Source of the DNA: Asterias rubens
Lineage: Eukaryota
DNA length: 64,000 bases
Direction of reading: 5' to 3'
NCBI RefSeq assembly: GCF_902459465.1
Contig: NC_047071.1
Coordinates: 4,774,001 to 4,838,000, forward strand
The notes below the pieces were generated by a model, which saw only the letters and a list, made by a program, of their open reading frames with translations, had not been told where the DNA came from and did no database searches. Shown in pieces: positions 1 through 64,000 of this stretch. The stretch's first letter is position 1. Each line of letters begins with the position of its first letter. A program made the translations under genes and the position numbers.

Positions 1-343
1 TACTGTAGTATGGACTGAATAAGTTGTGAAACGGAGTGCCATTTGCATTTCATGTTCAATTGTTTACTTTAAATATGTTAGTCATTTCTATTTTACACTG
101 ATGATCAACACAGTTAATAAGATAAAGAAATACATGCATGAAAACATTGAAGACAAAGCACTCTCTCAGGAAACAGTGAAAGGATTGTACTTTCCCACCG
201 ATCAAACTAAATAAATCTCACCTGTTTGATGATTTATGACAACTGTTTGTTTGTATAACTACAGAGGGCGCCCTTACAAAATATAGCTCCCTCTATTGAA
301 AGAAAAGACTGTAATGAAATTAATAATACGAGTTCTACTTTAC

Positions 344-3300
344 CTGTTATTTGTGCCGATCTAAGTGGGGCCCAGAAAATTGTATAAGACTGGACTACCG
401 TCGCGCTAAAGTAAGAAAAGCAAACCAAGGTTGGGAATAGAAAGAATCAAGCAAAGCTGAACAAAAAATGTACATAAAAATGCCAAAGCATAAAATGCCA
501 CCGAAATTGTTCTCACAAAGTTTTGAACAATTCAATTTTTGTCTTCTTTCAAATAATGATTAGGCCTAAATGGTTACAACGAAAGAACCAAAAGATACCC
601 CCACGTGAAAGATATTGATGTTATACAAGGGTGGGCTCAATTTTGAAAGCATTTTTATAACCAATTTTAATAACCAATTCCAATACAAATCTGTACAAAG
701 TGAAGGCCTACTCACAAAACAATGTTTCCATTTTGGGTTTGGCTAAAGTCATAAAAGTGTGTTTTCAAATAACTCGTTTTTGCTTAACATCTCTGGGTTT
801 ACGTTAACTTCTGATGAGCTCATAGCTAAAAAATAACATACTTACTAAAATTCCACTGTTCCTGTATTGGTGTTAGGGGCCTGCCATGTAAATGTTAGCG
901 ATGTCTTAGACCGTGTGTTTAAATGAGTTGCTGTATCTCCAGCAACCTGACAAGTCGTGACTCTTGTGTTTGCCGGTAGGCCAACCCACGTTCCGTACGG
1001 TGCAGTCTGTCCAACACGACGGGCTTGAAGAAGAAAACCTTTGAAAACTTGGGATCCAGACGCCCTCAAGGTTACTTTGAATTGAGAAATAACGATTTGA
1101 AACAAAGGAGAAGGGGAAAAAATATATAATACCATGGTCAGTAAGTACTCATGTGCAACCGCAATATTTCACCAAAGGAATTATATTTCAGTTTATCCAG
1201 AGCTTTCAATCACATTCAATTTTTCAGAAGACGACCCAAAAATCAGCTTATAATGTATAACTATTCTTTGGTCAATAACTTTCCTTCAGAGGTTTTAAAG
1301 TTCTCTGGATTTATTAGAAAGGCAAGAGGGCTTCAATGTTGAAAGGTAAATCTGATGAACGTAAAGAAGACAAGTAATGCCTAAAGTTGTCCGTGTGTTG
1401 TATGAACACAAATAAATCTCAAATTATTGAAATTATCACCACATTTTAATCTCAAAGTCAATATTTTATAAGGGGACGATGGTGGCACCCGGGGTACGGA
1501 CATGGGTGGGAGGGGGGGGGCATATCATGCCTCCGACCCGCCCCCGCCTACAATATAGAGGCCCTCCCTCTTTGCAAAATGGTTGATATCCAACAATAAC
1601 TATCAAACAATGTTGATTTAATTTCATTTTCTCAATATTAAATAGCGTGCAGCCCTGCATCATGTACAAAATCTATACACGTCGTCATTGATAATCTAAT
1701 CAATAATTTCTCATTATTACTATGCGCGTTCAATTGTTTGTTGCATCGTGGAAACCATGAGTTCTAAGGGTTTGTCAACATTGTCAATGCCAACAGATTG
1801 TAATTCAAACAAAGAAATTCCAGTTATTGTTTGACATGAGGCAGATTGAAGGCCTTTATAGATGCGGCAAATGTTGGGATTGTTTTTTAAAGGAACACGT
1901 TGCCTTGGATCGGTCGAGTTGGTCTTTGAAAAGCGTTTGTAACCGTTTGTTATAAAATGCATATGGTTAGAGAGAGATGTTGTAAAAGTAGAATAAAATG
2001 GTCCACACAAATATGCCGCGTAATTGCGTGGTGTTCCTTTTACTTTGCGAACTAATACGGTCGGCCATTTATCGGAGTCAAAAATGTGTTCCCATAAATG
2101 GCCGACCGTGTTAGTTGACGAGGTTAAAGGAAAACCACGCAATTTCGAGTGATACTTGTGTGGATCATTATATTCTACTTTTAAAATATCTTTCTAATCA
2201 TATACATTTTATAACAAACGGTTACAAACGCTTTTCAAAGACCAACTCGACCGATCCAAGGCAACGTGTTCCTTTAATAACACCAGACACGTTTGGTAAT
2301 GTCAAAGACCAGTATTATCACTTGCGGCGTGTCCCAACTGAATAAAATAACAAATCAGTGAACATTTTGACTCAATTGGTCATCGAAGTTGCAAGAAAAT
2401 AATGAAAGAAAGAAAAAATATTGTTGCACAAATTTGTGTACTTTCAGATTCCTAAAAATGCTTCAAGCTTGAAGTCTTGTATTATGTGAGTGAGAAATTA
2501 CCTCTCTCATAAAACAATAGTGTCCAGTGCCTTTAAGCCCAAATACAGCCAGTCGGATTACCCGTGGAAATAGAGCAATATATATGATTAGCCTTCATCT
2601 TTTGTTTTTGTCCCCAACGAAAATAATCTCGTGTCTGCTTTTAATAATGTGTGTCATTTGAAAAGTATTAATTATTATCCTCTAGTTTTCAATCAACACA
2701 ATAAAGTCAGAATTAAGAGCTTCGATCGTTCGAGTTGGTTGGTAATGCACAGTCGATGCCTGTTGGGGCTTGGCCCGTAAATAATAATTTGCGTAGGGGA
2801 AAATGTAAAAAAAAGTGTTTTTTTTTTATAAACTGAAATGAAAATGTTTTGGGGACACCAAACACATTACCCTATGTTTCAACATTCTTTTCTAACATTA
2901 CGCTATGTTTCAACATTCTTTTCTAACGTTTGTAAAACTAGGGGTGACCATGTATACCATCATCCTGCAATAATATGCACACACACACAAAAAAAACACA
3001 ATTTATTTACAAGTTCGGAAACATTTCAGTTATTTTAAACGTAAAGCTTTTGTGTTTGTTCGACTCGTTTCTCACTGGTACTAGATACTCACTCATGAAA
3101 CATTGCCGTGTATCTGAATAAATTAGTTGAAACCTCACCTGTTACGGTACCTCCAGGCCCGATCTGAGTCCCTCCAACCACTTGAAGTATGTATGGGTTT
3201 GTTGTTGGCATGGGTTGGGTAGAATCATGCTGTGGTAGGAGGGTTGTGCAGGCTTCAGTCGGTGCTCCAGTAGACCGCCCATTACACGGCGAGAAGACTA

Positions 3301-3358
3301 GCAAGAAAATCAGTAATATCGTCAACAACAAATTCGATATCTTTACTTTGAAGTTCAT
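344..3358 (-). CDS. Secreted Reeler-domain protein (defense-protein/FRRS1-type N-terminus); 3 exons seen, 3' end unresolved
   Basis: Exons 3358-3139 (MNFKVKISNLLLTILLIFLLVFSPCNG signal peptide, GAP..AC..LLPQH), 1074-846 (VTLR..FKGFLLQAR..GTW..C..ATH..K....FTWQAP..GTVEF) and 405-344 (YATVVQSYTIFW). GT-AG sites and phases (1,2,1) are consistent. The motifs match the Reeler domain as I recall it. Confidence 0.88.
1891..2273. mobile_element. Non-autonomous DNA transposon, TTAA TSD, about 70-bp TIRs (Kolobok-like, family D)
   Basis: TTAA|AGGAACACGTTGCCTTGGATCGGTCGAGTTGGTC...GACCAACTCGACCGATCCAAGGCAACGTGTTCCT|TTAA. Confidence 0.85.
2278..2532. mobile_element. Degenerate family-A-like MITE
   Basis: It abuts family D at the shared TTAA and ends CAATAGTGTCCAGTGCCT|TTAA. 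Internal similarity to family A. Confidence 0.6.
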
Positions 3359-3799
3359 AATTTCCTTCGGATTTAGAGTCCACCAAATTATAAGAAATGT
3401 GTGGACACTAAGGCGGCGATGATACCTCAAATGTATGTGTGCGCACTACTGACGTGATGTGAACCAAATACATTGGGTGTGTCTGCCTCAATAAATGCAC
3501 AGTGTCCAGAAGTGTGAAATTATTGAGCGGTTTCATTCGCGCTTGTTTTATTGCATTAAAAGTCCTTCAGATTATTGCGGTGATGCACGTTTAGTTTGCA
3601 ATAATGTGGATGTAACAGGTTTCATCTAGTTTCTATACCCTCACGATTGTGATGTGAATGGTTCTGCTTTTATCCAGTCTGAGTTCTACCTTCTACCTGA
3701 GTTTAACCTTGTCCAGTCTGAGTTTTGTAAAAAATATGAGAATGGTAGGCCTACTGGTCGTATCCAATTTGAGTCCATATAAATCGTTACTAACTTAGC

Positions 3800-3925
3800 T
3801 TTTCTGCTGAAGACGAACATAGTTCTGTTCGAAACGTCGATACCAAAGCGGCTCTTCAGAGCCAACACTCCCTCAAAAGAGAATTATGCTGTACCCGCAA
3901 GTTTACTGTTATTTTATAGTTTATT
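3800..3925 (+). mobile_element. Penelope-like terminal-repeat fragment with a minimal hammerhead motif
   Basis: CTGAAGA-c-GAACA(tagttc)TGTTC-GAAACGTC followed by CAGAGCCAACAC...GTACCCGCAAGTTTACT, shared with 29990-30120. Confidence 0.55.
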
Positions 3926-4798
3926 CTCAATAACAAGCTGGTTTGACCACTTAGTATACTTGTTTGACCACTTCGGATGACCTGCTATAATACACGCAAA
4001 AGTTTTACGGCAGCCATTTTTTTTTAACGCCAGGAAAAATAGATTGTCCTCCATTTTTGTGACACGCGAACGGCTGACGTTTTAACCCACCCATAATTTC
4101 CATTAATGTGATTTTCTTTATTCGTTTTTAAAGTCGAACAGTTTTATTTTTTGAATGATGATGAAAATCCGAGGTTAATCCCATCCCATCAAAACTTGGC
4201 CGGGGTGATGCGAATAAATTATGGCCTATACTCATTGATTCATTTCGTAAATAGGGCAGAACTGTTATTACAACTTCCAAACAATATAAATCTAACAATG
4301 ACAATCTGAACAATAACAATGTGTTGATTAAAAAAATTGTCCGAGATTTAATTGGGATGTTGTGCTGGAGCAGCTGGCTCGTTTAGTGGGGAGAGGCGAG
4401 GCCAAACGCCCCACAAATCAATAGCGACTGAAAGGTGTCGCCGTACTCTAATACAACATTGGAAACAATTCCTGTAATCATCAATACATAGTTTTATTTT
4501 ATTAGTAGAATTTTTTTAAACGAAAAGTGTCTTTGTTGGGGGTGTGGTTTCAATATTTTGTAATGATTTTAGGATTCATCGTTGTTGTACTATTGACTAA
4601 ATCTACAGGCATTATTATTTGTCTCCAGCCCATATGGGTGTGTTTTCTTCAAAGAACAGTAGGGCCCTATATTCCATAAAGCCGTTTACCACAAAAGGTA
4701 GCTATAAGCACAACAAAGTTCTTACCAGAATAAGGTTACAGCCAAACTACCATGCCACATGTACACGCATCCTGCTCTTTTTAGCAGAAAATTGTTAA

Positions 4799-4978
4799 AG
4801 CCACTCTTTCGGTAAACAGTATTGTCCAAGTCCCGTACACTTCGTGTATCACAATTTCTATGTTTTCTCAAAAAGTAAAGCATTTCATGGAATAATATTT
4901 CAAGAGAAGTCTTTCACCATTACCTTCTGTAAACCCTGTAAGTTATTTGTAAATCTGCACCGAAAGTTTCCAATGGCT
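4799..4978. mobile_element. Internally deleted family-B MITE (TTAA TSD)
   Basis: TTAA|AGCCACTCTTTCGGTA...ACCGAAAGTTTCCAATGGCT|TTAA; internal sequence is shared with 7838-8207 and 48006-48371. Confidence 0.8.
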
Positions 4979-5000
4979 TTAAGCAGGGTGGTTTGCTTAA

Positions 5001-5342
5001 AGACACGGGACACTATTGGTAATTGTTTTAAAAAGACTAGTCTTCTCACTCAGTGTATCTCAACGCATAAAATAACAAACCTGTGAAAATTTGAGCTCAA
5101 TATTGGTCGTCGAAGTTGTCACGCCCTTGTGACACGAAGTTGTGTGCTTTCAGATGCTTGATTTCGAGACCTCTTAAATTCGTGGAAAATTACTTCTTTC
5201 TCGAAAACTACGTTACTTCAGAGGGAGCCATTTTTTTTTCACAACGTTTTATTTGTCTATCAACCTCTCCCCATTACTCGTTACCAAGTAAGGTTTTATG
5301 CTAATAATTATTTTGAGTAATTACCAATAGTGTCCACTGCCT
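5001..5342. mobile_element. Family-A MITE (TTAA TSD, AG..CT ends, Kolobok-like)
   Basis: TIR of the GGACACTATTGGTAATT / AATTACCAATAGTGTCC type; TTAA at both ends. Confidence 0.85.
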
Positions 5343-6149
5343 TTAAGCAGCGGAATAAAATTTGGGCTGGGTAAGAGCCTTTTTTTTTATAGAGCTGCTA
5401 AAGCAGCAAAACTTGCTTAACATTTTTCTGATAAGCAAACCCAAACAGCTGGTTACCAGTTACATTATTTTGGTACATTTATGATGGCATTTTAGCTGGG
5501 GACCCTTTTCTTGTAAGCATAATTTATTTGTGATTAACATTAATGCTTAGACAGCTCTACGAAAATGTGCACAGGTGTGGCGGTATATTGTCTTTTAGGG
5601 TGTATTAGGTCTTTTACTCATCCCAAAATCAATATCCCACGACTACTTTGGGGATGATTGACGATGGGGTCTGAGATGACTCGCGTCGTTCATTGGTTAC
5701 CCCCCCCCCTCCCCAAGAAAAAGCTGGCACCAATATTTTGTCATAATCAAGAGTATGAAGCTAATGTAAATACATGTTGTAAATTTATGTCAAATTTTTT
5801 TTACGAGAAGAATTAAATTATCTAGATTTGATCACATAATCGAACCGCTCCTCTTTGAGTCGAGTCGGTTGACAGAATGGCATATAGGGCCGGCTAAGTA
5901 TTAATAAGAACTTTGTGAGAACCAGGTCAATCTTGCTAATACTATAATGCCCGTCAAGGAAATATTACCGCTCATGGAAATAAAGCCTATTGCTGGCACT
6001 TAATATAAATTGAATTAGAGTGTTTTATTCTTTCTCTTAGAGAAATTCATCTCTCAACCCGCTTGACGCCTCCGAACTCCCCTCTCATTCTTCTGCCGCC
6101 AGTAATTTTTAGAAGAGCTACATAGCGCCACCAACGACGCGTAGTTAGA

Positions 6150-6175
6150 TCAGTAACCAAGATGGCGGCCGCCAT
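6150..6175 (+). promoter_or_regulatory. YY1-like motif overlapping the MTHFS start codon
   Basis: The sequence AAGATGGCGGC at 6159-6169 contains the ATG. This is a common arrangement at housekeeping-gene starts. Confidence 0.4.
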
Positions 6176-9100
6176 ACGTGAAGCAAAAGGTCTGCTTCGT
6201 CGTGAAATTAAACAACGGTTAGCTTCATTGTCAAGCGAAGAAAAGAAACGGCAATCGGATTTCATTACACAGAAGGTAATAGTTATTAAGAATAGGTTCG
6301 TTTAAAATACTATGAAGTCCAAATTCAAAGTATACAACGATTAATTTTATGCCGTTTGCAGACGACTCGCTCGCAGTCGCGCAGTGATAGTTACGATAGC
6401 CATAGAGTAAGGACAAACCCCCTCCCGACGGCCGCCAGGCCGGAGGGTTACGAAGCTCCCGCAATGTGTGCAGGGCGAAATGGTTAAAAACATACAATTT
6501 CGACAGCTAGTCAGCAGATTTGCTCCATTTTTAACACTTTGAAAATCATGACCTTCAAATGTCTAATGAATCCTACCATATCACTCAAAACACCATTAAG
6601 GAAATAGTTTGAAGAAAAATGACAAAAACTTACCAAATCCCCGAGCGAAAGAGTAAAAAATGTCCCAGGTTGAAAATTCGAAAATTCGTAACCCTCCGGC
6701 CTGTGCAGCCGTCGGGAGGAGGGTTACGTTATCGCAACTATCGCAGTGACTGATGAGTGATGTGTGATATTGACAATACCACATGGGAAAAGTTTCCGTA
6801 TGGTGCCATCACTTTTTCATTCGATATGAAATAATATAGTATCTAATTTACCTCAATGAATGAGATGTCCTCTTTTCTTTGTAAAAATAATTGAAAAAGT
6901 GGTGGCGCCATAGTCGCACCCATACGGAAAGTTATCAATTTATTTCTATAATCCTATATGATATGATTATGAATGAATTCATCAAAAATATAAATAAAAC
7001 CAGGTAATGAACAGGTGTTGTCATGGTTGTGTATACAGGCGTCCAACTCCAAGCCAAGCCTGGCGTGCGAATTGTGGTAAAGACAGCAGTAAGATTTGAA
7101 TTTAAGTGTTACATTTCTGAAAAATTGTATTCTAAAATCAGCCCGTTCCTTACAGACACTGGACACTATTGGTAATTGTCAAAGACGAATCTTCTCAACA
7201 TATGCACAAACAACAAACCTGTGAAAAATTATTGAGCTCAATTGGTTGTCAAAGTTGCGAGATAATAATGGAAGAAAAAACACCCTTGTCACACGAAGTT
7301 GTGTGCGTTTAGATGGTTGATTTTGAGACCTCAAATTCTAAATCTGATCTGAGGTCTCGAAGTCAAATTCGTGGAAAATTACTTTGTTCTTGAAAAAACT
7401 ACGTCACTTCAGAGGGAGCCGTTTCTCACAATGTTTTATACCATCAACCTCTCCCCATTACTCATTACCAAGTGAGGTTTATGCTAGTAATTATTTTGAG
7501 TAATTACCAATAGTGTCCACTGCCTTTAAGACTGAGTGTACAATGTATATTTCATCCCTAGGTTATTTCACATCCAGTATATCAACAAAGCCAACGTATC
7601 TCGGTCTACCTCAGCACCTCAGATGAAGTAAACACAGAGGGTCTTCTAGAACACATGTTTGCAAACAATAAGAAATGTTTCGTTCCTCAATACATTGGGC
7701 CTAGGATGGACATGCTGAAGCTTCACTCCATGGATGATTATGCCACGTTGCCGTTGACCAAGTGGAAGATAAAGCAACCAGGGGAGGGGGAGGATAGAGA
7801 AGATGCTCTGTCTACAGGTTGGATTAAGTTTCTTTAAAGCCATTGGACACTTTCGGTACAGAAAAAAAATAAAAAAATGTTCACAGATTTACAAATAATT
7901 TACAGGGTTTACAGAAGGTAATGGTGAAAGACATCTCTTGAAATATTATTCCATGAAATGCTTTACTTTTTGAGAAAACGTTCAAACAATTTAAATTCTC
8001 GATGGCAAGAATTACGGATTTATTTTAAACACATGTCATGACACGGCGAAACGTGCGGAAACCAAGGGTGGGTTTTCCCGTTATTTTCTCCCGACTCCGA
8101 TGACCGATTGAGCCTAAATTTTCACAGGTTTGTTATTTTATATATAAGTTGTGATACACGAAGTGTGGGATTTGGACAATACTGTTTACCGAAAGTGTCC
8201 AATGGCTTTAATTCCAAAATTTGATTCCAAGTAATACCCAAAGAATACTCTGGTACCAAAACGAGAAGGGAGTAAAGACCAAAGGCAAGGGAAGCTTTGA
8301 GCTGTTTAATGGACACTATTAAATTCAAGTTTAAAGTTTAGTGAATGTATTGAACCGCAACACCTACAGGATGGGGTTTGGCTTTAAGTGGAATATTTCC
8401 TCACTTTCCACCAACCTCTATACATTTTAAATAGGGTCCCAGTTCAAACCAGGGCACTGTGTGGATTGAGTTTTCAGTTCCCACTTGCATGATTGTGTGG
8501 GTTTTCCCTGGAATAATTCTCTGGAGTTTTTACCCCACATCTCAAACTGAAACTTTCTTACTGGTCTTAATAATATCAAAATCTTATACAGCGCACGTAT
8601 CTACCAAACAAGGTACTCAAGGCGATGAGTATACATGTACAAACTTCCAGAAAGATAGGTTATTACAGTGATGAATTCTGAGACCCAATTATGTAGCACT
8701 TTTTATTAGGGTTTACAAGGTGCTGCGGCGCATTAAGCAGCCACAACCAGGAACACCGGGGCGAACCCCTTCTCTTTGGGTGCACTGGGTTCTTTTACAT
8801 GCGTTACAAACCACATGGGACCAACGGCTTTGCGTCCCATCCAAAGGCAAGGCAATGGTAAAGTGTCTTGCTTAAGGACACAAGTGTCACGGCTGGGGAT
8901 TCAAACCCACACTCTGCTGATCAGAAACACCACAGTTTGGATTCGGTGCTCTTAACCGCTCGGCCACGACACTTCTCTCCATTTGGTTCTTGGCTAGTAC
9001 AGTTATTAATTTTGCTTTTCTGAGAGTACTTGGCTTCACAACCAAAATTAATAAATGAAATGAAAAACATTCCATCAACATAAATAATATTCCTTCTTGT

Positions 9101-9354
9101 ATTGTTTGTTTTGTTTGTTTGAATTAGGAGGGCTTGATCTGATCATAGTTCCAGGTCTCGGTTTTACTCATAACGGAGACAGACTTGGGAAAGGCAGAGG
9201 ATATTATGACAAGTACCAGGAACGTTGTGCACAGCATCCTATCGGTAAGCCTAAAACAATCGCATTGGCATTCAAAGAGCAGATATGTGGCAGTGTACCG
9301 GTGACAGACGAGGATGTGCAAATTGACTTTGTTGTCTTTGGAGATATGGAATAA
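6162..9354 (+). CDS. MTHFS: 5-formyltetrahydrofolate cyclo-ligase (methenyltetrahydrofolate synthetase), 198 aa
   Basis: Exons 6162-6275, 7562-7817 and 9128-9354 total 597 nt with phases 0 and 1. Motifs: [48 protein letters not shown]...[21 protein letters not shown]...VPV...D..ID.V. Confidence 0.96.
6374..6752. mobile_element. MITE with long imperfect TIRs (CAGTC...GACTG) in MTHFS intron 1
   Basis: CCCTCCCGACGGC..AGGCCGGAGGGTTACGAA is mirrored by TTCGTAACCCTCCGGCCT..GCCGTCGGGAGG. No TSD recognised. Confidence 0.65.
6786..6935. mobile_element. Short MITE-like inverted repeat
   Basis: TTTCCGTATGGTGCCATCACTTTTTCA ... TGAAAAAGTGGTGGCGCCAT..CACCATACGGAAA. Confidence 0.6.
7154..7525. mobile_element. 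Family-A MITE in MTHFS intron 1
   Basis: Family-A TIRs; right TTAA at 7526-7529; ends 36 nt before exon 2. Confidence 0.85.
7838..8207. mobile_element. Full-length family-B MITE in MTHFS intron 2
   Basis: TTAA|AGCCATTGGACACTTTCGGTA...TACCGAAAGTGTCCAATGGCT|TTAA; starts 20 nt after the exon 2 donor. Confidence 0.9.
8568..8972 (-). mobile_element. tRNA-derived SINE in MTHFS intron 2
   Basis: On the minus strand: A box GTGGCCGAGCGG, B box GGTTTGAATCC, then GACACTTGTGTCCTTAAGCAAGACACTT (shared with the 42538 copy) and a LINE-like tail ending GCGCTGTATAAGATTTTGATATTATTA. Confidence 0.75.
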
Positions 9355-9366
9355 TATACAAACATA

Positions 9367-9469
9367 TAACATGGTTTGAGGGTGACTAGTCGATATTAGC
9401 TCCCCAAGGTATTGGAAGCCAAATACTGAGGGGAGCTCATCGACTAGTCACCCGAAACAAACCATGTTA
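9367..9469. repeat. About 100-bp imperfect palindrome (hairpin) just 3' of the MTHFS stop
   Basis: TAACATGGTTTG.GGGTGACTAGTCGAT..AGCTCCCC ... GGGGAGCT.ATCGACTAGTCACCC....CAAACCATGTTA. Confidence 0.85.
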
Positions 9470-9478
9470 CATTTGTTT

Positions 9479-9845
9479 GACTATACTTCTTACATATGCA
9501 GTTACCGGAACATGAGTTTTGAGCAAGAGAAAATGATGACTGTGAAACAAAATTTTGTTCATGTGTTGGATGTCGCTAAGAGAGCGCTGTTCGTGCGTGT
9601 ATACAAAACTTACAGTACCACGATCGTACATCGCATGACCAGTAGAACAGCACCCAGGGATGACGTCGCACAATGGTTGTGCGCATGACAAGTTGGATAG
9701 CTCCCGGGTCATGCGCATTTACCACTTGCGCGCGAGAATACTCACGTGCGCGCTTGGTAATTAACAAAATTAACACCTGGCGCGTGGTGACGAATGGACC
9801 AATGAGAACTCGACTCTCGGTCATGAATATGTATGAGGTATAGTG
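9479..9845. mobile_element. MITE with about 27-bp imperfect TIRs (CACTATAC-type end)
   Basis: Left end CTATACTTCTTACATATGCAGTTACCG; right end reverse complement CTATACCTCATACATATTCATGACCG. Confidence 0.6.
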
Positions 9846-11421
9846 ATACTGTATAGGGACTTTTGGAGCTGAAGAAGTGGTTGTAGTTTGAATCTTGAGG
9901 TCATTTGATTAACTAAATGCCGACTTCTTTGCAAATTCGTGTAATTTTAATATAGTATTCAAAGTACTATTTTTATGGAGGGCAGACATATTTTAGTTAC
10001 AGCGGAAATCTGTTTGAGAGGGCAAGGCCACTTTCATTTTGCAAAAAGCGAAAGTGGGCTTAAAATTAGTTCCATGGACGAACATTTTAAAACACAAAGT
10101 AAGTTTTAAAATGGGTTTTTATAGCTGGTATATGTATAGGTATGTGACCTTTTGGATATTGGGAGGGAGCTCTACTATACAGACTTTTTATCTTTAACCA
10201 AATCTACTATAATCTGCAACTAAACTTGGTTGATTTGGACTGGCTCTTTGAGTTTAAATATAAAATGCTTCTCATTAATTATTAGTTTTATTTTGATAGA
10301 TTATTGATTGCCTAATTGAGATCCTTATTTTTTATATAAAATATTTTTAAAATTCACCAAGGATTCAAACAAAATGTTGCCATGTATAATTTATAACAAA
10401 TATGTTTTATTTCCTTTACAAATTTCATAAGTAACCATTGTACAGACCACTAACAATAAAAATATTAAATTGTACAATGACTTAAAATAGAAACTTAAAC
10501 AATCATGTTTTAATATGTTTGATATTTTAAGGAGAGTAATAAAAAGCAATATCCATTATTTTATTCTAGTTTTTTGATATCGCTTCCTGGATCACTAGAA
10601 ACTTGATCTGCCAATCAAGTTTTTTATCTTTATAAATGTACAGATGTAAAAAAAACCATGCCACACAATATTATTATAAAACATCTTTGACAACTTTCTC
10701 AGGGGCCTGCCCTGCCCATTCTTGACTTGCATTTATAAACACGAGTATAGATTGCATGAATATATTCCAGTTATTAACAAACACTATCTTTTTAATACAT
10801 TGCGTTCATTTTTCTTTCGAATGAAGACATTTTTTGTTGAGGATTGATACTAGTAGAAACTTGATAATCAGTGAACTGTCAGATTGAAATCTTCTCAATT
10901 TGTTGTTGTTGTTATTATTGGTTTTTTTTTTACACTAGCATTGTACTTCGTCTCTCAGGGGAAGAGTACAATTGAATTATAAAATATTTGTAGTATAATC
11001 AGTTACTGATATATTTTTCTTTTCCATTCTTACTTGTTCATCTGATGTTTTGTTTGCAGCCTCAAATTCGCCGAGCTTTTTGGCACTCTTAATGCCGAGT
11101 ACTCAGTCTATCCATAACACATTTCCATATATTTTTTACATTTACAAGAAAATAATAAATTTAAACAATTTCTTTTTTACACATAAACTTTAAATTGTTT
11201 CAGCCGCTGGTAAAAAATGTGTGGTTTTCTTTGCACATTATTACAATATACATGTATCTTGGCAACAAAATAGACATAACATTTAACTTGCAATAGTTGA
11301 ATGTTATAAATTATATGTTTAGGCCACGAGAGTTCAACCATAGCATTAATAACCACCATCTTGAAATACAATGCCAATTATGAAAAAAATCTAATAACCT
11401 AGATACCAAAAGTCACTTTAA

Positions 11422-11793
11422 AGGCAGTGGACACTATTGGTAATTACTCAAAATAATTATCATCATAAAACCTCACTTGGAAATGAGTAATGGGGAGAGG
11501 TTGATAGTATAAAACAATGTGAGAAATGGCTCCCTCTGAAGTGACGTATTTTTCGAGAAAGAAGTAATTTTCCACGAATTTGATTTAGAGACCTCAAGTT
11601 TAGAATTTGAGGTCTCGTAATCAGAAAGCACAGACCTTCGTGTGACAAGGGTGTTTTTTTCTTTCATTAATATCTCGCAACTTCGATGACTGATTGAGCT
11701 CAAATTTTCACAGGTTTGTTATTTTATGCATATGTTTAGATACACCAACTGTGAAGACTAGTCTTTGACAATTACCAATAGTGTCCACTGGCT
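11422..11793. mobile_element. Family-A MITE
   Basis: TTAA|AGGCAGTGGACACTATTGG...CCAATAGTGTCCACTGGCT|TTAA. Confidence 0.9.
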
Positions 11794-11965
11794 TTAAGTA
11801 TTTTTTCTGAAATTTTACAAAACATTATACACAGATAGACTTTATATAAAAAAAGTGAGAAACAAGAATATAAAACACTACAGCAGACATTACTCTCATG
11901 TTGAATGACACACATATTTTAAGAATGTATAGCATATAAAGGGCAAACAAAATTACAATGTTCAA

Positions 11966-12219
11966 CAGGGCCCAATATCATGGCTCTGCTTACCGTAAGC
12001 ACAGAATCGGCGCTTACGGAAGCAGGGAATTCTGTGCTTACGGCAAGCGTGTTTCACGGGTTAGCGGCGAATTTGGGCTTCTGCGCGTGCGTACTCCATG
12101 TTACTAGGCATTCTACGCTTACAAGGCTAGCGCAGAAATTTGGCGCTTGCACGTAAGCGGGGAATCGCGATCGTAAGCGCAGAATTCGGCGGTAAGCAGA
12201 GCCATGAAATTGGGCCCTG
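11966..12219. mobile_element. MITE with CAGGGCCCAAT(A/T)TCATGGCTCTGC TIRs (family H)
   Basis: TIRs at both ends; an inverted-orientation copy lies at 62260-62513. Confidence 0.85.
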
Positions 12220-12733
12220 ATTTGTTTTTGAAAAGGTTAACGTTGAAAACTGTCAAGCAGAACTACTTTTGCAAATTTCTTTGCTCAGCAGATCGCAATA
12301 ATGTAAACAAGGAATTAGGATGTTTACCAGCTCCTGCCAAGTAAGATTTTTTTTGTACTTGGTAAGCGTGAGTCTTGTTTCTCTAGTTTGAGACACTACT
12401 ATTAGTGATCTGAGGTTTGACTTTACTCTTGTGACATCACACAATGTGCTTTGGCTATATATTGTGATTACACACAAATTACAAACATTAAACTGAGATG
12501 TCTAAACGAAAAATGATCCTACTCAATAAATCTTCAAGATTTTGGGATGTTTTATCAAACAAACAAATTATTTCATCTTAAGTTTGTCACCGAATGAAAG
12601 GTAAAATACATAGCCCTTTCTTGACCTTTATTGTAAACATTTTGTTTAAGTGCTTGTTACAGGAAAGTTCTTAACTCGGAATCATGGAAATATTTTTGCA
12701 ACAAATAGGGTCAGATTTACTTCAGTGTATACA

Positions 12734-15700
12734 TCAAGGTGCTCTTGTGGCAAAGTACAAGACAACGGTAAGAATGAGACCAAAGAATAAGATGATGAGA
12801 ATTAGAATGATGACATATCTCCATCTTCTCCTAATCTCATGTCGACGTCTTGCAGCCTCAATATCTGGCTTGGCTTTCTTGTCTTGTTCACTCAGTGCAT
12901 ACTGGGTAACACCGTCACCAGGGGCAACCAGCTGATTCTTGGGGATGGTGTTCTAAAAAAAATAGCGGGAAAAATTGGGATGGCATTAAAAATAAGGTAA
13001 GTGTGTTGAGTCAGGTTTTCGCCAGATTTTCTCTTAAACTTTGAGACAAAGCAATTTTATATGTCATCAAGAGGACAAAACTCTTTAGGCTTTTTCACAC
13101 TACATTTTACAAGTACTCTATTCCCGGGGGCAATCCTTGGGATCAACGGACTTCATCTCCACACTTGAATCACTTTACCCCAGATATACCTCAGTAAATG
13201 AGCATAGTACTGAGTATACAGTGCTAACACACATCGGTGTATGGGTAAAAACCAAAATTAATATTCTTTATCCCCGATGCAAATTTAACATCTATTATAA
13301 ATGAGCATACCCGGAGGATAGCTACCCCTGCTCTGGAGTAAGCGATAAAACCCAAGGGATCTTTGAGAAAATAACTGTTTACTTACTTGCTTGACTCTGG
13401 AAGGCATTACAACTCCAAAGGTTGTCTGAATCAAACAGAAAAGAGAAAACATTATTAAACTTGTTGAAGGAAACAATATACTATACAAAGAAAGAATTTT
13501 ACAAAGTCTTAATCAATACTGTAGATGTATGTCTATTTCTGAACCTTTAAAATGTCAAATTAAGAAGACATGTTTGTTCATGTAACTCTTAAGAGGTATG
13601 TCGTGCAAAGGCAAAGTATACACATTTAGTTTAACTGATCAAGGAAATGTCTTTATTCTTCCTCTTTGTTTTACAAAACACTAAGAAGATGCATGTTAAG
13701 ATGACCGGTTAGTATTGCCATATTTCTATTGTGACATCACTTTGCTTAGAAGTTAAGATTGATACACAGTTTAGGTAAATCTTAGCTCTTTGTGAAATCG
13801 GCCCCTAAAGTTTTGATAACAATTCATGCAGTGCAGTTAATAACAAGTTTTCTCCGGAAGACAAGTAGAGTACATTGCTTGAAACGTCAGAATTTTTTCC
13901 AAAAGATAGTCTACAGGGTTGTTATTTCTTTCTTTCTACACAATGTAAAGCTTAAAATCTTACTTAAATTTTATACTCACAAGTTTCTTAACTCCTGCTC
14001 CATTTTGAACTCCATTCTCCGCTGGCCTCCCAAATCTAAAGTTTTTGCTGTAGTTTATCTTAGTCCCGTCAGCATCATTGACTGGAAGCTCCTCCTCGTC
14101 CTCATCCTGAGCCTTCTTAGGTCGCTTATAAGTTCCTTTTTTACTCTTAGCAGAAGTCATGTTGCCGATACCAGAGTCTTGACTGGCAGTATCTGAAGAC
14201 TTAGCAACATGAGCTTGATCCGAGGAGACTTCGACTGTACCATCTTGGTCATAGAGAGGGTTAAGACGCATTGAACTACTGACTGCTTTCTTATCAGTTG
14301 GTTTGGAACCAAAGACGTTGGCCATCTTAACGTCGTCGACTTCATAGTTGCTAAGACGGTTAAGCTTGATCCTCTGGGATGAAGAAGACAAAAAAGGTGA
14401 GAATTGAGTATATAGTAAGATTAGGTTTTGAGTAGAAGACTCTGCTAGGGTCAACAATTTAGGCCAATATTAAAACAAAAAAATTAAGTTTGACACATTG
14501 AAAATCAGTGTGTTAGAATATGTAGGAAAATGGACATTCTTTGCTTTGTGTGGTTCAAATTGAACTAAATTACACTGACTTTGAGATTTTTTTGTTAGAA
14601 AATTTGATTTTTGTTTGTCTTTAACTTATCTTCCTTACATAACACTGACATGATTTAATTTGTTTTTTTTCACACCAATCCTACTTGGGGTCTTTTTCAA
14701 TTGAAACCTCCGCTTGGGCTCTGGCTTAAGCTTTGTCTGCTGTTGTTTGAACCACCAAGCCTGAACCCAAGCCGAGGTTTGAGACAGGTCCCAGGTAATT
14801 GGTTTGTTGTTCTCTACTCATGAGACCATGTAAGTCCTACCTGAATATCTGCATCACTTTGATTTGTTTCCTTTTCTCTCAGAGACTGAAAAGAAAAAGA
14901 CACAAAGAGAATTTTATGTGAGTACATTTTCACAAATTCTGTCAGAGGGGAAAAGCCAAATACTAACAAAAATTCCAAAACTGAGTTCCTTAAACTACAT
15001 TTTTAGTACACTGTACCCTGTTTAGGAAGTTGACAAGTTCATGATTCTGGTGGTCTTGTGTTTTTCAATTGAATAACAATAGCTCACTCACTCTGTGTAA
15101 TGACATCTTCAAATGTTGGCATTGAGTCTGTTAAAATAACTTTCAATTCTTTTGTACGAAGTGTACTTGACCCCTTATGGCTAATGAGATCATGTCCTTT
15201 AGTTTAGTACTCAAATAAATTCTGATTCTGGTCTTTTTTTTAAAGCAATTCTGGCCATTAAACATTTTAAGCCAGAAGGTCATGTAGATTCCCCCCCCCC
15301 CAAAAAAAAATGAGCCCCAATGGTGTCGGGTAGTCTGTGTTAACAAATAAATAAGTCCAAATGAACCTGCATCTAGGGGAGGCGTCACACACCTATAGCT
15401 TGCGTATCATTTACAACACAACACAAGGGTTGAATATTAAATGCGCATAGTGTTGTTGAAAGTTTCCATGGACCATGACCTTGCATGTAGAATTGAGTCT
15501 TTGTCAGGAAGTTCAGCAATGATACGCAGCAGCGAGCATGGATTTTCTCACACCGTAGCTATGCCTGGAATGCATAATTATAATTCTTTTCAATGGTTGT
15601 GTACAAGTTGTAGTTATTTTTTTACAGAATTATATATTGAGTGGACTTATCCCAGTCCTTTTATGGTTTATTACCCTTGCTTCCCGGTGTTGAATCTTTG

Positions 15701-18560
15701 AGTCCTGTGATTCATTAAACATTTGACAGTCAGGGCTCTTCCTTAAAACACTGGTCTTCAGGCCTTATCTCAAGTGTTCCTGCTGGCTAATTCAGCGTTG
15801 GGAAAAAAATGTTTACTTGAAATATTGTTGACTTGTGAAAAGCTGGTTGACTAGTGAAATAACAAGCTAAACTGGCCCTGCTGCTGGCTAGTAACCGAAA
15901 AAGTTATGGAAAACCCCTGGTCTGGTGTAAATTGTTTTAAAACCAATCAAATTTACTGTTTTATTCTTAACCCTTACAGTCACAAACTCATCGAATTCTA
16001 ACTGCATGTTTTGTTTGATTCTGTTGGAATCAGGACAAATACTTTACAGGATCCTGAAAAACCACCAGAGTTTAAAAGTGGTTTTGGACCATAGAGCTAT
16101 ATATATTGACTAGAGCGCTAACACCCTGTTATACACGCACTAAGGTTTTGAAGCCGTGTGGGCGCATCCATGTTTATGTACAAACCAATACAAAAGCTTG
16201 AAATTTTGTACGGCAATTGTACGGCTATTTGCATGATAGTGCGTTTGTTCTTTTCTATGTGCCAGCGAAGCAAAAAATGGCGTAAATGTGAACGCACAAT
16301 CTGCTGATCAGCGCACAAACTGGCAGCGTCATGATTAAAAGGCGCGTTTACCTTTTTTTAGTACGGCAACCAAGTCGAAGTTACGGTTTTCGTAGCGCGG
16401 ACGTACGCGAGTGGACAGTTGCGTACGCATATGCACACGCCGAATGTAAAATAATCGCGGCAATGTGTGTTCTCTTAAAATTCTGAATTCACGCAACACA
16501 CCAAACATGTCTGCGCCCAGGGTGGCTTCAAAACGCAGAGCAAGTTAGCGCTCTAGTCAATATATATAGCTCTATGTTTTGGACTGAGGACTAACTGATT
16601 CTGCTTTACATTTTGGTCTTGCACACCACCATAATGATAGTCCAACAGTTTGGGTGATGAGTTTTTACATGGTGTTAGATGTTGATGGATATCACCCGAA
16701 GGCATTTCAGTTTTAAATATAATCCAACAATTCAGGCATGAGATATGGATATTCATCCTTTCTCTTTTCTACAATATTTGTCTCCTTTTCAACAATAATG
16801 AATTTTACCCACGCAGAACATGGTTATTTTAAACCCTCCCTTAAAATTGAGAAAGACAAATCAATCATTTGTAATTCTTCAGAACATGGTCAGTGTGGTC
16901 AGTGAATACTGTTTATTTCACAGGTCGGTTTTATAGATTGTTATTGAAATGTCAGCAGTGTTAAATAAGATCATGTTTTCCGGTACAAATACATTGTAAA
17001 TCGTACTGGCTAGAATCCAACATGGGTACAATTTTTGTACCAGAAAACAAAAATCCAATCTCAAATGGAATCCTTTAAATCACCATAGTAACTTAATTGT
17101 CAATGTCCCGATGCAAACTGTCTTAGTTTAGGATATTCATGGTAGTCATTTGGTTTTATCAATTCCCTGTTTGCAGTAAAAAATTGTTTTTTTGATAAAA
17201 TGTTGACCACAAAATCAAATTGCCTAAAGTGATCATTCTGAATAAACTGCTATCAAAAGATGAATATGAATATAATTTATGAGTGGAGTCATCTTAATAG
17301 CATTGTTTGCATAGTAATGTCTTATGCCCAGCTTGAAAATTAAACGCGTTTTATTTCACAGCCTGTTGATGATATGCAGCAGTGGTTGCATGGCAACCAG
17401 CCTTTACTTCCGTTCAAAATTACCTCCTTGGGGTCAAAGGTCATACAAGTAAACAATAATAGCAACTGCTTGCTGCCTGTGTAGTGGGTATGATGTATGT
17501 GGGGGATAATTTTTATGCATACATAAAATCATTAATTGTCCGCATCATCTACAAAATAATTTCTTTACTCAGATAAATAATGTCTTTACTCTCATATTTA
17601 CTATGGTTGCTTAACTTGAGTGAGAATGAGACGCTGTACAACTCACTGTTTTGTGATAAGAACTTTTTTCTTCAAAGAATAAATTTTAAATGAAAAAATA
17701 AAATCATTTTTTTAAGATGACAAATATTTATTTGGCCAATTGGTTGGTTGAAGCAACATTTCTCTTTTTACTTGTTCAGTATTATAGATGGATGAGGGCT
17801 AATTGGTTTTATTTCGTACTGTACATCTTATCTCCTAGCAACAAATAACGGTAATTATTATTAGTTTTTTTGGGTAATTTGGCGCCATAAATATATAAAT
17901 CCAGAAATTATCATTAATATTTTAATAATAGACTTTAATATTTTGGATGCATATTTTTGGGTGAGGGATATTGGTGATGGTAAAGTTTCTCTCACGACTG
18001 CCAATGAAATACATGTATAATGACTCATTCATGGACTCAACTTAAAATATTAGTTTAGCATGAAGGATTCAAAGACTTTTTGAGACAAAAAACAACAGCT
18101 ATTCATTGATTCAAATACCCAGAACATATTGGCAAACAAGAAATTAAAATATAATTATAATATAGGAACAAAATATTTCAAATCCATAACATCTCCATTA
18201 CTATGGTTGTCAATTTTTTTGAGATTTACTTACCTGTGTATTTAGAGACTAAATAACAAAACAAAAAAATTTAAATTACCGGGTCGTTTTGGGAAAACAA
18301 GATAATAGAAGGGAGTTTCATATCAATGATGTTCATTCTGATGTTTCCACTAGTTCCACAGTCGGTTGAGCATGTAGTTTTGCAAATTGGTTCATCTATA
18401 TACTTACCGGTGTATTTGATGAATCTTGAGACTGCCCACTGCCGCGTTTATCGTCCTTCTTACGGTACCTCCTTCCACCTGCACCCGCTGATGTTTGGGA
18501 GGATGTTTGGGGCGCATCTTCTGGTTGGGAATTCCCGTTAATATTGTCCGCATTCGCCAT
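12734..18560 (-). CDS. Uncharacterised low-complexity protein with a single C-terminal transmembrane helix (tail-anchored), about 274 aa
   Basis: Exons 18560-18408, 18248-18234, 14885-14841, 14373-13981 and 12952-12734 are all phase 0, each with a pyrimidine-rich AG acceptor and GT donor. The protein ends RRRWRYVIILILIILFFGLILTVVLYFATRAP*. The first exon and mini-exons are less certain than the last two exons. Confidence 0.72.
13206..13290 (+). mobile_element. 3' body fragment of the SINE family seen at 54177
   Basis: AGTACTGAGTATACAGTGCTAACACACATCGGTGTATGGGTAAAAA is identical to 54285-54330. Confidence 0.7.
16090..16576. mobile_element. P-element-like MITE with a perfect 33-bp TIR and 8-bp TSD
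   Basis: TTTTGGAC|CATAGAGCTATATATATTGACTAGAGCGCTAAC...GTTAGCGCTCTAGTCAATATATATAGCTCTATG|TTTTGGAC. The superfamily is inferred from CATAG ends plus the 8-bp TSD. Confidence 0.85.
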
Positions 18561-21387
18561 AATAATTCCAAATGTTTCAATTTAAATGTTTTGGCTGAGA
18601 TGAACCACAGAACCCGTTGGTGTCTTCATCTGTTGATGACTTGTACTGTATGTCTTGCTGTGGTTTATCTTTCCTTGACAGGTTTCTTGTTGTCTGCTCC
18701 TCCTTGAGGAAAACCTTACAATTGGCCAACCATTTGAGGTTCAGGGTCGAAATTTAAACAGAAGCAAACATCATCCAAGGTAAATGTCATCCAAACCATA
18801 AATCAAACAATTAAGAATCCGTGTTACGGATGGTGCTTGAGCCGAATCGGACGTCAATCAGTGGTATGTCCTCTTTTATCTCTTTATAAAACTACAGTCG
18901 TATATGACGTGTGATTGTTGGTATCTTGTGATAAACGTTGAACAATGGCGAACACGTAATTACCAGAGACTCTTTAACTTCATAGTAAACAACCAATGTA
19001 GGTTCACAGATTAAACGAAACGGGAAAAATGGCGTCTGTCTATTCCATCAATACATGAAAATGGTGTAATAGTCCTCGGTGTGTTGGTCATGGTTGAGTG
19101 GACTTCATTATAATACGGTTGGGCATACACCACGCCCGTCGACTCCGTCATGAAGTATAGCCTTCTACTCAAGGCTTTTGTCCCTTTCTTATTATTCATG
19201 GCTTTCTTATGCAAAGCAGGCTACCACACTATGTATTTGGGGGTCACCTAGAAGTAGAGAGTGTTCCCCGAGTAGTGACGAATCGGTGGCTTATTTTGTT
19301 TGCTCAAATCGCCCCCATTCAGACCGCCAAACGGTTCAATGCTTTTTAGGCTTTATTTCTGCCATTCACGGGTCAAAGTGAAAGTGAAGTTAGATTCCAA
19401 ATATTGTATTACCGTGGAAAGTAAGGTTCGTTGAGACAGTTTAGACTTTCAAATTTTTGTTCTCAAAGTTTCATTTTCAAAGTCCCCCTTTTTGAGGGGC
19501 TGGGGAGAAGAGCATTGAATTGCCTCTACCATTTCTGACTGGCGTGTCAATTATTCCAAAGATATTCTTAAAAATTGTGTTTTTTGTTGTTACTTTTTTT
19601 TTTTTAATGGCCATCAATGTCCATCAAAAAATATGCTTTCACGTTAGGAACTGATTGCAATGAAACGTACTGTTTTGTAGGGTAGGCTTCGTACGCCTAT
19701 TATTGGATTGTTTGGATCCGATTAATTGACCTTGTTTGAGGTAAACTCTATTTATTGGTTTCGATTAATATTACAGTATTGGAGATAAGCTGCGTAACTG
19801 AACAGTCTGGTACCAAGATAAACAATTAGCTTGGAGGTTTATCTTACCTGAAATTAATAACCACAAGTTACTCAAATATCGTCTGAAATATTTTTTTACT
19901 TTATTTTCAACAGCCTCATTGTACTTAGAAACGCCCCTTTTCATAGACCGATGGCTTTACTTTCTTTATTTTACACATATAAGGACAAAACACCACTTGT
20001 TTTCCCGTTAAACCTCAGACGAGATACAGTGTGATAGGTTCTGAAAAAGCTGCATGCTTTACCCACAAGTTTGTAAGTCGATGTTACCATATTGCCACTT
20101 CCATATTGAAGTTAAAGATACCCGAGTCACAATTGTAGCGTCATGCCGTTATAGAACGAAGTCTTGTGCAAATGAGACTATGTTAATAATTAGACGTATA
20201 TGCATTTAATCTGCTAATACGATAGTTAAAATTTTACGTCTATATACATCTGTGCAAAGTTGTGCGCACGCACATTACATTACGTTACTATATTTTCCTA
20301 TATAAAAGTTCTATGGCCCGATTTTCGCCGAAAGGAATTTTCGTTTTATAATTTTTTTTCTCTGCAAGCAGTTTGAAAGATTATGTTAATTAAAAAAAAA
20401 AAAACCTACAATAATCTTTCTTTTTAAGCCAATATGACAATATGACAGTCAAAAATGTTTTCGTATGGCTTGTATAAAGGGAATATACTTTCAGGATCCC
20501 GACAATACTTCCTTTGTTTTGTTTTTACTACCACCTGTAGATGGTAAACTTAGTGAAGCCCAACTTTCTTGAATCTAAAAAAGAATAGCTATTTAAAATT
20601 GAAATGTAAATTTACGGGTAAAATAAAATAGGCTACAGAACGGACTGAAAGTGTGGGCAACTCATACGTGCCTTTATGATTTAAATGTTTTAAATCTCAT
20701 AATACTTTTGTGTAAATTCTATTCAAAATATATAAACATCTTTCAGCGGTGAACTTTAAAATAAGTATGATAACAAACTAAAAATTTTAATGATTGAAAT
20801 ACATTCAGAATGCTTAATTAATGTGTTGCCTTCAGTAATGTTTTGTTCGTAAATCATTCAGTTCAATTTAATTCAATTTTTATTGTGAACAAATTAATAT
20901 TTGCTCTGTCGAACATGCCCATAAACGTAAAAATATGACTCGGTTTTAAAACAACAGAGTTAAATATCACTGGTACAAAACTTGATAATTCTTTCACAGT
21001 TTGTCATCTTGTGTGAAATAAAAGAGCGAAATTAGGAGTTGATCAGTTATGTCACGCTACTGTACCCATTCAGTCTCCGTGACGTCATGATACGTTGATG
21101 CGATAGCGGGGGAAAACAAAATGGCTGCCCGCCCGTTGAAACCACGCCACGTAAACAGACATTTTGTTCTGAAATATATGCACGAGTCCGCCACGCCTCT
21201 TTTCTGTATTTTCTTCGTGCCGTATATTAGCAAAAATATATCATATCTTCAAAACAAAAATAGTATTTGTTCCAACAATATCTTCAAATAGTAAATGTAG
21301 TACTATTTGTAAACGTTAAGATAAAGGTAATAGTCACAAAAACACAATTATTCGTGTCTACTCTTGTCTTATTTTTTATTTTATTTT

Positions 21388-22297
21388 TTAGATAATTGCA
21401 CAAACAGACGAAGATTTCTTTGGTTTTGCAGGAGCAGATTTGGGTCTTTCTGGTTGAACTACCTGAGCATGCTGGGGGCCATTTGATGCTGATCTAGGCC
21501 GCTCAGGTTTATCGGGAGACTTTGCAGCTTCTTCCTTGTGATTTACATCCGGGACTTGTTTCAAGGGTTGTTTGTCTCCCGTTTGTTCTACGGTCTGACT
21601 GGGATTTTTAGTTGTAGGTTCTTCTTCTGTTTTTTCCTCTTGACCGCCCTCTGCTGGTAGCTTTTGCTGAATGACCAATTCTTCAACTGTTGCGTGTTCT
21701 TTGAGCTTCTCTAGCAATTCATCAAACTTGTTATCGGTGAAATCTTTCTGGGTTGACTCTTTGGTGAAGTCGATGTAGAGAAGCTGCGCAAAGGGCATGC
21801 TCATTGGACCTTCTGGAGGCCACGTCATCTGCTCCATGAGGATCGGGATAACGGGTTTTCTGAGTGCATCGGAAAGGCTGACCTCTCGACGACAGTTTGC
21901 TGAGAGGGCGTACTTTGGGGTCACACTTGAAACCACAACCTGTGGAAACGAAATATTGCTCATTCATGTTAAGGTTTCATCTCTTAGGCACATTTTACAA
22001 CATTAAAATGTTGAAGTCACACAAAGCTTCATATTTAGCTTCAACATTTTAGAATATCTCTAAAGTACATTTTACAAATAAAAATGTTGCAACAACACTA
22101 ACTTCAGAATGTTAGAATACCTTTGCATTTCTTATTCCTTTATCGATCTTCGAGTAGAGAGGATCTCCTCCACCCATCTGGAGGATATCAAGCCAGCAGC
22201 TGAATCCCAGTGATGTCAATCGAGAGTAAAGTCTCTTAATCTCAGTTTGTTTGTCCCATTGGTAGGAGATAAACACCTGCGGGATCAACTCATCCAC
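21388..22297 (-). CDS. Exons 16-17 of the TIR gene: second TIR domain, disordered tail and CaaX box
   Basis: [23 protein letters not shown]...I..GI.NAK|VVV....[24 protein letters not shown]; the C-terminus is [12 protein letters not shown]. Confidence 0.9.
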
Positions 22298-25200
22298 CTG
22301 TCACGAGGAACAAATCAGAAACAATAATTGGGAAGGTTTTGTCCCGGTTTGTGTACAAAATAATTATAGGTTCGATGATGACTTCTTCTTTCGAGTCCAT
22401 CATCTACTCTTCAAATGCTTGGTCAGGATTGGGCACATCTTACAGCCTTCTCTTTGCTGTCAACAGGTCTTCAAGTCAGCACTGCTCCTCAACGGCTGGG
22501 CATCGTATAGAAGGTGTGGCATAGTGATGACTATAATCCACAGAGATTTATAGAGTTGAGTTTTACCTGATCCTGTGTTGCCGGATTCTGCGTGGATGAA
22601 TTGGTTGATGGTTGAGTACTATCCGCTTTCTTGACAACCTGAGGAAGATCATCAATCTGGGGCACCCAGTTGCGATACTCTGTAAATAAGGAAGGAGACA
22701 AAGGAACAACAATAAGACAATGAAGAATGGCACTTCGTTCATTTTTGTGAAGGCATCATGGATGGTTTTATTGCCAACTTTTAAATATTAAAGGCTGATT
22801 TATAAGGAATTCCATGAAATCTTACCGTCAGTGATCATGTCTTCATCCGGAGCAGCATGGTAACTAATCTGTCCAAGTAGCTCGGCAAACTTGGCATCTT
22901 CCCAAAACTTGTCTCCTCTGATGTATTCCTTGTCGTTATAAAGCTGGATGTAGAGAAGCTGAGCAAACAACATACTCATAGAGCCAGCTGGTGGCCAAGC
23001 TGTCTTCTCAATGAGTACAGGAATGATTGGCTTGTTCAACAGGTTGGCGAGATTTACCTGTTATAGAATAAAAGGCTTCATTGTTAGCATGGATTGAATG
23101 TTATGGGGTACGTCAACGAGGAATACTGCAACATACATTAAAAATGACATCCCACTTCTGACACCATTTTTGTCGTACAACGCTAGGACTCGTTGTACAG
23201 TTTAATTCTGTTTAGCACCGGGCTCTATTTAGTGTACTGTGTACTACTCTGAAGTACACAAAACAAGTTCAACAGGCATTTAATCTTCAATGACTTTCAT
23301 GTGCCGTTTAGAGCTTACCTCTTTATTGCAGTTTTCCGACTTGGAGTACTTCTCAGTGCACATGCAGAGGACTACCTTTGCAGCTCTCATGCCGTCGTTG
23401 ATCTTAGCAAAAAGGCTATCACCACCTCCCATCTGACCGATATCCAGCCAGCAACCAAAGCCAGCTTTCTCAAGATGTTCCTTGATGACTTTCACCTCTG
23501 CTTGATGATCCCACTGGTAGCTGATGAAGACCCGAGGGGGTTTCTCTGACATGTCAGGGGCAGCCTTTGGTACCAGAGCATCTAGCATACACGGAAAATT
23601 CAAATTATTGCTTTGATGTGCCAAATGCTTTTTTTTATATCATGATCAATTTTCGGTTAAAATTTAATTACCCGACTCCGTTTTTGTGTTTTGGATTAAT
23701 CACTACTTTGGTACAATACCCTAAAACAACTTGTAGTGTATGCCAAGTTATTTGGAAAGAAATGTGTTTGCTGTTTTTAAAATGTTGATGTATTGAAGAC
23801 TATACGTTTGCTGTGAGAACGCCAAAAAGTGACTAGTATTAAAACGGAGATACTATTAAAACGTCATCACTATGACGTCATCATACCTGCAACTTAATTT
23901 GGTTACCGTTGTAAAAGTATTGATGTATAGAATAATTCGTCTGCCGTGAAAACACCATAATGTAACCAGTGTTAACTGGAGATACCAATCTACGTCATCA
24001 TACCTGCAGATTGCAATGATTCCTCCACAATGGCGGACGCATCTTCTCTACCCATATCCTGTAATGCAGTCAGTACAGCATACGTAGCTTCACTACTCTT
24101 ATGTACAGTGTACCATTCCGCCAGTAGGGCCATCGTAGGGTCTGGAGACAGTGCCCAGTTGCGGACATCTTCTCCTGTGAAGCCAAGACGGATAGCCAGG
24201 TACCTCCAATCGTGTTCATGCTCGGGGTTGAGAAGCTTGGAGACGTCTCGTGACCACTTTGGTGCATTGGTGATCGTCTGAATTTAAAAGATGTGATACA
24301 AAATGTTGATGTTCATTGGATCTAAAGTTAACTTTGACACAAATTGTCTTCTCTTTTATAAGTAGCCATGTTTGATAAACTTGTAAAGGTCTTTGACAAT
24401 ACTAACTTTGTGATCGATTTCGTCAACTTTTAACACCGTGTCGTCAACCACTTCTTCAAGCTCGTCCAGCCTTTCACCTTGTTCCACAACCTCGTTCTTC
24501 ACATTGTCGATCTCCTGGCTTTGCTCTGTTACAGTCTTATCAAGTCGATCCACATTCTCCTCCGTCACGGTTACTCGGGTATCCAAGGTCTTGACGTCAT
24601 CTTTGACTTCGTCCACTTCATCAGCAAGAGTTTCCAAGCTGGAAAAACATAGGGTGCGTTCGTTTAGCTTCCCTGGGTCGACCCGTCCTGGTGTGTGGCG
24701 TTTTTTTTCCCCAGGACGAACGTGTGCAGATAATTACCCACGATCGTCCTGGAAGAAAAAACCGCCACACACCGGGGTCGACCCAGGGAATGCACCCATA
24801 TTGTGATACAAAACCTTACCTCAACGGTACTACAATGTGTTTATAAGTGGCCATGATTGAAACACTTATGAAAGTCTTGTGAAAAAATTGTTTTATTGCT
24901 TCTTCTTGAAAACAAATGTATTACACTTTCAACTGCCTCACTGTCATTTGTTCTTGACAAGTTATCATAGGCTGGCTTTATGTGCTAAACCGTCTGTTAT
25001 AATGGAAGGGGGGGGGCTTTGTTTTAATTACGAATATAGAAATGAATTAATCTTACCTCCGACCTTCCATAAAGTCTATCAAACTCTGTATAAGATCAGG
25101 CACACCCATCTGTTGACTTGTCTTAAACGGTTCAATAACAGCTCTGTACTTCTTCAAGATTTCTACGTATTTTCGGCCAACCCTCTTCATCTCCATTAAG

Positions 25201-28200
25201 ATGGTACTAATCCACATGTCGTCAGATGTCTTCAGCTTGTCTGTGAATATTTTGAGGCAACGGTCAGCTTGTTTCTGTACAAACACAGAGAGAAATTTTC
25301 AGTTACCATCGCTGTACTATAGTTTGCTTTCGAACACAGTCTGGGTATCAAAAGAGGTCAAGTCGTCTTGCTAACAGCAATAAAAGCAAATGACATACCT
25401 AACGTAAAAGCCAGATTCATACTTCATGCGAATTTTGACGTCACAAATTCGCAGCGTCGCATCAGTTGAGCTCCAACAGCTCAATTTGACTTGTGACGTC
25501 AAAATTCGCTTCGTAGTTGCATTCGCAGGAAGTTCAAACTGCTTTAGAGTTCTACTTGTAGCAGCAGTATCGCTCTTACCTCATCAATTTGGCCGACACT
25601 TGCAACTACCTTGGCTACAGCGTGGATCGTGTGTGGTGTCTGCTTAGTCACCCGTAACAACTTGTCGATCTTGTCGACAAAGAGTTCTGGGAATTTGATC
25701 GACACAGTTCCTAGGACCATGAGAACCTGATGAGAAAGCTGACCATTTGTTACGTCACCCATCATCAGATCGACGTAAGGCACTAATAACTAGAAAAAAA
25801 GACAAATTTAACTGGAGTGAGGGTTTGAAAACTATGAAAAGCTTATGTACTTCTAACTAAAAGTTTTTTATTGCCATTAATTTTTAAACTACCAAACTTA
25901 TACCTTCCATTTAAATTACCAAGTAACTTTCGAATGGTTAGTTGATGATTTTAAAAAGTATTTCGTTACTTGGGTTACACTCGGTTTGTTTACCTTAACC
26001 CCGTTGAAATGGTAACACATTTTTACACTTTCAATTCAAATAATTTACAACTTTACCAATAATGACTTTTAGAAAGGCTTATCATATATACCTTGGCGTT
26101 ATCCTTGGCTACGTCATCCCATAACATATACATGTAGGTTTTGTTGGATTGATTCATATCTTCCATATACTCAGCTAATTTGTCGAACCTACTCAGAATT
26201 GGTTCTGGACTTGCGGCATATAGAGGCTTCAAAACAACTGTAAAATAAGGTAAAATAAACATCTATTGACCATAATTCTCAAGGAGAACTTTAAAAATGT
26301 CATGGTGTGTGGCAAAACCAACAATTATTGAAAGTATAAGCCCCTTACTGATAAGGTTAAGAAGTAAAAGATAAACTTGAAACTAATTCATCAAGGATTG
26401 TCAAATGAGCAAGAAAAGTTACAAGAACACCACCTTAAAGGAACGTTACAGAATTGGTAAGAAACAAAAATCCTGAAGATCACAGATTTACATCAAACTT
26501 ACACGGTCCAATGATGATGATAAAAATTTAGTTGAAAACATCCCTTGAAATATTTATGTCTGAAATGTCATATTTGATGAGAAATAAATAATCTTACTTC
26601 GCGTTTGGAGTTGATCGCTCAGTGAGCGTTTTATTCATTTTTATTTTGGCATCGATGCAAAGCAAAATTTGTAATCGGTTGTTCACCATTCTCTCGTGAT
26701 CTAGATGGCCGATCGATCTCAAACTTCGACAGGTTTGTCAGTTAATGTATAGGGTGGATTACATAAAGTACACTGCCAGCAACAGTTTTGTTAGCAAAAA
26801 CCAATTCTGTAATGTTCCTTTAAATAAAGTCTGAAAAACTAATTTGGTGTTGATCTAAAATTGTCATTTTGAGATTGTATAAAAAACCTGATGTGGCTAG
26901 CACTTATACAATTAGGACTTATATCGGCACAATAATTATAACAGCATTATTTGAAAGCAGTTTGCAGGTTTTTTTTTAAACACTGAAAGATGTCCTTCAA
27001 TATATTATAGAATATTGTGTTGTGTTGTAAACAGTTTGAAGTAAAATTGAGACAACATACGGCCAATCATGTCACTTTTCCCAGCCAGGAATACTTCTAT
27101 AACATCATCAGCACATGGTGCGAGTAGATCTATTTGTTGGTAGAACCTTGTAACACAACCAGATGCTACGGTAACCAACGTCTCGCAGTCTCCTTTAAGA
27201 ATCGTCATCACTCCCGGGATGAAGTCTTTGATGGCCCTTGCGTTACCACAGTGCTGTGGGGAAATAATTAGGAATCAACTGTTTGGATGATGAGGACAGA
27301 GAATGAATGATTGATAAAGAGTTGTTGTTCCTCTTCCAGAATTAAGTGATTTACAGAATCAATGATGACTATCTTATCTTATCATGGGAGGGTCCTCTAC
27401 TGTAAAGAATTGAAGTGTTTCTTGCGATTTACATGTACCGTCAGTAGTAACTACCTTTTAGGGGAAAAAAAAACAGGGAGACGGTGTTCTATTTAGAACT
27501 TGTATTCCTTTATATTCTACTACCACGGGGTAGATTTTCGGAATTCGGGTGACAAGAAAAGAACTGTCCTGCTTATAACCGTAAACCAAAATTGATACCT
27601 CACCAAGCAATGCCTGAAATCCCATTGACTGACCCACCTTAATAACGAATGCAGAGCAGATAGTCAACGCTATGAGCCCCCATCCTGAGTACGGTTCACC
27701 GTCCAACTCCTGTGTCAGCACAAACTGGAATATTTCATTCAACTCCTTCGCATATTTTGATGGTGCTCTGAATATCAAACAAAAGTATAAAGTTGAAGAA
27801 AATGTCAGATGTGCCATTTCGATTTAGTCATAACTCTGTTTGCAAGCTTTCCAATAGCTCTTATATGAAGTGATCAGATCATACTGGTAGAAATTTTGAG
27901 TTGTTAACCATCGGCTCTTTCCAGAACAACCACTACTCAAAAGAAATGTACATGTGGTGTTCCGCATCTAACATGATTAAACTCTTTTGAAAAAGAAAAA
28001 AAGAAGGAATTCAATAGAGGTCGCTGTTTATTGTATGTTAACTTTATTCAATAATTCACATAGAATGGAGAAATAAAACACACAGTGATATATAATAATA
28101 ATCAAAAGAAGTAAGTTCCAGTTTATTTTGGAGCCTTCTACAAGGGCATTTGTCGCATTTTTTTTTGTCTAAGGAGCAACTTTAACACGCAATAATCACA

Positions 28201-30889
28201 AAATGATGATACAAATTAATGTGAACAAGATTGAATATACCATTGGAATGTGCTCACATTTGTGACATGACATCAATTTGGAGAAATACATGCAATATTA
28301 GAGCATTTCCGTAATATTTCAAATTAATACACACTCCACATCTACTTACTTACCCAGCACCTGCTAATGACGATTCTAATGTACTATTAATGGCTTTTAC
28401 TTTGTCACCAGATGAAGATTCCAAATCCAAGTCTCCCGATTTAATCCACACACACATGGCACGTATAATCTCAGCAAGATTATTTTCTGTCCCCTGTTTA
28501 GAAAAAAAATAATATCATGACCACATGTCAGCAATGAACTAAGTTACCAAAATATTATTTGTTGTTTTGTTTGTTGAGATATTTACCTCCCAGGTTATGG
28601 TATGCCATGAGTTTGAAACAAACGCCAATGCTTTAACAATTTGTAAATCGTCTGGTGCCTTGAAGAAGACCACGATGACCTCAACCATGAATTTGCTCAC
28701 TTTCTTCAAAATCTTGTCTCGGCTGAAAAATAGTTAAAGAGAATTTTGTGTAAAAGTTATTTACATAGAACGCGACCACCTTTTGAAATGATTGTATACA
28801 TTTTCATTTCGGCCTATACAGGATTAAAACGCTTGAAAAGTTCCAAAAACTGAAGATATGCTTTGCCTTTAAACAAATTATTGAGAGGGTCTATAAGCTA
28901 ACAAGTAAAGTGTAATAACTGCATAATCAGGGCCCAATTTCATAGAGCTGCTTAAGCAAAAAATTTGCTTAAGCACGAAAATAGTTCGCTTATTTAACAC
29001 ATATTACTGGCAAAAAATGTCATGCCATGTCCACTGCTTGTGACTAATATTTAGCTGTTGTTTACTTAGCATAACAATTGAGTGGAGTCTTAGCCGGTAA
29101 TCTGATTTTACAAAGCAAAGATTTTTTTGCTTAAGCAACATTTTTTGCTTAAAGCAGCTCTATGAAATTGGGCCCAGTCTTTAATTTAGTGACATAATAT
29201 GTTTTTGAAATTATCTGCTGTTATTAAGAACTTACTCAAATGCTTCCATCATTTTCTCGATACATGACGTCATTGCCTTGCCTATTTCGGTGTCACTTGG
29301 TTTGATGTCTTTACCCCACCAATCGTCCTTTTCAGTTCTGATGAGTTTCACTGGAGCTTCAAACGTTTTGATCAGTTTCTCAGCCAATGGGATGCGTTCC
29401 TGCGAAGAAAGTTATCGACAAATTTGTGCTTTACCTTTCTATAGTTCTTTTGTGTTTGGATCTTTTAAAGGCAGTGGACACTATTGGTAATTGTCAAAGA
29501 CTATAGCCTTTACATTTGGTGTATCCCAACATATGCATAAAATAACAAACCTGTGGAAATTTGAGCTCAATCGGTCATCGAACTTGCGAGATAATAATGA
29601 AAGAAAAAAACACCAATGTCACACGAAGTTGTGTGCGTTTAGATGGTTGATTTCGAGACCTCAAGTTCTAAATCTGTGGTCTTGAAATCAAATTCGTGGA
29701 AAATTACTTCTTTCTCGAAAACTAGGGCACTTCAGAGGGAGCCGTTTCTCACAATGATTTATACCATCAACCTCTCCCCATTACATGTACTCGTCACCAA
29801 GAAAGGTTTTATGCTAATAATTATTTTGAGTAATTACCAATAGTGTCCACTGCCTTTAAATAGGCATACGTCAGTGTTTTAAAGCACTCCGATCTTTGAA
29901 CGGGCGCTATAAATATGCCTTTATGTAAATTGTAATGTAATGTCATAATATTCGATGAAATAATCTTGAGCACGAGTTGCAAACATTTTAAAATTCTCCT
30001 GAAGACGAGCAGAGTATACTGTTCGAAACGTCTAGACACAACCGGCTCTTTTCAGAGCCAACACCCACCCTAAGAGATTTACACATGGTTGTACCCGCAA
30101 ATTTACTATTTATTTATAGTTTCTTCTTATTTTAAAATGGTTAACAGATCATGGAAATTTGCATCGGGGATAACAATTATAAATTTTGGTTTTACCCACT
30201 TAAGAAATCTTGTTTTTCAATTCAAAGATGGTTAAAGTCGAAGTTTGTCTGGCTTGTCTTTTTCTTTCCTGTTTGGCCAACTTAAGACATACCTTCCAAT
30301 TTATAATCTTTTTGTCCTTAAACATCTCAGCAGCAAGCTCGTAATACTTAGTTGTTCTTTTCTCAAAGCAAACTTGACATAACTCCACCATTTGGTTCTC
30401 GTATTTATTTTTCCTGAAAAAGAAGTGAAATATTAGAAAACTGTTTACTCCCAAATCCATTGAAGTTAAGCTCCAATTTGAAGTCCTCTCCAACCGGGGT
30501 AAAATATTGGGGGGGGGGGCGGGGGGAATGAGTTTAAAAGAGAGAGAGAGGGGCAATGGCATTTCAAATAAAATCCTGCAATAGCTCAGCAACATTTTAC
30601 ATGGAATTAGTTATGGCATACTTTAAAGCGTAGGTTATTCTTGGCTGCAGTTTGACATAGCTACTTCTATTTTCACACTTAAAAAAAAAAGTAATGATGT
30701 ACGTTAAAAAGGTTCTTACTTTGTTTTGACTTCTTTCAGCATTGGTCTTGTAAGTGCATCACTTAAATCATCGCTCCTCTTGAGATCGTCTTCATCATTT
30801 CTTATCATCTCCAGAACTTGAGGCATGTAAGTCTCAATAGCCGTTGGATCTGCTTTGATCAATTTGGCCAATTCCTTCTTGCTCGCCAT
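21388..30889 (-). CDS. Melted/VEPH1-like ARM - coiled coil - Death - TIR - TIR - CaaX protein, 17 exons, 1156 aa
   Basis: Exons: 30889-30720, 30413-30293, 29399-29236, 28722-28587, 28493-28354, 27767-27638, 27253-27061, 26237-26092, 25789-25580, 25274-25057, 24638-24407, 24277-24004, 23581-23319, 23057-22826, 22679-22567, 22297-22121, 21939-21388. They total 3471 nt in one open frame with canonical GT-AG sites and matching phases at all 16 introns. Confidence 0.9.
22826..23581 (-). CDS. Exons 13-14 of the TIR gene: first TIR (TIR_2-type) domain
   Basis: [23 protein letters not shown]...I..GM.AAKVVL....[10 protein letters not shown]|[13 protein letters not shown]. Confidence 0.9.
24004..24277 (-). 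CDS. Exon 12 of the TIR gene: Death domain
   Basis: Translation (absent from the ORF track): [88 protein letters not shown]. It shows the Death-fold pattern DW..LA..LG, P...LL..W, L..AL..MGR.DA..IV. Confidence 0.85.
24652..24797. mobile_element. Small MITE (GGGTGC ends, 3-bp ATA flanks) in intron 10 of the TIR gene
   Basis: GGGTGCG..TTCCCTGGGTCGACCC..GGTGTGTGGCG / CGCCACACACC.GGGTCGACCCAGGGAA..GCACCC. Confidence 0.75.
25407..25545. mobile_element. Small degenerate MITE in intron 9 of the TIR gene
   Basis: Inverted repeats GCGAATTTTGACGTCACA / TGTGACGTCAAAATTCGC and ATACTTCATGCGAAT / ATTCGCAGGAAGT. Confidence 0.6.
26439..26819. mobile_element. TTAA-TSD MITE (family C) in intron 7 of the TIR gene
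   Basis: TTAA|AGGAACGTTACAGAATTGGT...ACCAATTCTGTAATGTTCCT|TTAA. Confidence 0.85.
28928..29177. mobile_element. MITE with GGGCCCAATTTCATAGAGCTGCTT TIRs (family G)
   Basis: Terminal inverted repeats with CAG on both flanks; a degenerate relative lies at about 5385-5570. Confidence 0.8.
29469..29855. mobile_element. Family-A MITE in intron 2 of the TIR gene
   Basis: Family-A TIRs; TTAA at both ends. Confidence 0.9.
29990..30120 (+). mobile_element. Penelope-like terminal-repeat fragment with a minimal hammerhead motif
   Basis: TTCTC-CTGAAGA-c-GAGCAG(agtata)CTGTTC-GAAACGTC; same family as 3800-3925, with fragments at about 52155-52260 and 52985-53045. Confidence 0.6.
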
Positions 30890-32578
30890 GTTGCCGTTAC
30901 TTTGTGTTTTAACTGAAGGAAATTCTCCGTATACCGCTAGTCTTCAATACCAGTCAGTAGTTGCTGGTTCCACGCTTCACAAGTTTACCTCCATTTTTTA
31001 TTTCAGAGCCTGAAATTGGAAACACGAAATTTGCTCATACATGAACACAGCAAACACTCCTCACTTAGGCACCGATAAGAACAATTTTCTTCTCTCAATT
31101 TTGGTACGAACATTCGAAGATGATTCACCAGCAATATTTGGATTGTCTGAAAGAATGGCTGATATGGGTTCCTGTACAGACACTTCCGCGGTGAATTGTA
31201 CTTTTGATGAAAGTGTCAAATGCACAACCAAGATATCCTTAGTTACAATCAGATGCGGAAGTGAATTCACCTTGGCATGGTTTGATTACTTTGGAACACC
31301 AACAGGGCCTTTAGCAAACTTGACCTCACAACTATTATAGGCAGTATTAATGCTTGATTAAGGGATGAATTTAGAACAGATCATGGAGGTAGAAATAATC
31401 AGATGGAATGAAAAGTTTAAAACTTGATGTAAAACAACTTATAATCGCCTTCATTCGTTACTTAGGTTAACATTTAAAAATTTACTGGTCAATTAAGAAC
31501 ATAATTATGCGGCAAAGATTTTCAATTTTGTGAAAGCCAGCGTCAACCATTCACTTCTATTAAAATGTTTAATTGATTAAAGAACTTAAACTGAAGAAAG
31601 GTGAAGATGTATGAATGCCTATTGGAATATGATGACTAAAACAAAACCATCATGTGTTCACAAAAACGAAACTGAATGTTTACAAACAAACCAAAATGTG
31701 ATTGAGTTATTAGGGGATAATTTGAATGCGTGTTTTTGAAATTGAATTAATTTTTGCTGAAAATACGATATTTTATGCAATTGATTCCCCCAAAATAACA
31801 AATTACGTATATAGAGAGTGTGATGTCCACGCCGTGGGTCTAATGGCTGTGCACGGGTAGCCTATCAATAGTCGGTGATTGGGGGACATTTTCTATTCGT
31901 CATTCAGTTGAGGAAATAGTTATGTTTTGATACGGGTATACCAGACCACAAACTCGCGTGACCTTGCCCATCCGTTTTCCCCAACATTTCATGCACACCA
32001 CACAAACACAATCGTGTTCTATTTACACTTTTTAACTACCATTGTATCTTCCCAGGCTGAATATAGTTTCGAACCTAAATAGGTAGCAATTCTAGAAATT
32101 GAGGAAATCCAATGCGTGAAAACCAAGAGGTGTAACGGGAAGACTTATCTCTGGAACCGAAACTTGGGTTCTTTAATAATTGCTTTTTCGATGTGGATAA
32201 TTCCTGTTGATCTTGGTCATTTACTTTCGGTTCAATTTTGGTCGAAACAGTCGCTATTAAACACGCTCATCAACCAAGTACAACAATTTATTAGAAAAAC
32301 CCAATCTATTTAAGCTACGAAATTTTGAACTTGGCAGAGAGTTTAGGATTAGGAATTTAACATCAGAGACATTAAAGTCTTGGTTTACTGCTCATGTCGG
32401 TAGTTTGTGTACCTCGAAGTAGCTATACGCTTTGAGGACATGGGGAAATGTGATCCATTAGCTAACATCAACTCACTGCTTATTCAAATGCAAATATAAT
32501 TTTTGGATGTATCTTGAAGTGTCCAACACCACATCATGCACGGTAGCACCCACCACCACCTCTTCTCCTCATCTTTAA

Positions 32579-33221
32579 AGGCAGTGGACACTATTGGTAA
32601 TTGTCACAAATTAGCCTTTACTGTTAGTGTATCTCAACATAATTATGCATAAAATAACAAACCTTTGAAAATTTGAGCTCAATCGGTCATCGAACTTGCG
32701 AGATAATAATGAAAGACAAAAACACCCTTGTCACACATGACCGATTGAGCCTAAATTTTCACAGGTTTGTTATTTTATATATAAGTTGTGATACACGAAG
32801 TGTGGGCCTTGGACAATAATGTTTACCGAAAGTGTCCACTGGCTTTAAGATGGTTTCTGAAGCACTACCAAACGTACACTTTCTCATTCACTGCCTTGCT
32901 AGGTGGCCTTTAAAGACTAATTGTAAAGACTAGCCTTCACAGTTGGTGGATCAAACTTGCGAGATAATAATGAAAGAAAAAAACACCCTTGTCACACAAA
33001 GTTGTGTGCGTTTAGATGGTTGATTTCGAGACCTCAAGTTCTAAATCTGAGGTCTCGAAATCAAATTCGTGGAAAATTACTTTTTCTCGAAAACTATGGC
33101 ACTTCAGAGGGAGCTGTTTCTCACGATGTTTAATACCATCAACCTCTCCCCATTAATCTTCATCAAGAAAGGTTTTATGCTAATAATTATTTTGAGTAAT
33201 TACCAATAGTGTCCACTGCCT
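32579..33221. mobile_element. Composite family-A MITE carrying a templated insertion (family-B end + 61-bp spacer + second family-A end)
   Basis: Outer family-A TIRs with TTAA on both sides; 32737-32913 is an exact reverse complement of 47937-48113. Confidence 0.85.
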
Positions 33222-36109
33222 TTAAAACACCCGACACATACAACATCCCCACCAGTTTCCTCCCACACTTCCAGCCCGTCCCTCGCCACAGCCACCCATT
33301 GACCTTTAGAAACAAGATCGTAAACATATAATTTTTCAAATATCACGTACTGTGAAGTGAAAATTTGGGCAATAAAAATGTCAGACTTACCACAGCAATA
33401 CAGATTTCACAATATATCTTGAGGAATGTAAAGTAAAGTGTTCCATAAAAATAAAGATTCCAGGTAAAGTGCGAACCCAACAAGTCAATCAGTCAACAAT
33501 GACAGGTGTATGAAACTGAAAAGCTAGCCTTGTACCTTGTACAAAAGCATTGGATACTCAAGGCACATGGCAATAGCTGCATGACTCGCCTCAATAATGG
33601 TACGTGTATATGGTTACGATTTATTGACCAAAATTATTATGCATAAGGTGGTACTCGCCGACTTCATGGCAACAGGGACAAGCAAACACTATACCATTGC
33701 CGCCATATTATTATCATCCACGGCATCTTCCAGGATACCACTGGTATGCCGAAATAGACTGGTGCAAGCGGCAGAGGTGAGCTTTCTAACGTATCATCAA
33801 GGAAGCCGCGAACCTTGACCAACGGCTATGGGCGAGGAACAAGGTCAAGTTCAAGTTCATCTCATCATTTTATAGTCGGAGTTACCTATAACTTTGTTGT
33901 TCAATAGGCCAATCGCTATCGCAATCCTTATCCCCGAGGCAAAACCATATCTATGTATTCGGTTTCCTTGTCTAAATTGATATGATCATTCACAGTTTTT
34001 GCATGAATTTTTGTTGCCGTTCAACGGCAGTAGCAACCAACTAGCTCGACTAGCTTGATTAAATCCGAAAATCACCTTAAAATGTATAAAGGTTATGTCA
34101 TGTTTTGTATTAGTCGTAGTAGTTTACATGGCCAAAGTAGCATTCACATCACATATCAATATCGGATCTGGCTATTAGTGTCCTTCGTTAATCACTAATT
34201 CAATATTTGCCCTAGTTTTGACGTCTGTCGTAGTCTACAGTCAAGGCGCACTCTAGATGCAACTGTATTAAACATATAAGATCACGCTTGAATTGAGACT
34301 ACATCAAGGGCAAAATGGCTGTACACATGTTTGATACGTTTTTATACTTGTTATTGGCACACATTTATAATTTTTTTTAAATCATTTACAATACAGTTTA
34401 TTTTGTTGACTTTGTCTGCCCCGGTGTTTTTAGGGTGGGAGTCCGATCATTTTGATAACACTCCACTTGAAGCACTAACACTTTCAAACCAACAGATGGC
34501 GCTAAACCTCCTTGATGAATCTCCCTGTCCTAAAAATAGAAACGGGAGGGACGAACTTTCGTGAGTTTGCTCTATGGATATACACATCTACACAAAACCA
34601 ATAACAAGAGAAAGAAAAAAGGAATTCACTAGTATTCACGTCTTGTGCTAATTGACTTGGTGGCATTTAGTCGTAGATGGCTCATGCTAATTCGTAGATA
34701 TGAGATATAAATCATAATATAGGACTTGCACTAAGGTATACTATAGCTGTTTGTTCTAAATTTTCCTTTTAACCTTTTCAAGAGCAATACAACACTTATA
34801 TAAAACAGCTTGGTTCGTATTTAACAAGCTTATTCAAGATTGGCTGAAGTAAAGCCATCCTCAATACAGGCAAACATTTGATATAGCGCCCTCTATCTGT
34901 CAGTGACCACATTCATTTGATCTTACGATTTTGTGATTTAGGCAGGAAAACAACCAACGTCTCAAAGCTTCTTAAGTTATGGTTTCATGAAAGTTGGGTA
35001 GGCCTTGTTCAACGTCGATTTAATGGTGACTATGATAAGACTGAAAGAGAGCCCAACGTGGGATATTGTTTGTCCCTGATGTTTGGGTAAACCCCGAGTT
35101 AAAAGATTGCAATTTGTGATAAAGCATGACTCATGAATATTTCCCATTGTGCAATTTCTCCCTTACCCTTTATTTTCAATTACGCCAAAACAAGATCAAC
35201 CTGTTCAAGCGTGTATCCGTACGTGTTTTATAACTTGACAATGGATTTTGATTGGCCGAAAGTCTGTCAATTTGCAGAGTCTATTATAGTCTTCGTATGT
35301 ACGTTTATGCATTGAATCCAGTTTAGTTTTTGCACGCAGTTAGCAAAAGATAACGCTTGAACTCATGTCAAACGTCTTGATACGCAAGCGAAACGTCTCG
35401 ATCCTAGGCTAACGAATAAAGCCCCGCCCATCGTCCATCGCGCAGATAATTGACTCTCCTGTTGACGTCCGTGTTGGGAATTCCGATTCTTGATTGAGAA
35501 AGAAAGAAAGAAAGAACACATTGTCAGAAAGTTTCCCCTCATATTGAGGTTTCAGATCGGTGCTGAACTCTTGAAGAAGGTTAGTAGATGATTGTTGTCG
35601 ACATAATCGAAATTAATGTCACCTACAGAAACGAAGTTTGTTTTCCAAGCGAGGGTCGGAGACTTGCGTCCGAAAACTGGGCAATGTTTACCCGTATGTT
35701 TGTGTCAAGTTGGAGTTGCTCCTCCTAGCTTGATGCACCCAGTGAAATAATGGCAGACAAATCATAAAATATTATAAAGGTTTGGGGGAATTTAATTTGT
35801 GCACGTCCTGTCAAAAGCTACTAATAAACTGCCATCTACTTATTAATAAAAATATAAAAAAGGTTTTATCTATTGATTTTGCACAGGCCAGTTGACAGAC
35901 ATGACATTGACAGAGGCAAGTCAAGTGTGCACTGTCAAAACAACTTGCCCAATAAATAAAATTTAAATGTAGTTTTTGAAATTTTGAATTGATATTAATT
36001 ATATGAATTTATCCGCTAAAGAGCAGTTTCCCAGAGAGGGACATTTGGCAAAACGTACTTTCCTAGTAGGTAAATCTCAACTACTTCTAGAAACTATTTA
36101 ATAAGGCTC

Positions 36110-36422
36110 CAGGCCTGGAATTATATATATAGACCTTTTCGCAAATACCATTGCGCAAGCGCAGACTGTTGAATGAGGTACATTGTGGGATAGATATGGA
36201 TCAAATTTGATCACCAGCTAGACCACAATGCACCTAATTCCAAGCTTCATGCGCATGCCCCAATATTTGCGAAAAGGTCTACGCAGACCATGGCCTCCAT
36301 TGCCCCTAGTCTTGGCCTTGGTGCTCCTTCAAAGTTTCCCTTGACTGTTAGATTTTCCAATGGAAGTGCCCTTTGCAAACTGAAAATGGCCTTGCCCTAT
36401 TAAAGATGAAATTCCAGGCCTG
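36110..36422. mobile_element. CAGGCCTGGAATT-TIR element with 6-bp TSD (AGGCTC), hosting a nested TAGACCTTTTCGCAAATA-TIR MITE at 36130-36281
   Basis: AGGCTC|CAGGCCTGGAATT...AATTCCAGGCCTG|AGGCTC; the inner element has perfect 18-bp TIRs. Confidence 0.75.
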
Positions 36423-37671
36423 AGGCTCCTGGCTCATGGGGGAGCCGTAAGTTTCAGGGAGAAATACATCTCAACCAGTTTATAGCCTGTAGAATAGTTG
36501 AAGAAAAATACAGGAAGCTGAGCTATCACGTTCTAACTCTCGCCTCATCCTAAACAGAAATGTTGCTCAATTTTGTTTAGATTAGCTCCCTAGTCAGTTC
36601 CCCACCTGTCACATGACATTCACTAATAACAAATGACGCGTTTTGCCAAGTACCCAACGGCATACTAAAGACCGCACTGCATGACATGCTTACTCTACCC
36701 GCATGCACCACGTTTTTTTTTCAACAAGCACCCACTTAAGAACTGAGTTGGTTTGTTTTCATAGGGCATTTTTTTCAACAGGAAGGTACTGGGACAGAAG
36801 TGGAAATTGTTTTTAATCATTATAATTGGGGGTATGTGTTGACGTGATACTACCCACTGTGCCTGTATGGGAGGCAGTAACTCTTGTTTTGCTAACGGAC
36901 AAAAAGATTGCCACTTAACACTTACAAGATATTGAGATACTCTCCCATAGTGGTAATAGTTACACCAAGGACGAGGAGAAATGGATGGAATTTTATCAAA
37001 GAACTCACTGAGAAACATTTTTCAAATTCTAGGTGTAATTTTGTACCGTACTGTAGACAAATGCGGGAATGAAGCTCTTTTATTGAGTAAAATAAAACAC
37101 ATATCTTACCGTTTGTTCACCTTTGATTGAGAAGAAATTTTTCCCAAAGTATTTCACAGAGAAGAATTTTTATTAAAAAAATGGCAAAATCAGTGGTGAA
37201 AGTGGAAGCTTGCAAAATTTTGTGAACAATATACATAAAAAATTAATAACAGAAACAATTAAAGCAAAACCCAACTTCTTTTTTAAAGCCTTAAACCTCT
37301 ATCATGTGGTGAGACAACATTTATTTATTCATTGTAATGTTTATTTCTCTTATCAATGCAAGCCCCACTCATTCCATTTAAGCAAAACATAGAGTATTTG
37401 TGTAATAGGCCTATATGATATTTTCACGCCACTGCTGATTCTTGGGAAAGTGACATGGGGTAAAGAGCCCCCTAGCAAGAGATCAACTGATGCCAACACC
37501 TGTGTAAGATCGCTGTGTTGAGTCAAGTATAAAATGATTGCACAGCTTCCTTTCAAGTGCCTCAAATGATGTAGTTATAACAGTAATCTAATTTTGCTCA
37601 AAGATGCAATGTTAAAGTAAGATTCTCTTTAAAGAACTTTTTTTCCTTCAAAAAGGCCTCAAAATGCCCAC

Positions 37672-37920
37672 TTGCTGTGGTGCCCTGTGCTTTTGCTGTG
37701 GTGCCCTGTGCTTTTGCTGTGGTGCCCTGTGCTTTTGCTGTGGTGCCCTGTGCTTTTGCTGTGGTGCCCTGTGCTTTTGCTGTGGTGCCCTGTGCTTTTG
37801 CTGTGGTGCCCTGTGCTTTTGCTGTGGTGCCCTGTGCTTTTGCTGAGGTGCCCTGTGCTTTTGCTGTGGTGCCCTGTGCTTTTGATGTGGTGCCCTGTGC
37901 TTTTGCTGTGGTGCCCTGTC
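37672..37920. repeat. 21-bp minisatellite (GCTGTGGTGCCCTGTGCTTTT), about 12 copies
   Basis: Read directly; it explains the 7-aa periodic ORFs in several frames. Confidence 0.95.
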
Positions 37921-40900
37921 CACGAGTCCTGTACAAATTAACATTTTCTTCATAGAGGTGCCCCTTACCTTAGGGAAATTTGCTGTGCCCCTTCAAGTCA
38001 AGAGAGAAGTTCAAGGGCTGGAAACTGTGATTCAATTTATCACTTAAAGACTTGCACCAATAAAACTGTCAAAGTGACATTTTTGTGCAGAACTTATAGG
38101 CCTATAACTTGTATTCAACTTATTACTTAATGACTTACACAAACAAACCTTTCACGAGAAACACTAATAGACCGTATTGAGTATGACGTCACGCGGCTCA
38201 AATATCTGACCTACAAGATGGTGCGTGTGCGTGCGTGTGTGGGTGCATGTGTCTTAGAAATCAAACCGGGAATGACGCACATGCGTCTTGCCCTACAAGA
38301 TGGCGACTTTTCATAGCAAATTGTGAAACTGTATTCTAAGGATTGATTGCTAGAAACCTTTGTTCAAATTTGGAAATAAAACCTTTCGAGAGAGACTCTG
38401 CTAAGGTAAAAACATCCGTCCAGCCACTTACTATTTTTGCAAAACCCAAACTAGTCAAAGTTCAGATATCTTGTGTGAAATTACTTGCAGTTTTAAGTGA
38501 CCATCATCCTTGACCCCTGGCCTGAGTATGGCTACTGTGACCGCACTGACCATGACCTTGTTAAACCAATTACTCTCGCCTACTTCCAGCTGCCCTTAAG
38601 GCATGATGCACAAATCTTAAGATGATCCTCTACAGACATGACCTATCTTGAGGACATCTTCTAAGGTGCCCATACAAGACTTCTCAAAAGGAGAGGCATC
38701 TAACCTGGTGGTCTTGAAGCTTATCACCTGCTACTTGTGGTTTAAGTGTTCAGACCCAGCACTCCAGGCTGTTTGTGGTTGAGACTGAAATCAAACACAA
38801 GAAGTGGCAATGAATGTGGTTTTTTATGTTATGAAGTAGCCCCTTTTTTGGGAAAAACAACTTTAAACAGTTAATGTAATAAGGAATTCAAATTAAACTC
38901 ATTTAATATTGATAAGTTGGTCATTTAAAACATTATAGTGTATCTGCCTTTTTTGATGAGAAGATGTGAAGGTGTCAAGTTATACAGAAAAGAAACCATT
39001 TATCTGTAATATTTTGTTCCCTTTCCCTTTTTTATTAGTTTTGCAGGAGATATCAACAAATGAAATGTTGAAACATTGTAGCTCACTTTTTGAAATGGCT
39101 CTGACCTTTCGAAAGGTCAAACCTCACTACCATTGAAGTTTTTTGAATGATGACCAAACATTACGTGTTTATTTTACCACAATAGGAGGCACTTCAGAAG
39201 AGGTGTTTGCTTCCCTGAGTTATTGAATCAATAGAAGACATCTATACCTTGACCAGCTGGTGAACTTTGTCTCAAGTACTCAAGATGATGATGAGGACAT
39301 TACTTGAGAAATCTCAAGTTGAATTGAGACGTAAGTAAACGAGTTGTCATTACAACATCTTTAACTGATTCAAACTGATTGTACTGATTGTATGATGGCA
39401 TCATTGTAGAAAAGAATACATTGGTGTTTATTGAACTTAGAGTCTCAAGAATGTAGCTTTGAGCATGTGAATATGTGGATTGTTCATAAGAAAATAAAGT
39501 AGGTCCTTTCACCTCTGCAAACTGGACTTAAGTTTGTCTTTTTGCAGATTTATGAAGGAATGCTTTATTATGCTTTTGTAAACCACTGTTGGCTCAACAG
39601 TGTAAATTACTAATGGAACACCAAAATGGGTAACAATATATGAGTTTTATTTGAAGATGCTGAATCATTGTGTGATTGGCCTAGCCATCCCACCATATTT
39701 CAATATTTTGTGTGCACTTAAAAGTAACTTTGTTTGAGTTGTTCCCAATGTATGTAGTCGTCTTGCTTCTTGTGATATATTGTTTGCTAATGATCAAAGT
39801 TAGGTCAGAAAGTTGAGCTGTCTTATTGTGAGGTTGAACCATGGATATGATCTACGATGAGTTATGTTGACTTCCCTAACCTACCGCTTAGAACCTTTCA
39901 TATTAATCCCTTAATCCGTACTCAACACCTGTCATGGAATAAAATAAACTAAATGCTTAGATTCTACTTTGATCTATAGCAGTTTCCTCAAGGTTGTTGA
40001 CAAGCTCCTTGAGAGCAGGATGCTTCCTTTCAACATTGCCGTCAAATGCTCATAAATAACCTACTATGTACATTGTTCAATGTTGAAGTTCAAGTGCACT
40101 TAACCCATTGGTCCAAATAGGAGTCTCTAGAGATTCGGGGTTTTGAAGCTCGTCTTAAAGTCTATTTTCATAATCTCCTGGGTGGACAAACTTTATAATG
40201 GATCAAATGTTCAACAAATAGAAATCTTGCCATCTTAAGAAATATTAAAATTGATGAGCGACAAAGTTAAGTCCTTTAGGGAGCTGTTTGTATCACATCA
40301 CAAAATATAATCTTTATTTATAAATAATAAAAAAGGGGCTTTTATCATTCCTAACTAATGTTGGCTCCACGGGACTGGGGGAGGATCAGTTCCCAGATAA
40401 ATATTCGACTTCCTTTCTTTCCTTGCGATTGTTTTCATCACAGGATTTTTGCCCTAAGGTGTTGATCCAAAACTAACACAGCAAAGTAGTTTCCTTGCCC
40501 CAGGGTGGACCAGTTAGCGAAGCGAGGGTACCTTCAGGTACCTTTTTTTTTTTTTTTTTTTTTTTTACAGGAATGAAAGTTCTTTGTGGTCTGAATGTAA
40601 ATCAAAAACTTGAAATTGAGCCAAAACCTTTGTTTAAATAAGGGCATGCAATGTCTCAGCTGATCAGCTGATTTTTTCTATTTTTTTTACCATGGAAAAC
40701 TGAAGACACTGTACAGTTTTATGAGCCTCGCAGTTTCTTCTGTTAGTTATATAAGTCGCATTTTTATGCCTGAAATTAACAATGTGGAAACTCCTTCATG
40801 AATCCAAATGAAGTAAACGTTTGAAGGAAATGTTACTTGTTTGAGTTGAGGAAGACACTTTGACCACATATTGTGTAAATTAAAGAGGGAGATTGCCTTG

Positions 40901-41107
40901 ACTGGTCAGATGAAGTTACTTGAAGAGGTTCTGTTAATTGTCACTATTTCATGGCCCTTTGAGGAGAAAAGACGTATTAGACAAAGCAATTTAGGAAAGT
41001 ATTTGCCTATTGGACTTTGATGGATCTCATGTAGCACTGCTATCTGTCCAACAGTAATTGTGAGTTATTGAGTAATTGTATAATCCTGAGGTTGTTCAAC
41101 TTCTCTC

Positions 41108-41457
41108 TGTCGCTGAGTTGTACTTTCAGTCAACTTTCTTTGTCATTGACCTCTAGTTAATGTCACTTGCTTTGTAAACCTTTGAGAGATTGCCTGCCTT
41201 TTACTACCCCAGTTGGGAGATGTTTTAGTGACTCACGTTCTAAGTCTTGTTTGAGAGTTTCTTGTGGAAAACTTTAAAACAAAAACTGACTTGTCGCTGA
41301 GTTGTACTTTGAGTCAACTTTCTTTGTCATTGACCTCTAGGCAATGTCACTTGCTTTGTAAACCTTTGGGAGATTGCCTGCCTTATAATACCTCAGTTGG
41401 GAGTTTTAGTGTCTCAAGTTGTTTTTCGTGTTTAAGTCTTGTTTGAGAGTTTCTTGT
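41108..41457. repeat. Tandem duplication with a period of about 184 bp
   Basis: TGTCGCTGAGTTGTACTTT...GTCTTGTTTGAGAGTTTCTTGT begins at 41108 and again at 41292, with substitutions and indels. Confidence 0.9.
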
Positions 41458-42537
41458 ACCCTGATTAGGACAGTGAGTATCTGTTGAGTGTGGGGAATAC
41501 TAAACAATCTGAAGTTGTGGTCAGAAAATTGTGATGTGTCTTGGTCAAAGGGTCAAGTGCTCAGGTGCCAAGCTCTGTAGTTTCTGATCAGCAGAGTCTG
41601 GGTTTGAATCCCGGTCTTGACACTGGCTGTGGTCCAGAAATCAAAAGGAAAATGTTGGCTCACAACCCCAATTCTCATCTGCTATTGTCTCATCTGTCTT
41701 GATATTGGAGAAATAAACAATAATCCTATAATCCTGATTTAAGTGGTTTCTGCTTCTGAGGATACAAGAAGAATATTTCAAAGAGGCGATATTCTATCAA
41801 GATTTGGACCAATCTCCTGATTGGGATACAATTATTCACAAACCTGTGATGTCAATGGAAACTTTAAGTAACAGCCCTAAGCTGTCTAGAGAAAGACTCA
41901 CTGTGTGTGGTAAGGACTCTAGGGAAAGTCTTGGGCCCCAGTCCAACCTGTGCTTCATCACTGTCAATAACTAGTTGTGTGAAATTAATGAGCTTGGTGG
42001 TGGAATTGGGGGCTGAAATAGTTGTCCATTACTTGTTTTTGTTTTTACCAATAATAGAGGTTTACTTCACTAACTAGAATCAACCACACTTTAATATCCA
42101 TGCTTCACTTGCATGAGACTTTGCTTATCTTGCCTTTCAATAACTTGAGTAAGATTTGGAAACATTCAACAGGTAAATGTGTATTAAGGAAAACCAGTGT
42201 GATACCATTAAAATACATACTATCTAAACAAATTCAGCTCATATTTCTTTGGGCGGGGATCGCATTAAAATAATCAAGTGTTGGTTCAACCAGTCCTACC
42301 AGTTATCGTTTCTTGATCATCTCCTGTGAAACTTTTCAAGTCTTCAAAGAATTGTTTAGGGGTGTTTTAACGCTACATTCAAAGTGTAGACCCAAGAACA
42401 AAAAGAAGTTCACATAATGTGTAGGGGCTTAAAACACTATGTGGATATAAATGTGTCCACACAGTGTTGTTTACAGTGTTGAAGAATAGGGTTTTCCTCA
42501 AGTGTGCTGAACAAGGAGTGAGCTCTGTCACCCCCTT

Positions 42538-42878
42538 CCTTGGCGGAGTGGTTAAGAGCATCGAATTCAAGTTCTGGTGCGAATTCACAGGAGTGTGGGT
42601 TCGAATCCCGGTCGTGACACTTGTGTCCTTGAGCAAGATACTTTACTATAATTGCTTCTCTTCACCCAGGGGAAAAAATGGGTACCTGCGAGGGTAGAGG
42701 TTGAAATTGTGAATGAAAAAGCCTTTGGAGCGATATGAACTGTTGCCCAGATTGTATACTCCCAAGGGAGCTGAGAAACATTAAAAAAGGGATGTTATTG
42801 GCCCTATGACCAGGGCATTAATGTAAAGCGCATTGCTACGGTTATTGTGAAATGCGCTATATATAAGAATTGGTTATT
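42538..42878 (+). mobile_element. tRNA-derived SINE
   Basis: A box TGGCGGAGTGG, B box GGTTCGAATCC, GACACTTGTGTCCTTGAGCAAG, CTTCACCCAGG..AAATGGGTACC, and a tail GCGCTATATATAAGAATTGGTTATT. A truncated head of the same type lies at about 41550-41625. Confidence 0.8.
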
Positions 42879-43585
42879 TGATGCCTGTTATAGTGTAGTT
42901 AACCCTCCTGTGCCGTGCACCAACCTATTCCACTCGCCTGTTTTACAAAAACCGACCCAATCCAGAAGTTGTGTAATTAGTCACGACTCACGATCTTACC
43001 CTAACTCCCAATAACCTTGGATAGAGCTTGTATACTAGGATGTTAATAAAGCATGTGATTCTTGGGTGAATTATATCCTGTAATTTCCTGGGATTTGCTG
43101 CAATCCCTGTTAACCACCGCTGTCCTTGCTCCAGAGGAGATGCTAAGATGTTAAGTGCTCTTGAAGGAGCTGGATTATCTGAAGAGGATGGTATTTCATG
43201 TCTGAAGTCGCCCCCATCAAGCTGAAATGTCAGGAGTATGTAGCAATGTTGAGGGTGTCTTGTGAAATCAGTTGCTTGGGGCATAGAGCTTGGGGCTTGT
43301 GGTTGTATTGCCTTTACCATACTCAAACTATGAAACGTTAAAATTGAACTTTCATTCACAGTAAACTTTTTATTGGAATGTATAGATTATTCTGACACAT
43401 TTTCATACAGCTTCACTTGCACTTGAAATTTGTTCTAGAAGGGTCACCAAAATTTTCCCTCTGCTGGTAAGGGGTACTTTGCAAAGGGCACCACAGCAGA
43501 AGCAATAGGGCACCAAGGCATTTGCTGTGTGCTGTGGGTTATTTCGAGGCCTGCACTGTTTTGTACTAGGTTGCAGGGGAAGATA

Positions 43586-43716
43586 ATTCATTTCTCAAAA
43601 ACTACAACACCTCAGTAAGTAATATTTGAAGGGAAGCTTTCCACTATCATTATCTTCAAACCCTGTAAAGTTTAATGTAAATCTATGGACATTTTGAAAA
43701 GGTACCCAAATCCTTT
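43586..43716. mobile_element. Half copy of the fold-back element at 56337-56690
   Basis: CATTTCTCAAAAACTACA.CACCTCAGTAAGTAATATTTGAAG...GTACCCAAAT is shared with 56567-56690. Confidence 0.75.
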
Positions 43717-46700
43717 AACATTAAAGCAAAGAATGAAAGGGTCTTTACGATGTCCTCCAGGATTTGACAGCTGAACTTGAAACGAAAGTTACAGTATTTT
43801 ATTGAGACGAATTTCTTGAGAGGTATTCCGTCCTTATCTCTGCCATGAGTCACCCAAGGATAGAAAGACAGTCAATGATACCCCAGCTGCTGGGTTGTAA
43901 TTCACTGGCTGCGATCGTCCTGCGACCGCTGCTGCGTGGGTTAGAAGAACATGGTTTAGACGTACAAAGGTAGAGGTCGACCGGGGTGATGGTACTGAAG
44001 GGTCTATTTATTACACTGTGAATTTGATTAATAAGGCATACAACAGTCATCTGGTAAAGCTTCAATTCAAGTTCAGCACCGCACACAGACTCAACTACAA
44101 TGATTTATGGGGAATTGTTTGCGGGGATCTCACACATTGGCAGTAGAAAAAAAACCCAGGAATATTGTCTTAAATAAAAAATCTGAAAATTACACACAGC
44201 TATTAGTTTTAAGATTTGTTGGCAAAAGTTTGTGGTCTTCAGGAGTAGAAAGCCCCAGGAATATTGTGTAAAAATCAAGAAATTACAGAGAACTTAGTTT
44301 TCAGGTTGTCAAAATATTATTGTTTCTTAACAGTTCTCACAGAACCTGCCAACTAGATTGCTGCCACAAAAAAATCAGAACATTCCTTTTTCTGACAAGA
44401 GATAGCAATGGACAATTTTGTTGTAGATTGTTTGTACAGTGATTTTTATACATTGCAAGTAGTAATTTGGACTTTATCGGTTCTGAAGGCGCTTGAAAAT
44501 TCCACATTATGTTCACCTTCAAGTAACATTGTTTGTTGACTCATCTGCTTGTTGTGTATCATGTTTCAAGGGTACAAATGTAAATTTAGCTTATTAAAGA
44601 AATAAGTATGTTTGTCATCACTTGGAAATGTGTACTTTCAAAACGTCAGATGAAAATAAAAACAAACACCATGTGAGCTATTTCTGACATGGAATGCAGA
44701 GTGTGGGAGTTGAAAGTAAACATGTGGCATCAATGGAGATCTTGAATGTGTTATTTTTGTCGTTGCGGTTGTAGGTTGAAATAAATTCCAACAAAAGATT
44801 CTTTTGTGTGAGAGAGGTAAGCAAAACAGAAGTAGGTTGGGTTATGGGGGCTAATTCTGAGGTGTACTTGAACTTAAAATAAAATGTGTGGGTTTATGTG
44901 AGCTTGTTTTGAAAAGGTGAAAGAAAACTAGATAGCACCAATACTTCAAACATCTTTGAGTGAATAAGTTTTTCTTTAGGGTTTGGGGCTATGTTTGCAA
45001 AGTAGGCAAAGACATGGATTCTGGGACTTGTTTTTATTTCAATTTATTTATACAAAGAACAGATTGAACAATCTAAAGGCCTACTTAAATGTTGCTTTTA
45101 ATGTTGGTTAATTTACACTCTAAGTGACAACCCTTAGTCAGACTGTAATAGTATATATGTGAAGCCAATCAATCATTTCAAAGGGTTCAAACTTTTACGA
45201 GTTGACAACCACAAATTAGAGGAATTTATTGGCAGAATAAAAATAGGCTTACCCAAAATGTGTTTTTATAATGAGTGGTATATGACTTGTAAAGCTAGTC
45301 TTTGTTGTAAAACCTCTGGCAGTCTGACTTTGACATAATGTACCACCAATAGACCTAATCAATCTTATGTCAAAAGGTACAAAGTCACATCATTCTCTTT
45401 TTGAAAAAAAAAAAAAAAGTCTGATTGCTGACAAATTTTGCTGCGTGTTTCCCTTAGGCAGCCTCTGGTAAGGAACCAACTCAATCAGTGAACTGGTTCC
45501 TGGAGAATTCCCTGTAATAGAATCAGTCCCCCCCGCCCCCCCACGCATTCACTTGACAGACGTTTTCTGACTTGGAGGAAGGTATCTGTAGTTTTGTAGA
45601 GACCGAGGCTAGACCAATGAACATTTTAAATCTAACGCGTAGGTCTTTTTTGATCACTTACAAGTCTGGTTTTGGAATTGGGAAGGAGCCAAGGTTGTTT
45701 CACAGGAGTCTGAATTTTTTAAGACCTAAATGTACTCCTACGATTGATAAATTAAACGGAATCAATTTTTTTTTAAGAATGAGAATAGCCCTGGTGTATG
45801 AGTAATGTCACTTGTTATTCAATCATCATTTAATCGTTTAATTAAAAAGACCCAATTCTCATTTTGCGGCGAGCCATGATTGAAATTTTAAATTTTAATC
45901 CGAGCAATGCGTTTTTCAAATGAGCCGACAGTGAGTCATTTGGTTCATTCCTTCTCAGAATCAATGCTCAATTGTGAGTCATCAAAGCATTTATTACCTA
46001 TGAAAGCTCAAAGCTGCATTCTGACCAACTTTTGTGGTAATATTTGACTGAGAGTTTAGTTCTGAGGCATGTCTGTTTTAGTGTAGTGTTTTTTTAATTT
46101 TCTTGGAGAGATGTGGTGTGTGTGGGAGTATTTCATCTTTCTTCATTTTGCTTCCTTCTTGAAGAATCAAAACCATTTTTGTTTTCGGCTGAAAAAGTCA
46201 AACATTAGTTGTTTTGTTCGTAGCCCCTTACCAAAAGTGGCTCCTATCATTGCTTGGGGCAAACTTTCATTAACAAAAAAAAAACTTTTTCATTTTTCAC
46301 CAGCAAACAAATATTATTCTAAATTAGCACTTGTTCTCATTAGTTATATTTGGTTTTTTTCGACTGGGGTTTAAAACTGCTGACAGAGAATAATATTTGT
46401 TTGAGGGAAAAGGGTGTCACAAAGGTTCCATTAGCTTCACGGCTATTTGGAATAAAGGAATACAATGATTTATGTTGCAAGAGTCTGGATAGTTAGCTGT
46501 AGGATATCATCAGTTTGCAAAGACTTTAAGTAACTGTAGCTACTCAACACTAAACCACTTAGTAATTTGAGTAAATGATTATCGTTCGACCAATCAATCA
46601 ATACTTGAGTTTCTTACCCCAGGCCGTCATTTATTCTCTCCTCGGCTCAGACCGGTTTCTTCAGTTACTTACAAGTTCTGTGTCAATTATTATTTTGTGT

Positions 46701-47609
46701 GGTCTAGGACATAGAATATGATTTACTGTTTACAGCAAGTTTTTGGAAGTTTTGTTCATGACTGAATAGGAAAAAATAGAATCAGTATGAATATTAGCCA
46801 AAACAATACAATACTAGAATTTGAAATACAGATTTGGAAACTTTGTAATTTGAAAGTGAAAAAATAGTCTTAACTTTATTCTGATACTTTTTTTCAACAG
46901 TTCCATGAAAATCATTTTGACGTAAACAATTAATGTCTTTGACTTTAGGGTCTTCTTATGGTTTGAAATTTAACTTAATTAAGATGGTAAAGAATACTTC
47001 AAAACCATAAATTATTGATCCTTGGAAATATCGATGACTAAGTGATAACAAAAATCAACACTTTTAAATTTACTTTCAGTCTTAACTTTTTACATTAAGA
47101 AATGCATCGGTCCAAACATATTGGCAAGGATTAAGTGGGTTTCTAGATTCATGTCACGTACGTTATAAATGCCTGGGGTATTTACTCATAGTCTGTCAAT
47201 GGTCTAACAATAGGCGCCTTCAAAAGTACATCCAGCAATTGAAACGAGGAAATGTTCCAAACCATACAATCAATTAAGAAGTTGAGACATATTTTAGTAA
47301 CATTGTTTGTGTCCTATTTTTTTCTAAACTCTGCCCAAGGGTTTGTTAAGCGTTGAACTGAAACTCATTGAGGGCAAAGGTAGGGGTAGGCTTTGTATAA
47401 TTGGTACATGGATATCAGTAATTGTGGCAGGTGTGTCTAATCAGTCATGGGTAGGGCCAGAGGAGGCAATATCAGTTCTAGGCAAGGGGTGAATTTGCCC
47501 CCTCTTTTTTTTTACCATTCCTGTTGATTAACTGTGGGAGGAGTAGGTTTTTATATGAGGCTTCTTTCTTGTTGAATATGTACTGTTTTTCACACCACCT
47601 TTTCTTTAA

Positions 47610-47936
47610 AAGGCAGTTGACACTATTGGTAATTACTCAAAATAATTATAAGCATAAAACCTTTCTTGATAACGAGTAATGGGGAAAGGTTGATAGTATA
47701 AAACATTGTGAGAAACGGCACCCTCTGAAGTGCCATAGTTTTCGAAAAAGAAGTTATTTTCCACGAACTTGATTTCAAGACCTCATATTTAGAATTTGAG
47801 GTCTCGAAATCAACCATCTAAACGCACACAACTTTGTGTGACAAGGGTGTTTTTTTCTTTTATTATTATCTCGCAAGTTTGATCCACCAACTGTGAAGGC
47901 TAGTCTTTGACAATTACCAATTAGTGTCCGCTATCT
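47610..47936. mobile_element. Family-A MITE with an internal deletion
   Basis: Family-A TIRs and TTAA; deletion junction GCAAGTTTGAT|CCACCAACTG. Confidence 0.85.
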
Positions 47937-48005
47937 TTAAAGGCCACCTAGCAAGGCAGTGAATGAGAAAGTGTACGTTTGGTAGTGCTTCAGAAACCAT
48001 CTTAA

Positions 48006-48371
48006 AGCCAGTGGACACTTTCGGTAAACATTATTGTCCAAGGCCCACACTTCGTGTATCACAACTTATATATAAAATAACAAACCTGTGAAAATTTAGG
48101 CTCAATCGGTCATCGGAGTCGGGAGAAAATAACGGGAAAACCCACCCTTGTTTCCGCACGTTTCGCCGTGTCATGACATGTGTTTACTATAAATCCATAA
48201 TTCTAGAAGTCGAGAATTGATAATTGTTTTAATGTTTTCTCAAAAAGTAAAGCATTTCATGGAATAATATTTCAAGAGAAGTCTTTTACCATTACCTTTT
48301 GTAAACCCTATAAGTTATTTGTAAATCTGTGAACTTTTATTTTTTTTCTGATCCGAAAGTGTATAATGGCT
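48006..48371. mobile_element. Family-B MITE
   Basis: TTAA|AGCCAGTGGACACTTTCGGTA...CCGAAAGTGTATAATGGCT|TTAG. Confidence 0.85.
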
Positions 48372-48571
48372 TTAGTCTAGTCAGGTAGAGAGTCATAATT
48401 TATTCTTCATTTATTTGTGACTTATTTATTCATTTGTGACAATGCTATCAAACTATATCTGATCACCACTAGCAACTTATCAAACCATAAAGATGTCAGC
48501 ACCTACTTTGTTTGAGCTTTTCACTTCTAGGTGGTTTGCAATGAAAATTCTGGGAACCAGGTTGGCGAGTG

Positions 48572-48991
48572 CAACCTCGTTCCCAGGGGTGATCGATCTC
48601 GCCGCGCCATTTTTCCCCAGCATGCCTTGCTCGATCATAATCCCTGGAAGTGTAACTCCAAAATATCCACATATATAAGGGATATTACAATTAGTCCTGT
48701 GGTTGATCTGTTCTGTGTTGGGCGTTAGTCGCGCACACGCTGGATGCGCTGTGTGTAATAAAAGTCATAAACTTGCCTTGGTGATCAGTGTTGCGTGACA
48801 AAAACGTGATTTGTACATCTTTATATGCACGCGTTTCGACATATAGAGCTTTTTGAAGACGCACAGCGTTTCATATTTTGCGCGTATATGATAGCCAATC
48901 AAAGACACCGATCGGAGTTTCCCTCCCAGGGGTTAGAGACGTACGCAGAGCTAGCGGGTGATACGGCGCGCTGCCCATGGTAGCGAGGTTG
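48572..48991. mobile_element. MITE with CAACCTCG TIRs and a 7-bp TSD (GCGAGTG)
   Basis: GCGAGTG|CAACCTCGTTCCCAGG...CCATGGTAGCGAGGTTG|GCGAGTG. Confidence 0.8.
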
Positions 48992-49224
48992 GCGAGTGTA
49001 GCATTGTGTCTTGGCTTTCACCTATGTGAACTTGGGTCTAACTCCCACCTGAGAGTAAAGCCTTATGTTGATTAGATTTTCATTCAATCTAATTGATCCT
49101 GCAAATGTGGTTTTCTACCCACTGAACTGAACATGACCTCATCTTCTTTTCTTCACTGTCTTCCAGACTTTTCAATTACAGTGCTTTTCAGGATCATTTG
49201 GTTATATAACCAGACAAATATTAA

Positions 49225-49613
49225 AGGCAGTGGACACTATTGGTAATAACTCAAAACAATTATTAACTTAAAACCTTTCTTGGTGACGAGTAATGGGGAG
49301 AGGTTGATGGTATAAAACATTGTGAGAAATGGCACCCTCTGAAGCGCCATAGTTTTCGAGAAAGAAGTAATTTTCCACGAATTTGATTTCGAGGCCTCAG
49401 ATTTAGAACTTGAGGTCTCGAAGTCAACCATCTAAACGCACACAACTTCGTGTGATAAGGGTGTTTTTTCTTTCATTATTATCTCGCAAGTTCGATGACC
49501 GATTGAGCTCAAATTTTCACAGGTTGGTTTGTTATTTTATGCATATGTTGAGATACACCAAATGTGAAGGCTAGTCTTTGACAATTACCAATTGTGTCTA
49601 GTGTCCACTGCCT
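49225..49613. mobile_element. Family-A MITE
   Basis: Family-A TIRs; TTAA at both ends. Confidence 0.9.
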
Positions 49614-50265
49614 TTAAAAATAAAAATCAATGTATAGATTTTAGGTACAACATCTCTCTTATTCCTTACTCCTTCCTCCATGATTCTTTCGTTCTCCATG
49701 GTTCCTACCAGGATAAATACAATTACAGAATCCCCCAAACTTGTCATTTTCTTAAAGTGCCTCTCTGACCAGGGTCAATCTTATTGACTTTCCATCTCAT
49801 TCTCCCTCAAGTCTCAAACTCCATCAGCGAGAATCTAGAGTGAACAAACTTATCAGAATTACAGGTGGAGTCGCTCTGGTAAATTACCTAGGAGTGTGCC
49901 CATTCTTGGATTTCTTGAGATGTGAGAGGGATTTATGAGGTCACAATGATGACAACTGAGTTATTCCCTTCCAAGTGTTATATAAAATATCCCATATGGT
50001 TCGGACAGTTTACACAAATAAAAGCAATACTTGATTTCATTGGTTTACATTGGTTTTATGTGTACTTCTTAAAGACCTTTATCACGGTGTGGACATCTTG
50101 ATTTTACTCCATTCCAACTCATTGTAACCAAACTGAGGCTGGACGAAATAACAGTTTGGTGCCATGTTTGCGCAATGCATGTTAGCATTCATTACTGTAA
50201 TTGGACACGGGGAACATGACCAAGATGGTGACAGCGTGATAAAGGTCTATACCCAACAGCCTTGT

Positions 50266-50723
50266 GGTTATACAGCCATCTAACTTCTCAAACCACCAAG
50301 CCACTGTCCTGTAACGGGTTATACAGCCATCTAACTTCCCAAACCACCAAGCCACTGTCCTGTAACGGGTTATACAGCCATCTAACTTCTCAAACCACCA
50401 AGCCACTGTCCTGTAACGGGTTATACAGCCATCTAACTTCCCAAACCACCAAGCCACTGTCCTGTAACGGGTTATACAGCCATCTAACTTCCCAAACCAC
50501 CAAGCCACTGTCCTGTAACGGGTTATACAGCCATCTAACTTCCCAAACCACCAAGCCACTGTCCTGTAACGGGTTATACAGCCATCTAACTTCCCAAACC
50601 ACCAAGCCACTGTCCTGTAACGGGTTATACAGCCATCTAACTTCCCAAACCACCAAGCCACTGTCCTGTAACGGGTTATACAGCCATCTAACTTCCCAAA
50701 CCACCAAGCCACTGTCCTGTAAC
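50266..50723. repeat. 51-bp minisatellite, 9 copies
   Basis: Unit GTTATACAGCCATCTAACTTCCCAAACCACCAAGCCACTGTCCTGTAACGG; copies 1 and 3 carry TTCTC instead of TTCCC. Confidence 0.95.
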
Positions 50724-53700
50724 CAATTTGAGGTTGGAGGATTTGGGTTGGAGGTTGGTGCAGTGCTATCACCTAGCCTATGAGTATTGTCTAAATAAGA
50801 GAGCATAACAAAGCATTATGATTTACTAAGTTATTTATTGATGCCAAGGAATCCTCAAAAGTGCCTTGAACTAAGACTACAACCCATAGAAGACAACTGT
50901 GAAGAGAAGACTGGGGAGGCGAGGGGGGGGGGGGGAGAAAGTAAATTACATATCCTTGGCAAGGCTCTTGTCTAAGTTGGAACCAGGGTCAACAGAGATG
51001 GAAGGCAGAGACAAAACCTTTCAGCCTCCTAATATATAGATATGTACACAAATCAATCTACCTCTCTTTCTGGCTGCATGCCTGCATGTAATCCCAAAAA
51101 ACAAACAAACTTCATGAGTAAACCTACATATATTTTTCTCTAAGACAATCATTGTAAATTGTTGTTTGGAAGATGGTTGATCACTTTTTGTTTGTGGATA
51201 TGACTCGCTTTAGCCCATTCCAGTAAACATTTATGATTTGGTATGATTTATGGGACCCACCCGAAGATTAATTTGGCTCAAGTTGCAGATCATATATCTG
51301 ATTTATTTTTGCTGTTCACCTAAAGTTTGTAGTTTTAACGCAAATTTTTGTGACGATGGTGGCAATATGCCTAGGTTAGGTGTAAGTAAAACATTTCTCG
51401 GGTAATTCAGATGTCCTGTCAAATGGGACTTCTTTTATTTAGAAAAGGCTTAAACCACGTTGGTTTGACAAGGGGTATAGCTGAGTTTATTTTCTGTTTA
51501 CTCACTACCCATTCCTATGTTGAATAGGCTACAACTTCAACACAAACTGTCACATAAACTAACCCATGATATCCCACTGTGTTTGATTGCAATCATCGTG
51601 TGAAGGGGAGTAAACGCAACCATCCGAAATGTCAACACCAGAAATTCTGCTTTACACCATTTCGCTATTAGTTGACCCATGTTATATAAACTAGCATTGT
51701 TCACTGATGGCTTTGTCAAGTACACACTAGTTAGGGTGCTAGGAATTCTATTGTGTTCAGTTTCTGATTGAAGGAAAGTTTTTTTGATCGACATCTGTCA
51801 GATTTTAAAATCCTATTTTGGGCTGGGAAGGTCTGTCATGGATAAAGGTAGTGCCGATATTTCTTGGTGGTACTTGCACTTTTAAAGATATTTCTTTACC
51901 TCTGGGCTTTGTAAAATGTGAAATAAAAAACAGTCGCGTCTGTGTTATTTCAACTGTTTTAATAGGGTGTTGGTGCAATACAATTTGATACATTTTGCCC
52001 ATAGGACGTAAATAAAACATGCTGGGTAATACTTGGTGGTTTGTGATCATGTTGCATTGGTACACATTGTAAAGTTCTTTGGTAGGTTGAAGAAAGTTTG
52101 ACTTTATTATTAGTGCTGTTTGAAGCTTTGCATGGTGTCGATCATAAAAGACAAACTTTAGTAGTTAACTTGCGGGTACAACCATTTTGGGAGAAGGGTT
52201 GCCTCTGAGAAGACAGGTGTGGTCTTGATGCTTCTGCTCATCTTCTCCTGAAGACGAGCAAAGCTTTTAAATCTCAGAAAGCCTCATTTGAGAGTTGTAT
52301 GCAAAAAGTCTGTATCAAAAGCTTGCCAAAATCATGCTTGACTACAAAAATATTTTAAGGTGAAAACTTTTAGCGGATTTATGAAATTACAATCAGCTAA
52401 CACCCCCCCCCCTCGTTCGGCTTAGCATAAGTTTAAACTTAAGACCATTTCCTGGATTGAAAGCTAAGCCATGACCAACATCAAATGACCCTATAGAAGA
52501 ACCAGCAGTCATATTAATCATATCCTTCACTTGACCATCATGTTACAATGACTGGACTGCCCCCTATGAATGGGCCTCGTAAAACATCATTAACATGCCA
52601 TTAGTTTGTATATCACCTATTATCTATGAACTTGACCTTCATCATAAATCCAAATGATGCCATTTATTTCAGCCTAGCGGTGCCACAGTAAAAACCTCTC
52701 GACCCAGCTTTTAGTGGACTATATTTGTACGTCCGGATGTTTTTCTTGAGACCCAAAAGGGTCCGACATAAAATTGTTTAATGCATCTGTCAGTTTGATG
52801 TTACATTGTTCTTAGAATTGGGGAAGGGTAGATGTTTATTGCATGAATGTAGCTATATAATCAGATCATCTGAATTGGCTAGAGGCAAAACTACAAGGCT
52901 TGGCTTTTTTTTTATTGTGGCTGTAAATGTTACATTAAAAAAGAAATAGCTATTATTACTAGCTTTGACAGGAGTTGTCAACCAGCGGTTCGTTTCAGAA
53001 CCAACCACTCACAAAAGAGATTTACACATGGCGCTACCGCAAAGCTCACTTAATTATACTCCCACCATCCAAAGTTTCAAATCCTACTTTGATTGTTAGT
53101 GCCTAATACTAGGGGGTTTGAAGTTAGACAATCTTGACGGTAGTTTATAATATGAGGATCAGTGTTCGACCTAACTGTTTGTAATGACCACGTTGAATAA
53201 AACATCTGTGATTGTTTCCAACTTTACTCAGCGTGAAACTCACTCTCTACACAAAATACATGTTGTGATCTCAGCAGGTCAGCTTACAGTCCTTACAGAG
53301 GGTTAAAACACTTCACTTTCCCCTGACGGTATTACTCTTCATAGCTGTGAAATCGGCCAAAGTATTGAACATTGTTTTTAAGTTTAAATGGGTAGGAGAA
53401 GCTCGTAACACACTTCAAAACCATCAGATTGAATATTTTGATATGCTCCTATTTGCCTTAAACTTGTTATTTTAATCTTTCCTGGAAAAAGGGTTGCACT
53501 TTGGCAAGACTTAAAACAAAAATGTTCAGGACCCATGAATCAGAGGTGTGCCAAGGTTTACATCAAAGTGGCAAACAACTTCACACAGTGGAACTATTGA
53601 AAGTGTTGCAACCTCAAATTTCTCATAGGTTCTGCCTGAGGCAACTGAGTAGAGAATGAAAACGTGATGTTTTTTTTTCATGGGCAGAGTAAGGTTTTGG

Positions 53701-54176
53701 TGAATGTTGTTGCTCCACCTGTGTTATTAGTCAAGTCTTGAAGTTGAGAGTATAATCCAATCAATCAGACAGGTCTTAGAGGGAGTAGACAAGATGCCTC
53801 AAGCAAATACTTTTTTTCTTCTGCTTAGAATTTTTTTTTCTTATTTTCTGCTTCTATGATATCTAAATTTACTTAATTATAATAAACTCTTTTGCTTAAT
53901 AATGACATTGTTCCATCTCATTAAAAGGGCACACATACTTAACACAATAAATCAAAAGTATGATTACCCACAATTGCCACCTACCCCCCTGAAAAAAAAC
54001 CCCCAAAATATAACCTCACAAGTGAATTAAGTTAAGAGATTATCCCATCATGTTGTACAGTAACAATAATTTGTTTTATTTTGAGGTTCTTTTAAAAATG
54101 TCAGCAAGTTTAAGTTTTTTTAGTATAAAATGAAGGTAGCAAACATAGGGTTCGAACTGCCTCTAGCCACCGGGCA

Positions 54177-54350
54177 ACCTCGGTAGTCTAGTTGGTAAGA
54201 CACTGCTCTAGAATTGCAAGGGTCGTGGGTTCGAATCCCACCCGAGTAACATGCCTGTGATATTTTTTCACAGGACTCGAGAAAAGTACTGAGTATACAG
54301 TGCTAACACACATCGGTGTATGGGTAAAAAAAAACTTAAAATTAATATTC
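54177..54350 (+). mobile_element. SINE with a well-preserved tRNA-like head (54177-54248)
   Basis: D stem GTCT/AGAC, perfect T arm GTGGG-TTCGAAT-CCCAC, 5 of 7 acceptor pairs, broken anticodon stem; followed by a body shared with 13206-13290. Confidence 0.75.
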
Positions 54351-55717
54351 ATACACTTTGACTTCATTGTAATGAATAACAAATGTTGTAGTAGGCACCT
54401 TCATATGCAGAGCAGTAACTAAGTGGTATGATGACATTACCTGTCAACTTTCCAGATTAACCATGGCTCCAAAGATATTAAAGTAATTGCTGATGTGTAT
54501 CGAGTCAGGGTGCTGATTTTCACTTACAATCGGCTTTCCAAAAGACTAAGGACAAAAGTAGGGGTGAGTTGGGGGGGGGGGGGGAAGGGTGTTATGCTAA
54601 TGCTGTATAGACAGGTGAAAGCCTTTGAGTTAAGGGTGTCTGTCTCAAAAAAATAGGGACTTTGGGATATTGGCTTTGGGACTTCCTTGGTGGCAGCCGA
54701 TTTACTAGTAGCAAATTCTGTTGATCTTTGAAATTAGAAAATAGAATTAGCTGTTGCAACTGCTTACCAACCAAAAAGGATGTATGGTATAAAGACAGTC
54801 AATAGTGCTGTTATGACCCTAGCAGAGACTTTCTTGGAGGCTTTTTCAAATGAGCACTAAAAGTTAATTGTTTGCTGCCACCTAGTGCCCCACTGTCAAA
54901 CTCTGTCATTGGTTTGGGTTCAGTAGGTATTGGATCGTACAGAAAGTATCTTTAAGATGTAATCCTTCAAGATGCTAACAAACCATTTGGTGATGAGATT
55001 TATGAGATTAATAGCTGATGGGATTTAAACATGTGGATATTTCATCATTCATTTTTTTTCTTCTTCAAAAGCATAGCCCAGGCTCATGTTCTGGCTAAAG
55101 GTGACATTCTAAGCTGGAGATGGTCAGAAGAGTGGTTCCAATGAGCCATGAAGCATTACTTACTGACCATTTGGTACAAGACTTTCCCAGTAACACCCTG
55201 AATGCATGCTAGAATGCATCTACCAAGGTTTCTGTGTCTACACCGAGGTTTCTGCACTCTGGACTGTCCAAGTTCTCTCCGCTGATTGGCCAGAGGGTCA
55301 GTTACTGGCCTAGAGGTCAATTGATTACCATCCATTACATCAATTATTATTGACCAGTGTAACTTTATCAAATTGTCACAGCTTGATTTACAGCTAATCC
55401 AGAACTATAGAGTAAGTTTCAAATCTAGAGTGTCAAGGAATGCTGAGCCACACATGGAGGAAATGACCCTTCAGTGGGGCCCATTGAACCATTACTTTAA
55501 ATAATTCCACACAGTACACACTCCCTGTCTGATACAGTTTATCATGACCTCAGCTATGGTTTGCCAATTGAGCAAACATCCTTTCAGATGGACTGGTCCT
55601 TTAAAAAACACTGAAAGATAAGTTTGATTTCTCAGAATCGTGCGTATGCCTATTTCACAATTTGTCTTGGTGTGTAAATTTGTTAAGCGAAAGTTGCAGC
55701 TGCTACCTACGCTTTAA

Positions 55718-56039
55718 AGGCACTGGTCACAGTTATCGTGTATCCCAACATAAAATAACAAATCTGTGAAAATTTTGACTCAATTGGTCGTCGAAGTTGC
55801 AAGAGAATGTTGAAAGAAAAAAACACCCTTGTTGCACAACTTTGTGGATTATAGAGGTACCTTTCAGATGCCTAATAAAATGCTTCAGGCCTGAAATCTT
55901 TTTAAATTTGAGTGCGAAATTACCCCTTTCTTAAAAACTACGTCACTTCAGAGGGAGCCGTTTCTCACAATGTGTTTCTCACAAGTAAGTTGTTATGCTA
56001 ACAATTATTTTGAGTAATTACCAATAACGTCCAGTGATT
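55718..56039. mobile_element. Degenerate family-A-like MITE
   Basis: TTAA|AGGCACTGG...AATTACCAATAACGTCCAGTGAT|TTAA, with family-A internal blocks. Confidence 0.7.
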
Positions 56040-56336
56040 TTAAGCACAAGTTGCAGCTGCTTTGATGTTTTGGTACCTCCCCTTTAAGTGATGTCGTCAG
56101 CAGTATTGCTAAGTTACGTATTTAAATGTCAATGAAGGGCAACGTTTAAATCAATTGTCCAATATCCTGATGAAGAATTCCATCCTTTATGAAGGGATTC
56201 GGTTGGCTTCTTGCCGAGTCTCTCCAAGAATGCCATAGAACACACAAACAACAGAGAAAACAACAAAAGAACTTACTGAGGACATAAATAATAAGCAGAC
56301 TTAACCAATAAGTTCTGATTTAGGCCTACCGTTTAA

Positions 56337-56690
56337 GGATCTATGTAACTTTTGTAGGACAAAAAAACACAATGTCCACAGATTTACACTAAACTTACAC
56401 AGTTTGAAGATAATGATAGTAGAAAGCTTCTCTGAAAATATTACGTGCTGAGGTGCTGTAGTTTTTGGGAAATGAGTAAAACAATGTCATCCAAAATAAT
56501 TTTCGTCTCATGAGACGAACATTATTTTAATCATTTACTAACGTTTTTTTATGACATTGTTTTACTCATTTCTCAAAACTACAGCACCTCAGTAAGTAAT
56601 ATTTGAAGAGAAGCTTTCCACTATCATTATCTTCAAACCCTGTAAGTTTAATGTAAATCTATGGACATTTTGAAAAAGTACCCAAATTCA
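56337..56690. mobile_element. Fold-back element with long inverted arms, flanked by TTAA (family E)
   Basis: GTCCACAGATTTACA..AACTTACA.AGTTTGAAGATAATGATAG..GAAAGCTT...GAGTAAAACAATGTCAT is mirrored in the right half. Confidence 0.75.
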
Positions 56691-57051
56691 TTAAAATGTG
56701 TGCCCAACACTGGTAAAATTGAACATATTAATGTTCACTGATTTGTACAAAAACTTACATGCTGTAACAATTTATCTTGGTGAAAATATCCATTGAAATA
56801 TTTGTGCTGGAAATGCTTTAGTTTTTGAGAAATAGAGTAAAACAATTTGATCTTGTGAGTCGAAAATAAAATGTTTAAAAACAGTGAATACAGTGAAGTT
56901 TTTTTTAATGATTTTCTTGTGACTCTGATCAAACTCTGATCCGATGACAAATTGAGCGTAAACATTCACAAGTTTGTTGTTTCATGTTTATGTTGGGTTA
57001 CTGTGCAGATACTGGTCTTTGCCATTCCCCAATGTTGGTCTCAAGCTTTAA

Positions 57052-57438
57052 AGGCAGTGGACACTATTGGTAATTACTCAAAATAATTATGAGCATAAAA
57101 CCTTACTTGGTAACGAGTAATGGGGAGAGGTTGGTAGAATAAAACATTGTGAGAAACGGCTCCCTCTGAAGTGGAGTAGTTTTCGAGAAAGAAGTAATTT
57201 TCCACGAATTTGATTTTGAGACCTCAAGTTAAGAATTTGAGGTCTCGAAATCAAGCATCTGAAAGCACACAACTAAGCTCCACGGTGTGACAAGGGTGTT
57301 TTTTCCTTTCATAGTTATCTCGCAACTCCGACAACCAATTGAGCTCAAATTTTCACAGGTTTGTTATTTTATGCATATGTTGAGATACAGCAAGTGAGAA
57401 GACTGGTCTTTGACATTTACCAATAGTGTCCACTGGCT
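57052..57438. mobile_element. Family-A MITE
   Basis: Family-A TIRs; TTAA at both ends. Confidence 0.9.
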
Positions 57439-59039
57439 TTAATAGTTATCAGAATCTAATCTTGATTATTAGCACATAAAACTAATTGAAGTATAACATT
57501 CTTATTGCTATGAACATAGAGTCAATTTGTCACGGAATGCTAAAAAAGTAAAGCCCACTGATAAATAGGACCATTTCCATAGAGTGGGTTTACGTCATTA
57601 TAGAATGCTAGTTGAGTTTGTGCACCAACCCAAGACTTTCTATTCACTGAGGCTTGACATGAAGTGACACTCTAGTACCACTCTAAACGCAAGACCTTGC
57701 CACTACTTCTCCCAGGGTCTTAAAACCCTCAATAGGTACAGGCCAGTATAGGCGGTAGGTGTGCAACCTCACTAAATACCCCAAATAGCTGTTGGGGCTT
57801 TTGGGTAGTGGGTATTTTCCTTCCCACTTTGAAGTTTGTTTTGTGTGCAGGCGGGCATAAATTACCCAGAAGTTTGATTGTGAATTTGTGACTAATGTAT
57901 GCATTCCTGGAGTTGTCATTACCATATCTGTTATATGAAAACCGCTGGATAAATAGACTGGTTCTAACTACAATACATCACAGCTAGTGTGTTCCTTCTG
58001 AACAGCTTTATTGTTAAAATAACTTGTGTTGGTTTAGCTTGGTTGGGTTCAGTTTGTTTTGGTTTGCTTTGATTGTTAAGAAAATAACATGCACCGAACC
58101 ATAATTACAGACTGTATATCCATGGTATATCTAGTTCTCAATACAATGTCAATGATAGTTGACACCGTGAGCTGCAAAATAAACGAAACAAGACAAAAAC
58201 CAGCTCATTTCAGCCCCTGTGTGACCAAGGAGGACTCCTCCATGGTGTCACTGTATTTTTGTCAGTTTTGTTGGCCCAGAATGAGGACACAACACAACAA
58301 TACAAAGGAAAACATTCAAAAGGTAAAGAATCTTCAAAGACCATACAAATAATCACTATAATCTCCACAAACTATTTGGGTAAAATATCGCAAGACTCAG
58401 GGAGCTTTTCTTTCTTGTCCTCTTAACTTTTCCTTAATCTCAGGCATGAAAGCACACAATTCTATGCAACAAGGGCATTTGATTTTTCTTACTTTCTTCC
58501 AACTTCAATGACCATTTGAGCACAAATAATCACATGTTTGTTGGGATCATGGTTGAATCCACCAAGTGGGATACACCAAGTGAGGATACTGGTTTTTTGA
58601 CAGTTCCGAAACAATACCTTGCCTTTGATTCTAGACTTTACTAATGCAAGTTGAAACAAAAATGGAAATTTTAGCAGCGTTTAAATACATGTTCACGGGT
58701 GAATGGGGACCAGCTATCAAGGTTGAGTCTTAAGATGGCAAACTGACTTCTGAAATCTCGAGGGGATTTAGGATTACTAATCATAAGGCAAGGACTAATG
58801 AACAATGGATCTGCAAGCTTTGTGCAAAAAGATTTGTTAATTATCACAACCCTGCCTCAAGCAAAACCCAGAAATCAGGGTGGGGGTAAGTTCACATGAG
58901 TTGCTGAACTTGTCCTGGGTGCGAAAGATCAACTTGAACCACACAACGCAAATCATTTGGGAATATCTAAATCTGTCAGATGCAAGTATGGCTTCACTCT
59001 TTGCTTCACACTAGCCAGCTGAGTCAAGGCAATATGACT

Positions 59040-59310
59040 TGGATTGGATGGCTTCACTGCTAATCCTAATACTATAGTATAGACAGCATGTGGTTGCATA
59101 CTGCCAGTGTGCGGAGACTAGTATTGCATTGATCTCGGGGTCTGTGTGCTGAGTGGTTGACAGAGGGCTTTCTCACCATCCAACCAGAGCTCTTGACTTG
59201 TGACTAATAAAAACCCAGGTATTTATGATCAGCCTACTGATGACTGTGTCCTCAACACGTGGTCACTGTAGAGGGAGTTTGACTATTGAAGTCACCATGC
59301 AATGGTAGTG
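59040..59310 (-). pseudogene. Degenerate APE-endonuclease fragment of a non-LTR retrotransposon (RTE-like)
   Basis: Minus-strand translations LHGDFNS (about 59283-59305) and EINAILVSAHWQYATTCCLY.S..ISS (about 59055-59140) resemble the GDFN and IDxILV...W...CR.Y....SDH motifs. The frame is disrupted. Confidence 0.4.
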
Positions 59311-62259
59311 TAGTCACACACTGCTGTAGTGTAGTCCACACGCAGGCCTGCCATACGCTTACAGTTACACAAGGGAAGGATTTTACCCTGGAGTCTGCGA
59401 TTGTGTTTACCATTCAGCTCATTTTATGATAGGCTACAGATGAATGATGTTTCATCACAGGCTCTACTATCATTAGTGGAAACATATTTCTATTGATCTT
59501 CACTGACAAAAGCTCAAAGAATTTTGGGATTTTTCTTTGGAGGAATTTTTCAACTCCCATGTGGTTGTGATGTGTTGGTTCAAACTTCATTGCTGTGGTG
59601 GAGTGTGTCGTCAGAGGATAACAATTTCTATCTGAAGTTTCTTTTTTTTCAGAAGGGAGTCATTTGTGGAATATTTGAGAACATTTCAGTGTAGTTGGTA
59701 TTCTTGAATCAACATACTGCCTGAAATTATCTTTGGATATTATCTGGTTTTTAGTGTGAACTAAAAACATTGCTCAATCTTTGAGGAGTTATTTTTACTT
59801 TAATTTGAGAACACCATCTTTGCCTTGGAGCAGGAGAAACTACCAGAATGGGTCTGCGGAAATTTGAGTTTGGAATCAGAGTGGTTGTTTGGTTTGGAAG
59901 CCTCGTCATGGTAAGTTGTCAATAACAATAAATTATTCTGCTTGTTTGATTTGTCTAGAACAATTCCATTAAAAGGGACTTCATTGGTCCTTTTTTCAAA
60001 ACTTAATAAACATTCTCTGAAGCATGTCTTATTATGAAGACTATACAACTGTCAAACAGTCAGTTGTAAATGATGGATGGAAATAATTTTCTGAAATAGC
60101 TAACAGAAGGGGCAATTTTAAGCGCCACATTTTGAGTTTACTCTGAACTTTTGAATGATTTTTTTTATAGAGCAAACATGGAGTACCTCTGAGACCAAAC
60201 TATAGACCTTGAGTGCTAACTCGTTTCAAAAATAAAATCCTTTGCTTTGATTTAGCTGATGAGTATTCCTTTAACTACGGCCATGGGTTTCATTCAACTA
60301 TAAAAGGAGACGATAGCGGTACCGGCCTTATAGTTCTAGAAGTAAGAATTAGGATGTTGCTAAAGATGTAAAGTGAAGTTTTGTAAGATGATGTCACTCC
60401 TAGTTTATACTGTTTAGAAAAACTTCAGTTATTAATCAAGTCTTGATTCCCCTAGTACACTCCACTGTTTGCTGTACGAGTATAAAGTGGATTTGTTGGC
60501 ATGATCTGTGGGCTAAAACTGTCCAGTCATTTTCTTGAGTGACAGTTTGGCATCACAGTAAATGTTGTTAAATGTCATTGTCCCTCCCAATAGCTCGCAC
60601 GGCACGCTGAGCTTTTGTGCTCCTGTTTACAGTTTCCACCTCTGAGATTTGTTTTGGTGGGCGGGACCCTGGTCCATCGCAATGTTTGCTTGTTAAATTA
60701 TAACTTGATCTGCAATCCACCTTGTGAGTTGATCTCTATAAACAAGTTGCCTATGAATGATTGGTGCAACTCAAAATGCTAGAATCAAGTTTTGTTTCTG
60801 AGGTTCAACAACCATAAATTAGTAACGGTTATATCTGGACATTCCAGTGGCTCAGGTGCTAAGCTCTCTTCCCATCCAGCTGATTATCTCCTGTAATTGA
60901 TGTAACAACAATAGAAGCTAACCACACAAAACCTCATCCAGGCCATTAAACCTTACAAGCCCTGGGTGAACTGGCAACAAGTGTATCGCATTGGCTACAT
61001 TGGAGTTCTGTGCCCAGGGTGCAGTGAACCACTTGCTGGTATTTGTATTATGGTAACTTTACAGGGATCAAATTATGGTAATCGGACAGGAATTAAAACT
61101 TGTAGCTACTCAGACAGTATCTTTGGTAAAAGGGGAAGGAATGTGTCTCCAATGAGTATTTATAAACCTTTCCTGATGCTACTAGTCTATACAACTTGCA
61201 AAGTGAACATTCTGGGAAAAAAATTCATAGAATTTTCTTCGTATCAAGAAACATATTAATGGTTTTGGAAATGATACTTCTTGGAAACAATGAATCATAT
61301 CACAAATATTTTGTGCTCGGAGAGTTGAACCACATGTTTTTTTTTTTACAAATAAAGAGGAACCTCACAATGTTGAGTTCAATTTCAAGTCGATTCAACA
61401 TGGTGATTATTTTATTTCATTTCATTTTATTTTATTTGCCAGCAAACTTGAAAAAAACCCACAAGTATTAAAAAAATGCACATCAAAGATTTACAAGAAA
61501 CGGTAGTACAATGGTGATAAAAAGAAAACAAATGTGTAAAAACACGAGCAAATTACTGAGAAACCTGGCCTGGCCGCGGGCAGATACAATTTTTAGTAGG
61601 AAACATTATTATAGGAATAATGGTTACAAAAAATGCAGTGGCTAGCTAGCAGAACCAGTTAGCTTGCTGTTTCCATATCCCATCAGCTTTTCAATACTAG
61701 ATTGGTTAGCGGAACCACTTTTAGGGAATTCCAACTGGTCCTTAAGTGTTTTACTTAGCATTTTGGCCAGCAGACCATAGTTGAGGGAGCATGGTGCTAT
61801 GATTCACAACGCGAGCTATAAATTCATTTCATTGATTCAGTCTTTGAAAGACTCTGAATGTCAGGCCATTTCCGCCTTTTTGCATTTATTTGATTCAGCT
61901 GCAATTCTCTCGCTATTTAATAAAAGTTGACAGGAAATTATTCCGTAATGCAGGGATTGGTACAAGCTTTATTGAATAAAAGAGGAATAAATTTGGTACA
62001 GACCAAGCAGCTGAACTTCAATAAATGTTGTGGATGCAATTAAGTGTTATCAATCAAAATGACTTAAAATTGACAAGTACAGAAAATGTACCTTTGTTCA
62101 TTATTTTACATGAAAGTGCCAATTGATATATTTTTTTAGACTTGGGCTTGGACTGTAGGTGCTTGGGGTCCTTTAAGAATTGAGAAAGCAAGCACTTTCC
62201 TTATGGGGCTTCAACCAGGCAGACAGAGCCTATAAGCCAAAGTCATGGTTTTGAAGGAC

Positions 62260-62513
62260 CAGGGCCCAATTTCATGGCTCTGCTTACCGCCGAATTCTGC
62301 CCTTACGAACACTATTCCCCGCTTACGTGCAAGCGCCGAATTTCTGCGCTAGCCTTGTAAGCGTAGAATACCTAGTAATGTGAAGTACGCAAGCGCAGAA
62401 GCCAAAATTCGCCGCTAACCCGTGAACTACGCTTGCCGTAAGCACAGAATTCCCTGCTTCCGTAAGCGCCGATTCTGTGCTTGCGGTAAGCAGAGCCATG
62501 AAATTGGGCCCTG
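62260..62513. mobile_element. Family-H MITE (inverted relative to 11966-12219)
   Basis: CAGGGCCCAATTTCATGGCTCTGCTTACCGC...GCGGTAAGCAGAGCCATGAAATTGGGCCCTG. Confidence 0.85.
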
Positions 62514-64000
62514 TACGTACCCTGGAGCAGCCACGTCTTGCTTTGTCTTCCAATCAAGTAACTGTCTCCATAGTGAGGCTGGGAAGAAAACATTCTCTAG
62601 TCCAGAGTGAATACTTGTTTTTGTTACGCAAGAAACGTAAACAAAATGGCTGTAGAATGAACTTCAACAAAACATGTACTTGACAATTTTTGTAACTTCT
62701 GTTAATTTCTCCTGTGGAAATCTACTGTGGTTTACATTTTCCCCAAACTAACACCAAGTCAAGGGTTAAGAGAACTTCAGCTTGCCTTTTTCCACTTTTT
62801 AAAAAATGATTTCATTCAGTCTGCGGGAAAGGAGGGACTTTTTCCTCAAAGGTTTCCTACTCCCTCCGGAAAGCACACCTCACCTCGCTCATATTCAAAA
62901 CCGTCCAAGATCCCAAGATTGTGCTCAAGATAATACCGTGAATCATATGAAGTCTGTGGGTTAGAGTCGTTGAATGATTGAATCTTCAGTCTCTTTCAAG
63001 CTCAAGTGACTCCCTCACTCAGGTCTAGGTCAACTTCTAAACCAGGGAGGGAGGAGGGCGTAGGGAGGGACGGCCGATGTAAGAAAGTCTGACCTTCAGG
63101 GGATGACCATCCAACAAAAAAGAGAGCTGTCACTGTCATTTTCAACCAGATGGAAACTAGATTTTGCAAGTTCATGTCTTATTTTGAATCCGGCCTGGTC
63201 TCTACATCATCATGCGTTGAAGATATAGGATGTCCTCAGCTAGCAACACCCTTAACAACAGTCACAGCCGTAACTGTAGCCTGTTATGTCCAGGGTTGAG
63301 TTAAGGGTGGGTGCTTTGATACAGTGACTCAATCTAATCTTAAGGTTCAATGAATATAGTAGCCTCTGGTAGCCTATAGCATTAACTACTACCATGTCAC
63401 TACCCTGTGTCTTAAATCCCCTTGAGAACCCAATCAAGCTTTTTCTCATCACCTTCACAAAAGGTATCTCAAAAAAATACCATGCATAACTTCTAAGGGG
63501 AAACGTTTGTAAGTTCTTCCATATTTTACTTTAAACAGGTCACTTGCATACCTTTGAGATGTTTTCTTGATAAAGTAGAATTGGAACAGGTGCATTGTGA
63601 ATCTCGGCTGTATTTTAATGTAATTTTTTTACATTATCATGTGTTTTTGAATTTGAAACATTAGTTAGCGACCTGACGATTCAAACCCTGCAGGGTCTTT
63701 TCCAAAAGCTAAATGACCAAATATTTTGAATATAAAATGACATGTGCATCAAGCTTTTTTTTTTTTTTTTAAGACATTTAACAGAAGTGATTTACACCTA
63801 ATATGAGAGGATTAAGTTTCAAAAGAAGGAATAAGTTTATCAAATAAACAAATATCAAATTTGATGCAGACCCCCAACTGCATCTAAATCAAGTTATTTG
63901 ATATGAGGACAAAGGGAAGTTGATTTACTAAATCAGACAGTGAAATCAACATGTCATGGTTATACCATCCTAGCTCTATGGTTATACAATCCGTTGAGAA

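Follow-up and report, generated by a model that had tools for sequence, protein, structure and literature searches.

The window analyzed here, the whole 64,000-nucleotide stretch of Asterias rubens DNA, carries on its minus strand a gene of 17 exons, with GT-AG borders at 17 of 17 (Table 1). The interval from 28722 to 25057, which the first-pass annotation had singled out as a solenoid resembling the N-terminal domain of the PH-domain protein VEPH1/Melted, corresponds to exons 4 to 10: exon 4 starts at 28722 and exon 10 ends at 25057. Both ends are real splice sites, and all of the motifs listed for the interval were found in the order given in the spliced translation: IALTICS in exon 6, DFIPG and DLLAP in exon 7, PEPI in exon 8, SVGQIDE|KQADRCL across the exon 9/10 junction, and ILMEMK in exon 10. 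The three upstream exons were placed with tblastn, the search for exon 1 using the Patiria orthologue P0012. When the exon 7 donor is set at 27061, the spliced model is identical to P0014, the uncharacterized protein LOC117295983 of Asterias rubens (1156 aa). A GT is also retained 15 nt upstream of this donor, at 27076, and its use would yield the 178 nt of the counterpart exon in a VEPH1-type gene on contig C19 of the same genome (described below), but the 27076 donor was ruled out because the transcript-like contigs (ends at 27061/27062) and P0014 use 27061. An Rfam search of window positions 20000-32000 gave no match.

Table 1. Exons of the solenoid-Death-TIR gene, in window coordinates and in order of transcription
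Feature	Position	Strand	Remarks
Exon 1	30720..30889	-	Start codon 30889; aa 1-56; start of N-terminal helical extension; no VEPH1 match
Exon 2	30293..30413	-	aa 57-97; N-terminal extension
Exon 3	29236..29399	-	aa 98-151; N-terminal extension
Exon 4	28587..28722	-	aa 152-197; VEPH1 superposition begins, by structure only
Exon 5	28354..28493	-	aa 198-243; VEPH1 match structural only; followed by a phase-2 intron
Exon 6	27638..27767	-	aa 244-287; counterpart of coding exon 2 of the VEPH1-type gene on C19
Exon 7	27061..27253	-	aa 288-351; DFIPG, DLLAP; counterpart of C19 exon C
Exon 8	26092..26237	-	aa 352-400; PEPI; counterpart of C19 exon D
Exon 9	25580..25789	-	210 nt; aa 401-470; ends SVGQIDE; counterpart of C19 exon E
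Exon 10	25057..25274	-	aa 471-542; KQADRCL, ILMEMK, end FMEGR; last VEPH1-like exon
Exon 11	24407..24638	-	Coiled coil; first exon past the fusion point
Exon 12	24004..24277	-	Death domain, PF00531
Exons 13-14	23581-23319 and 23057-22826 (22826..23581)	-	First TIR_2 domain, PF13676
Exon 15	22567..22679	-	Linker between the two TIR domains
Exons 16-17	22297-22121 and 21939-21391 (21391..22297)	-	Second TIR_2; low-complexity tail; lysine-rich stretch; CaaX box CAII before the stop

Beyond the solenoid, Pfam placed a coiled coil, a Death domain, and two TIR_2 domains on P0014. The coiled coil (aa 549-635) was matched by SlyX and other coiled-coil-type entries, and the Death domain was matched by PF00531 with an E value of 4.8e-11 on the exon and 7.1e-11 on P0014. 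Among solved structures, the chains nearest to the Death domain are the death domains of p75NTR and NRADD, and those nearest to the TIRs are bacterial-type (PdTIR, Cat1, and AbTir), not vertebrate signalling adaptors. Neither a PH (PF00169) match nor a SAM domain was found in the Pfam scan of P0014, which supports the earlier proposal that this protein has a Death-TIR module with a CaaX end in place of the PH domain of VEPH1. The C-terminal CaaX box follows lysines in 11 of 11 family members, reading CAII in the window protein and CAIL, CTLL, CCIL, CCVL, or CCVS in the others. The same architecture was found in Asterias, Acanthaster, Patiria, Holothuria, Anneissia, and four Antedon paralogues; Asterias has two copies (the window gene and one on contig C14), and the four Antedon copies lie on one contig. 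In the databases, family members go under no name more specific than "uncharacterized" or "Death domain-containing protein." The matches listed include no echinoid and no species from outside the echinoderms, although homologue searches may have missed such members. Identity between sea star and crinoid proteins is 36 to 40% in the solenoid versus 75 to 77% in the Death domain and 75 to 81% in the TIR domains; the solenoid is thus evolving much faster than the domains that follow it.

Spliced contigs from public sequencing runs join exons 5 to 13 at the borders of the model, with single contigs lacking at least eight introns; the RNA status of these runs is a guess made by the search tool, and the contigs are apparently transcript-derived. 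The joint between exons 10 and 11 (25057|24638) was found in two runs, and one spliced contig joins exon 4 to exon 5 (28586|28492). The fusion gene is apparently transcribed across the junction between its VEPH1-like and effector halves. It is extremely improbable that the gene model is an artefact in which two adjacent genes, one VEPH1-like and one Death-TIR, have been merged: although annotation often produces such fusions in error and the runs were taken to be RNA only by a guess, single contigs with exact GT-AG borders cover exons 5 to 13 including the critical joint, the phase-2 junction of exons 10 and 11 preserves the reading frame, and the identical architecture occurs in three echinoderm classes and in the second full copy on C14.

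Exons 4 to 10 encode an armadillo-like solenoid (aa ~145-545) that is paralogous to the VEPH1/Melted N-terminal domain, from which it has diverged strongly. An AlphaFold2 model of residues 1-545 of P0014 (pLDDT 89.5, pTM 0.82) was used for fold comparison. Against the Swiss-Prot set of AFDB, Foldseek ranked all seven VEPH1/Melted entries 1 to 7 (E values 1.3e-11 to 3.9e-7, 15 to 18% identity), aligning query residues 145-545 onto VEPH1 17-377, and the generic ARM background in this search started at 7.4e-6 with 9 to 12% identity. The best seven AFDB fold clusters were named melted, VEPH, or "PH domain-containing protein," one being unnamed, and rows 1 and 2 of the ESM Atlas shape search were a chordate PH-domain cluster and "VEPH1 homolog 1" (TM by hit 0.80, rmsd 2.9 A). 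Solved structures in the PDB returned generic ARM/HEAT matches alone, at 9e-6 or worse, and SARM1 was not among the best 30 Swiss-Prot or best 50 PDB fold matches of the solenoid. TM-scores of the solenoid to VEPH1 are ~0.45-0.57, and exons 4 and 5 superpose structurally on VEPH1 residues 17-69. Pfam gave nothing for the solenoid on single exons and weak Adaptin_N/HEAT matches only on ten family solenoids, the ESM Atlas feature search with the solenoid returned MMS19-type HEAT clusters, and the same feature search with the first solenoid exon (exon A) of the C19 gene alone returned noise.

A separate VEPH1-type gene is present in the same genome (G000:C19, ~5861972-5854253), and the check for a PH-bearing VEPH1 that the first-pass annotation had proposed thus has a positive answer. 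The gene is predicted to encode a solenoid, a long linker, and a C-terminal PH domain: its solenoid exons are accompanied by a linker exon of ~300 aa and by two PH exons that match PF00169 positions 2-35 and 33-104 and join in frame. It was located with a 27-residue probe modelled on the human PH domain. An exon-wise profile search of the genome had found only the window gene and the C14 copy, and the C19 solenoid was detected only afterward, by a local search of its neighbourhood. Counterparts of the VEPH1 motifs cited in the first-pass annotation occur in the C19 gene in the same order, namely QHSEAL, IASDIMS, VLPV, SLLAL, PGPI, AVGRLNQVNGKECM, and VLIEIK. On the basis of its architecture, its match to the echinoderm family, and the Foldseek link between that family and VEPH1, the C19 gene is taken to be the VEPH1 orthologue. 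Because this PH-bearing gene exists separately, the window gene is a paralogue of VEPH1 and not an orthologue with a swapped tail, and it and the C14 copy are loci additional to the canonical solenoid-plus-PH locus on C19.

For sequence comparison, the reference was this C19 gene of the same genome, not a curated VEPH1 entry. A profile of 10 family sequences (A1) matched the spliced C19 solenoid with 113 bits (E 2e-32 at Z=30000) in one colinear alignment of profile positions 219-540 to C19 residues 47-372, whereas 500 shuffles and the reversed C19 sequence scored no more than 6 bits against the family profile, and generic HEAT proteins scored no more than 9 bits against VEPH1. Pairwise searches agreed, with phmmer E values of 8.7e-20 to 7.2e-7 between family members and the C19 solenoid and a BLASTP E value of 1.2e-19 at 24% identity over 345 aa; exon 10 alone matched C19 with an E value of 1.4e-6. 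Overall identity between the window and canonical C19 solenoids is 21 to 24%. The C19 exon A alone gave no sequence match to the family profile, and for this reason no sequence homology is claimed for exons 4 and 5. Judged from these alignments, sequence-level homology spans residues ~219-543; exons 6 to 10 hold most of it, and the remainder is the end of exon 5. Residues 1-144 (exons 1 to 3) are an extra helical extension that has no VEPH1 counterpart. Broader searches recovered the family itself: a phmmer search of 1.84 billion representatives with exon 9 as the query yielded members of the family, short fragments, and the generic HEAT proteins P0003 and P0005, and did not return VEPH1, which we attribute to a 70-residue query being too short for 20 to 25% identity. 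Three word-indexed searches, with the crinoid protein, the Patiria protein, and the family profile, gave the echinoderm family alone among the matches listed, with no VEPH1, which probably lay outside the 8000 candidates that these searches consider.

The window and C19 genes share six consecutive introns with phases 2, 0, 1, 0, 0, and 2, three of which fall in the same alignment column, the other three being displaced by 1, 3, and 5 codons. The introns flanking exon 6 have phases 2 and 0, as in the C19 gene, and the intron 3′ of exon 8 coincides exactly with a C19 intron in phase 0. Exon 9 and C19 exon E are 210 nt each, and both of their flanking introns are exact phase-0 matches. The phase-2 donor of exon 10 is likewise at an exact C19 intron position, beyond which VEPH1 runs on into its linker and PH domain. 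This comparison of intron positions, also suggested by the first-pass annotation, agrees with its central claim of a likeness to the VEPH1/Melted N-terminal domain beyond generic ARM/HEAT repeats: fold ranking, profile and pairwise matches, and introns together confirm that the solenoid is specifically a homologue of that domain. A generic solenoid likeness, with no specific relation to VEPH1/Melted, would be in keeping with the weak Adaptin_N/HEAT signals, the MMS19-type feature matches, the exon 9 matches to P0003 and P0005, and the modest TM-scores, yet it is scarcely credible when VEPH1/Melted tops three structure libraries four to six E-value orders ahead of the generic background, the C19 profile match is colinear with clean shuffle controls, and intron phases and positions are common to both genes.

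The explanation that best accounts for the locus as a whole, and that we hold to be very probable, is a diverged paralogue of the VEPH1/Melted N-terminal domain exon-shuffled onto a membrane-held Death-TIR effector. The solenoid was most probably derived from a duplicate of the 5′ exons of the echinoderm VEPH1 gene, and the window gene retains the exon-intron structure of VEPH1. The breakpoint would be the phase-2 intron after which VEPH1 goes on to its disordered linker and PH domain; there the duplicated exons would have acquired new downstream exons, coding for a coiled coil, a Death domain, two TIR_2 domains of bacterial type, and a lysine-rich CaaX end, and three more helical exons would have been gained at the N terminus. 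We infer that the fusion is older than the divergence of the crinoid, sea star, and sea cucumber lineages. In the resulting protein, the CaaX tail, through prenylation, and the adjacent basic patch may provide an anchor at the membrane, as the PH domain does for VEPH1, and it is reasonable to infer from the sequence that CaaX stands in for PH in membrane targeting. The coiled coil would oligomerise the protein, the fast-evolving VEPH1-type solenoid may serve as a partner-binding or regulatory input, and the strongly conserved Death and tandem TIR domains would form the output, through adaptor assembly and/or NAD+ cleavage.

A mechanism closer to that of SARM1, the ARM-SAM-SAM-TIR NADase, is possible but doubtful. 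The solenoid would then be an autoinhibitory or allosteric sensor folded onto the TIRs, a ligand or partner would free the NADase, and the coiled coil would oligomerise the protein as the SAMs do. The established SARM1 order of ARM, oligomeriser, and C-terminal TIR is paralleled in the window protein, in which the ARM-type N terminus could be regulatory; moreover, the nearest solved TIRs are bacterial-type, both TIRs have a putative S..C..E motif at the position of the NADase catalytic glutamate, and the input domain evolves fast while the output is conserved. However, the window protein has no SAM domains, its solenoid matches VEPH1 and not SARM1, which is outside the best fold matches in both libraries given above, and its Death domain, second TIR, and predicted lipid anchor have no counterpart in SARM1.

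We also considered that the family could be an animal counterpart of the plant immune receptors with integrated domains, in which a prenyl-tethered solenoid would sense interference with the TGF-beta/TOR/Hippo scaffold VEPH1, or share its clients, and would trigger Death/TIR signalling or NAD+ depletion; we think this unlikely. As an analogy only, plant NLRs with integrated domains likewise fuse a copy of a host signalling domain to a TIR immune module while the original gene is kept, but the window protein has no NB-ARC or LRR and belongs to an animal lineage. The first-pass proposal of an integrated decoy or guard is likewise unlikely; here the solenoid copy would mimic VEPH1, and Death/TIR signalling would be triggered when VEPH1 is targeted by a pathogen factor or by a growth-pathway component that has been disturbed. 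The canonical VEPH1 in the same genome is a potential guarded protein, and both the duplications within lineages (Asterias has two copies, and one Antedon contig has four) and the fast divergence of the solenoid are typical of immune sensors; against this, 21 to 24% identity to the canonical solenoid makes a poor mimic where a decoy should stay close to the protein it imitates, and we know of no effector that targets VEPH1.

The shuffled paralogue of the VEPH1 solenoid bears on what is known of VEPH1 itself. VEPH1/Melted is described in a review as a single-copy gene that lacks paralogues in all species (PMC6734325), and this statement is now revised by a domain-level paralogue: early in the history of the echinoderms, the VEPH1 solenoid was copied and put to a second use. 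With the breakpoint at a conserved phase-2 intron and the donor gene still in the genome, the locus is a clean case of exon shuffling. The window protein and VEPH1/Melted share an N-terminal armadillo-like solenoid that is homologous by fold, sequence, and six introns of equal phase, and both proteins have a C-terminal membrane-targeting device, which is a predicted CaaX here; the window protein differs in having neither the PH domain nor the long disordered linker and in having the coiled coil, the Death domain, two TIR_2 domains, the CaaX box, and an N-terminal extension of 144 residues. The VEPH1 solenoid is a protein-binding module that binds ALK5, and Melted holds TSC1 and FOXO at the membrane (PMC6734325). 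The fusion is a natural experiment on this poorly understood solenoid, which has been wired to a putative cell-death or immune output with a predicted lipid anchor replacing PH.

The solenoid is also a new input domain for the TIR repertoire; to our knowledge, a VEPH1-type solenoid was not known before in the TIR proteins of invertebrate deuterostomes. A full-text literature search combining VEPH1 with "TIR domain" returned only work that is unrelated by title and abstract, on human variants and Zika. Like the MyD88-type adaptors, the window protein has a Death domain followed directly by a TIR. Unlike them, it has a Death domain nearest to those of p75NTR and NRADD, TIRs nearest to bacterial-type TIR_2 domains and arranged in tandem, a large N-terminal solenoid, and a coiled coil. 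A C-terminal membrane-localisation domain is also found in arthropod MyD88 (PMC7075850).

The window is AT-rich animal DNA in which short coding stretches alternate with introns, and a 17-exon gene was assembled on its minus strand from an ATG at 30889 to a stop after 21391, with GT-AG borders at every intron. With the exon-7 donor at 27061, the product is identical to P0014, a 1156-aa protein named "uncharacterized protein LOC117295983 [Asterias rubens]" in its source. The first-pass annotation had placed a solenoid resembling the Melted/VEPH1 N-terminal domain at 25057-28722; exon 4 starts at 28722 and exon 10 ends at 25057, and all seven motifs it listed are found in the spliced translation of exons 6-10, in the order claimed. 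A Pfam scan found no family in the solenoid exons, and 3′ of them a coiled coil, a Death domain, and two TIR_2 domains. The PH domain is absent in that scan, as had been claimed, and the C-terminus consists of a lysine-rich stretch followed by CAII.

We aligned ten echinoderm family solenoids (alignment A1) and folded P0014:1-545. The predicted model is an all-helical solenoid (pLDDT 89.5, pTM 0.82). With this model as the Foldseek query, all seven VEPH1/Melted entries of AFDB Swiss-Prot took ranks 1-7: zebrafish (E 1.3e-11) and human (1.5e-10) VEPH1, with mouse and rat also in ranks 1-4, two Caenorhabditis entries (about 8e-8), and Drosophila melted (3.9e-7). Query residues 145-545 superpose on VEPH1 17-377 at 15-18% identity; the first match outside the family is Armadillo (E 7.4e-6), and generic matches have 9-12% identity. 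Of the seven best AFDB fold clusters, one has no name and the others are called melted, VEPH, or "PH domain-containing protein," and an ESM Atlas shape search gave first a PH-domain cluster from chordates (363 residues, 4.0 Å) and second "VEPH1 homolog 1" (TM by hit 0.80, 2.9 Å). No VEPH1 entry is among the PDB fold matches listed (best E 9.2e-6), so that the PDB provides only generic ARM/HEAT background; SARM1 is not among the top PDB fold matches.

Word-indexed and single-exon database searches with family sequences did not reach VEPH1, and searching the genome exon by exon with the A1 profile gave only two family loci, the window and one on contig C14. As a lead only, we used a 27-residue probe modelled on the human VEPH1 PH domain, which had a single genomic match (G000:C19:5854999-5855067, E 3.2e-4). 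In the 60 kb around it, A1 matched four consecutive, colinear minus-strand open frames just upstream (E 1.4e-6, 7.5e-5, 0.19, and 0.97). The solenoid there comprises six spliced exons from an ATG at 5861972 (373 residues), followed on the same strand by a low-complexity linker exon of ~300 residues, further short exons, and a pair of exons whose PF00169 matches cover positions 2-35 and 33-104 and whose junction is in frame. The genome thus carries a separate predicted solenoid-linker-PH gene of the VEPH1/Melted type, the PH-bearing locus that the first-pass annotation had proposed looking for, and the window gene is therefore its paralogue at the domain level. That the C19 gene is the orthologue of human VEPH1 we infer from its architecture and from the family's Foldseek matches to VEPH1.

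Against the spliced C19 solenoid, A1 scored 113 bits (E 2e-32, Z=30000), with a single alignment pairing profile positions 219-540 with residues 47-372. Controls of 500 shuffles and the reversed C19 sequence gave ≤ 6 bits, and generic HEAT proteins compared with the C19 solenoid ≤ 9 bits. Pairwise phmmer comparisons of the C19 solenoid with family members gave E 8.7e-20 to 7.2e-7, and BLASTP against the Patiria protein E 1.2e-19 (24% identity over 345 aa); window-type solenoids are 21-24% identical to the canonical one. C19 exon A (residues 1-69) had no sequence match in the family, and exons 4-5 are for that reason assigned by structural superposition alone. Nothing in VEPH1 corresponds to residues 1-144 of the window protein (exons 1-3), which seem to lengthen the solenoid.

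Intron positions were likewise compared with the VEPH1-type gene, and six shared introns were found, with all phases equal and three positions identical (table). Offsets were read from the profile alignment, which ends just before the 10/11 = F/G intron; there FMEGR was aligned with DMTYR by hand, and the arginine and two bases coincide. At 210 nt, exon 9 equals C19 exon E in length. The chance of six equal phases alone is about 1 in 729, assuming equiprobable phases.

Gene loci outside the window and introns shared by the window gene and the C19 gene (G000, Asterias rubens genome)
Feature	Location	Strand	C19 intron	Phase in both	Offset	Loci
Canonical VEPH1/Melted-type gene	G000:C19, about 5861972-5854253	-				L018-L020
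Second complete gene copy	G000:C14:7617468-7631133	+				L015, L017, L016
Intron 5/6			A/B	2	3 codons	
Intron 6/7			B/C	0	1 codon	
Intron 7/8			C/D	1	5 codons	
Intron 8/9			D/E	0	same column	
Intron 9/10			E/F	0	same column	
Intron 10/11			F/G	2	same position, hand alignment	

The window solenoid belongs to the VEPH1/Melted N-domain family by predicted fold, sequence, and gene structure, with homology beyond generic ARM/HEAT repeats, as first suggested from motifs, in the fold ranking, the profile match, and the shared introns. The two gene models diverge exactly at the last shared intron, past which the VEPH1-type gene enters its linker and the window gene its coiled coil; such divergence at a phase-compatible intron is the signature of exon shuffling. 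At the 5-codon offset of intron 7/8, a GT at 27076, 15 nt upstream of the exon-7 donor, was rejected as the donor in use. An exon ending at this GT would stay in frame and, at 178 nt, be as long as C19 exon C, and the GT may be the ancestral donor.

An annotation chimera is ruled out by spliced contigs, the same architecture in other echinoderms, and the second copy on C14. Contigs from public runs, presumed to be RNA on a tool's guess, lack introns at exactly the window-gene borders: one of 3027 nt covers exon 5 and then exons 7-13, and the 25057|24638 joint, which links the final exon of the solenoid to that of the coiled coil, is present in two runs. Asterias amurensis, Acanthaster planci, Patiria miniata, Holothuria leucospilota, and the crinoids Anneissia japonica and Antedon mediterranea all have this architecture too, with a CaaX end. 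The C14 copy has all exons, from the N-terminal extension through the CaaX tail, with per-exon protein identities to the window gene of 68-91% for solenoid exons and 89-98% for those of the coiled coil, Death domain, and TIR1; stops in its HSPs fall where these extend into introns. On these grounds the fusion gene predates crown echinoderms. The four Antedon mediterranea paralogues on one 22-Mb contig (P0004, P0008, P0009, and P0010) are a lineage-specific expansion. The P0004 model lacks the N-terminal extension and seems to hold a retained intron at aa about 137-185.

The window protein does not qualify as a VEPH1 orthologue: it lacks a PH domain, and a canonical VEPH1-type gene lies at a separate locus. 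Nor is it strictly SARM1-like, since it lacks SAM domains and has an ARM domain not related to the SARM1 one; the resemblance to MyD88 is only loose. A review of VEPH1 gives no paralogue in any species (PMC6734325), database names of family proteins are solely "uncharacterized" or "Death domain-containing," and the only match of a full-text literature search for VEPH1 with "TIR domain" concerns human variants and Zika, unrelated by its title and abstract. What is new is a domain architecture of traceable origin, built from domains of known kinds.

Between sea stars and crinoids, identity is 36-40% in the solenoid and 21-22% in the N-terminal extension, versus 75-77% in the Death domain, 81% in the first TIR domain, and 75-76% in the second; this contrast between solenoid and Death/TIR domains also holds for the two Asterias rubens copies. 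VEPH1 and Melted are mostly at the plasma membrane, via the PH domain, and their solenoid binds clients such as ALK5, Melted keeping TSC1 and FOXO at the membrane (PMC6734325). The window protein would be lipid-anchored and oligomerized by its coiled coil, with the variable VEPH1-type solenoid as a putative input, through partner binding or regulation, and the conserved Death and tandem TIR domains as output, possibly adaptor assembly, NAD+ cleavage, or both. The closest solved structures to the TIRs are the bacterial-type domains of PdTIR, Cat1, and AbTir, and the closest death domains those of p75NTR and NRADD. The protein may instead be autoinhibited in a SARM1-like manner. The solenoid may also be a decoy copy of VEPH1, as the first-pass annotation had suggested, although its low identity to canonical VEPH1 (21-24%) argues somewhat against a faithful decoy.

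Within the gene, contig depth is 1e3-1e5 at 24574-24937 (intron 10) and 26394-26939 (intron 7) in each of four runs, and many contigs there end loosely or are oddly joined. Both stretches are evidently copies of abundant dispersed repeats, possibly transcribed; Rfam gave no match in either. Upstream of the gene, 29491-29843 and 32957-33340 are similar stretches whose ORFs have common peptides, and the pair resembles two copies of a single dispersed repeat. ORF translations also contain two tandem arrays, at 37598-37936 and 50182-50806: one has a short unit, read QGTTAKA, in >10 repeats, and the other a unit of ~48 nt, read YRTVAWWFGKLDGCIT, in about nine repeats and on both strands.
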